Positions 1-64,000 of a DNA stretch of 64,000 nt are shown piece after piece. The stretch is from assembly GCF_902459465.1 (NCBI RefSeq), contig NC_047075.1, forward strand, positions 14,508,001-14,572,000, read 5' to 3'. A model generated the notes under the pieces. The model was not told the DNA's origin. It worked only from the letters and a program-made list of their open reading frames with translations, and ran no database searches. Source of the stretch: Asterias rubens. Taxonomy: Eukaryota. Each line of letters begins with the position of its first letter. Positions within the stretch are counted from its first letter, which is position 1. The position numbers and the translations under genes were made by a program.

Positions 1-464
1 CCGTGCAGCCCGCCGTGCAGCCCGCCGTGCAGCCCGCCGTGCAGCCCGCCGTGCAGCCCGCCGTGCAGCCCGCCGTGCAGCCCGCCGTGCAGCCCGCCGT
101 GCAGCCCGCCGTGCAGCCCGCCGTGCAGCCCGCCGTGCAGCCCGCCGTGCAGCCCGCCGTGCAGCCCGCCCCGCCGTGCAGCCCGCCGTGCAGCCCGCCG
201 TGCAGCCCGCCGTGCAGCCCGCCGTGCAGCCCGCCGTGCAGCCCGCCGTGCAGCCCGCCGTGCAGCCCGCCGTGCAGCCCGCCGTGCAGCCCGCCGTGCA
301 GCCCGCCGTGCAGCCCGCCGTGCAGCCCGCCGTGCAGCCCGCCGTGCAGCCCGCCGTGCAGCCCGCCGTGCAGCCCGCCGTGCAGCCCGCCGTGCAGCCC
401 GCCGTGCAGCCCGCCGTGCAGCCCGCCGTGCAGCCCGCCGTGCAGCCCGCCGTGCAGCCTGCCG
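1..464. repeat. GC-rich 12-bp minisatellite (GCAGCCCGCCGT)n, open at the window start
   Basis: Near-perfect 12-bp period; one 5-bp insertion (ccgcc) near 170; last unit GCAGCCTGCCGA. Confidence 0.98.
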
Positions 465-770
465 AACACCAGCAATTGAACTACGTGGACATTGAAGATC
501 CACCACCCAGCGTGAGTTCAAGTTTCAGTGGTATTGACGCAGAGGGATACCTCAATTTGTCAAACTTCAGAAGGCTAGGCCATTCACAATACAGGCCTGA
601 CCTGCGCCTGCACATCAACTACATTTAAACTAGGGTAAGTTCACAGACCATAGATCTTGGGGTGTTTTATCATAGAGGGGAATATCTGTAATTGTTTTGT
701 TGTAAACACCATTGAAACTGAAAGGAAGATTTGAATGTAGAGTTCTCAATGCTGTGGCACTTTTAAGTAT

Positions 771-1703
771 TGTCAGGGTCTACTGGGGTGTAGCCTGGGG
801 TTGATGTGTGTATGTAGCCATTACTCCTCCGTTCAGATGCAGTAACAATTCACTCGGGAAAGAAAATGGAGTCTATACAGTCCAACTGATGGTCGTTAAT
901 TGTCTTATGATATTTTAATCAAACCCAATTAAATCCCCTACAACAAAGGTACAGAGAGACAATACATTTAGTTTGTTTTACAATAATCTAACTCACTTTT
1001 GTTGTAGTTAAAAATAATACTAATATGATCAATTAATAATTCTGGACTTACCAGACACCTGGGATATAGGCAGGTAACCGACCATGTCTATAAGGCGGGT
1101 ATGCCACAATCTGGGCTGTAATAAATACACATACTAATACAGTCACGCATGGTGAATAGATAGCCCTACAGGTGCACAGTGAAACTCATCCACTTACAAA
1201 TAACAGATTTATACAATGAAATGTAAAATAAATATCCACTCACCAGAGTCCACAAACGAAATTGGGTTGGATAACCACTCCCAGATATATTATGTTCTTC
1301 AATTCCACCGCGAAAGCGGTGGAAACTTTTAACGCCGTATTTTGATTGCCTCAAAGTCTCGTATAGTCTTCAAACAATGGCGACCCTTCAATGCAACTTG
1401 CACTGGTCAAACGTATAGGCAACGTTAGCCCTAGTGCAGAAAGAAGTCACTCCGCGCGCAAAAGAAAACTACATTTGTAGACTCATCAGGGAGTTAAAAT
1501 ACCCGATGACGACCTAATTAAATATTAAATGATAACTTGTAAATCCCACGTTACTATTAATGTGAAATTTGAAGACAAACTAATTTTAGAACCAATTTGA
1601 TAAGACGTACTACATTAAGGCAATGTAAGTACCTACAAAGCGAAGCAAAGTGGCTTGCCGCGTTAAAGGCGCTGTGATAAATGAAAGTTGCCAGACCCCG
1701 ACA
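771..1703 (-). repeat. Gypsy 3' LTR, duplicated copy
   Basis: Begins TGTCAGGGTCT and ends AGACCCCGACA (imperfect terminal inverted repeat, TG..CA); near-identical to 5526-6459 and homologous to 9707-10691. Confidence 0.92.
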
Positions 1704-2305
1704 CATTCCCTGTTTAAGAACCGCGCGACCCGAGTGGTTACGTGAAATATATCGAATTAAGATAATCATACATTTTCCCTTGAACATAGTTGAACACCAA
1801 ATGTTACGAAACAATACACATTTATAGTATAAAATATTCTACAGTCGAAGTCGCTTGTCTCTTTAGAGCAACTGCAGCAGGCCAACCTTCGTTAGTTTAA
1901 AGTCTTAAATCTAAATGTACTACACGTACTGCACATGCTAATGAACTTTATACAATGGAAAGCCCGTGATATGAACATACATACAAAACATTACTTAATA
2001 CAAAATATAGTGAACATCACTTTGGAATCAACCGTGGAACTGACACTGTGTCAGAACCCATCGAACATTAATTAAAAATCCTACAGAGGAAGTACCGTTC
2101 AGCTGAATTATCTACCAGCAATATAAACCTAGTTATAGGATATCACAAATCGGTATCACAAATAAATCACTACAAGAAAATATTAAATCAAAAATAGAAT
2201 ACAGACGACTGTTTTTGTAAAAACAAATCTAAATAATCGTTAACTTGTTTATATTTACTTCCCAGGTAAACGATATAAATGAAAAACAAAGTTGAATACA
2301 AGTAA

Positions 2306-2923
2306 CTAATGTAGTCTAAACCGGGCTACCACTTCTCTAATGCCTCTACAATATCTGATCATCCCTTCAACAGTTAGATGACATCCATCTATTAACAACC
2401 ATGGATGGTTAACCCGCCTCTGTGTGTACATTCGCACACTAGGATAGTCACTTCTCAACCGGCGAACTAATTGAGAATTGAATCTACCAGCTCTATTGTT
2501 AAATGTTGAAACAGTAATTTGACCAGCCCTGGTGATTCGTGACCTTCTGATGACTGATAAAACTACTACATGGCGGGGTGGCAATGCTAAGCCAAGTATC
2601 AAATCGAGAAATCGAGTTGTTTGTTGCACCACTGTGTCAGGTGTACCTGACGGATCACACAGATAATTAGTACCCATGTCTATAATTAATATATCAATCG
2701 GTTCGGCGGCAATCTTACGAATATAATGGTCAGTACTATCAAAAATACGCCCAAAGGTCAAACCAGGATGGCCCTCGACAAATACATCACATAGCCAGTC
2801 CGGAGCGAGACCCAATAGCTCTGCCATAGACGAACCAGTCTCCCTAGACCGTCTTAGCAAACGTGCCGGAAATGAATGCCCGTACATAAACACACGAACA
2901 CGATCAGCCATTGTAACTTCCAA
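2306..2923 (-). CDS. SGNH/GDSL-type hydrolase (esterase) ORF inside the LTR retrotransposon, copy 1 (205 aa)
   Basis: Block I YGHSF, block II GHPG, block III GTNYL and block V DGCHL in the correct order and spacing; open frame ATG to stop. Confidence 0.85.
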   Translation of the reverse strand: MEVTMADRVRVFMYGHSFPARLLRRSRETGSSMAELLGLAPDWLCDVFVEGHPGLTFGRIFDSTDHYIRKIAAEPIDILIIDMGTNYLCDPSGTPDTVVQQTTRFLDLILGLALPPRHVVVLSVIRRSRITRAGQITVSTFNNRAGRFNSQLVRRLRSDYPSVRMYTQRRVNHPWLLIDGCHLTVEGMIRYCRGIREVVARFRLH

Positions 2924-3462
2924 TGCCTGCAGTCAACAAAAGTTGACACAATAATAAGAACATTTAGTAACACAACCAATAACAAATTACAAGTTTTAAA
3001 AATGGTCTCTGACCCAATCCGCAACAATAAATAACAATAAAGTAATAAACTTAAAATATACAGGCAATATACATGCAGAGGTGAATCGTTCGACTCAAGT
3101 CAAGTATCACCACATAAAACTGTAGTGACACAAGCTACCCTCATAGTATATTATGTAATATTATAACAAACTGTTTGTTTCCCTTTTCGTCACATATCAA
3201 AATCAAACACAAACGGAGCCTACAAAAATGGTTGGACTATTCTAAGGTATGACTATGTGTATGAGGTGGATCTTGCGACCCAGGTCAGGTATCACCACAC
3301 ACGAGTGTTGTGATACAAGCTACCCTCAATTTAAACACAGGTATAATAGCCAAAACATTGTCAATTTTACAACGCTGCCCTTAAGTAATGGCACTGTGCC
3401 AGCCACCTCGCTTCTTTGCTATCCGCTTGGACCTACGGAGGGAGTGCTGTACTGGAAGACTA

Positions 3463-4670
3463 TCATCTGAACCTTGGGTCAGTTCTAGCCGGCCCACTTG
3501 TTAGCGTCTTAGCGTTTTTGGCTGGTCGTGATGTCTTCTCTGTCTCCTTCTGTGTGATGACCTGTGGGAGGAAGAGGTTTTGTGGAATTAACACAACCTC
3601 GTCATCATCAGACGAAGAAAGAATGTCGGATGAGTCATCCCTACGCGAGGACTCTGTCTCGGACAGGGAGTCAACCTCTGGAAGAAGATCTGGAGGGTCA
3701 CTCACTTCACTAAAATTACACCTGGTATCAAGAGTGAGCAGCGTCCGATTCAGCCATCTTTCAGTACCTCCAGATACAGGCCTTACTGCATACAAATCCT
3801 TATCTACATTACGTTCGACCACCACATAGGACTCAATTTGTGCCTCCCGGTAAAAGCACATTTCTTTACCAATACTCGACTACCCACAACGAATGGTTCG
3901 CCCCTGCACTTCTTGTCATGCCGTAGTTTATTATAGCTAGCAGCTTTTTCAAGGCGATCTCTGACAACCCTGGACATTTGTTCCAACAATCTAGCTTGCT
4001 GTTGTACAAAACCCTCTGAAAATTCCTGACTAGCGTTCCCAATCGGATGATCCAAATTCACAGAAGCTTCCCGCCCGAATAAGAGAGCATAGGGACTAAC
4101 TCCGGTTACACTATGAGGCCTCGAGTTATATACGTACACAAGGTGAGGCAATGCCTCTGGCCATTTCCTTCTATCCCTAGCATCAATTGACTTAACTAGG
4201 AAACATAGCGTCTTGTTGAAACGCTCCGTCTGAGCGTTACCCTGAGGGTGATATGGGCTTGTTCGAGTTTTCTTTATACCGTAAAGTTGGCATATTTCCT
4301 TCACTAGGTTACCCTCAAAGTTCCGACCTTGATCGGAGTGGATCCGCTTAGGGATGCCATAATGAGAAAACCAGTGATCCCTCAGTACCCTCGCTACGAC
4401 CGGTGCGGTCTGATTTTTACATGGGACAGCGGCAGCATATTTTGTGTATGAATCTGTCATAACAAGCACATCTTCCTATCCACCTCGTCCTCGATCTAAT
4501 TTAAGAAAATCAATAGCTAGACATTCCATTGGTGTGAAAGACAGAAGGTGTCTCATTGGTGGCCTGACTACTGGACTTGGAGTCTTTGAAACAGTGCACT
4601 TGAAACAACGGTGCACATAGTCACGTACTCGAGTTGACATCCCTGGCCAAAAACAACGTGAACGTAACAA
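3463..4670 (-). pseudogene. Gypsy integrase remnant, copy 1 (H2C2 zinc-binding end, rve core, GPY/F region)
   Basis: RCFWPGM..VRDYVHRCFKC, LAIDF, IHSDQGRNF, TSPYHPQGNAQTERFN; TAG at 4476-4478 where copy 2 has TAC; frameshift near 3810-3860; truncated by the minisatellite at 4670. Confidence 0.93.
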
Positions 4671-5219
4671 AGCCCGCCGTGCAGCCCGCCGTGCAGCCCG
4701 CCGTGCAGCCCGCCGTGCAGCCCGCCGTGCAGCCCGCCGTGCAGCCCGCCGTGCAGCCCGCCGTGCAGCCCGCCGTGCAGCCCGCCGTGCAGCCCGCCGT
4801 GCAGCCCGCCGTGCAGCCCGCCGTGCAGCCCGCCGTGCAGCCCGCCGTGCAGCCCGCCGTGCAGCCCGCCGTGCAGCCCGCCGTGCAGCCCGCCGTGCAG
4901 CCCGCCGTGCAGCCCGCCGTGCAGCCCGCCGTGCAGCCCGCCGTGCAGCCCGCCGTGCAGCCCGCCGTGCAGCCCGCCGTGCAGCCCGCCGTGCAGCCCG
5001 CCGTGCAGCCCGCCGTGCAGCCCGCCGTGCAGCCCGCCGTGCAGCCCGCCGTGCAGCCCGCCGTGCAGCCCGCCGTGCAGCCCGCCGTGCAGCCCGCCGT
5101 GCAGCCCGCCGTGCAGCCCGCCGTGCAGCCCGCCGTGCAGCCCGCCGTGCAGCCCGCCGTGCAGCCCGCCGTGCAGCCCGCCGTGCAGCCCGCCGTGCAG
5201 CCCGCCGTGCAGCCCGCCG
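4671..5219. repeat. 12-bp minisatellite (GCAGCCCGCCGT), about 46 units
   Basis: Perfect 12-bp period; directly abuts the truncated integrase of copy 1. Confidence 0.98.
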
Positions 5220-5525
5220 AACACCAGCAATTGAACTACGTGGACATTGAAGATCCACCACCCAGCGTGAGTTCAAGTTTCAGTGGTATTGACGCAGAGG
5301 GATACCTCAATTTGTCAAACTTCAGAAGGCTAGGCCATTCACAATACAGGCCTGACCTGCGCCTGCACATCAACTACATTTAAACTAGGGTAAGTTCACA
5401 GACCATAGATCTTGGGGTGTTTTATCATAGAGGGGAATATCTGTAATTGTTTTGTTGTAAACACCATTGAAACTGAAAGGAAGATTTGAATGTAGAGTTC
5501 TCAATGCTGTGGCACTTTTAAGTAT

Positions 5526-6459
5526 TGTCAGGGTCTACTGGGGTGTAGCCTGGGGTTGATGTGTGTATGTAGCCATTACTCCTCCGTTCAGATGCAGTAA
5601 CAATTCACTCGGGAAAGAAAATGGAGTCTATACAGTCCAACTGATGGTCGTTAATTGTCTTATGATATTTTAATCAAACCCAATTAAATCCCCTACAACA
5701 AAGGTACAGAGAGACAATACATTTAGTTTGTTTTACAATAATCTAACTCACTTTTGTTGTAGTTAAAAATAATACTAATATGATCAATTAATAATTCTGG
5801 ACTTACCAGACACCTGGGATATAGGCAGGTAACCGACCATGTCTATAAGGCGTCCCATGCCACAATCTGGGCTGTAATAAATACACATACTAATACAGTC
5901 ACGCATGGTGAATAGATAGCCCTACAGGTGCACAGTGAAACTCATCCACTTACAAATAACAGATTTATACAATGAAATGTAAAATAAATATCCACTCACC
6001 AGAGTCCACAAACGAAATTGGGTTGGATAACCACTCCCAGATATATTATGTTCTTCAATTCCACCGCGAAAGCGGTGGAAACTTTTAACGCCGTATTTTG
6101 ATTGCCTCAAAGTCTCGTATAGTCTTCAAACAATGGCGACCCTTCAATGCAACTTGCACTGGTCAAACCTATAGGCAACGTTAGCCCTAGTGCAGAAAGA
6201 AGTCACTCCGCGCGCAAAAGAAAACTACATTTGTAGACTCATCAGGGAGTTAAAATACCCGATGACGACCTAATTAAATATTAAATGATAACTTGTAAAT
6301 CCCACGTTACTATTAATGTGAAATTTGAAGACAAACTAATTTTAGAACCAATTTGATAAGACGTACTACATTAAGGCAATGTAAGTACCTACAAAGCGAA
6401 GCAAAGTGGCTTGCCGCGTTAAAGGCGCTGTGATAAATGAAAGTTGCCAGACCCCGACA
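5526..6459 (-). repeat. Gypsy 3' LTR (934 bp)
   Basis: TGTCAGGGTCT...AGACCCCGACA; flanked by the TSD on the left and the PPT on the right. Confidence 0.93.
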
Positions 6460-6471
6460 CATTCCCTGTTT
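6460..6471 (-). promoter_or_regulatory. Polypurine tract
   Basis: Minus strand AAACAGGGAATG immediately precedes the TGT of the 3' LTR (also at 1704-1715). Confidence 0.7.
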
Positions 6472-7061
6472 AAGAACCGCGCGACCCGAGTGGTTACGTG
6501 AAATATATCGAATTAAGATAATCATACATTTTCCCTTGAACATAGTTGAACACCAAATGTTACAAAACAATACACATTTATAGTATAAAATATTCTACAG
6601 TCGAAGTTGCTTGTCTCTTTAGAGCAACTGCAGCAGGCCAACCTTCGTTAGTTTAAAGTCTTAAATCTAAATGTACTACACGTACTGCACATGCTAATGA
6701 ACTTTATACAATGGAAAGCCCGTGATATGAACATACATACAAAACATTACTTAATACAAAATATAGTGAACATCACTTTGGAATCAACCGTGGAACTGAC
6801 ACTGTGTCAGAACCCATCGAACATTAATTAAAAATCCTACAGAGGAAGTACCGTTCAGCTGAATTATCTACCAGCAATATAAACCTAGTTATAGGATATC
6901 ACAAATCGGTATCACAAATAAATCACTACAAGAAAATATTAAATCAAAAATAGAATACAGACGACTGTTTTTGTAAAAACAAATCTAAATAATCGTTAAC
7001 TTGTTTATATTTACTTCCCAGGTAAACGATATAAATGAAAAACAAAGTTGAATACAAGTAA

Positions 7062-7679
7062 CTAATGTAGTCTAAACCGGGCTACCACTTCTCTAATGCC
7101 TCTACAATATCTGATCATCCCTTCAACAGTTAGATGACATCCATCTATTAACAACCATGGATGGTTAACCCGCCTCTGTGTGTACATTCGCACACTAGGA
7201 TAGTCACTTCTCAACCGGCGAACTAATTGAGAATTGAATCTACCAGCTCTATTGTTAAATGTTGAAACAGTAATTTGACCAGCCCTGGTGATTCGTGACC
7301 TTCTGATGACTGATAAAACTACTACATGGCGGGGTGGCAATGCTAAGCCAAGTATCAAATCGAGAAATCGAGTTGTTTGTTGCACCACTGTGTCAGGTGT
7401 ACCTGACGGATCCCACAGATAATTAGTACCCATGTCTATAATTAATATATCAATCGGTTCGGCGGCAATCTTACGAATATAATGGTCAGTACTATCAAAA
7501 ATACGCCCAAAGGTCAAACCAGGATGGCCCTCGACAAATACATCACATAGCCAGTCCGGAGCGAGACCCAATAGCTCTGCCATAGACGAACCAGTCTCCC
7601 TAGACCGTCTTAGCAAACGTGCCGGAAATGAATGCCCGTACATAAACACACGAACACGATCAGCCATTGTAACTTCCAA
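7062..7679 (-). CDS. SGNH/GDSL-type hydrolase ORF, copy 2 (205 aa)
   Basis: Same motifs as 2306-2923; differs by a single C-to-W substitution next to GTNYL. Confidence 0.85.
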   Translation of the reverse strand: MEVTMADRVRVFMYGHSFPARLLRRSRETGSSMAELLGLAPDWLCDVFVEGHPGLTFGRIFDSTDHYIRKIAAEPIDILIIDMGTNYLWDPSGTPDTVVQQTTRFLDLILGLALPPRHVVVLSVIRRSRITRAGQITVSTFNNRAGRFNSQLVRRLRSDYPSVRMYTQRRVNHPWLLIDGCHLTVEGMIRYCRGIREVVARFRLH

Positions 7680-8218
7680 TGCCTGCAGTCAACAAAAGTT
7701 GACACAATAATAAGAACATGTAGTAACACAACCAATAACAAATTACAAGTTTTAAAAATGGTCTCTGACCCAATCCGCAACAATAAATAACAATAAAGTA
7801 ATAAACTTAAAATATACAGGCAATATACATGCAGAGGTGAATCGTTCGACTCAAGTCAAGTATCACCACATAAAACTGTAGTGACACAAGCTACCCTCAT
7901 AGTATATTATGTAATATTATAACAAACTGTTTGTTTCCCTTTTCGTCACATATCAAAATCAAACACAAACGGAGCCTACAAAAATGGTTGGACTATTCTA
8001 AGGTATGACTATGTGTATGAGGTGGATCTTGCGACCCAGGTCAGGTATCACCACACACGAGTGTTGTGATACAAGCTACCCTCAATTTAAACACAGGTAT
8101 AATAGCCAAAACATTGTCAATTTTACAACGCTGCCCTTAAGTAATGGCACTGTGCCAGCCACCTCGCTTCTTTGCTATCCGCTTGGACCTACGGAGGGAG
8201 TGCTGTACTGGAAGACTA

Positions 8219-9252
8219 TCATCTGAACCTAGGGTCAGTTCTAGCCGGCCCACTTGTTAGCGTCTTAGCGTTTTTGGCTGGTCGTGATGTCTTCTCTGTC
8301 TCCTTCTGTGTGATGACCTGTGGGAGGAAGAGGTTTTGTGGAATTAACACAACCTCGTCATCATCAGACGAAGAAAGAATGTCGGATGAGTCATCCCTAC
8401 GCGAGGACTCTGTCTCGGACAGGGAGTCAACCTCTGGAAGAAGATCTGGAGGGTCACTCACTTCACTAAAATTACACCTGGTATCAAGAGTGAGCAGCGT
8501 CCGATTCAGCCATCTTTCAGTACCTCCAGATACAGGCCTTACTGCATACAAATCCTTATCTACATTACGTTCGACCACCACATAGGACTCAATTTGTGCC
8601 TCCCGGTAAAAGCACATTTCTTTACCAATACTCGACTACCCACAACGAATGGTTCGCCCCTGCACTTCTTGTCATGCCGTAGTTTATTATAGCTAGCAGC
8701 TTTTTCAAGGCGATCTCTGACAACCCTGGACATTTGTTCCAACAATCTAGCTTGCTGTTGTACAAAACCCTTTGAAAATTCCTGACTAGCGTTCCCAATC
8801 AGATGATCCAAATTCACAGAAGCTTCCCGCCCGAATAAGAGAGCATAGGGACTAACTCCGGTTACACTATGAGGCCTCGAGTTATATACGTACACAAGGT
8901 GAGGCAATGCCTCTGGCCATTTCCTTCTATCCCTAGCATCAATTGACTTAACTAGGAAACATAGCGTCTTGTTGAACCGCTCCGTCTGAGCGTTACCCTG
9001 AGGGTGATATGGGCTTGTTCGAGTTTTCTTTATACCGTAAAGTTGGCATATTTCCTTCACTAGGTTACCCTCAAAGTTCCGACCTTGATCGGAGTGGATC
9101 CGCTTAGGGATGCCATAATGAGAAAACCAGTGATCCCTCAGTACCCTCGCTACGACCGGTGCGGTCTGATTTTTACATGGGACAGCGGCAGCATATTTTG
9201 TGTATGAATCTGTCATAACAAGCACATCTTCGTATCCACCTCGTCCTCGATC
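8219..9252 (-). pseudogene. Gypsy integrase remnant, copy 2 (5' part deleted)
   Basis: GRGGYEDVLVMTDSYTKY, IHSDQGRNF, HPQGNAQTERFN; homology with copy 1 stops after TCGATC at 9252, where the element's leader sequence takes over. Confidence 0.92.
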
Positions 9253-9684
9253 GTGCGAATTTAAACCCCATTGCACTACCCAATTAGACCAACTAGTAGC
9301 TTAAAAGTACATAAACAGAAATGCAAGTTTCACAAAAATATAATCAAACTACACCAAAGAACTACTACACACACGTCTCCTTTAAAGCAATAACAACCCT
9401 TGTCGAAAGCCTAACCCATGCATAGCTATAGACCACATGTGCCCAAAGTCGCAGTCAAAACAATAACATCCACTATAAATTGGTGAAATAGAAACGGTCA
9501 CCCGACATGTTACAACATAGAAAAAGGTCGTACTTTGGCACAATTAAATATACCGTGACAAAATCAAATGTGGGGTGCCAATATTCAGTGAATATCCCGT
9601 AAATATACAAATTAAAGAAAGTTGTTGTGGTGCTGGGGATTAATTAAATTTAACAATCATCAGTAGAATGAATTGATTCCTGGA

Positions 9685-9703
9685 AATCCTGTCTACGACG
9701 CCA
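9685..9703 (-). promoter_or_regulatory. Primer-binding site, tRNA-Ser-like
   Basis: Minus strand TGGCGTCGTAGACAGGATT starts 3 nt after the 5' LTR; it is complementary to a tRNA 3' end AAUCCUGUCUACGACGCCA with a G discriminator, typical of tRNA-Ser. Confidence 0.75.
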
Positions 9704-9706
9704 AGC

Positions 9707-10691
9707 TGTCAGGGTCTACTGGGGTGTAGCCTGGGGTTGATGTGTGTATGTAGCCACAACACCGGGGTGAGGATTACTCCTCCGTTTAGATGCAGTAACA
9801 ATTCACTCGGGAAAGAAAATGGAGTCTATACAGTCCAACTGATGGTCGTTGATTGTCTTATGATATTTTAATCAAACCCAATTAAATCCCCTACAACAAA
9901 GGTACAGAGAGACAATTTATTTAGTTTGTTTTACAATAGTCTAACTCACTTTTGTTGTAGTTAAAAATAATACTAATATGATCAATTAATAATTCTGGAC
10001 TTACCAGACACCTGGGATATAGGCACTAGCTCTCCTAACCGACCATGTCTATAAGGCGTCCCACGCCACAATCTGGGCTGTAATAAATACACATACTAAT
10101 ACAGTCACGCATGGTGAATAGATAGCCCTACAGGTGCACAGTGAAACTCATCCACTTACAAATAATGAGAAATGTTTATAGCCACAAATAACAGTTTTAT
10201 ACAATGAAATGTAAAATAAATATCCACTCACCAGAGTCCACAAACGAAATTGGGTTGGATAACCACTCCCAGATATATTATGTTCTTCAATTCCACCGCG
10301 AAAGCGGTGGAAACTTTTAACGCCGTATTTTGATTGCCTCAAAGTCTCGTATAGTCTTCAAACACTGGCGACCCTTCAATGCAACTTGCACTGGTAAAAC
10401 GTATAGGCAACGTTAGCCCTAGTGCAGAAAGAAATCACTCCGCGCGCAAAAGAAAACTACATTTGTAGACTCATCAGGGAGTTAAAATACCCAATGACGA
10501 CCTAATTAAATATTAAATGATAACTTGTAAATCCCACGTTACTATTAATGTGAAATTTGAAGACAAACTAATTTTAGAACCAATTTTATAAGACGTACTA
10601 CATTAAGGCAATGTAAGTACCTACAAAGCGAAGCAAAGTGGCTTGCCGCGTTAAAGGCGCTGTGATAAATGAAAGTTGCCAGACCCCGACA
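9707..10691 (-). repeat. Gypsy 5' LTR (985 bp)
   Basis: Homologous to 5526-6459 with several small insertions; same termini; followed by the TSD GTAT. Confidence 0.93.
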
Positions 10692-10819
10692 GTATATTTT
10701 AACAAGATATTGATACAAAAATATTGAAAATGAAAAATAAAAATTCCCATTAAAAATTACACGCCCTAGTTTTGAAATCCATAAGCAGTGACAGTTCAAG
10801 TGTAGGCCAACGTGTAGAT

Positions 10820-11017
10820 ATTAGACTCTGCAAAAGAAAACAAATAAAGAAAGTTTACAAATTAGCAACCTAAACCCCCAAAACGGAGAAGATAAGAAGT
10901 GTTGTAGAGAGGATAAGAAGTGTTGTAAGCTACAACACTTCCTATCTTCTCCTTTTGGGGGGTTTAGGTTGCTAATGTGTAAACTTTCTTTATTTGTTTT
11001 CTTTTGCAGAATCTAAT
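10820..11017. mobile_element. About 200-bp palindromic (foldback/MITE-like) element
   Basis: ATTAGACTCTGCAAAAGAAAACAAATAAAGAAAGTTTACA... at the left is the near-perfect reverse complement of ...TGTAAACTTTCTTTATTTGTTTTCTTTTGCAGAATCTAAT at the right; arms about 80 bp. Confidence 0.8.
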
Positions 11018-12527
11018 TCATGGATAGTCTCTACAGCAAATTGTTTTGGCTGTTTATATGTTTAATGAGGTAAGTATTAGTCTTTTGTGTTCCTTACCCA
11101 CTGCTTTGGTCTAAATTGTTGTGCCTATTAACAAACAATTACAGTTGCATCTTTCCACATCTTATAACATAAGTATTTTTGTTGTCTGGACTATTTACTC
11201 CGGTCACATTTGCAGTGTATGTTCATCCTCTATGGTGTCACTGTGCATTGTTTCAACTTTAAAATCACAATATCATGTCTTTATTATCTTTCCAAGATTT
11301 TCGCATAAAGGTAGAAAAGTATAATTGGAGTGATGCTCACAATTTATAAACTAGTCATTACTGTGACAAATCTAGCCAATTTGTTCCTTAATGACCTTCG
11401 TTGGGAAGATCGCTGCCAATGGAAAGAGCTTCAAGTGTGGATTCTTTGATGAAGATACTTTGTAAGTACACTTACTTTCAGTACGTGTAATATATTAATA
11501 GGATTTAACAGGCCACTATTTGTCAACAATGTTCGATGCAGTATGTGTGACATGCAGTCTGTGTGATTTTGTGTCAAACAACATGGTCCGAGACATGATC
11601 TAACAGTTGATTTTTATTGTATGTACTAATGGTGCTCTTCAAAGATATTTATCAACAATTTAGTGAGGTTTGTGGTAACACAATGTACACTTGTTGCGCA
11701 TGTTGTTACTATATGAATTTTGTCAATCATCCTTGCCACCCATTACTTTGGAAATATGGGATGCTACAAAAACCAGCCTTATCAATCTATTTGTAATCTT
11801 GATTGAAGACATATTTCTATGTTTTGATCATATATTTTACATTTAAACTGCATCAAGAGTAATAGTAATGAATACATATTCATGAATAGTATACAAATAA
11901 TGAATGTTTATGAGAGCAATGGTAAGAATATTTTCATGAGTTGAAAGATGAAATGTGCATTCAACGAGGCGAATGGAAATATTCTTACTATTGCACGAAT
12001 GAAAAACATTCCCAAGCAGATCCTTGTTATTTGGTTGGAGTATAACACTATAAATAAAATGTACAACTTGGAGGGCGTGCGAGCATGCAATAGAACAAAT
12101 CGGATGGAACGATAAATGCACGGTGAATGACGTAGCGTGCAATGGTACGTTTATTTGCTATCACGTGACCGACAATCCTCCAATCAAATGACGAGGATCT
12201 GCTTGTGTGTTATATAAAATCAACTAATCTATTATGGGTGAAAATCAGATTGTGGACATTTTTGGAGAATCTGTGCAGACTGAATTTGCTCTCTACTCTC
12301 TTGTTAATTCTATATATTCATAATTTCACTTATAAATCTTTGTGCATATTTAATTATTGTTTTTCATGCTTTGTTGGTTTTCATTTACTTCTGATAGTGT
12401 TTGTGTTCATCAGTTTTACAATATTTCTACCTTTCCTCATGTTACATGACTTTTGCTTTTTTTCTGATCATTGTATATGTATTTCCACCTTGTTCATTCA
12501 TCCAAACTCAATACAACAGGAGGAAGA

Positions 12528-12625
12528 GCTGCCATGTTTGTGAGAAACTTGCACAAATTTCTTATCCGTGAGGACCTTATGGCATCCTGCGACGACTTTG
12601 AATGCGTTTTTATTGAGATTGAGGC
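12528..12625 (+). pseudogene. Small LINE apurinic-endonuclease fragment
   Basis: Translates to GGRAAMFVRNLHKFLIREDLMASCDDFECVFIEI, resembling the GGVxxY...RxDL...ExxxIEI segment of CR1/L2 endonucleases. Confidence 0.45.
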
Positions 12626-12894
12626 CATGCTAGTAATCTAATTGTCGGTAGTTTTGTGTTAGTGTGTCCAAGGCATCTCGTCACAAGCCTAGGCTTCATG
12701 AAGATGCCTCTATACCAATGGGTTTTTTCTGCCTTTTATATCGTTTTGTTACTCTCATTTACAATTCCCATGTGTTCTCTGGTATTGAAATAAATGTGAA
12801 TTTGAATGGAATTGAATTGAATTCCCTTCTCTCCTATTTTTATAAATTCCAGAATTTCTCAAGAAGAAATGCCCTGAACAACTGGAAAAATACA

Positions 12895-13400
12895 TTGCAG
12901 ATGTGAGCAAAGCAAAGTTACACAGACAAGCCAACTCATTTTCATCAGAAGCAACTGCTCCTGACAATGAGCAGATATCAAGCAAAGATGATGCAAGCCC
13001 CGCTCTTGCAGGACCAAACCAAGCTGATGTCAGCGACAACGTTGATGACGATGGAAGTGGTAGTGAAACGTACCTAGTGACCTTGCAGATGTGAGCAAAG
13101 CAAAGTTACACTGACAAGCCAACTCATCTCCATCAGAAGCAACTGCACCTGACAATAAGCAGATATCAAGCAAAGATGATGCAAGCCCCGCTCTTGCAGG
13201 ACCAAACCAAGCTGATGTCGGAGACAACTTTGATGATGATGCAGATTGCTACATCTTGCCTAGTTACCTTGCAGATGTGAACATAGAAAAACTACTTGAA
13301 CAAGCCAACTCATCTCAATCAGAACCAAATGCAGAAAAGGAGCAAATATCATCCAAAGATAATGCAAGCTGCTCTCTTGATGATGAAGACAACTTTGAAG
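12895..13400. repeat. Three diverged 186-188-bp tandem repeats upstream of the recombinase ORF
   Basis: TTGCAGATGTGA recurs at 12895, 13083 and 13269, each followed by CAAGCCAACTCAT and AAAGATGATGCAAGC-like blocks. Confidence 0.85.
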
Positions 13401-13534
13401 GTGATACAGATAGTACTTATAGCATGCCCAGTGAAGAGGATGTTTCAACCAGTTTGTCAGAGTCTTCTGAATATGAAGTACCAGCAAAAAAAGGAAACAA
13501 CCATTGAAAGTACAAAGATCAACCTCAGAATCCA

Positions 13535-16500
13535 TTGTGCCTGACAGCTGTGATGAACCAGCAAAAGCAAAAGAAGCGGAAGAGATGTCTTGATGTGATT
13601 CGAGCAAAAGGAGATCATATCCATAATATGAGTGTTGTTAAGCATCACAAGGGAGAGTTGATCCTTGCAAGAAGACCAACAGATGTGCTTGATATAAGCA
13701 ACTATGGCCCCTGCCCCAGCTGTAAAGAATGGCTACGGCTGACAATAATAAAGCGACATCAATCTTCCTGTCCGGGACAAGAGGAGGAAACTCATGCAAG
13801 TACAACGTCTAAAGGGTGTCTGCTGCTTCAGTCTAATGTCCTCGCAGGAAGGGTAAATGATCGGGCAAGCAAAGCTTTGAGAGATGAAGTCTTCTCTATC
13901 ACGAAGGATGATGAAATAGTTCAAATAGCCCAGTGCGATGCTTTAATCATTGCCCTTGGTAATGACTGGATGATTAAAAATGTTGGCAACAGATTAATGC
14001 GCAAGTATTATACATCCAGTAAAATGAGATTGGCTGCTCGAATAAAAATTCAGCTCAACCGCCTAGCAACTCCACAGTCTGGGACTGAATTGCAAAACTA
14101 TCTCCATCCGCAATACTTTGAGGAAGTGACCAAAGCTGTCATGTTGGTTGCTAAGCAAGATGCAGGTGATGAAGAGGATCTTCAGTCGCCCTCTAATGCT
14201 ATAAAGCTATCTCATGATCTAAAGAAATTGGCAAGTATAAAACTGGCCAAAGCTATCTGTACAGGAGATGACATAAAAAGGAGAGAATCAAAAGATTTTC
14301 TTAAAGTAATCACGATCAATTTCTCCACAAAGCTTGCACGAGTTTTGCTTAGTGAGAGACAGTTTGGAGTGCGTAAACCATTGCCACTACCAAGATATAT
14401 AAAGAAACTGGCAGACTAAATTAGTGGAGAGTTGCAGTCCCTGGATCTGAAGGACTGCTCATACAGCAACTTCACAACAGCAGTGAAATTGGTCGAAACA
14501 AAATTGATTACATATAATCGGCGTCGGTGCGGAGAGCTTCAGGCAATGCTGTAAGTAAAAAAAAATGCATTATGTTTTACTTGTCAGTGTAGTGAAGTCC
14601 AGATCCAGAGTGACTCCTATACAATGAATGCAAAGTACTTTTAAAAGTTATCTTGAGTCCAACCTCAGTTCAACATTGTACAAATGTGCTTATGTTTGCA
14701 CTGCACTTGAGCCTGACACCAAATATTAGACGTCAAGCCAGATTCAAATTGAATGTAACCATGAACTTTGAATGTGGACTCGAGTACATGTACATTGTAC
14801 AAAATGTGTATGTTTTAATCACAAAAGCAAGCACAAGCAAGCTTCTGCGTAAATTTGTACAAGTTTTTTGTTTTACAGCAAGACATATACTGTACTGTTG
14901 GAGTATGTTGGATGAGTGACTAAGTAAATAATTCAAATAAATGTATAAGAATTTCTATCATAACGCAACAATTACCAAACAGATTGGGACATTTTATCAG
15001 TATACATTTTACATGTACAGTTAAACATTAAAAAGTTTGCTCCTTCCCAGAAATATTGTAAAATGCAGTCATCCATTGTTCTACATAGTAGATGACATTT
15101 CTATTTTCAAAATAATGGACCAGCTTTTGGAGTGACTTTGTAACTTCAGATAATTTATAGAAGTTTTTTTCTAAAATAATAATTGCAGCTTAAGCAGCTA
15201 CTCCCAACGCAAGAAAGGAATCAGTGAGGTTGAGGCAGAGGTGATGCAACTGACCACCTTTGAACAGAAACTTGCAGAGTCACAGCAGCTCGTCGAAATC
15301 CGTGGAAAGGTAGTTATTTGTTATCTTGAATCCTCGATTCTGATAGGTTGATCCATGGCAACAACAGTGTGATAATAACTTATATTGCACGGTCTATATT
15401 GCTCGAGCGTATTGTTTTGTTAGCTGTTCTAACTGCGCGTATTGCGCTTTTAAAGATAAATTATTCACTGTACATTAAAAAGTGGCGCGTTTGTATCCCA
15501 TCACGCTGATCGTAACCAGTGTTTTTGAAGCAAACTCGTTACATTTAACATAAAAATTATCACTATACTGCAAAACACATGGGAGGCAGAATATTTGGAG
15601 TTTCCAGATATGTTGAATTCGGGATTGATAATGTTTACTTAAAAATGTTAAAAATGTTCAATTCTTGTTAACATTGTACTGTCTTTTATTGATGCAAAGG
15701 AAAATTTAATAATTCTAGCGCTTCGTAGTAAATAAAGTCATGCGTCTTTCACCTTCACTGGGTGTCAAGTTTGCTTAAAGATAAATTTGTTATCACACGC
15801 GCACTCGTGTAATACAAAAAAATATAGCACGTCTGCATCACATATTAAACTCGGACTGGGACGCAGAATCGCTATATTTTTCTGTATAACAATCGCGCTA
15901 GTGATAACTAATAATAGGATATTATATTTCCATAGATATCCCACTATTGCATACAGCAGAATCAGCAATGAATCAAATGATTTATTTTCAACAGACTGGG
16001 CGAGCTGTACCAGTGATACTACCTGCTGAAGTGCAGCCAGTAATGGAGTATCTGACAAGCAGCGAAGTCAGGAGAATTGCAGGAATCATGCCTGTAAACT
16101 CCTATGTTTTTGCAAGCAAAGGTATGAACAAGTTTGACAACAGTTCCTCTTTAATACCCAAATTCAAAAATGAATTCAGAAGACTAAAAGCATTTAAAAA
16201 TATACATGTAACTTCATGTTCTTGGAAAGATAAATAACAATACCACGCTCTCGATCAGGATTGTGTGTGCATATGTTTTGGTAAATAGCAGACTCTTATT
16301 AATGAGATATTGGGACCAGCGCAATTAAATAAATGATGTTGTAATAATAGTAGTGGGAAAGAAAGAGCAACAAAATGTTTACACTGAAATTTGTGCTTTG
16401 ATATGAAGCAAAGTACATAAAGTACAGAATCTGTATTTTATTACACGCCAGGTGCTGGAGTGGTCCGGGGGTACAATGCAGTCGACAGTGTGGCATCCTC

Positions 16501-16570
16501 TGCTGGACTAGGAAGTCCACAATTCATCAAATCCTCCAGTTTGAGGAAGTACATGGCCACCATGACTCAG
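13535..16570 (+). pseudogene. Spliced tyrosine-recombinase (Crypton-like) transposase remnant; exons about 13535-14550, 15189-15309, 15995-16121, 16452-16570
   Basis: GT-AG introns join in phase to give YNRRRCGELQAML / LVEIRGK / TGRAVPVIL..NSYVFA / SSSLRKYMATMTQ, matching the YR Arg box I, catalytic Lys loop and box II; premature TAA at 14417-14419; final GH..H..Y exon not found. Confidence 0.8.
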
Positions 16571-16881
16571 GTGAGATAACATTTTCGAGTAGCTCATTGC
16601 TAACAGCTGAAAATTGGCATCAGTAACACATACACTTAGTGTTTATGCCTAGCTGATGATGGTCAAACAATTTTGATGATGTTCGTAATGCAAATAATAG
16701 AAAACAGCCTGATGTTACTGTTGAAAAATTGTGCACTATAGATTCTTTTTTAAGTAGGATTTAAAACTTTGCGTGGTGAGAATAGTCTAGTAAGGTTTGC
16801 AGTAGCACCATGTAAAACCAAAAGAGTATTTAAGCAGCATGCAGCGTCTGAGTCCAGCATTCTCCAGAAGACAATCAAAGT

Positions 16882-17078
16882 GGCGTGTTGTGGCCGAGCG
16901 GATAAGAACACGGGACTCAAGCTCTGGTGTTTCTGTACAGCAGAGTGTGGGTTCGAGTCCCGGTAATGACACTTGTGTCCTTAAGCAAGACACTTAACCA
17001 TTATTGCTGCGTCCTTCAGACGGGACGTAAAGCCGTAGGTCCCGTGTGTTGTGTAATGCACGTAAAAGAACCCAGTGC
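16882..17078 (+). mobile_element. tRNA-derived SINE with CORE-like central domain
   Basis: A box TGGCCGAGCGG (16891), B box GGTTCGAGTCC (16950), then TGTGTCCTTAAGCAAGACACTTAACC resembling the CORE-SINE core. Confidence 0.8.
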
Positions 17079-19674
17079 CTGTTCTTGCGCAGTTTCCAGC
17101 TTGTTGTAATGTTCTTGTTTTTGTAAGTCAGGTAATTCATGTAGATTAGTTGTCAAAACATGATAAAATGTATGAACAAAAGTTCAGTTATGTTCCACCA
17201 TTAAGTTCCACCAAAGGCAGTAATATTATTAGGAGAGACTTATGTCACTGACTGTGAAGGGTAAGCTGCGGAGAAAAGATGTTCTAGCATGCTTACTACA
17301 CTAGCCCCCGTGCACTTTTTAGTCGATGATCAGGTCTTCTGTATTCTTGACACACTTTGTTGTGGGCTATGCTCAATTCTATTTTTAGTGTCTGATTCAT
17401 CAGCACTTTCTGTCTTTGATTATAAATGGCTGAAAATCATGCCTTCAAATGTTCTTTATGTTGTTTTGAATGCATCTCAACTACAAGTGGCCGACATGTT
17501 CATTGGCCTGCACGTTACATCAACACCATGTTATGGACACCTGAAACAGTTTTCCCTGGATCATATCGATCGTTTTAATTCTTGCACCGATCTAGGGGGG
17601 AGCTACTGTAGTGACCTGAATCGTCAATACACATTTAGTGTTTGTTATTGTTGCATTTGGCACGCCATACTGCTACATGTACTGAACTTTCACCTCACTG
17701 TGCAAAGAGTTACATGTACAGCTGAGACCACATGTAGTTTTTGCTAGCACTGAGTTGCACATGTTTTACTAGTTCTCCATTTTTCGCGTTCGTTCTACTC
17801 AGCATTTGCCAGCGTATGTACAGCAGTTTTGTTCGTCAGTTGTATAAGTCAATTCGTCTTCGTTTCTCCGTCAAACTGTTTAATCATTGTGAACCTTGTG
17901 AACTTTGTGAACACTATTTTTGTATTCTGTGGATTGGAATTGGTGTTCATCAGACCGTGCTACGGTCGGCGTTTTAACCTGTAGTGTAGCACTCCAGTCT
18001 TCAGGACCTCGACTTTTCTCCGTCCCGGTGTGCAGATATTAAGTGTTGAGTTTTATTAGACATCCTTCTAAAGTAGTTTTGACAGATTACTACACACATC
18101 TAACAACAGCCCATGCGGGAGTTCAACTTCATCAGAATTGCCATGTCCACCACCAAGCCTCATCCTTTCGGGATCACCCTCGGGGTCTTTGGGGGGTTTG
18201 AGTCTGCCTGCCTCACCCTCCGTGATTCTCAGTCATCCCAGATCCTCATCAGCTTGCACATGTATTTTGAATAAGTACTTCACTCTTTGTGACTGGCAGG
18301 GTGGTGTTATTTCTACTATTACTAAAAGGGGAAAACAGATTGTATTGTATGTGTACTCATACAGGATGGTTTTAAAAAGCTTGTAACTTGTGTTGTGTGT
18401 TAACCATGGTCTGCAGGTCCTGAACAAGTTATGGGTTTAGCTTAACCTGTGAATCTCAATATGGCCCATCATAATTAGCATGTACAACACTGGATGGCCA
18501 AGGGAGCTTCAAGACACATTGAGAAAAACTCAACTAATCTAAGGATAGAATAGGGTAAAGACACAAGGAAATGCAAAAAATAGGACAGCGACTCATATTG
18601 TAGGTTTCCTCATTAAACAAATAATTTAAAAAACAACAGTATTGATTACAAAGCGATGACCAAAAGCAAGACCAGTGATTCAATGTACAGCAATAAAAGG
18701 TGGAAAACTTGTCTTACAGAACATTCCTACAAATTAACTTATACAGGGTGCTGGAAGAGATTAAATTGGAAATAAACAGAGGTGTGGAAAATTGAATAAG
18801 ACAGTACTGGTGGGGGACTTCTTTTGAAAGCACTGTGTGTCTATAAATTAATCATCTTCAAATTTCTTTGTTTTGTACTGATCGCCTGGCCACGAGGAGG
18901 GGGTGCAAAACTGTAAAACTAACGTTGGTCCAACGGCAACTTTAAGGTTGGCCCAACTTCGCTCTCCTGGTACGATGAACACGCAACTTCAAAGACCACC
19001 TACTACGGGAAAGTGGAAAAGCTGAAAACAAGAAAGGGAAATGGTTATTGTTACAGGATTCGGTACTGGTCAGTAGATGAAACATATGAGGATGCAACAG
19101 ATTATGACGTCAATAAGTTTGCTCTGGCTGCAGCCTTTGTGAAGATTTGCTTATCTGCTAAGAAACTGACCTCTGAGGATTGTGTTGATTATTTCTACAT
19201 GTAGTAAGCTTTTTATTTTGATGTCCTTGTTTGCCATTATTTGCACTCTAAGAGATTGTGAATAAGGACACTTTTGTAATGCATTGATTTTTGTACACAT
19301 GGAAACAGTGTTTTGTTTTTTCCTGTCTTAACACAAACATATACTCCCCAACACCTGCCCCAAATTAACAAACTATTTTCTTCGCCTTTTTAAGCATTGT
19401 TTTAGCTTTACAATGACACAAAGTTTGTTAAAAAGGACCCCAAAATAAGACCGCTACGTACTTTGGACTTTGGCTTGAAAATTGCTCGAAAATGGGTCTG
19501 CGTGGTCACAGCTCAAATCCTATGCCCTATATAGTTTACCATTAAGACAATGGCCGCAATTATCCCAAATTCAAGCGCCTTAAATGCGAAGTTCTTTGCA
19601 TCGTTGGAAAGGTATTTGTAAGGGCTTTCCATTGATACTAAACTTATAAGCTTTTTTGATTAAGAAATTAAACA

Positions 19675-20225
19675 ATAATAATAATAATAATAATAACATA
19701 ACATTTTTAAGGCGCGCAGTATCTGGAATAGATCCATTCAAAGGCACCGGAAGCTAGTCAGCTGACAAATTAAACAGATGAGACTTGAGGTTGTGTTTGA
19801 AAGTAGAAAGATCATCAGGTGTGTCCCTCGGCTCGTCTGGCAAGGAATTCCAGAGACGCAGTGCGCAGCTGGAAAAGGCACGGTCTCCGTAACTTGCCAG
19901 ACGAGTTTTGGGAACATAGAGTATGTGTGATGCTGATGACGATCTCAGGCCTGGTCTGATGTTACGTTGTTGTAAAAGATGTGTAATGTAGCAAGGTGCT
20001 AACCCATGGAGGGCCTTGAATGTGAGAAGCAAGATTTTGAATTGTATTCTATGTTTAACAGGAAGCCAGTGGAGATTACATAAAATGGGTGTTATGTGAT
20101 CGGAAGATTTGGTTCTGGTGAGTAAGCGGGCAGAAGCGTTTTGGACTTTTTGAAGACGGTTAAGTGATTGCTGAGGTGGTCCTGTAAGTAGACTGTTGCA
20201 AAAGTTCAGTCTTGATGAGATGAGA
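19675..20225 (-). mobile_element. 5'-truncated L2-like LINE 3' end
   Basis: SRLNFCNSLL, LQKVQNASARLL, LHWLPV, GDRAFS..LWNSLP; (TAT)n tail at 19675-19700. Confidence 0.9.
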
Positions 20226-20297
20226 AGGAGTGATGGCAACCATGGTGACGCTGACAGCCATGCTCCCAAGGCCCCTCGTGTGGCATGCATCCTGCAG

Positions 20298-22006
20298 GCC
20301 TTCATCAGTACGAGCACCACCTCACCGAAATAAAGCGAGAATGGAGCAAGGGCAACACTAGGAACAGTGACCATCTAAATCTACTGCTCTATGATGGAGC
20401 CCATTCTGAAAAAGTTGCCATGCTACACAGACGGCAGTATAGTAAGTGTACAATAATTTAATTACAGCACCCAGTGGTATAGCCAGTTTCTGTGGGGTGA
20501 GGGGGCAATTTTTAAGGGGTGCAAGTGAAATTGCTTTCCCAGCTTATATTAAGGAGCAACTTGTAAAAAATATTGTAAAGATTTTTGCAGTTCCCCCCAC
20601 ACTGACTGTACCATATCTGCAGGTAAAAATAGATCCTGACGAACAAGGTCAAATGTTCAAAAGAGGTGGCATCACCGAGTTGTACTAAAGTGCTAACTTT
20701 GTTGCCAGTGGATGATGGGCCTGTTCCTATACCTGAATTAGTCATCCTATCTCTGGAGTAAAGGGAACTTACTGTATTGAAGCACAGAGGGAAATTTTAA
20801 AGAAATTCAGAAGGAATTTCGGGAAACACCATGGGAGGAATTTTTTTAATCAAGGTGTGTGGTTCGGAAAAGAACCGGGGTGAGAGTGTCTCGACAGTTC
20901 AAAATGGGTACTCTGTAGGACAGACAGATTTAGAAATGTCCAGACACACTCTCCCCCTGTTTCTTTTCAATGTGTCTTTACATTTCGAACAGGGTACTCT
21001 AAGGACGGATAGAGTACAAAACGTCGAGACACACTCTTTTCAGTTCTTTTCAGACCAACACATCTTCATTAAAGAAATTTTCTCCCATGATGTTTGTTTG
21101 TAGCCGAAAGACTTCCTGTTTTCTTATCACTTCCACCATGAAGCTTCAAATTTTACCTATAACTGTCTACACTTCTTTATAGTTATCGGCATTGAAATCT
21201 GTGATTATACCAACAGGTTACTGGCGAGTTCAAGAGGCTCACTGGTGCAAAGCAGTTTGATGAAATGTTGGACAAGTCCAAGGTTTTCATATCAACAGTA
21301 CAAACATTTATCTCTGCGCCTGGAAAGGTAATTTGACTTTTTAGAAGGTTCATGAGGACAAAATTAAATACATTGTCACAAACCATTAACTATAATGAAA
21401 TATCATCCTTACCCTTTGTAAGACAAAATTGTTGTTTGTTTTGTAATCAAGAAGGTTACTTTTTAATGTTTTAATAACATGTTTTGGGTCATTCCATGTC
21501 AATTCAACACGCTTTTGGACCCGACTGTCACGGATTGAAATTAAATTTGGTATGCTGGTTGAACTCCTTAAGAAACACCCAGAACCGGAATGTCATGTTT
21601 GGCTTAGTGCAAGGATGATACTTCATAATGATTGATTGGTTTTTTGAAATTTTATTGCATTCTCGCCTCCTGAACCTTAAAAAACCCAACAATTGCTTCC
21701 AGCTATGTATAGCCCGAAAGGGGGTTAAGTCCCAGTGAACAGCAAAGATGTGACAACAGCATCATAGGGCTAGACTTTCAGCATGATGTTTGTGTTCATC
21801 ACTCCGAAACAACAGAATATTTGCACAAATTGTTCTGCACATGGACTACTTAGTCAAAGGCTTCCAAAAGCCTTATGGAGGGAAACAACCGCAATAATGA
21901 AATATTTCGTTTGCCCCTTCAGGAGCCAGAGAGGATGATCCCGGTACTCCTACACGTTGAAAAAGTGACTGCTTTCGACAAAGGGAAAGGGATCGCCATT
22001 AAAGAG
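20298..22006 (+). pseudogene. Multi-exon gene remnant (20298-20441, 21217-21327, 21923-22006), possibly a SAMD3-like accessory gene of a CACTA element
   Basis: Canonical AG/GT borders with phase-0 junctions: MEPILKKLPCYTDGSI / VTGEFKRLTGAKQFDEMLDK..PGK / EPERMIPVLL..IKE; the first exon has an internal frameshift. Family assignment is from memory of the IxxEFxRxT motif. Confidence 0.4.
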
Positions 22007-22626
22007 GTAAGTTCAGTCACTTGTAGCCAAGGCTGTCTTAGTGTGCTCTATGACTGGAGTGCTATTATACCAGTGCTCAAGGGACGGCTGCATGTTTCAA
22101 CTCCATACTGGTCCCTTGTCGGATGAACAAAATGCAGGGGGCCTGCACACAATATTCTCTGTGTCAGGCTCCAGAAATGAAACCTCACCCCAACAAACAT
22201 TGGGTAATGGGCCCCGTACGGGTAATGTTAGGGAGCGTACCGGCAGTACCGCTACGGTACTGCCCTTACTCAACCCGTAAAACGCCAGTATAAGTTTGAT
22301 TGTGGCGGACGTTGCAGGACCTGTTAGGGCACACCGTAAAGGTTCGTTCAAGGCCCTGTAACCGTAACGCGGCACGGCAGATCGACCCTCAGCTGAATCA
22401 AGCTACGGACGGTACCATTATCAGACTGAGTTAGGGGCGGGTGATGGCAACTTCAAATGCTATGAAATTTTAATGTTTATAATGTCTTTGTGTACCATGC
22501 ACATTAAAAGAAGAAACAAATCTTTATATTGTGAAGTTTTGAAATATTGTGCATTTTTGGTGTCTAAAAACAATAATTGTTGTTTGACTTATTTTCTATA
22601 CCCCTTTCAATAATGCTTTGATTCAC

Positions 22627-22865
22627 TAATTAGGCCCCGCCCTTTGACCGATTTTGTTGTAAACATACCGGCATACTGTACCAATCCCGTAATGGACCTG
22701 TTCATGTATTTCGGTTCTTGCCAAAAACGCATGCGCATCATCGTGAACCACCAGTAATAGGCCCCGCCCCTTGAACGCTTTTGTTGTAAACATACGGGCA
22801 AGCGGTACCGTTCCCATAATGGACCCGTTTGAGTATTTCGGTACTTGCCAAAAACGCATGCGCAG
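22627..22865. repeat. Two about 127-bp diverged tandem repeats with GC-box and NRF1-like motifs
   Basis: GGCCCCGCCC at 22633 and 22760, each followed by TTTTGTTGTAAACATAC and GCCAAAAACGCATGCGCA. Confidence 0.75.
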
Positions 22866-24004
22866 CACCGTATTGCGCGTTGAGTAGCGCGCGTATACGG
22901 GCGCAGGCCATAGATATAGAATATAGTGTTCTATATCTATGGCGCACGCACGGACGCAGGCGTGCAAATTCACACTCGTGCGCTGGGCGGTAGTTTTTTC
23001 TCACTTTTCTGCCGAACTTTAGATTTGCGCACGTACGTTCACCCGAAATCTGACAGAACTGTCCTCTTGTCCTCTGTATGACCCTGTTCTCTCCAACTGC
23101 TTCGTGACACCTGCTTTGGGAACATCAACAAGGCAATATTTGGTGAGTTGGTCACGTTGTCGTGACGTTAACTGACAGAAGTTTTTGGTATACACAGTCA
23201 TTGACGGTTGTTGATGATGCATGTGTAGTAGGGGTAGAAAATTCATTGTGTTATTATTCAAGTTAGTTAATTCCAGTTTCTAGTTAATTGCTTTTCCTGT
23301 TTACATTGTCCCTTCAGCTGTTTTTATTGCACCCCTGTACATGTAGGTTGTTATTTCTTAGAAGTCTTTTGTTACATGTTGGTAAACAGTTTCTTAATCC
23401 TTTGGTAGTGTAGTGACCCATCCTGTGCATTGTATATACATGTAAATAATCAGATAGCAGTCTGGCAGCGCAGGGAGCATATGTGTTCTTAGCTCTCTTC
23501 TTAAGTGTGATTTTCTTCATCATTTGCCTGTTTCAAGTATTTTCTGCTATTTTGGACTCGGTATCCTAAAGCCATTTTGATTTTAATTTGTAACTTTTCT
23601 TTGGCACTGTGTTTTAGTTTTAACTCTGGTTTAACTGTGTTTTGTATTTTAGTTTTGGTTTAGTTGAGTTTTTTAATAGTTCTTGGTTTAGGTTTCCTTT
23701 GTTTAAGTTGAGGTTTCAAACAGAGTAATTTTAAAGTGTGAGGCCCAAGTCCATTCTATTTGGTTTATTGTTTAATAATGCTTTTGTTGATTGATTCATA
23801 GTCAATAAAACTATTTTTAGTTTTTTTTGTTTGAGACACCTATACTTTGAGTCACTGTTCCTATTTTTTGCATCTCCTCGCGTCTTAGCCCTATCCGATC
23901 TTGGTTTTTCTCATTGTTCAAGCGAGTGCCCCCATAGTTAGCATTTTTATTTAGCTTCATTCATTCTTTTTCTAAGTGTACCCATTTTCTGGGTTACATT
24001 TTTT

Positions 24005-24020
24005 TGGTGGAGAATCCGGG
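24005..24020 (+). promoter_or_regulatory. Primer-binding site, tRNA-Ala-like
   Basis: TGGTGGAGAATCCGGG just after the LTR end; resembles the complement of the tRNA-Ala(AGC) 3' end (TGGTGGAGAATGCGGG). Confidence 0.7.
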
Positions 24021-24669
24021 TAGGGTTTATGTTCCTTAAGAACTTAGCCAGGTTTTGTTAAAAAGTAGGGACGGTCATTAGTTTTAGGGTTACAACACAG
24101 TGTCAGAGTTAATGAGCATTTTTTTTCACTATGGTTGAACGGCCGAGTTCCACCATTTTGCCAGATGGGACGCCATATATATCCCCACCCCCAGGATTCG
24201 GTTGGGATAGTATCCTGCAACCACCCCCCAGGATTTGGTTGTTTCGCCAAAATTCTCCAACCTGTGATTAAGCCATCTTTGACCACCCTTCAGATGTGTG
24301 GGTTTGACCCACAACCAGCAGAAAGACCCTCAGTTCCGTCGATGGAGGAGCCTGCTAAGAAGAGGAGCCTGCTAAGAAGAGGAGCTTGTTAGAGACGGTG
24401 AAGGATCTCCTTGGAGACATCGTTGCTCAGCAGCAACGACAAGGAGAACTGTTGGTAAGACTGCAGATGCAGATGGATGGTCGTCACCGCCAGAGGAGAA
24501 GTTCTGCTTGGTGCAGTAAAGTACCCCGAAGTTGCCAAAGGCAATGTCGAGAGTTTGATGGCCAATCCACACCAACAACAGTTTATTATAGTCCGTCATC
24601 GTTTCAACAGGTAGATTCGACCGCAGCAGTAGAGGAAGCAATCCTGCCAACTCCTCCCCCTGTCGTGAA

Positions 24670-24907
24670 ATCAGCCCAAATTAAAGATGCGGTCATCTCT
24701 AGAGTCGTGGAGTTGAAATCTTCTGTTCAAAAGCAGCCCAGCCCCCATCAGCTGAAACGTGAACCAGAAGCGGTCAAGAGGCTGTTGCACTCTTGGGACA
24801 ACCTCGAAATCAAAGAGGGTACATTGTGCTATCGGCAAGGCAAGGAGGAGCCGGTGATGGAGGTTTTGCCCAAGACGATGATGTGGCCGATTTTACATAG
24901 TATATAG
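24670..24907 (+). pseudogene. Gypsy pol fragment (RNase H-integrase linker)
   Basis: KDAVISRVV...LKREPEAVKRLLHSWDNLEIKEGTLCYR...VLPK..ILHS resembles the segment preceding the H2C2 domain. Confidence 0.65.
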
Positions 24908-25699
24908 GCTTTATTCAACATTAAGGGTTTCCGGGAATTAATACGTATGGCTAGTCTAACTTATTTTTGGCCTTGATTTTGTATCATTGTTTTCTTTGTA
25001 CTAAATTCATTTTTGCTGTTAATTCATTTCAGTTCTATTTGTGTAAATTTAACATTGTTGAGGACAACAATGGATTTAAGTAGTGGCGAGTGTAGTAGGG
25101 GTAGAAAATTCATTGTGTTATTATTCAAGTTAGTTAATTCCAGGTTCTAGTTAATTGCTTTTCCTGTTTATATTGTCCCTTCAGCTGTTTTATTGCACCC
25201 CTGTACATGTAGGTTGTTATTTCTTAGAAGTCTTTTGTTACATGTTGGTAAACAGTTTCCTAATCCTTTGGTAGTGTAGTGACCCATCCTGTGCATTGTA
25301 TGTACATGTAAATAATCAGATAGCAGTCTGGCAGCGCAGGGAGCACATGTGTTCTTAGCTCTCTTCTTAAGTGTGATTTTCTTCATCATTTGCCTGTTTC
25401 AAGTATTTTCTGCTATTTTGGACTCGGTATCCTAAAGCCATTTTGATTTTAATTTGTAACTTTTCTTTGGCACTGTGTTTTAGTTTTAATCGGGTTTAAC
25501 TGTGTTTTAGTTTTAATCGGGTTTAACTGTGTTTTAGTTTTAACTCTGGTTTAACTGTGTTTTGTATTTTAGTTTTGGTTTAGTTGAGTTTTTTAACAGT
25601 TCTTGGTTTAGGTTTCCTTTGTTTAAGTTGAGGTTTCAAACAGAGTAATTTTAAAGTGCGACCAAGCGACGTAATGTAGCAAAACAAATTAACCAACAC

Positions 25700-27690
25700 T
25701 TGCAAGACATAGTAGATCATGATGAACAAATTGTAAATGAAACACTTGTTTTGGCAGTTGCGGGTGCAGAAACAATAGATCGAGAACTTATTGAACGCTC
25801 AGTAGAAAGTGGGACTCCTGGGAGAAGTGATGAAGAGCCATGTTCTGAATCTTATCCTGATTTCTTGATTGTAGATGATATTGATAGTGCTGGGTTTAAT
25901 TATTCTGATAGCAAGTCCGATAGTGATAGTGATGCATCTCGACTTCCCGAATGTGATCCAAACTCGGAACTTCCCAAAGAGCTAAAACATTTGGCCATCA
26001 AACACAACATAACTCACCTTGGCCTTGGTGAACTGTTACCGGTACTGCAGAAATATCACTCCTCATTGCCTAAAGATCCCCGTACTCTGTTGTCAACAGG
26101 TAGATTAGACGGTATCAAAAATATAGATGGAGGACAGTATTACCATTTTGGGATAAGGGCTTGCATTGTTGCGACTTTCATGTGCAATCATTCACAGTTC
26201 TCAGAAATTCCACCTTCAAGTGAATATTGATGGTCTACCAATTTTCTAAAGCAGCAACACACAGCTTTGGCCTATCTTAGGCCAATCTGGTTAATCTACC
26301 TCAGTCCTTAAAAGCTGAGCCATTTGTAATAGGATTGTTTTCAGGATAGGAAAAGCCCAAAAACCCAGAAGAATTCTTGTGTGATTTTGTAGATGACATG
26401 TCAGATATTGAATCTAATGGACTAGAGTACCAGGGACATTTACACAAAGTTTTTGTGTCTGCAATAATATGTGATGCGCCAGCTAGAGCCTATGTCAAGC
26501 AAGTGAAGTCTCATTCTGGTTCTTATGGTTGTGAGAAGTGTACTTTTCGTGGTGTCTACGCCGGAAAAATTACATTTCCGAAACTTAATGCCCCATTACG
26601 CACTGACCTCTCTTTCACTAATAGGTTAGACAATAATCATCACATAGGACCCAACCCATTGAGCCGTCTTTCCAATCTAGGGATGGTTTCAAGATTTCCC
26701 CAAGATTATATTCATCTGGTTTGTCTTGGTGTAACAACACGTCTGCTTAAGTTCTGGATGAAAGGTCCACTGAAATATCGCCTGGGACGACGTAAGAGAT
26801 TGCAGGTCTCTGAAACGCTTGTATCTCTTCGCTCGAACATTCCTCATGAATTTGCTAGGAAACCACGTTCCCTCACTGAATTGGACAGATGGAAAGCCAC
26901 TGAATTCAGATTGTTTTTATTGTACACGGGACCTGTTGTTTTTTAAGGAAGAAATGTATGACAATTTTATGCTGCTGTCTTCTGCAATAAGATTCTTGGT
27001 AAGCCCAACTTTGGAATCATCATGCTGTGATTACGCCTAAGGTTGCTGGTCTGTTTTGTTCAAGATTATGCTCAGTTGTATGGTAAGGAAGAAGTTGCTA
27101 ACAACATTCATAACCTCGTTCACCTCGCAGATGATGCAAACCTGCATGGTCCCCTAGACAGATTTGCAGCTTTTCCGTTCGAAAACTACCTTGGTCAACT
27201 GACGAAAATGGTAAGGAAGCCCAACTGTGTTATTGAACAAGTTATTCGAAGAATATCTGAGAAAGCATCCTGTACCCACCATGATGACACCTCTAGGACT
27301 ACTGGACCAGAAGATTGGTCTCTTAAGCTGGAACACAACAACGGACCTCTTCCTTCTGGTGCATATCTGCCATGTTCCCAATACAGAGATGTTTTTTTGA
27401 ATGGGTGTCTCCTCAGCACGAGAAAGTCTGATAATTGCGTCAAAGCCGGGGATGTACTATTTACCTCATAAGGAACATGTGCATTAGGTGTGCACATCAC
27501 CTGCTCGTGTTTCTTGTCACGCAAACCCTTTTTTCTTTACCCGTCATATTCTTCATTAGTATACATTTTCAAGGTATCCCGTCTAAGTGCAGAATCTGTT
27601 GTTTTAAATGTTGAGTCAGTAACTGGAAAGTATGTTATGATTCCATATGGTGACAAGTATGTGGTTTTCCCTCTTGCGCATGTACAGTAA
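25700..27690 (+). pseudogene. EnSpm/CACTA-type transposase, frameshifted
   Basis: LPKDPRTLL, GGQYYHFGI, IICDAPARAYVK, YGCEKC, DYIHLVCLGV, RKPRSL.ELDRWKATEFRLFLLYTGP, HGPLD.FAAFPFEN across four overlapping ORFs. Confidence 0.88.
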
Positions 27691-27739
27691 TTGTTCTGGT
27701 TCTGTGTAAATGCTCTTCTCTAAGCAGTCATCCTAAACA

Positions 27740-28880
27740 GCCACAGTTCCCTCCTTCAACGCCTCCAAAACACCACGGCCCGCATTGTGACATTGCCTTT
27801 ATTAGGAAAGTTTGTTCTCACCTCAATTCTGCACAAATTCACTGGCTTTCTATCTCTCAACAAATTATCTTCAAGCTGATGCCTTCATGAAATATTTACT
27901 CATGGTGACCCCAGTTAGAAAAAGCTAATAGAACTGATTCTACATGTCAGAGGATATAAGAATCGAAACAACTAATCACGATAAAGAGTCGAAACGACTA
28001 ATGAACACAAAACAAATCACATTTATTTAGAAAAAATAGTAAATTAACGAAAAATATATTATGTGCTTGTATTGGATCTCTCTTTCCATTACACACATGA
28101 TCTTCTTCACCATCCAGTTTTCCTAAAACTGGTTTCAACTTTCAATGTCGTACAAGATACGATCAGCAAACAATAATCCCGAACAGTTTTAATCTGCTAC
28201 TGTGTCGCTTTTCCAATCACCTCTTTTCAAAAAATCTCCTTCACATGGAATTCGTTCTGCTTTTCTTATGTATATAAATTATAACTCTGTCAGTTCGACT
28301 CATCAGTTATCCCACATTCAGTTTATTTTACAACACACAAATTGGAAATCCAATACTTGGTAAACACAGCTGTAATTAACTCTTCACGGAGGAGTTCAAC
28401 ATACTTTTCTTATTTGCTCAAACAATCTTTAACCTCAGATCAACTCATGGATTATTCAGTTTCTTTAAAACGTTCAAAGTGTTAATTCAATACTTTACCT
28501 AATTCTATAACTTTATACACATGAACTTATCATGACGGAGGAGTTCAACTTCGGAACACTGCAAGAGTACGTCTTGCAATGTTCGTCTCACAGTTGGTTT
28601 GTGGCTGACTCGATCAAGGTCAATGCTTCTCCTCATTGACCCCAAGTCTTGACTCTCCTTGGGTTACAGGTCTTTTTCTTCAGCTGCGCCATGCATCTGA
28701 AATTCTCTACCACCAATCTAAGATCTTGTCTTTGTACCATAAAATCTAAATCTCTTCTCAAAACTTATCTTATGTCACAGTTGTTCGGGGACCAATCTTT
28801 TTGTGTCTCTTTTTCTTTCGTTTTGGTTTTGTTTTTTTCTGCACCTTGAACACCCAGCCAGCATTACAAGTCTTTATTAT
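27740..28880 (+). mobile_element. Fragmented old L2-like LINE 3' end
   Basis: LQRLQNTTARIV near 27750; RSFSSAAP..NSLP and KSLLKTYL near 28670-28790; TTATTATTA tail near 28875. Confidence 0.5.
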
Positions 28881-29042
28881 TATTTACATTATTTATAAAT
28901 GAAATGTTTTCACTCAATGGTTTAACCACAGAGTTTCCAAAATGTACTATGAGTGATTGAAGTGTCAGTGGTGAGGTCGAACAACTGAATAAGATTAAAC
29001 AAAAAAACAACACGTTTGTTTTGTCACTTTAAATCAGACATC

Positions 29043-29730
29043 ATGTTTGGTGTAGTAGTTTTTACAGCAAGCGATGAGGTTGAAGTCATTCCAACCAATT
29101 GGATGAACGATAAAAAAGGCACTTTGGCCCCCATGGCGATCTACCTTAGCAGTGTCAAGAGCAGTAAGGGACAAGCTACAGCCGGACATCGAAAACTGGA
29201 CCTCCTACAACATCCGTGTGCTATGTCATTGCCGTAAGTATACACTTTGATACATTTTGTTTACCCAGCAGGCCTGGAATTACACGGAAGCCACGGCCTC
29301 TGTTACCCCTGGTCTTGGCTCCCCCTTTAAAAGTTTTGGATAGACTTAAAGATTTTCCAATGGAAGTGCCCTGTGCAGAATGAAAAAGGTCTTGCCTTCT
29401 CACGGAACGTTTACATGTTGTGATATGTCCAAAGAATCTTGGGATGATTAACTTAAAAAAGAAATATGTAGTATATAACCAAAATTAATTAAACCTACAT
29501 GTAGATGAAAATTTAGGACACATTAATTTTCAGAAACAACATATTTTACTCTTCAACACCACAATATTTTTTATTAAAGCCCCAAAAAGTGATTGTATTT
29601 AATTTTTCATATTTTTCTTCCTATCAGAAACCTATGAGGAAAAAATTAGAAAGGCAAAAAGGGCAGAAGAAACATGAGACCTGCAAACAGTTGCAGAATG
29701 TGGGACTGGACAACTGAAGTCCAGCAGGAA
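29043..29730 (+). pseudogene. First two exons (29043-29233, 29628-29730) of the EnSpm accessory gene (DUF4806-type N-terminus)
   Basis: MFGVVVFTASDEVEVIPTNW then TYEEKIRKAKRAEET.DLQT, with GTAAGT donors and a pyrimidine-rich acceptor; contains a stop and frameshifts. Confidence 0.55.
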
Positions 29731-30179
29731 GTAAGTTGCATACTTCAAAACTTGAAGGATTGTTAAAAATACACGTGCAGTTATTTGTATCTTACGGTCG
29801 TATGCTTATTACACGCATGAAGGATTTGGAATGTGCTTACATGCAAAATCAAAAACTAAACCCATACACCGTATACATATACGTATACAAACCGTATGTT
29901 TATGCAGTGGCGTAGGAGGGGGGGGGGGGGGGCGGCACGTGCCCATTTGCTAGTGTCCCCCCCCCCCCCCGACACAAAATCCTGATAGTATCCTTCCCCC
30001 AAAAAGGTAATAAAAGTGCAGTTAGAAAATTAAACTTTAAACATAAACAAGTTGAAAAGTTGAATGGGCTGAACAGTCGACACACTTAAAGACGCCCACT
30101 CGTCACATTGCCTGACGACTATTACTGTGACACAAAACGATCACGTATCCGTACATAGTTTACTTACAACGCGTGCACA

Positions 30180-30678
30180 GGTCAAAGGTGATCTTTCAAC
30201 GTGTGTGCGTCTTTGACTTATGATGTTCTGTTGACAAACATCTAAACCTTTTGTACTCAAACATTTGCTTAAAATTGTTGGGATGTTGAAAACCTTAACA
30301 TAGTGATAATTATAAACACGTTATTGTTATTACGCGCTGTAAACATGTCAAAGCATTTATATGCTAAACACCTTAACACAATTTAAACGCTATGTAAACA
30401 CTATGTACGTTACAAAATTAAACATCTTAAATGCCGATAAACATGTATAAGTGTTTACTTATTAAACAGCGACTGTTTTTTAATAAACGCACCATGTATT
30501 TAAATTAAAAACATGTTGAGAGAATAAACTTGTGGAGTTAAACACGTGTCCTTGTTCAATTTAAACGTGTCCATGTTGTAAATGGCATTTAATTTAAAAA
30601 CGCGTCCAAACGTTTAAAAAGTGTTACGTTTTGGTGTTTATTCATGTGTTTAGATCATAAACATTAGGTTTTACAGTG
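30180..30678. mobile_element. Right end of the EnSpm element (CACTG terminus plus subterminal repeats)
   Basis: Ends GGTTTTACAGTG (reverse complement CACTGTAAAACC) followed by TA; many TAAACAC/AAACATG short repeats upstream. Left terminus not found. Confidence 0.65.
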
Positions 30679-32338
30679 TAGGCCAGAGATACGAAGTGCC
30701 TCGGCCGTATTCATGGGGCTAATTTAATATATTTTCTTTGTGAAACTAATTTATCAGGTTGAAACTTACGTTAATACTAGGCCTGACAACAAATTTTCAA
30801 AGTTTGTGATAGGGCCTTAAAACAGGTACCATTTGATAGATCTTAATGAGTGCTTTAAAAAAATGTGCATGTTCATTGGATTTCGAATAGCCGTTTTTGA
30901 GTTATGGTCCAGGAAACAGTGCCAAATAATGGTTATTTTTGGACAAAAATCGTGATTTTAGTACAAAGTGATAAATAACGACTTTTCTGACACTGTATAA
31001 TCCAAATTATGGCAATTTATAGTTTCAAAAGTACTTTTAAACAATCCAGTAAGGATGTACATGCAATTTTTAGAGGAAAATGCTGGCCAGAAATCCCATT
31101 TTTTTTAAGGTAGAATTTTCAAATTGCTCCATTGTCCAGTTACGTACAAAAATCTACAATCCAGAACTCAAATTATTAGCGATTTTCTGAAATGATGCCA
31201 TTTTACTGGACAATCACTTCAAAAAGTAATGCATCCTTTCTTCTTTTTTTCAGAAAAATGGAAAGATTCCAGTTAGTTTGTCACCTATACAAAATTACAC
31301 AGTCACTGGTTATATATTCTGTGAGATATGGGACCACAAAATTATACTTTTGTGCGAAATTGTCAATATTTGGGTAAAATTATGCAAATTTTACCTAATT
31401 AATATGCAAAAATGCCATAACATGAAAGGCGAATGAGATACAGGCATGAAATTTGGATGATTTTTTCCTTTGATGATTTGAAAAACTCCACACTACTAAT
31501 TGTTTTAAACTGGCTCATATTGTACTAATTATGTATGCAAATGCATGCAAACTACACAAAAATGCTTCATTAATATTCAAAACTGTCATCATTCGAAGGG
31601 ACAATCGTTTTAAACCAAATAAATTTGGTAGTTCAGTTCCTCTGGATGCTTGCAAGACTTCAATTTTCTTTCTATTGATCGTTTTATGTTGGTATTAATT
31701 GAAGCATTCTTGTCAACCAATGAGATGGCGATTTGGAGACTAGATTGAACAGCAAGCCCTTCTTCCAAGATGAGATGTAACAGGTATGCGGCGATGGCAT
31801 ACGTAACTGGTCCCTTAATTGGGAACGGTGAAGTGTAATCTGCAGTTAAAAACAAACATCATCAAACAAAGCTATCATTTATAAAAAAAATATTGAATAA
31901 TAAATATAAAAATTGCATTAAAATACAGTCAATCAGACTATGTTGTATAATATATGAACAATAGAATTTCAGCAAATTAAATTCAGTAATGAAATGAATA
32001 GGCCTATAGAAGGACTTGTTAAATAAATGGGAACAAAATAAATTAGGCCTTTGGAGTTAGTTAATTAATTGAATGAAATAGATGAATTATTAATGATGAA
32101 ACAAAAACAATGATGAAACCAAATTATCAATAATTATCAAATTGAAAAATAAACTTCAGCTACAAATCAATAAATTAATCATTACCTTAAACAAAAATTA
32201 ACATGCAACTTTTACTTTTTACCTAGGCCTTCTTGATCATGCAATTCTGTTAATCAACATTTGTAAAAACAAAAACAATTCAAAAGGACACATGAAAAGA
32301 CATAATTGAAACGAGTTATTGAGTTAAAAAATCAAAAC

Positions 32339-32370
<32 letters not shown>

Positions 32371-32406
32371 CAGTTCTTATATAGCGCATAATACAAAATA
32401 AAGTCT

Positions 32407-35400
32407 CTAAGCGCTTCTGTGATTGAAGAGATGGGTTTTAAGTTGTGATTTAAATTGTTCTAGTGTGGCACAGTCTTTGAGATTGTTGGGAAGAGAGTTC
32501 CATAGTTTAGGTGAAGCATATTGGAAGGAACGTTGACCGTAGAACTTCGTGTGAACTGGAGCTGCTATGAGAAGACCTTTTGAACTGGAACGAAGTGTTC
32601 GCGGAGGGTGGTAGTGCTGAATTAAATCCTGGAGATAGTCTGGTGCTGATCCGTTTTTGCATTTGTAGGTGAGTGTTAGGAGTTTGAAAACTATCCGTGA
32701 TTTAACTGGTAGCCAGTGGAGATTGCGAAGGATCGGAGTGATGGGTTCAAGTGATCGGGTTCTAGTGATGAGTCTGGCTGCAGAATTTTGAACGCGTTGG
32801 AGTTTATGAAGTTGACATTCTGGTAATCCGTATAAGAGGCTGTTATTATTGTCAATGCGACTCATCACAAATGCATGAATCAATTTTTCCGTTATCGATT
32901 GGTCAAGATATTGTCTGATTTTTCCGATTTTGTGCAAACCAAAAGAAGATGCTCGGCACAAATTACTGACATGCTTTGCCATGGTGAGTTGATCATCGAT
33001 GATGACACCCAGGTCCCGTGCATGTGAAGTTGGCTCAAGAGATGAATCTGCTATGGTGATAGGTTGGAGTGAACTCTTGCTTCTGAATTTGGATGAAAGA
33101 CGGAGAAACTCAGTTTTTTGTTGATTTAACTTTAAGCCATTTCTTGAAGACCACACTTTGATGTCATTTAAGCAAGCTTCAAGTTTTGGTATGATAGTCG
33201 ACTGAGTGTTGTGATTGAGAATGGTGTAAACCTGGGTGTCATCAGCGTACATGGTGTATGACATTCCATGGGACTTGATCACATCTTCCAGGGGTGAGGA
33301 ATAGAGCGTGAATATGGAAGGACCCATTACGGAGCCTTGAGGGACTCCGCGTCGAGGGAACTGGTTTGATGATATCTGATCTCCAATGACTACTGACTGA
33401 CTGCGATTGGTGAAATAAGATTGAAGCCACTTGAGAGCATTGTTGTGAAATCCGAATCTCTGCTCTAGCCGATCAAAAAGAATGTTGTGATTAATAGTGT
33501 CAAATGCTGCTGTGTAGTCTAATAACAGTAAGACTGCTTCCTGACCACTATCCAATGCAAGCAGTAGGTCATTGATGACACGAAGCAGGGCAGTTTCACA
33601 ACTATGATTTTTTCGATACGCTGATTGCATAGTTGCATTTAGGTTGTTTGTTGACAGGTAGTTCTGCATTTGAGAAACTGCCGCACGCTCAACAGTTTTT
33701 GATAAGAACTTCAAGTTGGAGACTGGTCTATAATTCTTGAGATCTTCAGGATCCATCTGAGGTTTCTTTATCAGTGGCTTGATGGTGCACATTTTAAGAT
33801 GTCTGGAAAATGTGCCAAAGCGAAAGACCTGTTGACAATACAACAAATAACTGGTGCAAGTTCATTAGCACATTTTTTGAGAAGACCAGTTGGAATTGGG
33901 TCAAGACTGCTGGTAGATGTCGGAGAATTGGCTATGAGTCGAATGATTTGCAGTGTAGAAACGGGTTCAAATGTCTGAAAGTCGGATTCACATATCTGAA
34001 ATTGAATATGTGAAACATCAGTAGTCGGCTTTTCTTGAATCTCCATAGCTATGCGTTCAATTTTCTCACTAAAGTAATGAGCAAAGCGTTCTGTTAGTGG
34101 TACTTGTGAGGTGTCGGTAGATGGGAGAGTTTTTGCTGGTGATGTTTTGCACAACTTATCCACCTTGTGAAAGAGCTCATGCATACTGCAGTTCTCCAGT
34201 TGAGCAGAGTGGTAGCCGTTTTTAGCCTTATGAATCATTTGATTGTATTGACGACACTTAGCTCTAAATATCTGTCGATCAATCTCAAGTTTCGAGGCTC
34301 GCCATCTACGCTCTAAACATCTCAGTTCCGATTTGAGTTTGTGTAGACTGTCATTATACCAAGGTGCATTTGGGCGACACGTAATTGTTCTAGTGATCAA
34401 GGGGGCGTGTTTGTCGAGGAGATTGCTCAGAACTGACTCATACTGTTCAACTAACTGGTTGAGATCTGTTGATGGAGCTGTGTATAATTCAGAATCAAGA
34501 ATGTCCTGTTGAAATGTATCGATGTCAATTTCACCAACTTTCCGTGTTTTTATGACTACTTTAGTAGGGTCGGGTTTGCGAATGGCAAGCAAACACATGA
34601 TGGCGGCATGGTCTGATGGTAGGATCTGCGTGGTGGAAACATCCGAAACCGAGTGATCAGAAGAACGTGTGAGCAATAAGTCCAGCGTGTGTCCTTGTTG
34701 ATGTGTCGGAACTCTAACATGTTGTTCCAAGCTAAATGAATCAATGAGCTCCAAAAACAACAATGCCTCACGATTAGATTCATTGTCCACATGGAAGTTG
34801 AAATCGCCCACGATCATTAACCGATTCGGCTCTGACACCAGTAGCTCTAAAAGTGTTGAAAAGTCACTCATGAAAGTAGGAAATGTTGGCTGCTTGCTCT
34901 TAGTCAGCTGTGGTCTGTAGACTACTACTAGACGCAAGGGATTTGTCTGATGCGCAGTTATAAACAGGTCCATGTATTCAAATGAGTCCCATGATCTGCA
35001 TTTATTCTCACACACCCGAAAAGTTTTGCGGATGCAAACACCCACACCCCCTCCAGTTCTGCTTCTTCGTGGAATATGGTGAAATGTATGTGTTGGTAAA
35101 GTGTTCAGGAGATCTGCGATTGGAACACTATCACGATCATCACCATACAGCCACGTTTCAGTCAGAGCAAATATGTCTATTTGATTCGAGATAATAAGAT
35201 CGCATATCATCGGGATCTTGGAATTAATTGATCTGGAATTCCACAGAGCAAACTTAGAGTTTAGTGCCCGGACATCATGTCCTTCTTGATCAGAGACATG
35301 AGTATTATTATTATGCTTACATCTCCTTCTGCCACCCTTGCATCCTCTACGTGTTTTTCCTTTCCGATTTATCCCAAGTGAGGTGATAGTGGTCCAAACA

Positions 35401-35762
35401 GTGTTTTCTAAGCGCTGATTGAAGTGTTGAAACTGATAAAGTTGTGATCTATTGTATGATATGCGGCCATCATGTTGGTCAGATATATCTGGAGCACAGT
35501 TAGAAATGGTATGATCTCTGTTTTCAGCAGCAGTAGGTCCTGGGTTAGATTGAATATCCCCTGCCGTTAGTAGTAACTGCACTTGAAATGTGCACAGTGC
35601 ATTGCTGTAGTAAAGCACTTTACCACCCTGGTACTTTACAGGCAGAAGCCGATGGCTTGTCACAATGGATTTCAACAATTGCACTGACAATACATTGTGC
35701 TGTGGTCCAGTGTTGAATAGAAGACAAGCCAGGATGAGTAGAACTTTATGAATAGCTCCCAT
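32407..35762 (-). pseudogene. LINE ORF2 (APE endonuclease plus reverse transcriptase) with one frameshift near 33780
   Basis: LWNSRS, ALTETW, GDFNFH, GHTLDL, SDH; YRPVSNL, QSAYR, LLDYTAAFDTI, GVPQGSVMGP, YADD, LHWLPV. Confidence 0.93.
35535..35570 (-). other. 2A-like (StopGo) peptide motif LLTAGDIQSNPGP
   Basis: Codons 69-76 of the ORF read DIQSNPGP, preceded by LLL; the consensus is D(V/I)ExNPGP. Confidence 0.7.
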
Positions 35763-38700
35763 TGTGATTGGTGATTGTCCATCAAGCTGATTGTTCCATA
35801 TGGTTGAGCGAACATCAAGCTTGCTGTGTACAAATGGTGGCTTCAGCAGTCACTCCAGCTTGAACAAATTCAATTTTGAAAAGTCTCAAAATACGATCAA
35901 ACGTTGATGATTCTTCAGCCAATAAAACACCCACTGGAATCTACATCAACTTAACTGTCCACTGGTGCAAGAACAAAAGTCAAATTGTACATGAAAGTGC
36001 CTCCAAAATCGAAAACTTCAAGAGGGGATCTGAGCGGCTGGTTAGGCGCTCTGATTTATTAAGATTTTGTGTTTACCTTGTGAAATCAACCAATCATAGT
36101 ACACAAGACTGATCACGTGATCTATCCAACGAAATGTAATTGGTTCCTACCGCTTGCATGATGATGATATTCATGAAACGTGAAAACTGCATGCACAAAC
36201 TTCTCGGCGAACAAAACAAAACGGAACACGTAAATAACTTTGATTTGACCCACCGTCGTGTTTCAAAATATGTAAAATGTGGTCTCTTTCTTTGGAAGAT
36301 ATGTTGAGGATCTTGCCGATGTGTCGAGCATATCGATCGTTTAAACTCATGTTAGATGTCACTGAAAAAACGATCAAAATTCCTCTATGATTACCCAGCT
36401 CATGACCCATGTTATGCAACAGTCTTAATGCAAGGCGGTCGTGGCCCGGCCGGGAGACCTAGACTTTCGCTACGATTTGGAACATGACATGAACATTTAT
36501 TACTGCTGATTTCGTGTAATTTAATTTACCCTCAAACCAGGACAATGCATGAATTTATTACAGTATCGTATGTAAAGATGGGTGAAAGAAATAACAATGG
36601 ATCTTACATTGTGCATGTATGCAAGACGAGTCCAAAAAGATTTCAGTGACAAGTCACGATGATTTGGATTTAGCGCACGGTCAACACAGTACAATTTACA
36701 TGTACTGTGTGATTACATGTGATTTCCATGGTCGTGCAGAGCCGGTCGGCCGTGGGGAAAGCGCTCTGACCCGGTCTGTGTGCACGTGTGACACGGGTGC
36801 GGTGTGTTTATTCCCCGGTCGGAGGGGCAACTTTGGAGTCGATTAAAACATGGAAAAATGGCATTTATCGACAATGTTAAACCGTATTTAGTGACTTAAT
36901 ATTTCCATTTTTGATATGACGTGTGCGCGATCGGGGATTATTTGAAATTTCTGCATGATCTACGAACAAACATTTTTGGTAGGCTATAAAATTCCCCCCT
37001 GCATATTCCATCAAAAAGATGACGTCTTCCTCTGTAAGATGGTACCTGATTGGTTGATTTTGGACGGAGTTTTCCATGTCAAAATGGAATTTCGATGTCG
37101 CTTGTGCGAAAACCGATGGGGACAACATTCAGGCTGGCAACCCGTTGTGTGTTGCGGTACCATATTCAACCCGCCGTAACAAAGTTATTTGAAGTCCTTA
37201 CGAAATGAAACTTACACACATGACAAAAGGTATATAAATGTTTTATTTGTACAAGTTTCAGCCATGTATGACACCAAATACGAAAATTACAGTACTTTGA
37301 AAACAGCCCATGACCCCGCAAATCAGTGTTGTCTAGGCCGTATGTGGGCTACGTTCGGCGGGCCTATTAATACTTTAGTTAAGAGATTATCCAGATTTAT
37401 TAGAGTTTGACTGGCCCTAATCTTAGATTCGGTGTTGCTGTCTCCGAATTAAAATCGAGCGTTAGAATAATTGTTGATATAGTACTTCGAGAGTTTTAAC
37501 TTGCAAAAATCATTACACTTCTGTTAGAATCGATCTATACTTGAAGCTCCTTCAAGTTTTGTATATTTTTGCCTGTTGGGGACTATTTGATTTAAACTCG
37601 TTCTGCTTTTTTACTATTTAGCATTTTTCTATTGTTGTCTGTTTCATTTTATCAACTATTGATCAAAGGTACCGACTCAAATGCTATATACTTGGCACAC
37701 CGTATCACAATTCTCCTTTGTCTGTGCGTTGCGTGTTTGGCTCGGTGGTCGCCGTGCTGGCTTGGTCGGCTTATTTGTTTTGTCCACGGGGAGCACGCCA
37801 CCATCCAATCAGCAATGCCGTAGTGTAGGTAGTGATTGGTTATACATGTTAGATGTGTCAGCTAATGAGGATGTAATTATTACAATTTTGAGGGAGTTTC
37901 GCTTGCTTAGAGTCACTTTGTTCCTTTTGTAAATTGCTAATGAAAAAATGCTAAATCGTTAATAGAAAAAAAAAATGTTTATTTACACGAAACAGGTCAG
38001 CCTCATTCTTTCCGTTTGTCATCTACTTTCCACTTAGATAAAGGGGATAGTTGAGCAAGCATTTTGCGGTCATTTTCGTAGTGATACGAGCAGACGGACG
38101 GCGGGCTCTATCGATGATTTCATCAGGCGGGACTAGACTGTCATTGTCGACTGATGGAGAGGAGATATAGGTGCCGTCTTTTATTTAGTGGATCTTCATC
38201 GTGTTTGCCAAAACAAAATTCAGTTGAATACAAATGTGACATCCGTCAAACCGTTACCTTTTGTTTTCGCTGTCACGTAATTCTCATATCTATTACTTGC
38301 ACTTGTTGGTTTCTCTGTACATTTCTGTTTTTTTTATATAGAAATTGTGATACTTGAAGTGTGGGCCTTTGACAATACTGTTTACCGAAATGGTCCAATG
38401 GCTTTAAGTCCTAATAGAATAGACCTGCAGAATGGTAAAAAAGCTACCATACTTAAAGAGCTACATGCATATAGAAAACTTCCGGACATTTGCTCACGGA
38501 AGCCACTGCACGCGTGGTTTAACACGTGAAACACATGGCCAAAAACGGCCCTTCACGTGAACTTCCCCCTGCTAGCAAAAAGTGTTATGTATCAAACCAG
38601 ATCGCTCAGTATTTGAAAGTATATAACATCTTCTTTCGGTACGATATATTTTCTTAATTCATGCAACTCGAGAACATAGGGCCTTTTTTGATTAAAAACT

Positions 38701-39840
38701 TGCTAAAAATGCTCAAAAGCGTCGATCCCTATGGAGGTCAACTCAGTTTTCACGGAGTTCGCTCACTAAATTGAACGGCAAAGCTGTTCCATTCATCTTA
38801 CATAACTGGATCGCATGTCTTAATAAACTAGAGAAAATTCTCTTTCTGGTGATATAAGAATAACTTTGATTGGTCTAGAGGAATATAGGGCCTTTTTCGA
38901 TCCAATTGTTGAGCTCCTTTCATATCTGAAGACGTGACCCCGCAATGAATATGCAGTAGTTCGTTTAGTCAGGCTCCATTGGTTTCCCGTACACAGGCAA
39001 CGAACGCACTTGTTGTACTGGGAACTAGCCCAATAGAATCATGCTTCCGTCCACGTGAAAGACAAAGCGAGTGGCTCTGTTTTTTCGTCGGTGAAATCGC
39101 GAAATGTACTGCTTGAATCTCAGATTTGCTTACAAGTAAAGAGATTTTATCGAAGTATTTATGTTCCGGTTCCTCTTTTGATCACTGCCATAAGTTAAAT
39201 CTGTCTAAATATCCAGTAATAAGTGTAAGAATTGACGTCTTTGCGTTGGATCACCTCATTATGTTTTAGAGGGGTAACAGTTTGTGATGGTGTATGATGC
39301 ATTATCGACTGTATGAGCCCGATCCAGAGATGGATGGTTTAGACATGGTTTAGATAAGATGATCGAAGGAAGAACGGTGGTTTTCTTTGTTCCTTAATTG
39401 TGCCGTTTTAATAGATTTGAGTGACAAAATAAATGAAGATTAATCAGAAGCAACACTTACACAAGATTGACATGCACTTTTCATGGAGAACTGTCATGTG
39501 ATGTTACATGCACGTATTAAACTATATTATTCGGTATCACAACAAGCATGACAATTACTAAAGTAACATTTATTTATTTTTCAGTTTGGGAATAATTATC
39601 AGGCTACTTGCTCTGTACATGCATGGCTGTATGCGAGAAAATTCTCCGCTCCCCCTTTGTCTGGAATGGTTTGATCGTGTGTAGTGCTGCTGCTGCGACC
39701 GCACTGCATATTCATGAATGTGTGTGGGTGCACACACGCGGTGTATGAGAGAGCAGGGGCTTATTTTCTGTCCGAAATGTGGTCAAAGTTTTTCATATGA
39801 TACTTCTTTAACCGGTGTTTAAATTTAAAAAAAAAATTAA

Positions 39841-40240
39841 CATCTACTGTACGTAAATGAAAATGTGCATTTTCCCACCCCTGTCATTTTGTAGACCCTA
39901 CAACCCTACACCATAAGACACACTGTTAAAGAAACCCTACACACACTCCTACTCGCCGAGAAAACCCTACACGCATCTAATGTACGTGAATGAAAAAGGC
40001 TTTTTCCTACCCCCTGCTCATTTTGTAGACCCTACAACCCTACTCCATAAGACACAGTGTTAAAGAAACCCTACACACACTCCTACTCGCCGAGAAAACC
40101 CTACACGCATCTACTGTACGTAAATGAAAATGTGCATTTTCCCACCCCTGTCATCTTGTAGACCCTACAACCCTACTCCATAAGACAGAGTGTTAAAGAA
40201 ACCCTACACACACTCCTACTCGCCGAGAAAACCCTACACG
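39841..40240. repeat. 133-134-bp tandem repeat, three copies
   Basis: CATCTA(C/A)TGTACGT..ATGAAAA starts at 39841, 39974 and 40108; each unit ends ...CGCCGAGAAAACCCTACACG. Confidence 0.92.
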
Positions 40241-40989
40241 ATTCCCACGTGTGCGTGTACAACAAAACGCAAAAAAAAATCACAAAAGTTAGATGACGAT
40301 TTGCTAATTAAAACCAAATGTCCCAGACTTGCCTTTCACATATCCACTTGAAAAGGTCATTAGATGACAGACTTGCTTGAAGATAGCAACAACAAATGCT
40401 CAGGCTTTTTTTAAATGATACAAATCTCACATCGTTTTTCACATCGGAGCAAGCCACATTTCGCGTCGCCTGGCCGCACACATTGGACTTTTCGAAGTAG
40501 TCTCTACGTCAAGAAGTTCAGCGAACAAGCCCACTGAGATTGAAAAAAGACTGTAGCACACGAAACTCAGACAATCCCAAACAAAAATAAACGACTTGAC
40601 AGTCATAGCCAATGAACGAACAGAATTTGCAGTACGTCACAACATCGACAACTGGCGAGTTTTAGCTTTCGTCCTTTAAATAAACAATGACGTCACGCGT
40701 TTTGACAAGCAAATCGCGCTAAGCAATAATAACCGCAAGAGGGCGCACTTTTTTTTGCGTGAAACAGCCGTGACGCGTAAGGAAGTGTGCGAAGATGCAA
40801 TGAAACTAACAGGGATATAAATTAGCGTGCGATACAGTGCAACGCGCAAGGTTTACACAATGTATGCTGATTCAGTGGCCACTTTTTCGCTATTTTCCAA
40901 AGCCAGTCTTTATAACACCGTTAACACTCCCACACGTGACCGGGTTTTGACCAATCAGAGACTTGAAACTGTCCAAGGTATTTATTAAT

Positions 40990-41060
40990 AATAATTATAG
41001 TGCCCTCTTTTATAGCGCACATATCCGTCACCCAGTGACGCTCAAGGCACTTTAACAGTC
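40990..41060 (-). mobile_element. L2-type 3' tail of a short SINE/LINE fragment
   Basis: Minus strand GTGCCTTGAGCGTCAC...GTGCGCTATAAAAG...ATTATTATT resembles the tail at 32341-32415. Confidence 0.45.
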
Positions 41061-42867
41061 GGTATTTTCCTGAATTGTATAGATGTGGAGCTACTTTTTG
41101 AGACCTATTCCTTTACATAGCACCATGAAAACTATAGTACATTTTGTTAATATCTTAGTGTTGTGTTTTATATAAAAAAAAACCAGTATGGACATCTCTG
41201 TCTGGATGATAAGGTTTTGCAGCCAACTGTTTTTGTCAAACAATAATTTTGCTAACAGAGGAGTATTTAAATCAGAAGAAGGAATATCAGATTCAGATTC
41301 AGTAAAGTTTGTTTAGCTCTGATCAGCAATCTCAAATGATGTTCTTGTTGCTTGCTTGTAATACTCCTTTGCATGGTAATTTTTTAATTTTCATGTACAG
41401 GTTCTCAGCATTCCACAATTGAAGATGTAGCCAATCAATCAGATGACGAGAATCCAGATGATGAGAAACCAGATGAAGAGAATCTAAATGAATAGAATCC
41501 AGAAAGCTTCATCATTGAAGAGTCAGTAGGTAACGACAATGCCGAATTACTTGATCAGTTAGATAATCCTCCCGAACAGAAAGCACACAGGTCAAAAAAT
41601 AGGATGGTCAAACTAAAGCGTAACAAAAGTCTATCATATTATTCTGAAAAGTCTCACAAATTCATCGAGGGTAGGAAAACAGTGCGCAATCAAATGTGTA
41701 CAGGGAAAGGTGTAAATATAAGCTAAGTTGCACTAAATTTGAGTGATCAGGTAGTAAAGTCTTTAAGAAAAGACTTCTATGAAGCAGGAAACTTGGCTCT
41801 TTAGAGGGAGTACATAGCGCGACATATCAGTTACACTGTTGTCAGTAAAAGTCACAAAAACAGACTTAAATACACTCTTCCACATCCATTCGTCCCAGGG
41901 GGAAGTGTTACAAGTTTTCAGGACAACATTTTTGTGTTCACTTGCAATATCGGACCGCCAGGTTCGTACTGTTCTGCACAAGAAAAGTAGACTAACTGGG
42001 GTACTAGAGAGAGAAAAAAGGGATGGCAAACAAAACCAACAGCCTCACAAGAGGCGTAGGATTCTCCAACACCTCAATCGCTTTCCCCGTGTAGAATCTC
42101 ACTACTGTAGAGCATCCACTAAGTGGAATTACCTCTTTGCAGAACTAACAAGGAAGAAGATGTAAAGGATGTTCAAAAAGGATCGTCCTGATTGTGGATC
42201 GTTTTCTCTTTATAAGAAAGTAATAAGAGAACAAAATCTGAAAATTCACCGGCCAAAAAAGGATAAATGTGGACGATGCAAAACATTTCGTCAATGTAGT
42301 GAAGTAGAACGTCCCAAAATACCAAACCGACTACGACAGACACAGGGAAGAGATTTCTGAAGTAAGAAAAGTCAAAGATCTTAGTAAAGAACGTGCCATT
42401 GAAGACGTCTCCCACAGTTCTGCTCTTTGATTTACAGCAGAACATATACCTCCCAAAATCGAACAGGGGCAAAATATTCTACAAACGCCGCCTTGCATGT
42501 TACAATTTCACTATTTATGACTTGGCTTCTTGCGAAGGGTTCAGCTACCTCTCCAATGAAACAATCACAAAGCGAGGGGCGTGTGAGGTATCCTCTCACG
42601 TCATGGACTACCTCCAAAAACTTGACATAGAGGGTAAAGAGTCAGTCGACTTCTTCTGCGATGGTTGTGCGGGTCAAAACAAGAATTCGATCCTCCCAGC
42701 AATGTTTACAGATTTCTTGTCTAAATCGTTAAACATAAAAGTAATAACCATATATTATACTTTGAAAGCAACCATGGCCAAAGTGATGGGGATAGCATGC
42801 ACTCGGTGATTGAGCAAAACCTGGCCCGTACAGAAGTTTTCCATCCATGTCAACTATCTAACATAAT

Positions 42868-42940
42868 GGGGAGTAATGGATCAGCGTTCTTGCCGCACCC
42901 CCCGTGAGTACCCAGGTTCGCCTGGGGAAACTGATGATCC
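42868..42940 (+). ncRNA. HDV-like self-cleaving ribozyme at the LINE 5' end
   Basis: P1 GGGGAGT/ACCCCCC, P2 GGATCA/TGATCC, P3 GCG/CGC, L3 TTCTTGC, GT linker, P4 CCCAGG-TTCG-CCTGGG, J4/2 CTGA with the catalytic C at 42931; G+1 is the first base after the TSD. Confidence 0.82.
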
Positions 42941-42989
42941 AACCAGCTTGCCAAATCCTGCACCGGATCCTGGCCATGATCTCGAACAC

Positions 42990-45960
42990 CAAGAAGCAGG
43001 CAATGTCTTTCTAGATATTGGCCCTGCTGTCCGAATCCTTCAGCTCAACATCGAAGGCATCTCCGCTGCAAAGCGTGAAATTCTAGCTACCACCTGCTCC
43101 ACAGAAAAAGTTGACGTTATCTGTCTCCAAGAAGTACACGTTGGCGCTAATGACCCAAGAAGCAGACTCAAGATCGCAAACTACGACTTTGTGGCCTTCA
43201 CAGGTCATAAGCAGTATGGAAGAGCTACATATGTCCGATCTGACATAGCCGACACTGAACTTCTTGAATCAGCTGAACTCTGCGATACCATCCGTGTGGG
43301 CAGCTACAAAATCATCAACGTCTACAAACCACCTTCCATCGACTTGACTGACACTGCTTTGCCTGCTCATCAACACCCAGCTAATATATGTGGGAGACTT
43401 CAACAGCCACCACGCAGTCTGGGGTTATGAAAACGCGAATAGCAATGGAGAATGGTTGATGGAGTGGTCATCTCAACTGAACTTGAGCCTGGTCATCAAC
43501 CTGAAACAAAAACGCTCATTCCACTCTGCACGCTGGAATCGTGACTATTCACCTAACCTGTGCTGGGTCACCTCACAGAATGACCAACCACTACAAACAG
43601 CTGTACAGGTACTGGATGACTTTCCAAGGAGTCAACATATGCCCATTGTGACCCACGTTGGGATACGAATCCCACTAACCAGATCTCTACAAAAACCACG
43701 CTGGAACTTCCGTAAGGCAAACTGGACAAAATTCTCCGAGCAGCTTGAAAAGAGCATTGTCTGCATCCCCATCAAAGGGACCTCAGTGACTGAAGCATAC
43801 ACTAGATTCACCAAAGCAATCTTCAAAGCAGCCAAGGCTAACATCCCGCGAGGCTTCCGGCCTACCTACATTCCTTGCCTAGACTCTGAATGCCAACAAC
43901 TTCTCAAAGAGTTCACTAGCTCAGGCGATCCAGACACTGCCAACCACCTCATTGAGTGCCTTGACAATGCCCGCCAAATAAGATGGGAGCAAACCACCAG
44001 CAACTTGAACTTCACACACTCAAGCCGGAAGAGCTGGAACCTCATCCGCCAACTCGGCTCTAACCAACAACCGTCCAACTCAAACAGACCATCAGTCAAA
44101 CCAAATGCAGTAGCTAGCCACCTCATCAAAGTGGGGAAAGCTCCGATTGACAAACAGACTAAACATGAGACCACACTAGAATGGCGCTCCTTCAAAAAGT
44201 CAAGACCAGAAGCTGAAACCGCAACTGCAACTCCAATCACCTTAGAAGAAGTAAATACAGCTTTGAAAGACCTGAAGTGTGGTAAAGCCCCAGGGTATGA
44301 CAACATCCACCCCGAATTCCTGAAACATCTGGGACCTGCAGCAAAAAAATGGCTAGCCGCCTTCCTTTCACGAGTCGTCTCGGTGAATAGTCTTCCTAAA
44401 ACTTGGAGAACTGCTAAAACCATCGCCATCCCAAAACCTGGGAAAGACCCCAAACTGGCTTCCAGCTATCGCCCGATCTCCCTCCTCTCAATGTGCTACA
44501 AACTGTTAGAGTGGATCATCCTCCATCGCATCAAGCCAATCACAGAGGAAGTACTTCAAATCGAACAAGCAGGTTTCCGCTCTGGCAGAAGTACTCAAGA
44601 TCAAGTTCTCGCACTCACCACCTACATCGAAAACGGATACCAGCAAGGCCTAAAGACTGGCGCCGTCTTCCTGGATCTGACTGCTGCATATGACACTGTG
44701 TGGCACAAAGGTCTGCTAGTCAAAATCTCCAAAGTACTACCATGCTGGGCCGTTGACATAGTTAACTGCTGTTGCAACAACGACGGTTTCGTGTCCATAT
44801 GGGAGACACTTGTAGCTCATGGAGAATGCAGAAGAACGGCTTGCCACAAGGATCAGTACTGGCACCCACCCTGTTCAACCTGTACACAAGTGACCTCCCA
44901 GCCACTATGTGCCGAAAGTTCATCTATGCTGATGATATCTGCCTCGCCCACCAAGCAAGAACGTTTGAAGACCTCGGCACCACTATCAATGATGACATAG
45001 CAAAGATCAGTGAATACTGTAAACGCTGGCGACTTCAGCCCAGTGTGGCTAAAACAGTATCCAGTGTTTTTCACCTGCACAATGCAAAAAGCCAACAAGA
45101 GCTACACATCTTTCTCAACGGAAAACGTTTGAGCCACGCCCCCAAACCGACTTACCTTGGCGTCACCCTGGACCGTACACTCACCTTCAAACCTCACCTC
45201 CAGAAAGTAGCTGCCAAAATCCAGACCAGAAACAACTTGATCCACATGCTCGGGGGTACAACCTTGGGAGCTAAGACAAGGACACTCCGCTCATCTGCTC
45301 TAGCCCTCTGCTACTCGGTGGCTGAGTACTGTGCTCCAGTCTGGAGGAATTCTGTCCACACCGGCCTTGTCGACGTCCAACTCAACAACACCATGAGAAC
45401 CATCACTGGCGCCGTTCGCAGTACAAAGACAGACTGGCTCCCAGTCCTGAGCAACATTGCCCCTCCAGACATCCGAAGAGAGGTAGCCACATCTAGGCTG
45501 GTCTGTAAGATCCGATCCAACTCTGAGCTCCCTCTCCTCAGAGACCTTGACTTCCACCCTAGGCCTAGACTTAAGTCGAGAAACCTAATCTGGTCCAATG
45601 TCCCGGACAGTGCAGCAACAGCAGAAGATCTATGGCGAACACGGTGGCGAGACCACACCAACGTCCCCCACAAGTTCCTGGTCGCTGACCCCACCATCCA
45701 ACTTCCGGGAATGGACCTCCCGCGCGGCCATTGGTGCGTCTTAAACCGGTTTCGTACAGACGCAGGGCCGTGCCGCAGCAGCCTACACAAGTGGGGCTAA
45801 CTTGCATCTCCGCTTTGTGATTGTGGAGAACCACAGACGATGCGCCACATGATAGATGACTGCCCACTCGCTCACCTTGATGGTGGCATCAAAGCCCTTC
45901 ACCTGGCTGAGGACCCAGCCGTAAAGTGGATTATGGACTTCAAAACGAGATCTACATAGC
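42990..45960 (+). pseudogene. LINE ORF (APE endonuclease, RT, C-terminal CCHC zinc knuckle) with frameshifts and a stop
   Basis: ILQLNIEG, ICLQEVH, GDFNSHH, SYRPISLL, QAGFR, FLDLTAAYDTVWH, GLPQGSVLAP, IYADD, YLGVTLDRTL, and CDC-x7-H-x4-C after the TAA at 45798-45800. Confidence 0.92.
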
Positions 45961-46417
45961 ATACGACATCATCATCTAACATAATAGAGGATGCTAGACA
46001 CAACCCTTGCCCCTATGTAGTAAGACATGTACAAACCTCTGACATAATAGACTGTAAGTCATATGGACAAGCCATGGGCATTCTCAAATGCAGGGAAGTG
46101 GGTGATGGTAGTTCCATCGACTGGACAAAAGTAAAACAACTCAAAATTCACAAAGATCTAGCCAATGTGATTAGCTTCAAGACTTCACACACACAAAAAG
46201 AGTTTAAAACTCTTACACTGGGAAATTTGCGCAACCTCCGTTCTGCTAATAACCATACTCCCTGTCCTAAACCAGAACTGCCAAAATCCTTGTACTCCAA
46301 TAGACCTAAATTGTCAGCAGGGAAGTACAGAGATTTAATAAGTCTTTGCACAGGGTCCTGCCCAGTAGTTGCCCAACAAGATCTTGTCGACTTCTACAAA
46401 AACTTACCCCATGAGGA

Positions 46418-46680
46418 ATGATCAAAATGGTAGTCCAATGTATCTCTGACTGATGTGTCATTCAACCTATCTCTTGTGGTAACCCAAACGATTTTTCTCA
46501 GACAGGTCATCACGAAGACTAGCAGTCTGTTTCCATCACTTTTCCTGACTGTCCAAGTCTTTGATCCATAAGTGGCTTTTGATAGGATGAGTACCTTGTC
46601 TATTTCCAGTTTGGTTAATGTTTCTATTTGATGAGAGTTCCAAACCGTATTCACTTTTTGTGTCGCTCCCATAGCCAGTC
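46418..46680 (-). mobile_element. RTE-clade LINE fragment
   Basis: LSKATYGSKTWTVRKSDGNRLLVFVMTCLRKIVWVTTRDRL resembles the RTE post-RT motif YGxExWT...RLxxFEMxCLRxI...D. Confidence 0.6.
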
Positions 46681-47819
46681 CAACCGAATTTGGATGTCAT
46701 TTTCATTGCTACCAGAAACTGATGAGATGACTCCCCTAGCAAATTGTTGACCTGAAAAAGTTGCTTTCCCTTTTAGGATACAGAAACTTTTGATTTACCT
46801 TGCACTTCACATCTTTTATTACGGCGTACCACATTCGTCTTATTTAGAGATATCATTTGTTTCTATAGTTCTCCACAGAGTTCATTTGCTTACCTCAATT
46901 GTCTTTTATATTTTGAACACGCTCTTTTGTGGGTTTTTTCTTAGTGCAAGGAGTTTTTGTTATCGTAAATAAACTTCGATTTTTATGGCGTGGTTCTCCG
47001 CTTCAAACTTTCGAAGCTGGCGGGAAACTTCTAAGAAGGAGTTTTGACACTGATGTAAAAGGTCATGTGTCCATATTTGGAAGTTTCAATCACAAATAAG
47101 GAGCGGAAGGCCTGTCCAAGACCATTTGCAAATGGGGGTATTTACGCTTCATTTCTGAGGGGCTCACCAGGCAAAAAAAGAGCCCGCGCGTCTGCAGTGC
47201 CTGAAACTGATGTCGTTTATAAGTAAGATTATTTGTCGCCATGCTTTATTTATTCTGTACTTTGAAAAGACACACAGATACAAGAAATTACACACTATTC
47301 GTGCTGATATGTCCGACTACGTCACCCGGAAAACTTAACACGGCGGAAGACTGAAACCGCCACACCGGGTATAACGATGATGATGCTAAAGGAAGGGGAG
47401 GAGTGGGGTGAGTACTAAGCATAAATAATGTAGCAACCTTGCTGGGCCCGAACTGAAACCGTCACTTTATTTTAATATTAGTTTAACAATCTGATTTGGT
47501 TGCATGGACGAACCTTGTCAACAAGTTAATGGGACAAAAATAAAGACCCATGTCTACCATAACTATACATTTCTTTTTGCCCTTCACCGATGTGTGATGT
47601 TAAGCACTGTAAACACAGTGAATGTTTTTTCTTCTGCAGGACCAAAAATGCAAAGAGATAGTGCTTATCACATAGCGGTGAAGGGAAACAACACAAATTA
47701 TATTCATTTCCCCTGATGTGTAGTTTTACATCTTTTAATACCCTTCTATTGTATTGCTAATGGTATGAAAAATAAACCTGAACCTGAAACCTGAAGTCAA
47801 TGTACGTTCTATTTTTCAG

Positions 47820-47987
47820 CTCCCTGTAGTCGTGAGCCAAGTATCATCAGTGACACAACTGGAATTATCAGCCCCATTGATGACGGTTCATCAAAAAGTA
47901 GCCCCCATATCAACCAAAGAGAGCGAGGTTAATATCACCAACTCGAATGGCACAAACTATGTTGGTGAAGAAGCTGAAGCGAAGGAG
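47820..47987 (+). other. Isolated candidate coding exon (168 bp, phase 0-0)
   Basis: TTTTTCAG acceptor, GTAAGG donor, one open frame (LPVVVSQVSS...EEAEAKE); product not recognised. Confidence 0.25.
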
Positions 47988-48197
47988 GTAAGGAGGTACA
48001 CATTCAACCATGATTTAACAAAGAAAGTGTGGTTTGAAATTTAGCAGCTGGCTGTGTTGAGCTTCTGATGGGTAGACTACCTAGTGTTGATCTTCTGTCT
48101 GAAGTGTATGATGTTACATAAGATAGGTTAAACTTTGTGGAAGTAGGTACAAATCATCCGAAGTTTTGTTCTATCATGTTAATGAAGTGGTTACCCG

Positions 48198-48460
48198 CTC
48201 GATAGTCCGAAGGTTCGATGGTCCGAAGGTTCAATAGTTCGAAGGTCCGACAGTCCGAAGGTTCGATAGTCCGAAAATAGGATAAGGTTAAATATTCTGA
48301 AGGTTCGGTAGTCCGAATTGACAATAAGGTTCGATAGTCCGAATTGACAGTAAGGTCCGATAGTCCAAATTGACAATATGGTCCGATAGTCCGAATTGAC
48401 AATAAGGTCCGATAGTCCGAATCGACAATAAGGTTCAATAGTTCGAATCAAAAACAATAA
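48198..48460 (-). repeat. Left subterminal array of degenerate TCGATAGTCCGAAGGT units (16-bp and about 26-bp periods)
   Basis: Repeated GGTTCGATAGTCCGAA; inverted relative to 56866-57215. Confidence 0.9.
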
Positions 48461-48859
48461 GGTTTGACAGTCCTCGTAGCAGGCACACCTTGGTGTTCTC
48501 CGAGAAACTGAGTATAGTGACTATCACACCCCAAAGGCCCATTTCCCGACAACTTTTTCCTAGGAATTGTAGACATTGTTGACCCCAACATTAAGTACTT
48601 AGGAAATACTATTGATAGGAAAAGCTGTTTTGTTTTCTTGTGTTTTCTTTTTGTACACTTTTAAACTAGTATATCGACTGTGTAACTGTCACACGAATTC
48701 TTATTACCTGTAAAAAGTACTATGATATTGACACTAATATAAACTTAATTTACAATTGTATTGATGTCGACTGTACAATGCTCAAAGACACCCTGGTGTC
48801 AGTTCAGCTACATAATTATAGAAATATTTCCTCAAAACTACATTTGACCAGGTTCTTAT

Positions 48860-49723
48860 AGACGATGTGACCTCTGACGTCACTCACAAACCATAACATG
48901 ATGCGCGCGCATACCGCCGGGCCAAAATATCTGTGTGTGTGTACTTTTTTGCCAGTTCACACTACAATGTACAGTGCTAGTTCAGTACATGTGAGTGTCA
49001 TTCCGAATTCCATTTGTGATTTATTCCTGTTTAAGTTTGGCATAATGATACCTAAACCTAACATAGTTCTGTCTATAACTGACGAGAATCGGAAACTGTA
49101 TCTGAACCGTTTGGTTCTAAATTCGGGAGAACAATTACCAGATCCGTACAGCGTTGATCAGCTTGGATGGTGTGACAGCACCGAACAAATGGCCACCGCT
49201 ACAATTTGCAGACATCTACCATTATGTGATTCACACTCCAAGTGAGTTCACATATGAATCTCTGAAAGCATTTCGTTCACGAGAGGCTTACAACTACTTC
49301 GTGTCTGGTCATGTTCAGAAGTGTTTTTATCATAAGGTAGAAGGATCCAAGTACTGTTACATACGAAGTTTAGTCTTGCCAGGTCAACGCCAAAATCCAC
49401 GCACTGACGGAGATCTGTATGATGCCTGGATATGTTTGCATGACTTAGGAACGATTAATAATGGATCGTGTACATGTATGGCAGGGTTAGTACAAATCAA
49501 ATTGTTGTTATAAAAATTTGCAAAGACAAACCCTGTAACCATTGTGAAAAACATATACATCCTTGAAGTACACGCAATTTTAACAGGAGTACGCGTCTTC
49601 TTGCCCTGCGGAAGTTACAGTCACGTGACTTGGACAGTGTTTTATCAACAGAGGGCGCTTTGCATGTAAACACTGTTTTATCAACAGAGGGCGCTTTGCA
49701 TGTAAACAGAGGTCACATCGTCT
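48860..49723. mobile_element. Internally deleted ISL2EU-like (PIF/Harbinger-related) transposon
   Basis: Perfect 17-bp TIR AGACGATGTGACCTCTG / CAGAGGTCACATCGTCT flanked by AT (alternatively TA); contains a SWIM-type exon; 36-bp duplication next to the right TIR. Confidence 0.7.
49045..49485 (+). pseudogene. First exon of an ISL2EU accessory (SWIM/YqaJ-type) gene
   Basis: LPDPY..W.D...KWPPLQFADIYHYVIHTP..FT.ESLKAFRSREAYNYFVSGHV....AWI....G.I....CTCMAG, ending at a GT donor; one frameshift. Confidence 0.65.
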
Positions 49724-49977
49724 ATATATAGAAGAATAACTTCAGAACATACCTCGGAAACAATTTTTGGGTATGTCTGGCCACTGGATTACAAATGTGG
49801 CGATTTCTTGTCAAGGTTGGGGGACGGGGAACTAATAACTGTGAAGCGCTATCACTGGGCTGCTGTGTTAATTTCAGCCGCATATTAGAAACCTAAACCC
49901 GATGACATAAAAGGTTATATACCGGGAGGGGGGGGGGGGGTCAGGCGAGAGATTATTATTATTGTTATAAACTGCGC

Positions 49978-51397
49978 CAATAAAGTATCTAAACACTTAC
50001 AAATGGTCAGATATATCGGAACCTGAAATAGTATGCCAAAAAATAATTATTCATTTCGAGTCACCGTTAATTTCTGCACATTTTGACACATCTTGTGTTG
50101 CGCTACGATGTTGTTTGGTGGATTTACGGGCACTTGAGTGGCTTAGAGTCGAATTTCAAAAGTTGCAAAAGCCCCTATTCGAGCTAAATCGTTGTATTGT
50201 GACGAGTAAGATCAGCGTTTCTTTTGCCCGCCTTTTATAAATGATTTTTTTTGGTCGCGTGTTGGATAAATCGTTTGCGATGAACATCAGCAATAGTTGT
50301 CAGTAAACCAAGAAAAGGGGTCAAAGATGGGAGACATACAACAATGGTAAGCAAGGAAAGGTGTTTCAAGATAAGATGGCTCAAATGACCAAACAGGAAA
50401 GAGGACGGATCGTTGGTTTGATAGAAGCCGGTACGTCGATGCAAGCTGCAGCTCATCAGGTAACAACGTCACCAGAGACGGTCAGTAATAGACCGTGGGA
50501 TGATCATCAAAAAGGGCTCTAGTTTTCGAGTTTTGTGGTCTACCCTCTGCAACTACCTGAATTTTTCCCCAGATGCTCTTATGGTAGTCCTGAATAACAT
50601 GTGAAAGTCGTCAAGGACAAAACTTGCACAGTAATGAGTTATTTTAATTAGAAAATAATTATAGGAAAATAGCGCCCTTATAGGAAAATAGCGATACAAT
50701 AAAGTATCTAAACACTTACAAATGGTCAGATATATCGGAACCTGAAATAGTATGCCAAAAAATAATTATTCATTTCGAGTCACCGTTAATTTCTGCACAT
50801 TTTGACACATCTTGTGTTGCGCTACGATGTTGTTTGGTGGATTTACGGGCACTTGAGTGGCTTAGAGTCGAATTTCAAAAGTTGCAAAAGCCCCTATTCG
50901 AGCTAAATCGTTGTATTGTGACGAGTAAGATCAGCGTTTCTTTTGCCCGCCTTTTATAAATGATTTTTTTTGGTCGCGTGTTGGATAAATCGTTTGCGAT
51001 GAACATCAGCAATAGTTGTCAGTAAACCAAGAAAAGGGGTCAAAGATGGGAGACATACAACAATGGTAAGCAAGGAAAGGTGTTTCAAGATAAGATGGCT
51101 CAAATGACCAAACAGGAAAGAGGACGGATCGTTGGTTTGATAGAAGCCGGTACGTCGATGCAAGCTGCAGCTCATCAGGTAACAACGTCACCAGAGACGG
51201 TCAGTAATAGACCGTGGGATGATCATCAAAAAGGGCTCTAGTTTTCGAGTTTTGTGGTCTACCCTCTGCAACTACCTGAATTTTTCCCCAGATGCTCTTA
51301 TGGTAGTCCTGAATAACATGTGAAAGTCGTCAAGGACAAAACTTGCACAGTAATGAGTTATTTTAATTAGAAAATAATTATAGGAAAATAGCGCCCT
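49978..51397. repeat. 719-bp tandem duplication (49978-50678 and 50697-51397) with an 18-bp filler
   Basis: Identical ORFs at 50235/50954 and 50287/51006; filler TATAGGAAAATAGCGATA at 50679-50696. Confidence 0.95.
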
Positions 51398-54300
51398 CTA
51401 TTGGTCAAAACTGGAGAACTATGCACAAACTCTATGGGCAAATCACCAAGTGCACAAACGAAATTGGAAAATATACTGGCCTATTTATTTTGCTTTCATT
51501 TACAGGTTTCAGCTCTTTTCTCCCAGATCTCAAATAATTAACTATTTAACATCCCTGGACATCAATCATTTCCCCAATTGAGTTGTTTCAATTGTTTCAA
51601 ATTAATGTCACTAACAAACTTTCTGGGCCTCATTTTGGTCATTTACTAAGTCTTCAGAGCTTAGACAGGCCTTAATTAAATTTTAATCGAATGAATGAAT
51701 GAATGAATGAACTTGACAAAAAAAGAATATTGTTGACAAGAGACACACATTTAGATTTTTTTATTTCTTCTCTTCATATCATAATGACACATTTCTGGTA
51801 CAATACTCATTGTTATTATAAACATTGAAAGTTAATATTACCCTCATGATGAATTATGTTACTTTCTTGAAAAGGCCCTTTTTAAATTCCCCCAAACAAT
51901 TCAATTTAAAACAATTCAAATTCAAATTTAACAGCTGAACACTCATCGTTTGTTCTCCCAATTGTGTCCACTAGTCATCATTGGTTTGGAACACAAAAAG
52001 CTAACCAAGAAATTATGCCCATTGGATCTTCTTTGCAATTTACAAATTGATGATCATGTATTTAGTCTCTCAAAACACAGAGAGTTTTTTTTATTTAAGG
52101 GCTTGCCACACCATGGCGTATCACCTGCTTTTATGTTAACGTTTGCGAACGTTTGTGAAATATCAACATTATGTTGGTGTACACTGGTATAGGTTAGGGG
52201 TAATATGTCGCTAATGTTATTAGAGCACGCTGTGATACGCTATTAAAATTTGGAGCATGTAGAGCCCGTAACAAAATATTGAGCATGTTCAAAATTTCTC
52301 GTTGCCCGTGGTACGTTAGACATACGTCAGCGGTACGTTACTTGTTGGCTGGTATAGGGCTCTGTGATGTACTTTGGCTGACGAAATAAATACGTTTATG
52401 TGCCGTATAACCTATGCCTGGCGTATCCCCAAAAAGTCTTGACGTATTCTGACGTATCCACCTGTAACATACATAACTTCATTTTAAGTTACTGATACGC
52501 TATCAATTCATTAGTCATACGCTTTGTATTTGTTCAGTACGCTATGGATGCGATTCTGGGAAGTTGGGCACTCTTGGACTTTTAAAATGCTCGAACTAGT
52601 TTCTGTAGGCCTATAGGCCGGCATACGTTAAGGCGATACGCCATGGTGTGACAGGGCCTTTAACAATTTCAAAGATATAAAGATTTTACAAAATTGAATG
52701 AAAATAATATAAATCTAGTTCCCAAACTGTCTTGCTGGTACCACAGTAACTGATGGGTTAATTCAATTCTCAAATAAATTGTTGCACATTTATTTTAAGG
52801 TTTATGTTTTGGTAAGCCAAAAGCTTACTTTTTACACATTGTACTTGTGCAGAATTCTCTTCTTGTTTTTCTACTTTTCTATTGAAAATGATAATTCAGA
52901 CAACATTTTGTTTAAATATCATCAGAATAAACATCCCCGTCCGAGTCCTTTGAAGCCACTCCACAACTGGCACAAAAGCATAAGTCTGTGCAGGGGAAAT
53001 TGATTTGTTGACAGGAACATCTTCTGTGTGATATTTTCCTTTACATACTTTCTTCTTCAATCTGCAAGATACACTATACGGGGAGCACGTTCAGCTGAGG
53101 CGTTTCAGAATCACCAGTGTCAGAGCGTAGCAACTTTTTGATCGTGGTTCACCTTCAGTTGTCTCGTTGCTAATGGCATCACTATTCTCGCGTTCTGCAA
53201 GCGAATTAGAAAAGCATACTCGATGACTGAACAGACAGTACACAAAATAAAAACAATTTGTAGGAAAAGCAAACATGTACAGTTTTGGTGAAGGTACAAT
53301 ATTACAATAACAACATAGAAAAGCAATCAGAACAACTCATTGTTCCTTAACTGCAGTACACATCCAATCCAAAATGTATTTAGGCAGTATGAACTTCTCA
53401 TATCCAAGTGGCATGACCTCATACCCTAGTCAACTTGTGCCCAATTATTAAAGGTCAATCTATACAAAACGTATGATAAAGAGCACTGGAAAGCTTTTGA
53501 TAAAAAGAGGACATTTTTTACCCAATACTTTGAACTTTTCATTATCTTGTAGCAAATTCTTGCAAAAATTTGCACAGATTTTTTATTTAATGGAAATACT
53601 GGTCCTGTTCACAAATACAAACTGAATCAGCCAAAGACGAAAATGCTGTGCTTCTGTGATTGGTTTCTTTAATATCTCTTCTTCTTCTCATTAGGCATTG
53701 TGATTAGCACAGATTAACTACAATGAAAATAGAAACGAAAATATATATCACAAGAAATACTCAGTGATTGTACCAATTAATTGGACCTAACCAGAATTAC
53801 CCCAATAATTATGTAAATAAAGGACTGAATAAAGCAATGTTTACATTGACCCATGTGCCTGAAGTGAATCTATTATACAAACTTTGACCTATAAACCCTG
53901 GGCTATAATTACCACTTAACCACAATTAGCAACTGACTGAATCATAGAATATTATGCGTTAACCTGTGTTAAATCAACCAACGACAATATGCGTGTATGA
54001 ATAACAATCCCCAATTACATGTGCGACCAAATTAAACGCAATTAAACATTTTAGGCTTAAAATCAGTACATTAATATAACACAATCAATCAATCAGCTTT
54101 ATAATTTTAGTGGCAAGAAAAACAATGCACAAACCGTTTAATAAACCTCGGCGGAATTCCAAAAAACTTTGGGCGAAGAACAATGGGCTGTTTTCGTTGG
54201 GAAAATCGTGAAACTAAGACTCTGACTTTCAGCCCTCGTAGCAACTGCTCGATGTGAACAGCGCCCTCAATCGATAGAAAACAAGTACCCTGAGTTTGGG

Positions 54301-56029
54301 TGTTACACCAACAGTTTACCATATATTCATTTGATTTTTTTTTCTCTCGTTTTCCTTAAAACAAAAGAAAAGAAGGTTAGAAGGTTACGCACAGCATTTC
54401 TTCTGGTGGACGAGAGTAATGAACAAGTTATTTTTTTTTACTTTCAATTTTTGTTCTTCTCTAGCTTTCTCAGATTAGTTTCTGCCTTTCTTTGTTTCTC
54501 CTACTACCTGCACGCTTCATTGTCAGCGAAAAGTGTTGAAAGCACTAACCCAGAGCGGACATGTCTTATTGAAAAGAAAAGAAATACAAATAAATGAGGC
54601 CCTAGTTTACTCATCTTATTTGAAAACAAAGTTAGGCTTGTTCCCCTTAGTTTAAATACAAAATTTTAATTTTAATACCACATCTCAAAGAAAGCTGGTT
54701 GTTTGCCTCTAGAATTTTAAGAATAAAGATGGGGATGTTATTTATTATTATTCAAGCATACTTCATCACGTGATTAGTATGGGGGTCTTCGGGTATGTAC
54801 CCTTGCCCTTCCTCCACTTCAGTGTTTTAGTTTAGTAAGTAAGGGACAATTTAATTTTTCCTGAATCGTGTAAAATTTTAAATAGTGCATTAAATTTTTA
54901 ATGCTTATTGATTTTTCATACTGTAGTCTGTAAATGTATTACTAATTGTAACAGTGCATGTATGTTTTTTGTTTTTAAGTATTAAGTAAATAACTAAAAC
55001 CGATGTGTGTCATCATCATGATTCATCAACAAAATGTGTATCCTCATCATGTGATCATGACTCTGATTTCGTTTCATTTAATTGAGAGACCGGAGCATTT
55101 CATTTTGTTTAACTTGACAAAATAAAAATAAAATAATGATTAACTGCTTTACTTCGAATTGAAGCACAACTTATTCTGGAAAGAAATGTTGCCTAAATCA
55201 TACCTTCAACTTCCACTAGTACATCCACGATACTCCAACCAGCAGCTGCCGCTGTGCTTTCTGGTGAAATTGGATCGGAAGGTCTTGTCTTTTGTAGGTA
55301 GCTGTCATGTCATCATCCATGGCGTCCAAGCATGATTGATATTGATAGTAATGATACACATTTCACAATCACATGTCATGATGATGTCGTCCGTCAGTGT
55401 CCGTCAGCACATCACCGATGATGATAGTTTTTCCTAACCAGTGCTGGGCCAACGAACTCCTGCCAGCGATAACTATTTTCCCTAACTAGCTTGGATTTAA
55501 TTTATGTTGTGTTCATGTAACATAAAACGAGCCGATCTTCGCAACTTTCTTCCCTTCACACAGGATGAAGTTTCCTGAGAAGCGTAGACGACATCTTTCT
55601 GAAACCCTTTTCGAAACCACGGCTTCAGCTCCGGATGCTAGCTTGGCCCCCCGGTTGTTTTGGCAATTGTGCGTGTTTTGCGTACGCGCTCAGTCAGGGC
55701 TTCAGACGAGATAAGGGAGCCTGAAGCTGAATGCAACGCAGTCGCCGTCGTTTCGAAAAGGGCCACAAAACCACAGGACTTCGAAACAAGTTCTTTCATT
55801 GGTCCACACATCCACATGCATGTCATATGCGCTATGATTGGTCGAGCCTATAAGTTATCTATTTTTTTCTTGCACGTTCAGCCATTTATTCTCGCTGTAT
55901 TATTGTGCTTCATTTCGCGAATAAATCCATACTGCGTAAGTTTTGTGCTTGACGACTTTTTTGGGGTGGTAAGTTGAATTTTCTTTAAATTTTGAGACCA
56001 AATGTAAGTAGTTGCGTAGGGTAGACCAC
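51254..56029. mobile_element. Candidate inner TIR element splitting the Tc1 transposase
   Basis: GTGGTCTACCCTCTGCAACTAC (51254-51275; duplicated at 50535-50556) matches the reverse complement of 56008-56029 at 20 of 22 positions. Confidence 0.55.
52099..52659. mobile_element. Harbinger-like MITE (about 560 bp)
   Basis: GGGCTTGCCACACCATGGCGTATC / GATACGCCATGGTGTGACAGGGCCT inverted termini, flanked by TTAA/TAA. Confidence 0.75.
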
Positions 56030-56865
56030 TGAAAAGCAGAATTTGGAGCATCATCCCACGGTCTATAAATGGTGTAGTCGCTACCAAGCTCAGGGAAATG
56101 TGGACGACCTGCCAGGGAGTGGCCGTCCGAGGATGACTTCTGCAGCAGAAGAAAGTGAACAAGTCCATCAAGCCTGACACCACTCTTGAGGGATTGCGAC
56201 GCATCCTGATCGGTAAATGGCAGGGGATTGACCAGGGACAGATCAGAGGTCTCATTGAGAGTATGAGAAGACGACTCCTTGGCGTTCAGGACAGTGTGAT
56301 GGAGGACACACCAAGAATGGGGGACAGAATATCAGCAGTTTTAAAGTTAAATATACGGCAATTAATTTCATGGTCATATAAACAAAACGAGTTTAAGTCT
56401 TTTGTCTTGATTTTGTCCGAGTGTGATGCTTATGTGAGTTCCCTTCTGGAATTGGGGTGAATAGGGGCTTTTGCAACTTTTGAAATTCGACCTTAAGCCA
56501 CTCAAGTGTCCATAAATCCACCAAACAACATCGTAGCGCAATACAAGATGTGTCAAAATGTGCAGAAATTAACGGTGAATAGAAACGAACAATTAATTTT
56601 TTGTATACTATTTCAGGTTCCGATAAATCTGACCATTTGTAAGTGTTTAGATACTTTATTGGCGCAGTTTATTATAATCCCTAACTACCTATGGCCGGTT
56701 ATCTCCCTAATAACCCATTGCCGGTTATAATAATAACAATAATTATTATTCGTTTTATTTGAGTGGGGGGGGGGGACACACTCCCATTGCCGTCCCATCA
56801 CGCGATATGAGGGGGGCGTCAAGTGTCATTATGTCATTCTGCTCCACCTTCCAATACGCTGGAGT

Positions 56866-57215
56866 CAGACTATTCAATTCGGACTATCAAACCTTATTAT
56901 CGATTCAGACTATCGAACCTTATTGTAAATTCGGACTATCGAACCTTATCGTCGATTCGGAATAATGAACCTCGGACTGTTGAACCTCGTTATTGTTTTG
57001 AACTATCGAACTTTCGGACCAACTAACCTCATTCTAAATTCGGACTACCGAACCTTCGGACCAGTAAACCTTCGGATCGATGAACCTTCTGACTATCGCA
57101 TCAAATGTTCGGATTAACGAACCCTATTACATTTTCGGACTAATAAAATTTGCCCGTTCAGACTATCGAACCGGACTATTGAACCTTCGGACTAACGGAC
57201 CTTCGGACTATCGGG
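56866..57215 (+). repeat. Right subterminal array of TTCGGACTATCGAACC units
   Basis: Degenerate repeats, reverse complement of 48198-48460. Confidence 0.9.
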
Positions 57216-58479
57216 CGGACCCCCAATGAAGTACCCTTATTTGGCAGAGGTTCATGAGCTCATCTTTTTAATTAACATGGCAGAAAGTATAGAGGAAAGC
57301 TCATCTGTCAAATCAAAATTAAAATGTAGACTTTTTCTGTCATTCTGAAATGTCAAACCAAAATTTTGATCATATGTTACTTTTAACATGATGTTATTGG
57401 GCATATCCTATACCCTGCAGTTAAAAAAACAAAATAAATTATTTATTTTACTTTAGGGGCTTCCAAGTATTTTATCTCATGTATTTAAACCTTTTTTCAT
57501 CTGAAAAGAAAAAGACAGAAAGATGACAAATGAAACCTTTTGCTGTCATACTGAAGAGCAATTAGCATAAGAGCATATTTGTCGGTAAATCTATGGTTTT
57601 GGTTTGGTTGGAATAAAGTACATTCCATGATTTGATGAGCAGATTGGTGTATGTACATTGTTCCTGTTATGATTTGATGTTAATTCGTGTTTTTCTCATA
57701 ATGTAATCAGTTAGGGGAAATCAGTTGTGCTATTGTTGTGATCCTTGAAATCAAAGTGCAGTTTTATGAAATTTATTGTATGTAGCTTCTTGCCAATTTA
57801 TAAAATGTTTGGGGTTGATGTTTGAGATTGTCAAGACAATTTGCAATGATTTTTGTATGTAATTGTGTGTGACTCATTTGCACTCAAACGACAATAAGAT
57901 GTTAGCTATAGATAAACACAATCAAGTTTTCATTATTGGGCATATCCTGCAGCTAAAAGACAATGTTTTGTTATTTTATGAAACCTTTTTTGAATAGAAA
58001 CAAGACAGAGAAAGGAAGAAACAGTAATATTTTGCTGGTTGTTTATGATTATTCAGTATTGTCGTGATTATTCATGAGGCTAAAGTAATGTCAATGATTA
58101 TTCATTAAATATAAAACTACTTAACAGCTTGGTAATCTCATGTTGTGTGACTACTAAAGATTGTTTTCATACTGTATAGCTTTCAGAAGTACATTATAGC
58201 TTTCACAGCTGTTTTATACAATTTGTTCTTGTTATGGTGTTTTAGGGTGTTATGCTAGTTTGTGTTTTTCATACTATAATCAGTATTGCTAATTTTCTTG
58301 ATCCCTGAAATCAAGGGCAATTTTATTCTTGCCTTGTATTGATGGTTTAGACAATTTCTCAAACTTTCCGAGTATTACTTTTTGATTGATTAGTATCATT
58401 TGTATGATTATAGTTTAAAAAAAGAATGATTTATTCCAGATTCATTTTTTTGAAGCAATAATATCAAAAGTTCATGAAC

Positions 58480-58902
58480 AAATTCTTGTCATTACTTGTG
58501 TTGTTTTTATTTACACCACTTTGAAATAAATTGACACCATATTTTTGTTTTTTACAGTTAAAACCAGTTTTATTATTGAATGTGTTTAATTCCATGAACT
58601 GGTGTTGAGTAACACCAAGCGTCTTATTTACTCCCTGTCTTGGTGTGGATTTATACACCCTAATTAGTGTTAAAAAATTTAAGTCCAGAATTGATGTTGT
58701 TTAACACCAGCATTCTTGCCCAATATAAACACCACTTTGGAATTAACTTAACCCCCCTTCGGTGTTACATTTTCACACCGACATTAATCTAATTCCAAAA
58801 TGGGAGTTGTTTAACACCGAAATTCTTGCCCAATATGAATGACAGAAAAGGAATAAATTTAACACCGATGGTGTACACTTTAACACCACAGTTTTTGCAG
58901 TG
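58480..58902. mobile_element. EnSpm-type non-autonomous element, right end only
   Basis: Repeated TTAACACC motifs ending TTTTTGCAGTG (reverse complement CACTGCAAAAA) followed by TA. Confidence 0.5.
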
Positions 58903-59562
58903 TACATCTATTGTATAATCAAGATCCATGCACCAGCCGTCATCTTCTAGTCGGCCTCCAAGAACCCAAGCTAGTACGAGTACTACGTGTAGTACATCTT
59001 CGCTGACAAGTCGGCCTCCAACCCAACCTAGTACGAGTACTAGTAGCACCGAAAAGTTTATAATGGTACATTTATAACTTGCATGATTCGCACGTAGAAA
59101 CGTTTTGCTTTGTTTGTCCATTTGTTTGGGTTTTGTTTCTCCATCTTTTCTTTTCCTTTTAGTTTAAGGGGGGGCGGGTCGGGTCTGAATGCTGCCTTTC
59201 AAAGTTTAACTGTTTCAAAGTTTAACTGTTTATTTGTTTATAGGTAATTGTTGTATGTAGGATTGATAAAGCTGATTGTGGTTGTCTTTCTTTGTGTGAT
59301 TCAACATATTTCATGAATACAGGAAAGGAAAAAACCCTGAAAATTTGGAATATTATATGAAACGGGAGAAAACAAGTTTAAAAGTCTATGCTCATTTTTT
59401 ACTGAGCATGTAGACAAATTTTCTTATTTTGACTGGCCCAATCGAAAGTAGGGGTTTTCAAATGCAATTTCCTTGACGTTGTGATAGTATATCTCAAAAA
59501 GTCATTTCTGCAGAGGATTCAAAATGCCATGAATTTCATCATCAGGGAGTTTTGATTTCCAT

Positions 59563-62500
59563 TTTCATTCATTCATATTCATTCATTCATTTTTATTAAA
59601 AAACCAACTGGCAACACGAAGCTGAATAATGTGGCATTACAAGATAACAATATTGATAAAAAGAGCATAGATAAAAAAACAAAAATTGCACCACCGCAGG
59701 GTACAAAGGAACATTATATAAGAAGACGACAATAAGTAAACACAAATATTATATAAACCACAAAAAGATACTTTAAAAAAAGCACAGGGTGTTGGGGGAA
59801 CCCTCTTATACATAAAAACCCCACTATGGAATAAACCAGCTAAAAAAGAGAAACCCTAGCAGTTAAAAACTGAACATATGACAAAAAAAATGATAGCAAC
59901 AAAGGGAAAACAAATTAGATAAAACAGAAAAGATTAACAAACAGTTACAGGATGTGGGAGACCCTCATTTATGAGGGCATACTAAAGCATTGAAAATAAA
60001 ATTTACAGCCCACACGCACACCAATAAAACAAAAGCAAATATGGAAGCTCCAGTCTAAGAGGATTGGTTTAAAAGTTTAGTGAGGAATGGAATTGCACTG
60101 TTGCCATAACGCTTAGTCCTATGTTTAGGCACCATATATTTAGTAGCATTGCGAAGACCCATACTGTGAGTGTTGTTGTTATGAGGGAACCAACCGTCAT
60201 ATCTATCAGAGGTACTACATTTAACAGCAAAGTTAGTACATAATTGATCACGTCTATCTTCAAGCGTCTGGAGACCCATGAGGTCAAGAGCATCTGTGTA
60301 TGTAGTATAGTTGTTCCCAAGGATCACGTGACACGCTCTTTTTTTAATTCTTTCAATTTGATGAGTTTGCTGTTTACTGATGCAACCATGCCACACAGGA
60401 GACGCATACTCAACTGAAGGACGCACATAGCCAACATACACAGATACCAAGTCCTCAACGGGTACACCAAAACGCTTGAGACGACCAAGCATGTAAAGTC
60501 TGCGACTGCTCTTACACACCATATCATTGACCTGAGAGTCCCATCTAAGATCTGATTGAACAGTGAGACCGAGAAGCTTGGTCTCAGTAACCAGCTCAAG
60601 CCCCTTGTCAGCAATCTTCATATCAGGAGGACATGGAGGGTTTCTTTTGAAGCACACTTGCATAACCTTGCATTTAGAGGGATTGAGCTTGAGGTGGTTA
60701 CTGTCAGCCCAATCTTCAAGGTCTTGAAGGTCCAAGTCAATCTGAGTAGGCACATTGGCAGGACGGACCTCAGCAAGGCTTAGATCATCAACATACTTAA
60801 AACTAGAAGAATTGGTACTTTCAGTAGCATCATTTTATAACGCCAATGAATGCAATGGGTCCCAATTTCGTACCCTGTGGAACTCCACAAGAGATGGTTT
60901 CCCATTCTGATAGGGCAGAGTGGTATCGAACTCTCTGGCGGCGTGCCTTCAGGAAGTTTACGATCCATGGCATTATTTCGCTACGGACACCTAGGTCATG
61001 TAATCTCTGAATTGCCAAAGTATGATCTACGCAGTCAAAAGCCTTGGAAAAGTCCGTCACTACCAGCATGCCAACTGTATCGGCTTTGTCAGTTCCCTTG
61101 TAGAGCACATCACGGAGTTCGATTAAGCAGTGAGTGGTTGATGACCCCTGTATACTACCATACTGGTTACGGCCAATAGATGTTCGGATATCTTCAAGCA
61201 CCCATTTTGAGACAAACCCTTCGCATACTTATGCTAGGAGAGCAGTTAGTGAAATAGGTCTCAGCTTTGTGATGGTGGCTGGTGTTTCTTTAGGAATTGG
61301 CACGACAATTGCATCCTTCCAAATCTGTGGTACGCAACCCTCAACAAGAGACGAATTGAATATATCAGAAACAGGTATGCTGAGCTCACATGCGAATTCT
61401 TTGATTAGTTTTCCTGGGAGCCCATCAGGGCCTGCTGATTTCTTGGCACACATTTTTTTGAGAGCATTGTACATATCCCATACTTTGATTTGAGGCGTAG
61501 GTTCTGCAGGTAGGTAAGCAGGCAGTTCCTTCAGATTGATAGGGGGCCTGCTTTGACAGACAGAAGCAAAGTCCAGGTTAATTCCCTCGGCGATAGCTTT
61601 GTCATCATTCTGGGGTATGCCTGTGACGGAAATCACAGTGGGCTTCTGAGTCTGATTGGTGATCATTTGGATTCCTTTATGCCAGCCTGATGGATCACTG
61701 GATTTTAGGCCTTGGAGACGAATTTGGTAGAACGACTTTTTGGCTCGACTGATGGCGTGGCTAACTTTGTTATGAAGAAGACGCCAAAGGAATGTTTTCT
61801 TCTCTGCAAATGCAACCTGGCGTTTTTTGATGAGGACCTTGATTTCAGCAGTGATCCATGGTTTGTCATTAGTGTGAAGTTTGACTAATTTGGTAGGAAA
61901 GTGAAGATCCAGTGCAGCATTGATCGTGGAATAAAAAGCATCAGATTTTTCACCAGTGCTAGTAGCATTCAAAACCTCTTCCCATTGATGAGCTGTTATC
62001 CATCTGCCAAATTCATGCATGCTCGGTTTTGGGAGTGGTCTGACAGATCTTACATGGACACCATTCACAATCTTGTTTCCACTGGGAGACCAATATATAG
62101 TGTTATGATCACTCCGGCCAACCAGGGTACTTACAACTGGACTGCTGTACAGGTTCTTAATGTTAGTGATGATAACGTCCAAGATCGCATCGTTTCTTGT
62201 AGGTTTGTCAACTACCTGCTTCAGGGCATGAGCTCTGCATATAGGATTGGTGTCAGTTCTGTTGAGATCCCCTAAAATCACTAGGCCCACGTCTGGATGT
62301 TTTGATTTCAGTAGATCGAGGGTTCTTACAATGTGATTAACCAGAGTTTGCTGATGTTCCGATTTAGGTGGAATGTAGACTGCACATACAACCACACTCG
62401 ATACTTGACGTGGGAGCCTATAGGGTCGGACCTGTAGCCACAGGCATTCAAGCTCTTCGGGCACTGTAATGTTGGTTAGAACCATAGCAGGGATGTTGTC

Positions 62501-63330
62501 TCTAACATAAATCGCTACTCCACCCCCACTTCTTTCAGTTCTAATCTTGGTAAATATCTGGAAACCGTCCACTGCTAGGTAGTCATCAGTGATCATGTTT
62601 GACTGCCAGGTTTCTGTAAGAACAGCAATGTCATTGTGGGAGGAATATGGCTGCTTGAGGATAGCTTCAAGTTCATCAACTTTATTCATGGCTGAACGAA
62701 TGTTTGTAAGGAAAAAACCTGGGAGGGAGCTCAGCTTTGGGCAATTCGTGCTAGTAGTTCCAGCAGGTTTTTGTTTGTGGCACTGCGGCACTGAGAGCAC
62801 TGAGGGTAGACGTGGGTACGAGGTTGGTTTGGCAGATCGAGGTCTCACAATTACCTCAATTCTCCTTTGTAGAAGTTTCCCAGCACGACAACCACGTTTA
62901 GTTCTTTTGCAACATTTTTGGATCTCTAGACATTTGCTCAGTATGTCTTGGTTGGAAGAAACCCCAATTTTATTGTTAATGTTGAGGCTTTTGAGGTAGC
63001 TAGAGCTATACGTTAATCTCTCCATTAGGCAGTTACTGTAGTGCTGGGGACCAGACTAGATAAAGTCATGTTTCTTAACTGTAGGATGTCTGGTATCCAG
63101 TGGTCACGTAGCATTGGTTCAAAACGATTGATGTGCAACAAAGAAAGTAGCTGCAATATCACTTTCCGGTCTCAATCCATATGCACAGAACGGGTACAGT
63201 ATGACAAAGGTACTTACAAAACGCCACAGTTCACACTTGGAGTGGACAAACATGTTACAGACGGAGAAATGTTATAAAAACAGCGGAGATTAACAGAGCT
63301 AAAAAGATACCAGTGCAGCCATTGACAAGG
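59563..63330 (-). mobile_element. Near-full-length CR1-like LINE
   Basis: (TGAA)n tail at 59563-59590, long 3' UTR, APE-RT ORF and a GC-richer 5' end near 63330 (approximate). Confidence 0.85.
60055..63025 (-). pseudogene. CR1-like ORF2 with one nonsense codon (61229-61231) and a frameshift near 60835
   Basis: KRGCRAG, LTNIRS, LTETW, GGGVAIY, GDLN, SDH; LRPISLT, DFSKAFD, GVPQGTKLGP, KYVDD, LKLNPSKC, KLLGL, YVRPSVEYASPVW. Confidence 0.93.
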
Positions 63331-64000
63331 GCGCCCTCTTTATCCTTCTGAACCAATTTTCTAATATAAATCATTAACAACTGAATTTTGGCAGTTAAAT
63401 ATTAATAATCATTAATAAGTGGAACCAATTTAAAAAGGTACAAAGAGGTCAAGGACCATAATAGACAAACTTGTTTTGGTTTGTATGGGGAAAAGGCATC
63501 CACAGAGCCAGTTTTTAACATCGACTCCATAACAGGAGGAAGTAGGAAGTCGAATAAAAAGACTAACAGTTGTGACAAGACCAAAAGTCAGAAACCACCT
63601 CAGAAGATATCTTCTGAACTGAAAGACAACTTGAGATCATGGAATCGATGTGAATCGATGTTAATCAATGCAAATAGCCGGTCAGAAGAAGCCGAAAAGT
63701 TTAGTGAAGCTTAACTAGCCAGGAGGGTCATGTTCCTCAAATTTTTTGAGAAGTGTGCAAAAAGGAATGATAACACAGAAGAGTGACCCCATTCATGTAT
63801 TTAGCCATTTCACAGGCAATACCATTACACCATTTTTGTTGAGTTAATTTTCAAAGATTGTTATTAAAGCCATTATACACTTTTGGAACAGAAAAAAATA
63901 TATAAGTTCACAGATTTACAAATAACGTAATAATAATAATAAGGTAATGGTGAAAGACTTCTCTGGAAATATTATTCCATGAAATTTGCCTTACTTTTCA

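Follow-up and report, generated by a model that had tools for sequence, protein, structure and literature searches.

The Ty3/Gypsy-type LTR retrotransposon found in the window, i.e., the whole 64,000-nt stretch of DNA analysed here, belongs to a lineage shown to have three genes, namely gag, pol (PR-RT-RH-IN) and ORF3, the last of which encodes a stand-alone SGNH/GDSL esterase of about 200 aa. ORF3 is an integral gene under purifying selection, whose position, strand, length and catalytic residues have been kept among relatives at 39–51% identity. The identity of ORF3 and the architecture of the element can be stated with high confidence, and the explanation as a whole, in which element identity, local history, family-level gene and likely mechanism are combined, is given a probability of about 0.78.

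ORF3 as a conserved gene of the lineage

The ORF3 reading frame comprises 205 codons and occurs twice on the minus strand (2306–2923 and 7062–7679), with 201 aa from the first ATG (2309–2911 and 7065–7667). It is situated on the sense strand of the element, 3' of an integrase remnant and about 600 nt 5' of the LTR, and the 205-aa ORF that a sequence-only reading of this DNA had placed between integrase and 3' LTR is thus found at both loci. The encoded protein contains blocks I (G-H-S), II (G), III (G-T-N) and V (D-G-C-H), all four of which are invariant in 15 aligned relatives (alignment A1, about 200 aa), and the Ser-Asp-His triad and the oxyanion Gly/Asn are intact. Taken alone, the window protein matches Pfam GDSL below threshold (15.4 bits vs. 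32.9, E = 0.026), and the SGNH assignment therefore rests on the relatives and the fold: PF13472 (GDSL) is matched by 14 of the 15 relatives, profile searches connect the family with solved SGNH enzymes, PAF-AH Ib included, and a confident AlphaFold model (pLDDT 93.2, pTM 0.90) with five parallel strands finds its best Foldseek matches in 3dt8, 1wab, 4tx1, 4ppy and 4iyj (TM 0.67–0.73). ORF3 is an SGNH hydrolase, as the earlier reading had proposed.

In at least six divergent relatives (39–51% identity), which come from marine metagenomes and Mb-scale (large eukaryotic) assemblies, ORF3 lies 3' of an intact gag-pol (PR-RT-RH-IN) on the same strand. The order gag-pol-SGNH is seen on one strand in L001–L003, L011 and L007, and it recurs at five dispersed P0183-carrying places within one assembly, where the spacer is always 164 bp; on the contigs of P0011 and P0014, the SGNH ORF comes after a pol/integrase ORF of the same strand, with gag not seen. 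The gag of the relatives carries a CCHC knuckle, their pol carries DTGA and YLDD, and the solved structure nearest to this pol is that of Ty3 (7q5b, E = 9e-108). Such synteny supports the earlier suggestion of a Ty3/Gypsy lineage with an SGNH hydrolase as an extra post-pol gene, and the one-off insertion against which that suggestion was to be checked is not what the relatives display. The proposed check on dN/dS likewise gave 0.11, not a value near 1, for the window ORF3 against the 76%-identical family in L005; within the genome, dN/dS against L006 is about 1 on 4–5 differences, as expected for dead copies. Altogether, 1051 cluster representatives match the ORF3 family, nearly all of about 200 aa, and a pattern scan of prokaryote genomes and IMG/VR found no ORF3 relatives. 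Within the window's own family (over 76% identity), no element was recovered at full length, and we infer its probable three-gene layout from relatives of at most 51% identity, from a shared primer-binding site (PBS) and from 60% integrase identity.

Local anatomy and history of the insertion

A single LTR-bounded insertion of Ty3/Gypsy type occupies 5526–10691 on the minus strand, with TG..CA LTRs, a PBS and a 4-bp target duplication; the sequence-only reading was right to see a Ty3/Gypsy LTR element here, but its extent of 1704–9706 gives way to these bounds. The 5' LTR (9707–10691, 985 bp) and the 3' LTR (5526–6459, 934 bp) share TGTC...GACA ends, form direct repeats with each other and with a further copy at 771–1703, differ by 1.6% substitutions and 3 indels, and have the identical four bases ATAC outside them (10692–10695 upstream, 5522–5525 downstream). 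The PBS (9686–9703) lies 3 nt past the 5' LTR, begins with TGG and occurs once in the window, where 0.02 matches would be expected by chance; an identical 16–18-mer stands right after the LTR end (...TGACA) in L001–L003, the ORF3 of which is only 51% identical to that of the window. On the same minus strand there follow a leader (5' untranslated region; 9253–9685), which by sequence reading and tblastn is devoid of gag and runs up to an internal deletion, a pol remnant with only the integrase core and C-terminal part (8219–9252), the pol-ORF3 spacer (7668–8218), the intact ORF3 (7062–7667; ATG 7665–7667, stop 7062–7064) and a 3' untranslated region (6460–7061), where a short purine-rich tract (about 6460–6471) abuts the 3' LTR. 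The stretch 4671–5521, for which no strand is assigned, lies inside a duplicated unit and consists of host flank (about 300 bp) and a GC-rich 12-nt minisatellite (4671–5219).

The integrase remnant is recognised by Pfam rve (E = 1e-11), and tblastn with L001 pol spans residues 1054–1334 of 1437 at 60% identity in two frames. Its damage consists of at least one frameshift and one large 5' deletion, in which gag, protease, RT, RNase H and the integrase N-terminus were lost, with no in-frame stop in the part aligned with L001 pol. L001 gag has no tblastn match anywhere in the window; gag, protease, RT and RNase H are absent from both local copies, which are immobile, dead remnants.

The second copy (1–4670) is a tandem segmental duplicate, 99.56% identical, at a period of about 4756 bp, and the duplicated unit contains the integrase remnant, ORF3 and an LTR, then host flank (305 bp) and the 12-nt minisatellite. 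Its minus-strand pol remnant (3463–4670; Pfam rve; tblastn to L001 pol residues 996–1334) is fused directly to the minisatellite, retains 58 more pol residues than that at 8219–9252, and is truncated on its 5' side, frameshifted at least once and interrupted by one in-frame stop. Its ORF3 (2306–2911, minus strand) is an intact 201-aa SGNH hydrolase gene one residue off the 7065–7667 copy, and its minus-strand LTR copy (771–1703), which differs from the 3' LTR by 0.43%, is followed not by a PBS but by host flank (465–770) and then minisatellite (1–464). The window begins within this minisatellite, and the array may extend past the window edge. As the junctions suggest, the element would have landed beside the GC-rich minisatellite, a 4.76-kb tandem duplication of the integrase C-terminal part, ORF3, 3' LTR, flank and minisatellite would have come next, and a later internal deletion would have removed all that lay between leader and integrase core in the LTR-bounded copy; this history could partly be an assembly artefact.

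The sequence-only reading had emphasised that ORF3 is open in both copies while pol is broken. The ORF is indeed open twice, and pol is truncated and frameshifted twice; however, the copies stem from one insertion followed by a segmental duplication, so that openness counts as one observation, not two. From the 1.6% LTR-LTR divergence, the chance of the ORF staying open without selection is about 0.7–0.8; hence, local intactness proves little, and ORF3 is open at this locus mainly through the youth of the insertion. These very points, i.e., one event, a high chance of openness and a within-genome dN/dS of about 1, would agree with ORF3 being a relic left open by chance, or a host gene captured just once, by this single insertion, and without meaning for the family. 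This is nonetheless the least probable of the alternatives considered, given that at least six divergent lineages in which gag-pol is intact have the gene in this position and orientation, that dN/dS between families is 0.11 and that 26 columns of the ORF3 family alignment are invariant. Synteny across relatives led to its rejection at the family level.

Hardly more probable is co-option of the locus, in which the tandem array of integrase tail, ORF3 and LTR would be retained for host use of the esterase. ORF3 is intact in both units while the parts for mobility are all gone, and the array may run on beyond a window that starts inside the minisatellite. However, at 0.44% divergence the duplication is too recent to reveal any selection, neither a promoter nor an exon structure of host type was seen, and the one coding change that separates the units is non-synonymous, at a nearly invariant column. 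The window copies and the 99%-identical P0001 differ at four residue positions, two of them in nearly invariant family columns.

Expression, protein character and proposed role

The spacer between pol and ORF3 is non-coding and varies in length from 160 to 550 nt; in the window, it includes a 66-bp repeated motif (7834–7899 and 8019–8084) and, at 7682–7703, a conserved 22-nt hairpin with an acceptor-like motif. A pyrimidine tract, AG and hairpin are conserved 13–15 nt ahead of the ORF3 ATG. Such a variable non-coding spacer suggests that ORF3 would have a message to itself, probably a subgenomic one, for its translation; in what is left of the leader, which is short, a splice donor was not found.

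ORF3 proteins have a pI of 9–10.4 and a net charge of +5 to +15, and none of 22 family members has a signal peptide, membrane segment or long helical region, nor was a hydrophobic N-terminus or a coiled coil found in the ORF3 protein. The product would most likely be a cytoplasmic, strongly basic 23-kDa enzyme, neither membrane-bound nor secreted. Errantiviruses carry env in the post-pol slot, and haemagglutinin-esterases exemplify receptor-destroying surface esterases. ORF3 shares with errantivirus env its place between pol and 3' LTR and, plausibly, a separate and presumably subgenomic message. This position, and the sialate/carbohydrate O-acetylesterases among its fold matches (6xpg, 7pzh, 4tx1), would suit a surface or entry esterase, receptor-destroying or membrane-perturbing, that replaces env functionally and makes the element infectious. 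However, this alternative is very unlikely: ORF3 has neither homology to env nor a transmembrane anchor or fusion peptide, signal peptide, membrane segment and long helical region are missing in 22/22 members, the catalytic Ser comes as early as residue 13 in a compact globular domain of 200 aa, the viral structures matched are no more than generic SGNH domains from phages and giant viruses, and a rotifer study concluded likewise for its GDSL ORF3 (PMC5408684). Consequently, of the earlier phrase that the hydrolase stands "instead of env", the post-pol position holds and the likeness to env does not.

The folds nearest to ORF3 are short-chain acetyl-ester hydrolases, namely PAF acetylhydrolase Ib alpha and carbohydrate and sialate acetylesterases. 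By analogy, the conserved ORF3 enzyme would act on a lipid or glycan-type ester, from which it would strip a short acyl or acetyl group while binding an anionic partner, either an acidic phospholipid or the element's RNA, and would thereby aid particle assembly or trafficking, a function also suggested for the CR1/L2 LINE ORF1p esterase. This biochemical role is put forward tentatively, with the odds somewhat against it, and a lipid or membrane role of ORF3 is an analogy, not evidence. The OSK domain of Oskar has an inactive SGNH fold. A mainly non-catalytic, basic SGNH-fold chaperone of RNA or lipid, to which hydrolysis is irrelevant, would fit the uniformly basic family and the LINE esterase, which turns over slowly and binds acidic phospholipids (PMC3905857); it is considered rather unlikely, since the four blocks have invariant Ser, Gly, Asn, Asp and His residues, which a pure binding module would not need, in Gypsy- and Ngaro-borne proteins down to 26% identity.

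Comparison with other elements and cellular enzymes

A post-pol SGNH/GDSL gene in an LTR element has a published precedent in the Vesta retrotransposons of bdelloid rotifers, which carry a GDSL esterase/lipase ORF3 (Rodriguez, Kenefick and Arkhipova 2017, PMC5408684). Vesta, compared here by description, is likewise a retrovirus-like LTR element with its third ORF 3' of pol, all catalytic residues intact and no membrane or coiled-coil segment, for which an auxiliary non-env role was proposed (PMC5408684). On the other hand, Vesta ORF3 amplicons are about 1.3 kb (PMC5408684) vs. 0.6 kb in the window lineage, the rotifer lineages encode dUTPase whereas Pfam reports none in the pol of L001, L007 and L011, and the window element has its relatives in marine metagenomes and large eukaryotic assemblies.

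Ngaro-type tyrosine-recombinase (DIRS-order) elements are described as having an SGNH ORF (Goodwin and Poulter 2004, as cited in 10.1101/2021.08.05.455354 and PMC6681497), and the wider ORF3 family was shown to include the SGNH ORFs of such elements, an unrelated retroelement class. P0090, P0084 and P0087, which adjoin RT and tyrosine recombinase, are stand-alone SGNH ORFs of about 200 aa in the same sequence family: with the A1 profile they reach E of about 1e-17, identity is 26–29%, and they share with the window ORF the G-H-S-F block I, G-x-N-D, N..N and D-G-x-H motifs. The elements differ in having a tyrosine recombinase and split direct repeats (of Ngaro type in L019) rather than a DDE integrase and LTRs, and the SGNH ORF is 5' of gag in L014, L015, L018 and L019 as opposed to 3' of pol in the window lineage; in the literature as cited, that of amphibian Ngaro is described 3' of the recombinase.

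The best mechanistic analogy for ORF3 is the LINE ORF1p esterase, a retroelement-borne SGNH fold with an intact triad, which in CR1/L2/RTEX LINEs was reportedly described by Kapitonov and Jurka in 2003. CR1/L2/RTEX LINEs and Penelope-like elements carry it, the ZfL2-1 structure is solved (4c1b), and enzymatic activity and acidic phospholipid binding have been shown experimentally (PMC3905857). It differs in forming part of the ORF1 protein, which is encoded upstream and in which it is fused to a coiled coil, and in belonging to non-LTR elements. No sequence relation to ORF3 is detectable, with 4c1b missing from PDB profile searches up to E = 10 and from the top 50 fold matches of the ORF3 model, and the three LINEs within the window have no ORF related to ORF3.

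The best structural matches are PAF acetylhydrolase Ib alpha and bacterial or fungal acetylesterases (1wab, 3dt8, 1fxw, 4tx1, 4iyj, 4hf7 and 3mil; TM 0.64–0.73), which are single domains of about 200–215 aa with weak but significant profile matches, PAF-AH Ib having no secretion signal, as ORF3. They are cellular enzymes with no mobile-element link and only 13–18% identity to ORF3, and the block I signature G-H-S-F-P-x-R sets the retroelement family apart from them.

Anatomy and gene content of the locus

The SGNH/GDSL hydrolase gene, hereafter ORF3, was recovered by ORF calling in the window as a pair of equal-length minus-strand ORFs (2306-2923 and 7062-7679), with 201 residues from the first ATG in each copy and a single residue of difference between them. 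The ORF preceding each ORF3 on the same strand contains an rve integrase core (Pfam, E = 1e-11 and 7.5e-11), and a repeat of about 0.93 kb begins about 600 nt after each; the SGNH blocks that a sequence-only reading had placed on the sense strand of an element, between integrase and LTR, are indeed seen there in both copies. A block of 933-985 bp occurs three times on the minus strand (771-1703, 5526-6459, and 9707-10691), starting with TGTC and ending with GACA in every case. Past the upper of these LTRs alone, with 3 nt between, lies an 18-mer that begins with TGG (9686-9703, minus), the 16-18-mer of which is unique in the window and recurs exactly, just past the LTR end, in the marine-metagenome contigs L001-L003, where ORF3 is 51% identical; this 18-mer is therefore the primer-binding site. 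The purine-rich tract ahead of the 3' LTR is short and weak, and ATAC is present as a target-site duplication on the outer sides of the upper and middle LTRs, a 4-bp match expected by chance in about 1 of 256 cases.

The middle and lower LTRs, by contrast with the upper one, are followed by an identical 305-bp stretch and then by a 12-nt GC-rich minisatellite, with no primer-binding site, and the LTR-bounded element therefore runs from 5526 to 10691 and not, as had been proposed, from 1704 to 9706. Self-comparison of the window aligned 1-4496 with 4761-9252 at 99.56% identity, and the lower unit (1-4670) is, on this comparison, a segmental tandem duplicate comprising the integrase tail, ORF3, the 3' LTR, host flank, and minisatellite. 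An array of alternating LTRs and internal regions, created by inter-element recombination, would likewise place three LTRs and two internal regions in a row; it is ruled out because the middle and lower LTRs border host flank without a primer-binding site, and the inclusion of flank and minisatellite in the duplicated unit argues further against it. The minisatellite (1-464 and 4671-5219, with 38 and 46 units) makes up one of the breakpoints of the tandem duplication; since the window begins within it, the array may continue upstream. An ORF at 4476-5276 (minus) reads through the minisatellite into the pol remnant.

The 5' LTR (9707-10691) and the 3' LTR (5526-6459) differ by 1.6% substitutions and three indels, and the duplicated LTR (771-1703) diverges from its source by 0.43%, so the insertion is older than the duplication. 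Moreover, the duplicate unit retains 58 additional pol residues compared with the LTR-bounded copy; the internal deletion of the latter would therefore post-date the duplication or have arisen on another chromatid, an order of events that we infer on the premise that the assembly is right. The window holds no N runs, and no tRNA or Rfam match was found within it. A 200-bp palindrome lies just outside the 5' LTR (10820-11017).

The state of the genes was assessed by using gag, pol, and ORF3 of L001 as queries. The L001 gag has no match in the whole window, and both copies are without gag, while the L001 pol (1437 residues) matches at 60% identity over residues 1054-1334 in the LTR-bounded copy and 996-1334 in the duplicate; protease, RT, and RNase H are absent from the window copies, and the integrase part alone remains. 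In the LTR-bounded copy, a single large deletion has cost pol its protease, RT, RNase H, and integrase N-terminus; this pol is also frameshifted at least once, and its aligned part contains no in-frame stop. The pol of the duplicate is cut at the duplication junction, is frameshifted at least once as well, and contains one in-frame stop. The earlier description of pol as frameshifted, stopped, or deleted thus holds for the frameshift and the deletion or truncation in both copies, but in the aligned part a stop is seen in the duplicate only. The L001 ORF3, on the other hand, aligns end to end with the window ORF3, which is unbroken in both copies, as had been noticed, although the two copies represent one insertion and its segmental duplicate and are not independent. 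Judged by gene content, the window copies are remnants, and neither can be autonomous; among the relatives recovered, none of the family to which the window element belongs (over 76% identity) is full-length.

The SGNH hydrolase as a third gene of Ty3/Gypsy elements

Four motifs mark ORF3: G-H-S close to the N-terminus, a Gly-rich block II, G-T-N, and, close to the C-terminus, D-G-C-H. The window protein alone stays under the Pfam cut-off (Lipase_GDSL_2, 15.4 bits versus 32.9, E = 0.026) and has no significant match among PDB sequences. The domain assignment made from the motifs is supported through its relatives, 14 of 15 of which match PF13472 (E <= 0.01); members from L014, L015, and L017 exceed the Pfam GDSL cut-off. 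Sixteen relatives were retrieved from 5.8 billion proteins, nearly all of 193-235 aa, the full-length ones being 37-99% identical. Their alignment with ORF3 (A1, 15 relatives) has 26 invariant columns, including S13, G47, G50, N82, D175, and H178, and in a further alignment (A3) S13, G50, N82, D175, and H178 are invariant too, with G47 nearly so. The family profiles match solved SGNH enzymes, PAF acetylhydrolase Ib among them.

An AlphaFold model built from the family alignment (pLDDT 93.2, pTM 0.90) predicts five parallel strands (5-11, 41-47, 74-78, 114-118, and 159-162), and places the Ser where helix 1 begins, in the three-layer alpha/beta/alpha fold of SGNH hydrolases. This model has 170 PDB fold matches at E <= 1e-3, the best 50 of which are SGNH enzymes or designs on them; the best matches (TM 0.67-0.73) are brain PAF acetylhydrolase Ib alpha, carbohydrate acetylesterases, and Bacteroides acylhydrolases. 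Motifs, profiles, and predicted fold agree that the ORF3 product is an SGNH hydrolase. For annotation, block I in the form G-H-S-F-P-x-R within a basic protein of about 200 aa can serve as a marker, since Pfam misses some members, that of the window included.

The context of the gene is best seen in the 7-8-kb contigs encoding the relative P0003, which carry on one strand a gag of 341 aa with one CCHC knuckle, a pol of 1437 aa with DTGA and YLDD motifs, and then the SGNH ORF; one of these contigs self-closes through a 119-bp overlap, as expected of an LTR element assembled from reads. Similarly, L011 has a gag of 340 aa, a pol of 1429 aa, and an SGNH ORF of 209 aa, L007 has a pol-type ORF of 1585 aa followed by SGNH, and the contigs of P0011 and P0014 present a partial version of the same layout. 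At five dispersed places in the Mb-scale assembly of P0183 (sample ERZ25072999), a gag of 467 aa and a pol of 1442 aa are followed by SGNH 164 bp past pol; at three of the five, pol falls into two or three separate ORFs, while the SGNH protein is identical, with 200 aa, at all five, a sample biased towards intact ORF3 since the places were found by exact protein look-up. The Pfam order in pol of the ORF3-bearing relatives is RVT_1, RT_RNaseH, Integrase_H2C2, and rve, and the nearest solved structure to L001 pol is Ty3 Gag-Pol (7q5b, E = 9e-108). The proposal of a Gypsy lineage with an SGNH gene in the slot after pol is borne out by this common layout in L001-L003, L011, L007, and the five P0183 places, and we put the probability that identity and architecture have been read correctly at about 0.9.

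The A1 profile found 1051 matches among 1.84 billion cluster representatives, 233 of them at E <= 1e-10, and with few exceptions these are stand-alone proteins of about 200 aa; a metagenome scan added four further loci, and a pattern scan of IMG/VR viral contigs and 185,579 prokaryote species genomes returned no relatives. The compact Ty3/Gypsy ORF3 esterase, homologous to the hydrolase of Ngaro elements, is apparently widespread. On the 5.7-kb contig L017, which has no RT, three 109-aa ORFs in tandem, none with a Pfam match, come after the relative P0060 (in the stretch 3406-5448).

Selection, protein character, and putative expression signals

The chance that ORF3 has simply stayed open is about 0.7-0.8, given that 4% of substitutions make stops and that divergence since insertion is 0.8-1.6%; local openness is therefore uninformative, and the argument rests on the comparison of families. 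Comparison of the window ORF3 with the family in L005, 76% identical to it, gives a dN/dS of 0.11 and a dS of about 1.5. The caution that openness over 618 bp could be chance is accordingly well placed for the locus but not for the family. Against the 99%-identical L006, there are 4-5 differences and a dN/dS of about 1, as expected of dead genomic copies, and against the 51%-identical relatives no value is computable, the synonymous sites being saturated. The L005 comparison indicates that the Gypsy-borne SGNH gene is under purifying selection. As to its role, the main alternative to the one proposed below is a protein that chiefly binds and does not catalyze, a reading against which the invariant catalytic residues speak.

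Neither a hydrophobic N-terminus nor a membrane-like segment is present in any of the 22 members examined, the single seeming exception being an N-terminal extension from a doubtful start codon, and 19-residue hydropathy peaks mostly below 1.6. The pI is 9.0-10.4 and the net charge is +5 to +15 in all of these members but one (n = 22). Since the catalytic Ser is already residue 13, there is no space for a signal peptide ahead of it, and signal peptide, transmembrane anchor, and heptad repeats, the features of env, are absent from the compact domain of ORF3. The suggestion that the gene sits in place of env stands for its position after pol but not for its product, which, by predicted properties and modelled fold, is not env-like. 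The pol-ORF3 spacer ranges from 164 to about 550 nt across lineages, and ORF3 is therefore not a pol extension. Comparison across loci establishes, at the level of sequence, a conserved, basic, cytoplasmic-type SGNH enzyme, catalytically complete by its residues, encoded by its own, third gene.

A 22-nt motif ends 14 nt ahead of the ORF3 ATG (2926-2947 and 7682-7703, minus; L005 171-192; L006 403-424) and consists of a 6-bp hairpin, after which come a pyrimidine tract and CAG|G. The motif is kept in L005 despite diverged flanking bases and saturated synonymous sites, and may therefore serve as a splice acceptor or as an element of translation; in L001, L011, and L007, pyrimidine-AG sites comparable to it are found ahead of the ATG. 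The motif would be compatible with a spliced subgenomic message. No splice donor of strict consensus occurs in the retained 454-nt leader, most of the leader/gag region being deleted. The spacer of the window element contains a 66-bp motif twice, at 82% identity (3078-3143/3263-3328 and 7834-7899/8019-8084), and that of L007 contains five 43-bp tandem units (4882-5139); these spacer repeats could constitute an internal regulatory region.

Related hydrolases in other retroelements and a possible role

More distant relatives of ORF3 (P0090, P0084, and P0087) match the A1 profile at E = 5.5e-17, 7.3e-18, and 2.4e-17 in a search of 1.8 billion proteins, with 26-29% identity and the same G-H-S-F block I, and they adjoin a gag-like ORF, an RT/RNase H ORF, and a tyrosine recombinase of 295-311 aa. 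Two dispersed copies, L018 and L019, have about 7.8 kb in common at 98.5% identity, and the L019 element (7124-14998) carries the split direct repeats A1 (7124-7305), B1 (14263-14362), A2 (14552-14733), and B2 (14899-14998). According to a preprint on such elements (bioRxiv 10.1101/2021.08.05.455354), the order A1...B1-A2-B2 defines Ngaro; an SGNH ORF in Ngaro is already on record in the literature, described after the recombinase and with no function assigned. In the Ngaro-type copies L014, L015, L018, and L019, however, SGNH is the first ORF, 5' of gag-RT-YR, whereas it is the last in the Ngaro of the literature. An ORF of 204 aa close to the Ngaro-like copy in L018 (1404-2018) equals the SGNH ORF in length but was rejected as unrelated.

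The hydrolases of Ngaro and of the window element are homologous, but the carrier in the window has a DDE integrase (rve) and LTRs, without tyrosine recombinase or split repeats. By nearest reference, 65 of 126 full-length representatives fall to the Gypsy-borne side and 33 to the recombinase-borne side, with 28 ambiguous. The SGNH family may, somewhat short of even odds, be a transferable module that moved between the mechanistically unrelated Ty3/Gypsy (3' ORF3) and Ngaro-type (5' first ORF) elements, with catalysis kept intact by selection in both. If so, intracellular retroelement replication would include a common, so far unrecognised ester-cleaving step, distinct from the CR1/L2 LINE ORF1p esterase and independently acquired.

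A GDSL ORF3 in LTR elements was described earlier for Vesta of bdelloid rotifers (PMC5408684). Vesta and the window lineage are alike in having a GDSL enzyme after pol with catalytic residues intact; by its description, Vesta differs in an ORF3 of about 1.3 kb, against 0.6 kb here, and in a dUTPase in rotifer lineages, which is absent from the Pfam matches in pol of L001, L007, L011, and the P0183 places. The LINE ORF1p esterase (CR1/L2/RTEX) is phospholipid-binding and weakly active (PMC3905857); it lies within ORF1, upstream of RT, with a coiled coil, whereas ORF3 stands alone downstream of pol. SGNH domains in LINE ORF1 had been pointed out before, and family-profile searches of PDB did not find the ZfL2-1 ORF1p structure (4c1b; PMC3905857) up to E = 10.

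SGNH esterases now occur in five retroelement settings, namely LINE ORF1, Penelope-like elements, Ngaro, rotifer Vesta, and the compact-ORF3 Ty3/Gypsy lineage. To our knowledge, no role has been established for the esterase in any of them. Accessory enzymes of retroelements point to life-cycle steps outside the core gag-pol machinery, and purifying selection, a product that is not env-like, and homology to Ngaro without a detectable relation to the LINE esterase together sharpen the question of which ester is cut and ease comparative study. One proposal, which we hold more tentatively than the transfer of the module, is that ORF3 would be expressed from its own message, that its enzyme would act on a short-chain ester, judged by the nearest folds of the model, and bind an anionic partner, and that it might support particle assembly or trafficking by analogy with the LINE esterase.

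Three LINE-type remnants with apurinic-endonuclease and RT domains lie in the window itself (32407-35762, minus; 42393-45800, plus; and 60055-63025, minus), none with a recognisable ORF1 or, in a scan of the window with the A1 profile HMM, an ORF3-related esterase. Other repeats in the window include tandem arrays of a 188-bp unit (2.6 units, 12895-13369) and a 133-bp unit (3 units, 39841-40240), together with near-identical segment pairs at 23223-23741/25090-25661 (1.9 kb apart) and 49978-50277/50697-50996 (0.7 kb apart).

Follow-up and report, generated by a model that had tools for sequence, protein, structure and literature searches.

What role could a small folded RNA repeat play between the pol gene and an additional reading frame of an LTR retrotransposon? 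The question is raised by a stretch of 64,000 nucleotides of Asterias rubens DNA (hereafter the window; C15, positions 14508001–14572000, of a 418-Mb genome). A sequence-only reading had proposed that two covarying three-way-junction motifs lie here, just upstream of an SGNH-type frame, with an IRES-like, processing, exoribonuclease-resistance or packaging role.

A duplicated 67-nt sequence behind pol

An LTR retrotransposon with internal deletions occupies the minus strand of the window at bases 771–10691, together with a second copy of its own 3′ part. The element reads, along that strand, 5′ LTR (10691–9707), primer-binding site (9685–9703, with 19 of 19 nt common to a second family, N), leader, integrase from 9252, a third frame (ORF3), and 3′ LTR (6459–5526). 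The duplicate (4673–771) lies behind a 12-bp minisatellite and contains the end of pol (3463–4673; an integrase frame that is broken here, with an rve match of E = 5.6e-12 on its counterpart in the other copy), a hairpin and polypurine tract also present in N (1706–1739), and a 3′ LTR (771–1703). The minisatellite is G + C-rich and occurs at 1–460 and 4676–5218, the junctions of the 4756-bp duplication.

This family, A, has four copies, two of them beyond the window on C12 and C15. The latter two have gag- followed by pol-like frames and 985-bp LTRs that are 98.8% alike. Its LTRs, primer site, polypurine tract, gag, and a pol whose last domain is integrase identify the host element as a Ty3/Gypsy-type LTR retrotransposon, an assignment for which the order protease, reverse transcriptase, RNase H, and integrase was read by eye from translations rather than placed on a tree. 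The pol of the C15 copy carries a 1011-bp insertion (L123:4875-5885), a high-copy repeat that is very deep in RNA runs and over which contigs from each of the four sets jump.

Past the pol stop (3465–3463), the minus strand carries two 67-nt units. Unit 1 (3262–3328) lies 134 nt downstream of the stop and scores 99.5 bits with R1, a model built from unit 1 itself, while unit 2 (3077–3143) begins 185 nt further downstream, i.e. ~320 nt from the stop. The units share 54 of 67 bases (82%) and differ at 13. Their likeness begins and ends at the closing stem of the predicted fold, as the 60-nt flanks on either side resemble each other no more than chance would have it (306/500 and 162/500 shuffles score as high). 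The repetition described earlier is confirmed, with four copies in register (3078–3143, 3263–3328, 7834–7899, and 8019–8084); the other two are minus-strand duplicates at 8018–8084 (unit 1) and 7833–7899 (unit 2). All four sites are thus present, but the second pair adds nothing as independent evidence, being letter-identical to the first within a segmental duplication in which 1,158 of the 1,160 nt around the motif are the same. The 67-nt repeat is real, conserved sequence inside an LTR retrotransposon.

A predicted three-way junction

The lowest-energy fold of the isolated units on the minus strand is a three-way junction of the shape that had been drawn from the letters. Unit 1 comprises a 5-bp closing stem, the 7-nt junction GUAGCUU, an 11–12-bp stem-loop (the long stem), a 6-nt junction, and a 6-bp capped stem, whose loop is GCAA in unit 1 and GAAC in unit 2. 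Minus-strand folds are better than those of shuffled sequences (z = −2.4 to −4.5; 0–3 of 200 shuffles as good), whereas on the plus strand this holds much less (z = −1.9 and −0.1) and for unit 2 not at all.

Differences between the units largely spare the stems. Only 2 of 22 pairs are broken, both at helix ends, compared with a mean of 5.5 when 13 changes are placed at random (P = 0.024), and the same differences read on the plus strand break 4 pairs. In the capped stem a G-C pair becomes A-U, with both sides altered, and in the long stem an A-U pair becomes G-U. The label "covarying" is nonetheless too strong a word, since 49 of 500 shuffles of a six-sequence alignment reach the observed count. 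In that alignment 2 of 23 pairs are altered on both sides, one of the sites is unpaired in 3 of the 6 rows, and one two-sided change is clean. All evidence for the motif comes from a single genome, in which three of its variants are independent (the two units and the motif of N).

The closing stem is invariant in sequence among all variants, and with covariation this thin, the case for the three-way junction is made by sharp boundaries and invariance. In sequence context, predicted pairing probabilities are 0.85–1.0 for the long stem and 0.3–0.96 for the capped stem, while those for the closing stem are ~0.35 in the family A element and 0.01 in a family N copy. As predicted structures, the long and capped stems are well supported. 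The junctions are near-invariant, as had been claimed, except that the second varies in its first and last letters among variants and the first is altered in 1 of 4 element copies.

Tandem three-way junctions past a stop codon recall flavivirus xrRNAs, described as compact and often arranged in this manner (PMC8374639), and the junction might by analogy stall Xrn1 and leave a stable 3′ fragment. According to the same source, flavivirus xrRNAs need at least one pseudoknot, although some xrRNA folds are presented without known pseudoknots (PMC8374639). By contrast, no pseudoknot partner that both units share with N is found in the loops, the junctions, or the 15 nt upstream and 20 nt downstream; the longest candidate pairings in each variant span 2–4 bp and have different partners. 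Nor does any Rfam family, xrRNA or other, reach or approach its gathering score in the search that had been suggested, as the Rfam 15 scan gives no match to the units within bases 1–14000, and a further scan gives only mir-144 (13.4 bits vs 60 for gathering, E = 2.9). As set out below, upstream AUGs precede the SGNH start, and the motif also occurs where there is no SGNH gene. We thus regard exoribonuclease resistance as quite unlikely. Loop kissing or a palindromic dimer loop was considered separately and rejected, because the loop letters differ among variants.

The hammerhead core has the consensus CUGANGA plus GAAA, and its absence, noted earlier by eye, holds for all three variants on both strands. 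Rfam returns no other ribozyme either, and a cut at the motif would sever the genomic RNA, which reverse transcription needs intact. A new self-cleaving ribozyme is hence very improbable, despite a conserved unpaired core around the junction, loops that are free to vary, and the frequency of ribozymes reported in retroelements (PMC6765202).

Inheritance of the motif and expression of the SGNH frame

All 12 candidates from a genome DNA search with unit 1 match the motif, 8 in the four family A copies and 4 in the non-autonomous family N, which was found through this search with the motif region itself. N elements are ~4.6 kb long, with 613-bp LTRs, one 221-aa frame and no pol; the motif is present in 4 of 4 copies found and an SGNH match in none of them. 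When N and A elements are compared over their lengths, three pieces are shared and no others: the primer site (19 nt), a cassette of 138 nt, and the 52 nt that lead up to the 3′ LTR. Of these, the first and the last, which includes the polypurine tract, are textbook cis signals. The cassette surrounds unit 1 (window 3216–3361, minus strand; 82% over 150 columns, with 62 of 68 in the motif; E = 5e-33), and the same N motif also matches unit 2, more weakly. A contig from run X5, a different sample, fits the motif alone and continues into N-type flanks, which means that the cassette of N is found beyond the present assembly.

Comparison of the N copies reveals variation in 2 of 68 columns of the motif, each of them a loop position, vs 82 of 908 columns overall (P = 0.048). 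Within the cassette, varying columns number 6 of 68 in the motif and 21 of 82 in the flanks (P = 0.01), but counted by events the numbers are 6 and 11 (P = 0.30), with no clear difference.

The counter-case is a sister family, N2, found via a primer-site search (20 matches, 12 regions examined). N2 is 70–85% alike to N and aligns with it on both sides of the cassette, with other sequence between, and its copies are 95–98% alike, as are those of N. Both N2 copies that span the site lack the cassette, in a third the N2-type sequence covers the site in part, and two more have deletions there; the motif is thus not needed by every relative. All N2 copies found are truncated or rearranged, none being whole, and one contains the remnant of a different SGNH gene (72% to P0005 over 47 aa), which suggests that N2 may have used another helper element. 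Likeness to A sets in where likeness between N and N2 breaks off, and it gives out where the latter returns; at these two borders the alignments overlap by 8 and 4 nt, as would be left by a double template switch. Either N would have acquired the cassette through a template switch between RNAs packaged together, or N2 would have lost it.

In both N and N2 (L027:6524-7189 on the plus strand; L110 reverse 1452-2066), a frame of ~200 aa is kept open and ends in a hydrophobic C-terminal stretch. It has no clear likeness to gag; for N, resemblance to three proteins is short and weak (E = 0.005–0.1), and we do not claim a gag remnant.

The motif could be a passenger, i.e. a fold with little or no present function, with unit 2 and the N cassette as leftovers of duplication and recombination. 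Weak covariation and a closing stem that is weak in context would suit such an origin, as would the absence from N2 and the event counts, by which the motif is not clearly better kept than its flanks. Against it, units 1 and 2 are alike over 67 nt only, between flanks that are random, and the changes between them spare the stems, a combination that makes a mere passenger unlikely.

The frame downstream of the units, ORF3 (2306–2911, minus strand; second copy 7062–7667), encodes an SGNH/GDSL-like protein. Its own match to the GDSL family PF13472 in Pfam is weak and below cut-off (E = 0.026), while 9 of 9 relatives match that family (best E = 5.6e-8). Other animal genomes encode related proteins with 76% and 46–52% identity. 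Between the pol stop and this gene, the units lie ahead of a predicted 3′ splice site, CAG/G (2927–2929, minus strand), located 15 nt before the SGNH AUG. Several features are consistent with an acceptor: branch-point-like TACTAAAT lies 35 nt upstream (2969–2962), the site closes the longest AG-free stretch (78 nt) among the 94 AGs from the pol stop to the 3′ LTR, and no AUG intervenes between the site (2929–2926) and the SGNH start at 2911. Donor-like sequences are predicted in the 5′ LTR (G/GTAAGT at 10004 and G/GTGAGT at 10231), and splicing has been described as typical of the ORF3s that LTR elements carry (PMC5408684). We therefore predict, from these letters, that the SGNH message is made by splicing from a 5′ LTR donor to the acceptor at 2927. 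The pyrimidine content of the acceptor is just 63%, and among 6 related ORF3s a like site precedes 4 and fails in 2. Coverage in four raw RNA runs falls nearly all on an unrelated insertion and the LTR (motif depth ≤0.23) with no read that shows splicing or expression, and four contig sets of unrecorded kind list no joint to the predicted acceptor; neither source supports an inference either way.

If the predicted splice is real, the motif is found only in full-length RNA and is absent from the SGNH message. This bears on the earlier suggestion that the motif serves SGNH translation, as an IRES-like or processing signal, which we do not uphold. All four N copies keep the motif without an SGNH gene, so it is not tied to SGNH translation. 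Moreover, two AUGs (3074 and 2963) stand between unit 2 and the SGNH start, one of them overlapping the start out of frame. An IRES would fit the location of the motif upstream of SGNH in the element, yet with these AUGs, the predicted acceptor, retention without the gene, and the splicing described for ORF3s (PMC5408684), it is an extremely improbable explanation.

The units might instead act as a brake on splicing, damping the acceptor 150 nt downstream and thereby setting the ratio of genomic to SGNH RNA, in the manner of the avian retrovirus NRS (PMC9143442). Their place within the predicted intron, near the acceptor, would allow for this. However, the motif is kept in N, where there is no SGNH gene to splice to, and contains no donor-like sequence, so that we give such a brake only a small chance.

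Shielding of transcripts whose 3′ UTR is long against nonsense-mediated decay, as by the stability element of Rous sarcoma virus (RSV), is another candidate role. The RSV element is long and pyrimidine-rich; the compact, G + C-rich fold of the motif, and a second copy that sits 320 nt from the stop, fit less well. This leaves a shield against decay with a slim chance, even though unit 1 lies 134 nt past the pol stop in A, the motif of N lies ~205 nt past the stop of its sole long frame, and the RSV element offers a precedent (PMC10309623).

A candidate signal on unspliced genomic RNA

The motif is kept alongside two classical cis signals, does not depend on SGNH, and falls inside the predicted intron, all of which points to a signal carried by genomic RNA that stays unspliced. 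Specifically, we propose that the motif is a protein-docking signal on this RNA, for export and packaging, and give this reading a probability of about one half, by analogy with retroviral elements. The 67-nt units, folded as predicted, would dock a protein, with the stems holding two near-invariant junction strands for it, and the docked protein would route the genomic RNA out of the nucleus and into particles. SGNH would be expressed from spliced RNA (LTR donor to 2927), which removes the motif and leaves full-length RNA as its sole carrier. The earlier claim that pol and the extra frame are separated by a conserved RNA element is supported, and its packaging-type option comes near the explanation we prefer.

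The proposal draws on four findings: the units follow the pol stop, they are duplicated between flanks that are unrelated, their differences spare the structure, and the motif is present in a family without pol or SGNH. Several observations count against it: the cassette is absent from N2, the acceptor fails in 2 of 6 relatives and has 63% pyrimidines, the corresponding structure of a second SGNH-Gypsy family (below) occurs in no non-autonomous copy, and the packaging sequence mapped in Ty1 is described at the 5′ end (PMC4974528).

Like retroviral export and packaging elements, the motif lies in non-coding sequence in the 3′ part of unspliced RNA, a likeness of position and inheritance pattern only. 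In RSV, two direct repeats act in export and packaging of unspliced RNA (PMC9143442). These also are two non-coding copies by an accessory gene in the 3′ part, with a function that is known there and proposed here; as described, they flank src and are hairpins, whereas both units here precede ORF3, are 67 nt long, and branched (PMC9143442). MusD has a transport element near its 3′ LTR (PMC4588558), and the MER11 transport element was gained by recombination (PMC11379458). The MusD MTE, MPMV CTE, and MER11 are, like the motif, structured cis elements in the 3′ half whose sequences are unrelated between families, but they range from 162 to about 1000 nt, are all from vertebrates, and in the case of MTE need kissing loops and a pseudoknot (PMC4588558; PMC11379458). 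The worm element Cer1, an invertebrate case, is described as producing an accessory message by splicing and as needing, at the same time, to get its unspliced RNA exported (PMC10309623). Vesta LTR retrotransposons also have a GDSL/SGNH ORF3, described as typically spliced, and the main text of their description presents no RNA structure before ORF3 (no IRES, subgenomic RNA, UTR, or ribozyme; PMC5408684).

The article texts searched yielded no description of the motif. Elements of this kind are known from retroviruses; neither a small, branched version within a Gypsy element that bears SGNH nor the passage of such a piece into a non-autonomous family appears to have been described. To our knowledge, there are few invertebrate elements for which the export of unspliced RNA is understood. 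The packaging sequences of LTR retrotransposons, those of Ty1 and Ty3 included, are described as lacking a precise definition (PMC4974528). The motif, naturally duplicated and transferred, is small enough for direct probing and reporters, and would represent a new fold in a retrotransposon if it proved to be an xrRNA or ribozyme instead. Its reach so far is narrow, with one element family and one derivative.

We find 21 SGNH matches in the genome. In a second SGNH-Gypsy family, a different and longer stem-rich sequence follows the pol stop by 30–40 nt (L113:6225-6345 on the plus strand; L114 reverse 6049-6180 and 6391-6520, the sequence being doubled in one copy). Its outer stem has paired changes among three sequences, Rfam returns two chance matches only, and 13 of 13 genome matches are pol-SGNH elements. 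A third family, represented by one copy, has yet another predicted fold at the same place. In predicted structure, then, the post-pol place is common to SGNH-Gypsy families, and the structure is not. Because related families carry unrelated structures at this place, we slightly favor the element's own Gag, acting in packaging, over a host export factor as the docked protein. A broader generalization is a new class of compact three-way-junction RNA, a family-specific Gag label after pol that is absent from the esterase message and was stolen by a non-autonomous family via recombination, with one label for each SGNH-Gypsy family; we offer this tentatively and consider it rather doubtful.

Pattern and model searches for more members score candidates only, so member counts are lower bounds. 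Over 10 loci of related elements (93 kb), R1 gives at best 13.7 bits, vs 84–100 for true units. A junction pattern has 56 matches in the same genome and 63 in a reversed control; 12 of the 56 are known units, 5 others picked by eye do not score with R1 at the pattern site, and the remaining 39 were judged by eye. An earlier pattern had 16 matches there, including 7 known units. Viral contigs gave one pattern match, which does not fold, and no relatives in SGNH and integrase searches. Prokaryote genomes gave no SGNH relatives; their 27 pattern matches, of which the best scores 16.9 bits, are attributed to chance. Metagenome contigs gave one distant SGNH (26%), near which neither LTR context nor motif was seen.

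Other repeats were seen in the course of these searches. A Gypsy-type element with the same primer site (L104 reverse 5701-6777) has an ORF3 that opens with zinc-finger-like repeats behind an acceptor-like site. Short non-autonomous derivatives of the L109 element, also with this primer site, occur in L102, L103, and L105 (first 2.8 kb), with 498-bp LTRs that are 99.8–100% alike in two of them. The window itself contains an inverted repeat with 88-nt arms, 94% complementary (10820–11017), which has sub-threshold microRNA matches only, and three elements of LINE type whose frames encode an endonuclease and a reverse transcriptase (32407–35849, 43348–45800, and 60055–63055).

A short inverted repeat with a G-rich center also lies 10–20 nt ahead of the polypurine tract (window 1719–1739, minus strand). 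Such repeats are found in nine Gypsy-type elements (window 1719–1739, L027:9050-9090, L104, L109, L111, L113, L115, L117, and L118), with stem letters that differ and a hairpin predicted in ~6 of the 9; such a hairpin might have a general signaling role in plus-strand priming or in the pairing of RNA ends.

What the first reader, a model, noticed from the sequence alone, without database searches (positions are those of the whole stretch)
42868..42940. HDV-like ribozyme forming the exact 5' end of a full-length Ingi/Vingi-like LINE
Seen: the first 73 nt after the TSD fold into the nested double pseudoknot: P1 GGGGAGU/ACCCCCC (one A-C mismatch), P2 GGAUCA/UGAUCC, P3 GCG/CGC, L3 UUCUUGC, GU linker, P4 CCCAGG-UUCG-CCUGGG with an AGUA/GAA loop-E-like internal loop, and J4/2 CUGA. 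The predicted cleavage site (before G42868) coincides with the TSD boundary. Established: HDV-like ribozymes process the 5' ends of R2, RTE and L1Tc/Ingi retrotransposons, and the P3/L3/GU arrangement closely resembles the CPEB3 ribozyme. Inference: an active or recently active self-cleaving RNA that frees the element from host or transposase read-through transcripts. I cannot say whether this family's ribozyme is already described.
Basis: partly seen in the sequence, partly recalled or inferred. Interest (0 to 1): 0.78.

Follow-up and report, generated by a model that had tools for sequence, protein, structure and literature searches.

The report
Self-cutting RNA heading a jumping gene
The first 74 bases of a 3.1-kb jumping gene (a LINE retrotransposon) encode an HDV-type self-cutting RNA, whose fold is kept through compensating mutations in over 30 related elements; this is a well-supported new example of a known trick, not a new kind of thing.

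Summary
P2 extends by one further pair, U10-A74.

- **Boundary.** An uninterrupted paralogous target site elsewhere in the genome shows the insertion begins exactly at G42868.
- **Chance.** A generic HDV-type descriptor hits this one place in both strands of the window, against 0.1 hits expected per shuffle.
- **Comparative evidence.** A covariance model found the same module just upstream of, or overlapping, the ORF start in 30-odd related elements from metagenomes and sequencing-run assemblies. All four helices covary, including P2, which was not in the model.
- **Core bases.** The catalytic-core positions U20, C22, G25, G37 and C64 are nearly invariant.
- **Rfam.** No family reaches its gathering score. 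The CPEB3 ribozyme model is the only HDV-type model that matches (18.6 bits here, 34.3 in the best relative, cut-off 35).

Caveats:
- This copy's ORF is broken by two frameshifts and one stop.
- Its ribozyme departs from the family consensus at two positions (A5·C32 mismatch, G66).
- The Ingi/Vingi label fits the architecture but could not be tested by phylogeny.
- Cleavage itself is untested.

This is a new member of a known kind. The scan holds one other unchecked note of an HDV-like fold on a different element in this genome.

The parts
42856..42867 (+). 5' copy of the target-site duplication (ATCTAACATAAT; the first ATC could also be read as tail at the 3' copy)
   Evidence: The empty-site paralogue L122 has this 12-mer once; sequence.
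42868..42941 (+). HDV-like ribozyme, 74 nt; predicted cleavage 5' of G42868
   Evidence: Descriptor scan; model R1 scores 81.4 bits; covariation; CPEB3 model 18.6 bits.
42868..42874 (+). P1 5' strand GGGGAGU
   Evidence: Pairs with 42897-42903. In the model-fitted alignment 6 of 7 P1 pairs change on both sides among relatives; in the structure-blind alignment 5 of 7 do.
42877..42883 (+). P2 5' strand UGGAUCA
   Evidence: Pairs with 42935-42941. All 7 pairs covary on an alignment whose model did not contain P2.
42884..42896 (+). P3 (GCG/CGC) enclosing L3 UUCUUGC, with U20, C22 and G25
   Evidence: P3 variants ACC/GGU and GCC/GGC occur in relatives. U20 is 33/34, C22 34/34, G25 34/34.
42897..42903 (+). 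P1 3' strand ACCCCCC. C32 (42899) makes the A5xC32 mismatch; C36 gives G1-C36 instead of G.U
   Evidence: Family consensus is U at position 32 (30/34) and U/C 16:16 at position 36.
42904..42905 (+). J1/4 GU; G37 is the predicted P1.1 partner of C22
   Evidence: C22/G37 co-occur in 31/34 sequences.
42906..42930 (+). P4 hairpin (CCCAGG-UUCG-CCUGGG) with the conserved GAGUA/GAAA internal loop
   Evidence: P4 varies in length and sequence but always forms a hairpin in relatives. 3 of 4 modelled pairs covary.
42931..42934 (+). J4/2 CUGA. C42931 (C64) is the predicted catalytic cytosine. G66 departs from the consensus A
   Evidence: C64 is 33/34, A63 34/34, position 66 is A in 30/34.
42935..42941 (+). 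P2 3' strand UGAUCCA
42876..42878 (+). First ATG of the element, inside J1/2-P2 and in frame with the APE-RT ORF
   Evidence: ORF list; ORF frame in the C21 copy.
42868..45976 (+). Non-LTR retrotransposon, about 3.1 kb, single APE+RT ORF. Broken here by +1 at 43383, -1 near 44763 and a stop at 45798-45800
   Evidence: Extent from own-genome copies; Pfam hits; indels private to this copy.
43038..43575 (+). Apurinic-type endonuclease domain (PF03372, PF14529)
44428..45170 (+). Reverse transcriptase domain (PF00078), split by the second frameshift
45816..45863 (+). C-terminal CxCx8Hx4C cysteine-histidine motif
   Evidence: Read from the sequence and from the translation of the C21 copy.
45967..45975 (+). 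(CAT)3 microsatellite tail
45974..45985 (+). 3' copy of the target-site duplication

Best explanation
Window 42868-42941 is a member of a conserved family of HDV-like (nested double-pseudoknot) self-cleaving ribozymes. These form the first ~70-90 nt of a lineage of compact single-ORF APE+RT LINEs.

Inferred mechanism, by analogy with HDV, CPEB3, R2 and L1Tc ribozymes:
1. The element is transcribed from its own 5' end or by read-through from upstream.
2. The nascent RNA folds.
3. C64, acting as general acid, together with a Mg2+ held at the U20/G25 site, catalyses attack of the 2'-OH of U42867 on the phosphate 5' of G42868.
4. Cleavage releases element RNA with a 5'-OH G1.
5. Full-length reverse transcripts therefore end at G1, which is why new copies start there, directly after the target-site duplication.
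6. The folded ribozyme stays on the RNA. The ORF's start codon lies inside it, so it may also protect the 5' end and aid cap-independent translation.

Shown here: the fold, its conservation and covariation, the core nucleotides, and the 5' boundary. Inferred: catalysis and the translational role.
For: 1. **All elements present in canonical order**. A generic descriptor finds only this site in the window, against 0.1 expected per shuffle.
2. **Relatives carry the module.** Model R1, built from 5 sequences, finds 37 matches at E<=1 (33 at E<0.01) in 85 sources. All are on the ORF strand, just upstream of or overlapping the ORF start of related LINEs.
3. **Covariation on the model alignment**. 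88.6% of cells pair, against 45-53% with slid partners. 19 of 21 pairs change on both sides, against 6-10. No shuffle of 500 reaches the observed value on any of the five measures. P2 was not in the model, yet covaries at 7 of 7 pairs.
4. **Covariation on a structure-blind MAFFT alignment of the 5' halves**. P1+P3 are 86% paired against 58-70%. 8 of 10 pairs change on both sides, against 1-3. No shuffle of 500 reaches the observed value.
5. **Whole-helix swaps**. P2 occurs as UGGAUCA/UGAUCCA, GGCAUCG/CGAUGCC, GUAAUCU/AGAUUCC, GUUGGUA/UGCCAAC and GACAGAU/AUCUGUC. P3 occurs as GCG/CGC, ACC/GGU and GCC/GGC.
6. **Core nucleotides**. U20 33/34, C22 34/34, G25 34/34, G37 31/34, A63 34/34, C64 33/34.
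7. **5' ends.**
   - The empty site fixes the start at G42868.
   - Four own-genome copies start at the same G.
   - In 16 metagenomic copies (about 14 sites), sequence upstream of the G-run is 28% identical, which is random, against 90% inside.
8. **Independent model.** Rfam CPEB3 matches the window at 18.6 bits and relatives at up to 34.3 bits, E = 1.3e-5.
9. **Precedent.** HDV-like ribozymes cleave at +1 of L1Tc (PMC3185411) and are reported at the 5' ends of R2, R4, RTE, LOA and R1 elements (PMC3774820, PMC5786205, PMC6765202).
Against:
- This copy and its near-identical sisters have an A5xC32 mismatch in P1 (consensus U32), G at J4/2 position 66 (consensus A), and G1-C36 rather than the G.U wobble of HDV and CPEB3. 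Each could lower activity.
- No Rfam family reaches its gathering score.
- A defined 5' end could equally come from an internal promoter starting at +1.
- Only about 6 copies keep any of the module in this genome, and two are intact.
- Many metagenomic relatives are copies of one subfamily, so cell counts overstate the number of independent events.
Confidence: 0.85

Rival explanations
1. The family ribozyme is real, but this copy's version is a weakened or dead relic. The A5xC32 mismatch, G66 and G1-C36 would leave cleavage too slow to matter. On this reading the shared G1 start of the young copies reflects a transcription start or an older active master.
For: - Departures from the consensus at positions 32 and 66.
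- An older 90%-identical copy on C23 has U at position 36, the G.U version.
- The ORF of this copy is broken, so it is not under selection now.
Against: The same ribozyme sequence is shared by copies 97-98.6% identical that all begin at G1, so a master carrying these bases did retrotranspose. A single internal mismatch in a G/C-rich 7-bp P1 may be tolerated; this is inference.
Confidence: 0.25
2. The conserved pseudoknot is a non-catalytic 5' module, such as an internal promoter, a binding site for the element's protein or an IRES-like element. It would only resemble HDV ribozymes.
For: In L1Tc the same 77 nt act as both promoter and ribozyme (PMC3185411). R2 protein binds its ribozyme region and the fold is proposed to aid translation (PMC6765202). 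The start codon lies inside the fold here and in relatives.
Against: The nucleotides that stay invariant are those needed for HDV-type catalysis: C64, U20/G25 and C22-G37. They are not merely the helices. Element 5' ends coincide with the predicted scissile bond. These other roles would add to cleavage rather than replace it.
Confidence: 0.07
3. The apparent fold is a chance outcome, or a by-product of coding constraint on the first ~22 codons.
For: The ORF of this lineage reads through the region. MFE folding is not better than shuffles.
Against: Compensatory changes occur in 19 of 21 pairs and no shuffle of 500 reaches the observed values. In relatives the ORF starts at a different AUG at the 3' end of the fold, so most of the module is not coding there. 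Descriptor expectation is 0.1 per window.
Confidence: 0.01

Closest known systems
Mammalian CPEB3 ribozyme (Rfam RF00622)
   Same: It is the only HDV-type Rfam model that matches. P3 is the same (GCG/CGC). L3 is nearly the same: UUCACGU in CPEB3 (sequence printed in PMC5984629), UUCUCGU or UUCACGU in relatives, UUCUUGC here. J1/4 is GU in both, and P1 is G-rich in both.
   Different: All scores are below the 35-bit gathering score (18.6 here; best relative 34.3). P2, P4 and J4/2 sequences differ. CPEB3 is a single-copy intronic element of mammals. This one heads a multi-copy LINE in a non-mammalian genome and contains the ORF start.
L1Tc ribozyme (L1TcRz), Ingi clade, Trypanosoma cruzi (PMC3185411)
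   Same: It is an HDV-like ribozyme in the first 77 nt of a dispersed APE-type LINE. Cleavage is at +1 of the element and leaves a 5'-OH. The size is the same as the 74-nt module here.
   Different: No sequence comparison could be made here. L1Tc has an RNase H domain and sits in polycistronic trypanosome transcripts. A promoter role is shown for L1Tc and untested here.
HDV-like ribozymes of R2, R4, RTE, LOA (baggins) and R1 retrotransposons (Ruminski et al. 2011, as cited in PMC3774820, PMC5786205, PMC6765202)
   Same: Same position (5' end of a non-LTR element), same presumed role (5' processing of read-through transcripts, possibly translation initiation), same fold class.
   Different: The Rfam models derived from mosquito examples and from HDV gave no match at E<=10. 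The list of ribozyme-bearing clades in PMC5786205 (R1, R2, R4, RTE, Ingi, LOA) does not include Vingi. The primary paper was not available to check individual sequences.
HDV genomic ribozyme
   Same: Same helix order, with a 7-nt L3 of pattern U-Y-C-N-Y-G-Y. A cytosine directly 3' of P4 is followed by N-R-A and then P2. The base numbering almost coincides. The HDV side of this comparison rests on my own knowledge of the HDV ribozyme.
   Different: P1.1 can have only one Watson-Crick pair (C22-G37), as in CPEB3. This copy has G1-C36 instead of G1.U37.

Membership tests
HDV-like self-cleaving ribozymes | Nested double pseudoknot with P1, P2, P3 and P4 in the canonical order, supported by covariation | tested here: met
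   All four helices covary. P2 was tested on an alignment not fitted to it, and P1/P3 on a MAFFT alignment.
HDV-like self-cleaving ribozymes | Unpaired catalytic cytosine in J4/2 immediately 3' of P4 | tested here: met
   C64 (42931) is present and conserved in 33/34 distinct relatives.
HDV-like self-cleaving ribozymes | L3 with U20 and G25 (metal-site pair), and C22 pairing with the G after P1 (P1.1) | tested here: met
   U20 33/34, G25 34/34, C22 34/34, C22/G37 together 31/34.
HDV-like self-cleaving ribozymes | G at +1 forming a G.U wobble at the base of P1 | tested here: inconclusive
   G1 is present, but this copy has G1-C36. Relatives split 16 U: 16 C at position 36, and some have A1-U.
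HDV-like self-cleaving ribozymes | Mg2+-dependent self-scission giving 2',3'-cyclic phosphate and 5'-OH | not testable with these tools
   Needs a transcription/cleavage assay.
Rfam CPEB3_ribozyme (RF00622) | Bit score at or above the curated gathering score (35) | tested here: not met
   18.6 bits for the window; 34.3, 27.7, 24.7 and 24.0 for relatives; no gathering-level match.
Vingi clade of non-LTR retrotransposons | Compact single-ORF APE+RT element without an RNase H domain (PMC13708176; Vingi-2_Gav is 3128 bp in PMC5786205) | tested here: met
   The element is about 3.1 kb. Pfam hits are PF03372, PF14529 and PF00078 only, with no RNase H even at E<=5.
Vingi clade of non-LTR retrotransposons | RT-domain phylogeny placing it with named Vingi references, as sister of Ingi | not testable with these tools
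   No labelled LINE reference sequences were reachable. PDB holds only L1 and R2 relatives, and the Atlas gave no clade names.
RTE clade of non-LTR retrotransposons | About 3.2-kb single-ORF APE+RT element with a short microsatellite tail | tested here: met
   Tails are (CAT)n here, and (AGA)n and (ACA)n in relatives.
RTE clade of non-LTR retrotransposons | No cysteine-histidine motif C-terminal to RT (from my own knowledge of the classical clade descriptions, not checked in a paper here) | tested here: not met
   A CxCx8Hx4C motif is present at 45816-45863 and in the C21 copy.

The most novel reading that the evidence does not exclude
The mammalian CPEB3 ribozyme, whose origin is unknown, descends from the 5' ribozyme of this LINE lineage. 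That lineage is possibly Vingi, a clade the papers read here record in amniotes: hedgehog, anole and crocodilians (PMC5786205, PMC13708176). The P1-P3-L3-J1/4 core of some family members differs from CPEB3 by only a few bases and scores 34.3 bits on the CPEB3 model, while no other HDV-type Rfam model matches. A lesser novel reading is that this is the first HDV-like ribozyme documented for the Vingi clade. That would imply the 5' ribozyme predates the Ingi/Vingi split.
Probability: 0.1. Interest if true: 0.75.

Novelty: new member of a known kind. Interest (0 to 1): 0.42.

Why it matters
HDV-like ribozymes are an established way for promoter-poor LINEs to cut themselves out of read-through transcripts. 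This finding adds a well-populated family, supported by covariation, that Rfam does not capture at its thresholds.

- Members occur in this genome, in many environmental assemblies and in a sandfly.
- The ORF start codon is embedded in the fold.
- If the host element is confirmed as Vingi, it adds a clade to the published list and suggests the module is ancestral to Ingi plus Vingi.
- It could also explain why the first ~74 nt of a Vingi element survive as a unit in a crocodilian SINE (PMC5786205).
- The close match to the CPEB3 core gives a concrete candidate for that ribozyme's retrotransposon ancestry.
- Compact Vingi and RTE elements are now being engineered as gene-insertion tools (PMC13708176), so a defined 5' processing module is of practical interest.

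Tried and rejected
- **Rfam at gathering thresholds over the whole window:** nothing.
- **Plain RNAfold:** z = -0.66. It cannot model pseudoknots, so it was not used as evidence. Energies of the two nested halves are about -20 kcal/mol each against an MFE of -24.8, which is uninformative.
- **Genome-wide search with the CPEB3 model:** the window's family was not among the 12 listed. Most hits are an AT-rich ~92-nt dispersed repeat with no HDV features, rejected as chance. The top hit (L013) lacks a P1 3' strand, is single-copy and has no LINE ORF.
- **Model R1 on more distant relatives at ~48-50% protein identity (L117-L120):** no significant hit. By eye, the sandfly locus L117 has P1, P2, P4 and J4/2 but a ~36-nt insert in L3. 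L118 lacks P4 and the catalytic C.
- **L123 and L124 (pseudoscorpion, psyllid):** both copies are 5'-truncated.
- **Clade assignment:** PDB sequence search, the protein Atlas and Pfam at lax thresholds gave no clade-level information.
- **Papers not held:** Ruminski 2011, Kojima 2011 and a 2015 review. The supplement with the Vingi-2_Gav 5' alignment is not held either.
- **Transposase upstream:** no Pfam support.
- **Not used:** the large representative-protein search, structure prediction and complex prediction. The proteins are plainly APE+RT, and nothing in the claim rests on them.

Full report
**What is in the sequence**

Window 42868-42941 reads, 5' to 3', as follows:
- P1 5' strand GGGGAGU
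- J1/2 AA
- P2 5' strand UGGAUCA
- P3 GCG, L3 UUCUUGC, P3 CGC
- P1 3' strand ACCCCCC
- J1/4 GU
- an internal loop with the hairpin CCCAGG-UUCG-CCUGGG (P4)
- J4/2 CUGA
- P2 3' strand UGAUCCA

This is the order of an HDV-type nested double pseudoknot. P2 can be extended by one pair, U10-A74. P1 has one A5xC32 mismatch, and its first pair is G1-C36 rather than G.U.

A generic HDV-type descriptor was run over both strands of the window. It required:
- a 7-bp P1 with at most one mismatch
- a 3-bp P3
- L3 of pattern U.C..G.
- G after P1
- a 6-7-bp P2
- a C 3-5 nt before the P2 3' strand

It hits this site only. Three of 30 neighbour-preserving shuffles gave a single hit. Minimum-free-energy folding is uninformative, because it cannot form pseudoknots.

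**The host element and its boundaries**

Own-genome searches show that homology among copies runs from 42868 to 45976, about 3.1 kb. The window lies on contig C15 of a 418-Mb, 150-contig eukaryotic assembly.

The element encodes one long ORF with an apurinic-type endonuclease (PF03372, PF14529) and a reverse transcriptase (PF00078). There is no RNase H hit even at E<=5. It also has a C-terminal CxCx8Hx4C motif and ends in (CAT)3.

In this copy the ORF is broken by three changes:
- a private 1-nt insertion at 43383
- a 1-nt deletion near 44763
- a stop at 45798-45800

The best copy, on C21, has one internal stop. Copies are 97-98.6% identical to one another.

The first ATG of the element (42876) lies inside the ribozyme and is in frame with the ORF.

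The element is inserted in another dispersed repeat. A paralogous uninterrupted copy of that repeat on C19 carries ATCTAACATAAT once. In the window the same 12-mer flanks the insertion on both sides. The insertion therefore begins exactly at G42868, which is the predicted scissile bond.

Other copies in the genome:
- The C21 and C7 copies begin at the same G. The C7 copy has 8 extra bases between the duplication and G1.
- The decayed C1 copy also begins at that G.
- The C20 copy lacks the first 6 nt.

**Relatives and covariation**

A word-based protein search with the RT half found thousands of relatives.

- DNA was fetched for several relatives.
- One metagenome scan with an alignment of N-terminal halves gave 80 loci.
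- By eye, loci at 50-65% protein identity carry a homologous module upstream of the ORF, with compensating changes.
- Covariance model R1 was built from five sequences with P1, P3 and P4. It found 37 matches at E<=1 (33 at E<0.01) in 85 sources.
- All matches are on the ORF strand, next to or overlapping the ORF start.

Pair counts on the model alignment, with P2 added as a pseudoknot that the model did not contain:

| Measure | Observed | Control |
|---|---|---|
| Cells forming a standard pair | 88.6% | 45-53% (partners slid 1-3 columns) |
| Pairs with a change on both sides | 19 of 21 | 6-10 (slid) |
| Shuffles reaching the observed value | 0 of 500, on all five measures | n/a |
| P2 pairs that covary | 7 of 7 | n/a |

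Pair counts for P1+P3 on a MAFFT alignment of the 5' halves, which knows nothing of structure:

| Measure | Observed | Slid control |
|---|---|---|
| Cells forming a standard pair | 86% | 58-70% |
| Pairs with a change on both sides | 8 of 10 | 1-3 |
| Shuffles reaching the observed value | 0 of 500 | n/a |

Whole helices are swapped between lineages:
- P2 occurs as UGGAUCA/UGAUCCA, GGCAUCG/CGAUGCC, GUAAUCU/AGAUUCC, GUUGGUA/UGCCAAC and GACAGAU/AUCUGUC.
- P3 occurs as GCG/CGC, ACC/GGU and GCC/GGC.
- P4 ranges from a 2-bp stem with a UUCG loop to a stem of about 12 bp.

One caveat applies. About half of the sequences belong to a single metagenomic subfamily, so counts of cells overstate independent events. 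Counts of pairs and of pair types are less affected.

**Core nucleotides**

Across 34 distinct sequences the positions that matter for HDV-type catalysis barely vary:

| Position | Conservation |
|---|---|
| U20 | 33/34 |
| C22 | 34/34 |
| G25 | 34/34 |
| G37 | 31/34 |
| C22 with G37 (P1.1 pair) | 31/34 |
| A63 | 34/34 |
| C64 | 33/34 |

J4/2 is C-N-R-A followed directly by P2.

The window copy keeps all of these. It departs from the consensus at C32 (U in 30/34, hence the A5xC32 mismatch) and at G66 (A in 30/34). An older, 5'-truncated copy on C23 has U at position 36, which would give the G.U form.

**5' ends in relatives**

In 16 copies (about 14 sites) of the large metagenomic subfamily, the 30 nt upstream of the P1 G-run are 28% identical on average. 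That is the random level. The first 30 nt from P2 onward are 90% identical. So in independent insertions the element starts where the ribozyme would cut.

**Relation to known families**

- No Rfam family reaches its gathering score.
- With lax thresholds the only HDV-type model that matches is CPEB3 (RF00622). It scores 18.6 bits on the window and 34.3, 27.7, 24.7 and 24.0 bits on relatives, against a cut-off of 35.
- The shared part is P1-P3-L3-J1/4. CPEB3 has GCG-UUCACGU-CGC followed by GU (sequence printed in PMC5984629). Family members have GCG-UUCUCGU-CGC or GCC-UUCACGU-GGC.
- HDV-like ribozymes at LINE 5' ends are established. L1Tc cleaves at +1 within its first 77 nt (PMC3185411). R2, R4, RTE, LOA and R1 examples are cited in PMC3774820, PMC5786205 and PMC6765202.

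This is therefore a new member of a known kind.

**Which LINE clade**

In favour of Vingi:
- Vingi is described as a compact single-ORF APE element without RNase H, sister to Ingi (PMC13708176).
- A named Vingi element is 3128 bp, and its first ~74 nt persist as a unit in a SINE (PMC5786205).
- This element is 3.1 kb, has no RNase H, and has a 74-nt 5' module.
- It carries a C-terminal Cys-His motif and a PF14529-type endonuclease. From my own knowledge these fit the I/Jockey group better than RTE.

In favour of RTE:
- similar size
- a single ORF
- a microsatellite tail
- documented HDV-like ribozymes

I put Vingi-like at roughly 60-65%. [quoted passage not shown] A confirmed Vingi assignment would add one.

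**Mechanism**

The inferred sequence of events is:
1. The element is transcribed from its own 5' end or by read-through.
2. The nascent RNA folds co-transcriptionally.
3. C64 and a Mg2+ held at the U20/G25 site catalyse cleavage 5' of G1.
4. Element RNA is released with a 5'-OH.
5. Full-length cDNA ends at G1.

The start codon lies within the fold. It is at J1/2 here. In relatives such as L026 and the sandfly Phlebotomus papatasi element (L117), it sits at a conserved AUG at the J4/2-P2 junction. That fits the proposed role of such ribozymes in cap-independent translation (PMC6765202).

Catalysis, and the activity of this particular copy, remain untested.

**Earlier notes of the scan**

One unchecked first-reader note reports an HDV-like fold at the 5' end of a 'mini-RTE' elsewhere in this genome (s1-180026). 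I did not examine it. Model R1 finds only the present family in the genome, so it would be a different ribozyme. Another note (s1-150168) mentions relatives in sea stars and sea urchins. That hints at an echinoderm genome, which I did not verify.

Noticed in passing
G000:C2:14141359-14141431 (L013:1501-1573): Best genome-wide hit of the Rfam CPEB3 model (26.5 bits, E 0.0125). It resembles CPEB3 along P1 5', P2, L3, P4 and J4/2, but lacks about 6 nt, including the P3 3' strand and much of the P1 3' strand. It is single-copy, with no LINE ORF nearby.
   Followed up: partly
L015-L024 (e.g. G000:C3:2479112-2479203): An AT-rich ~92-nt dispersed repeat gives weak CPEB3-model scores (18-21 bits). It has no HDV-like features and looks like a chance match to a common repeat.
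   Followed up: partly
window 42760-42867 and 45977-46290; L122 (G000:C19:12421131-12421726): The LINE is inserted into another dispersed repeat. A paralogous copy on C19 is uninterrupted and serves as an empty site. A further repeat at window ~46124-46802 has ~90% identical copies on C17, C18, C19 and C7.
   Followed up: partly
L010 (G000:C7:2818531-2822026): In this copy the P4 hairpin is replaced by a run of about 17 C. Eight extra bases (AGTACTTG) lie between the 11-bp target duplication and G1.
   Followed up: no
L117:1352-1507 (Phlebotomus papatasi, GCA_024763615.2): A ~50%-identical LINE has the same P1, P2, P4 and J4/2 layout, with the ORF's AUG at the J4/2-P2 junction. It carries a ~36-nt U-rich insert inside L3. 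Whether that is a natural expansion or damage to this copy is unknown.
   Followed up: partly
alignment A5, positions 21 and 38 of the ribozyme: The second potential P1.1 position is U/U in 13 sequences and C/C in 16, with 5 mixed. The two pyrimidines change together. Most of this could be a single event separating two subfamilies.
   Followed up: partly
L115, L116 (G000:C13:12359013-12359089 and 12486019-12486095): Two decayed copies of a related ribozyme share identical flanks, so they lie in a segmental duplication. They show CpG-to-TpG changes in P3.
   Followed up: no
L026:113, L028, L033 and other relatives: A conserved AAUGAU at the J4/2-P2 junction supplies the ORF start codon in several relatives (for example protein P0033). 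In the window lineage this AUG is out of frame, and an AUG at J1/2 is used instead.
   Followed up: partly
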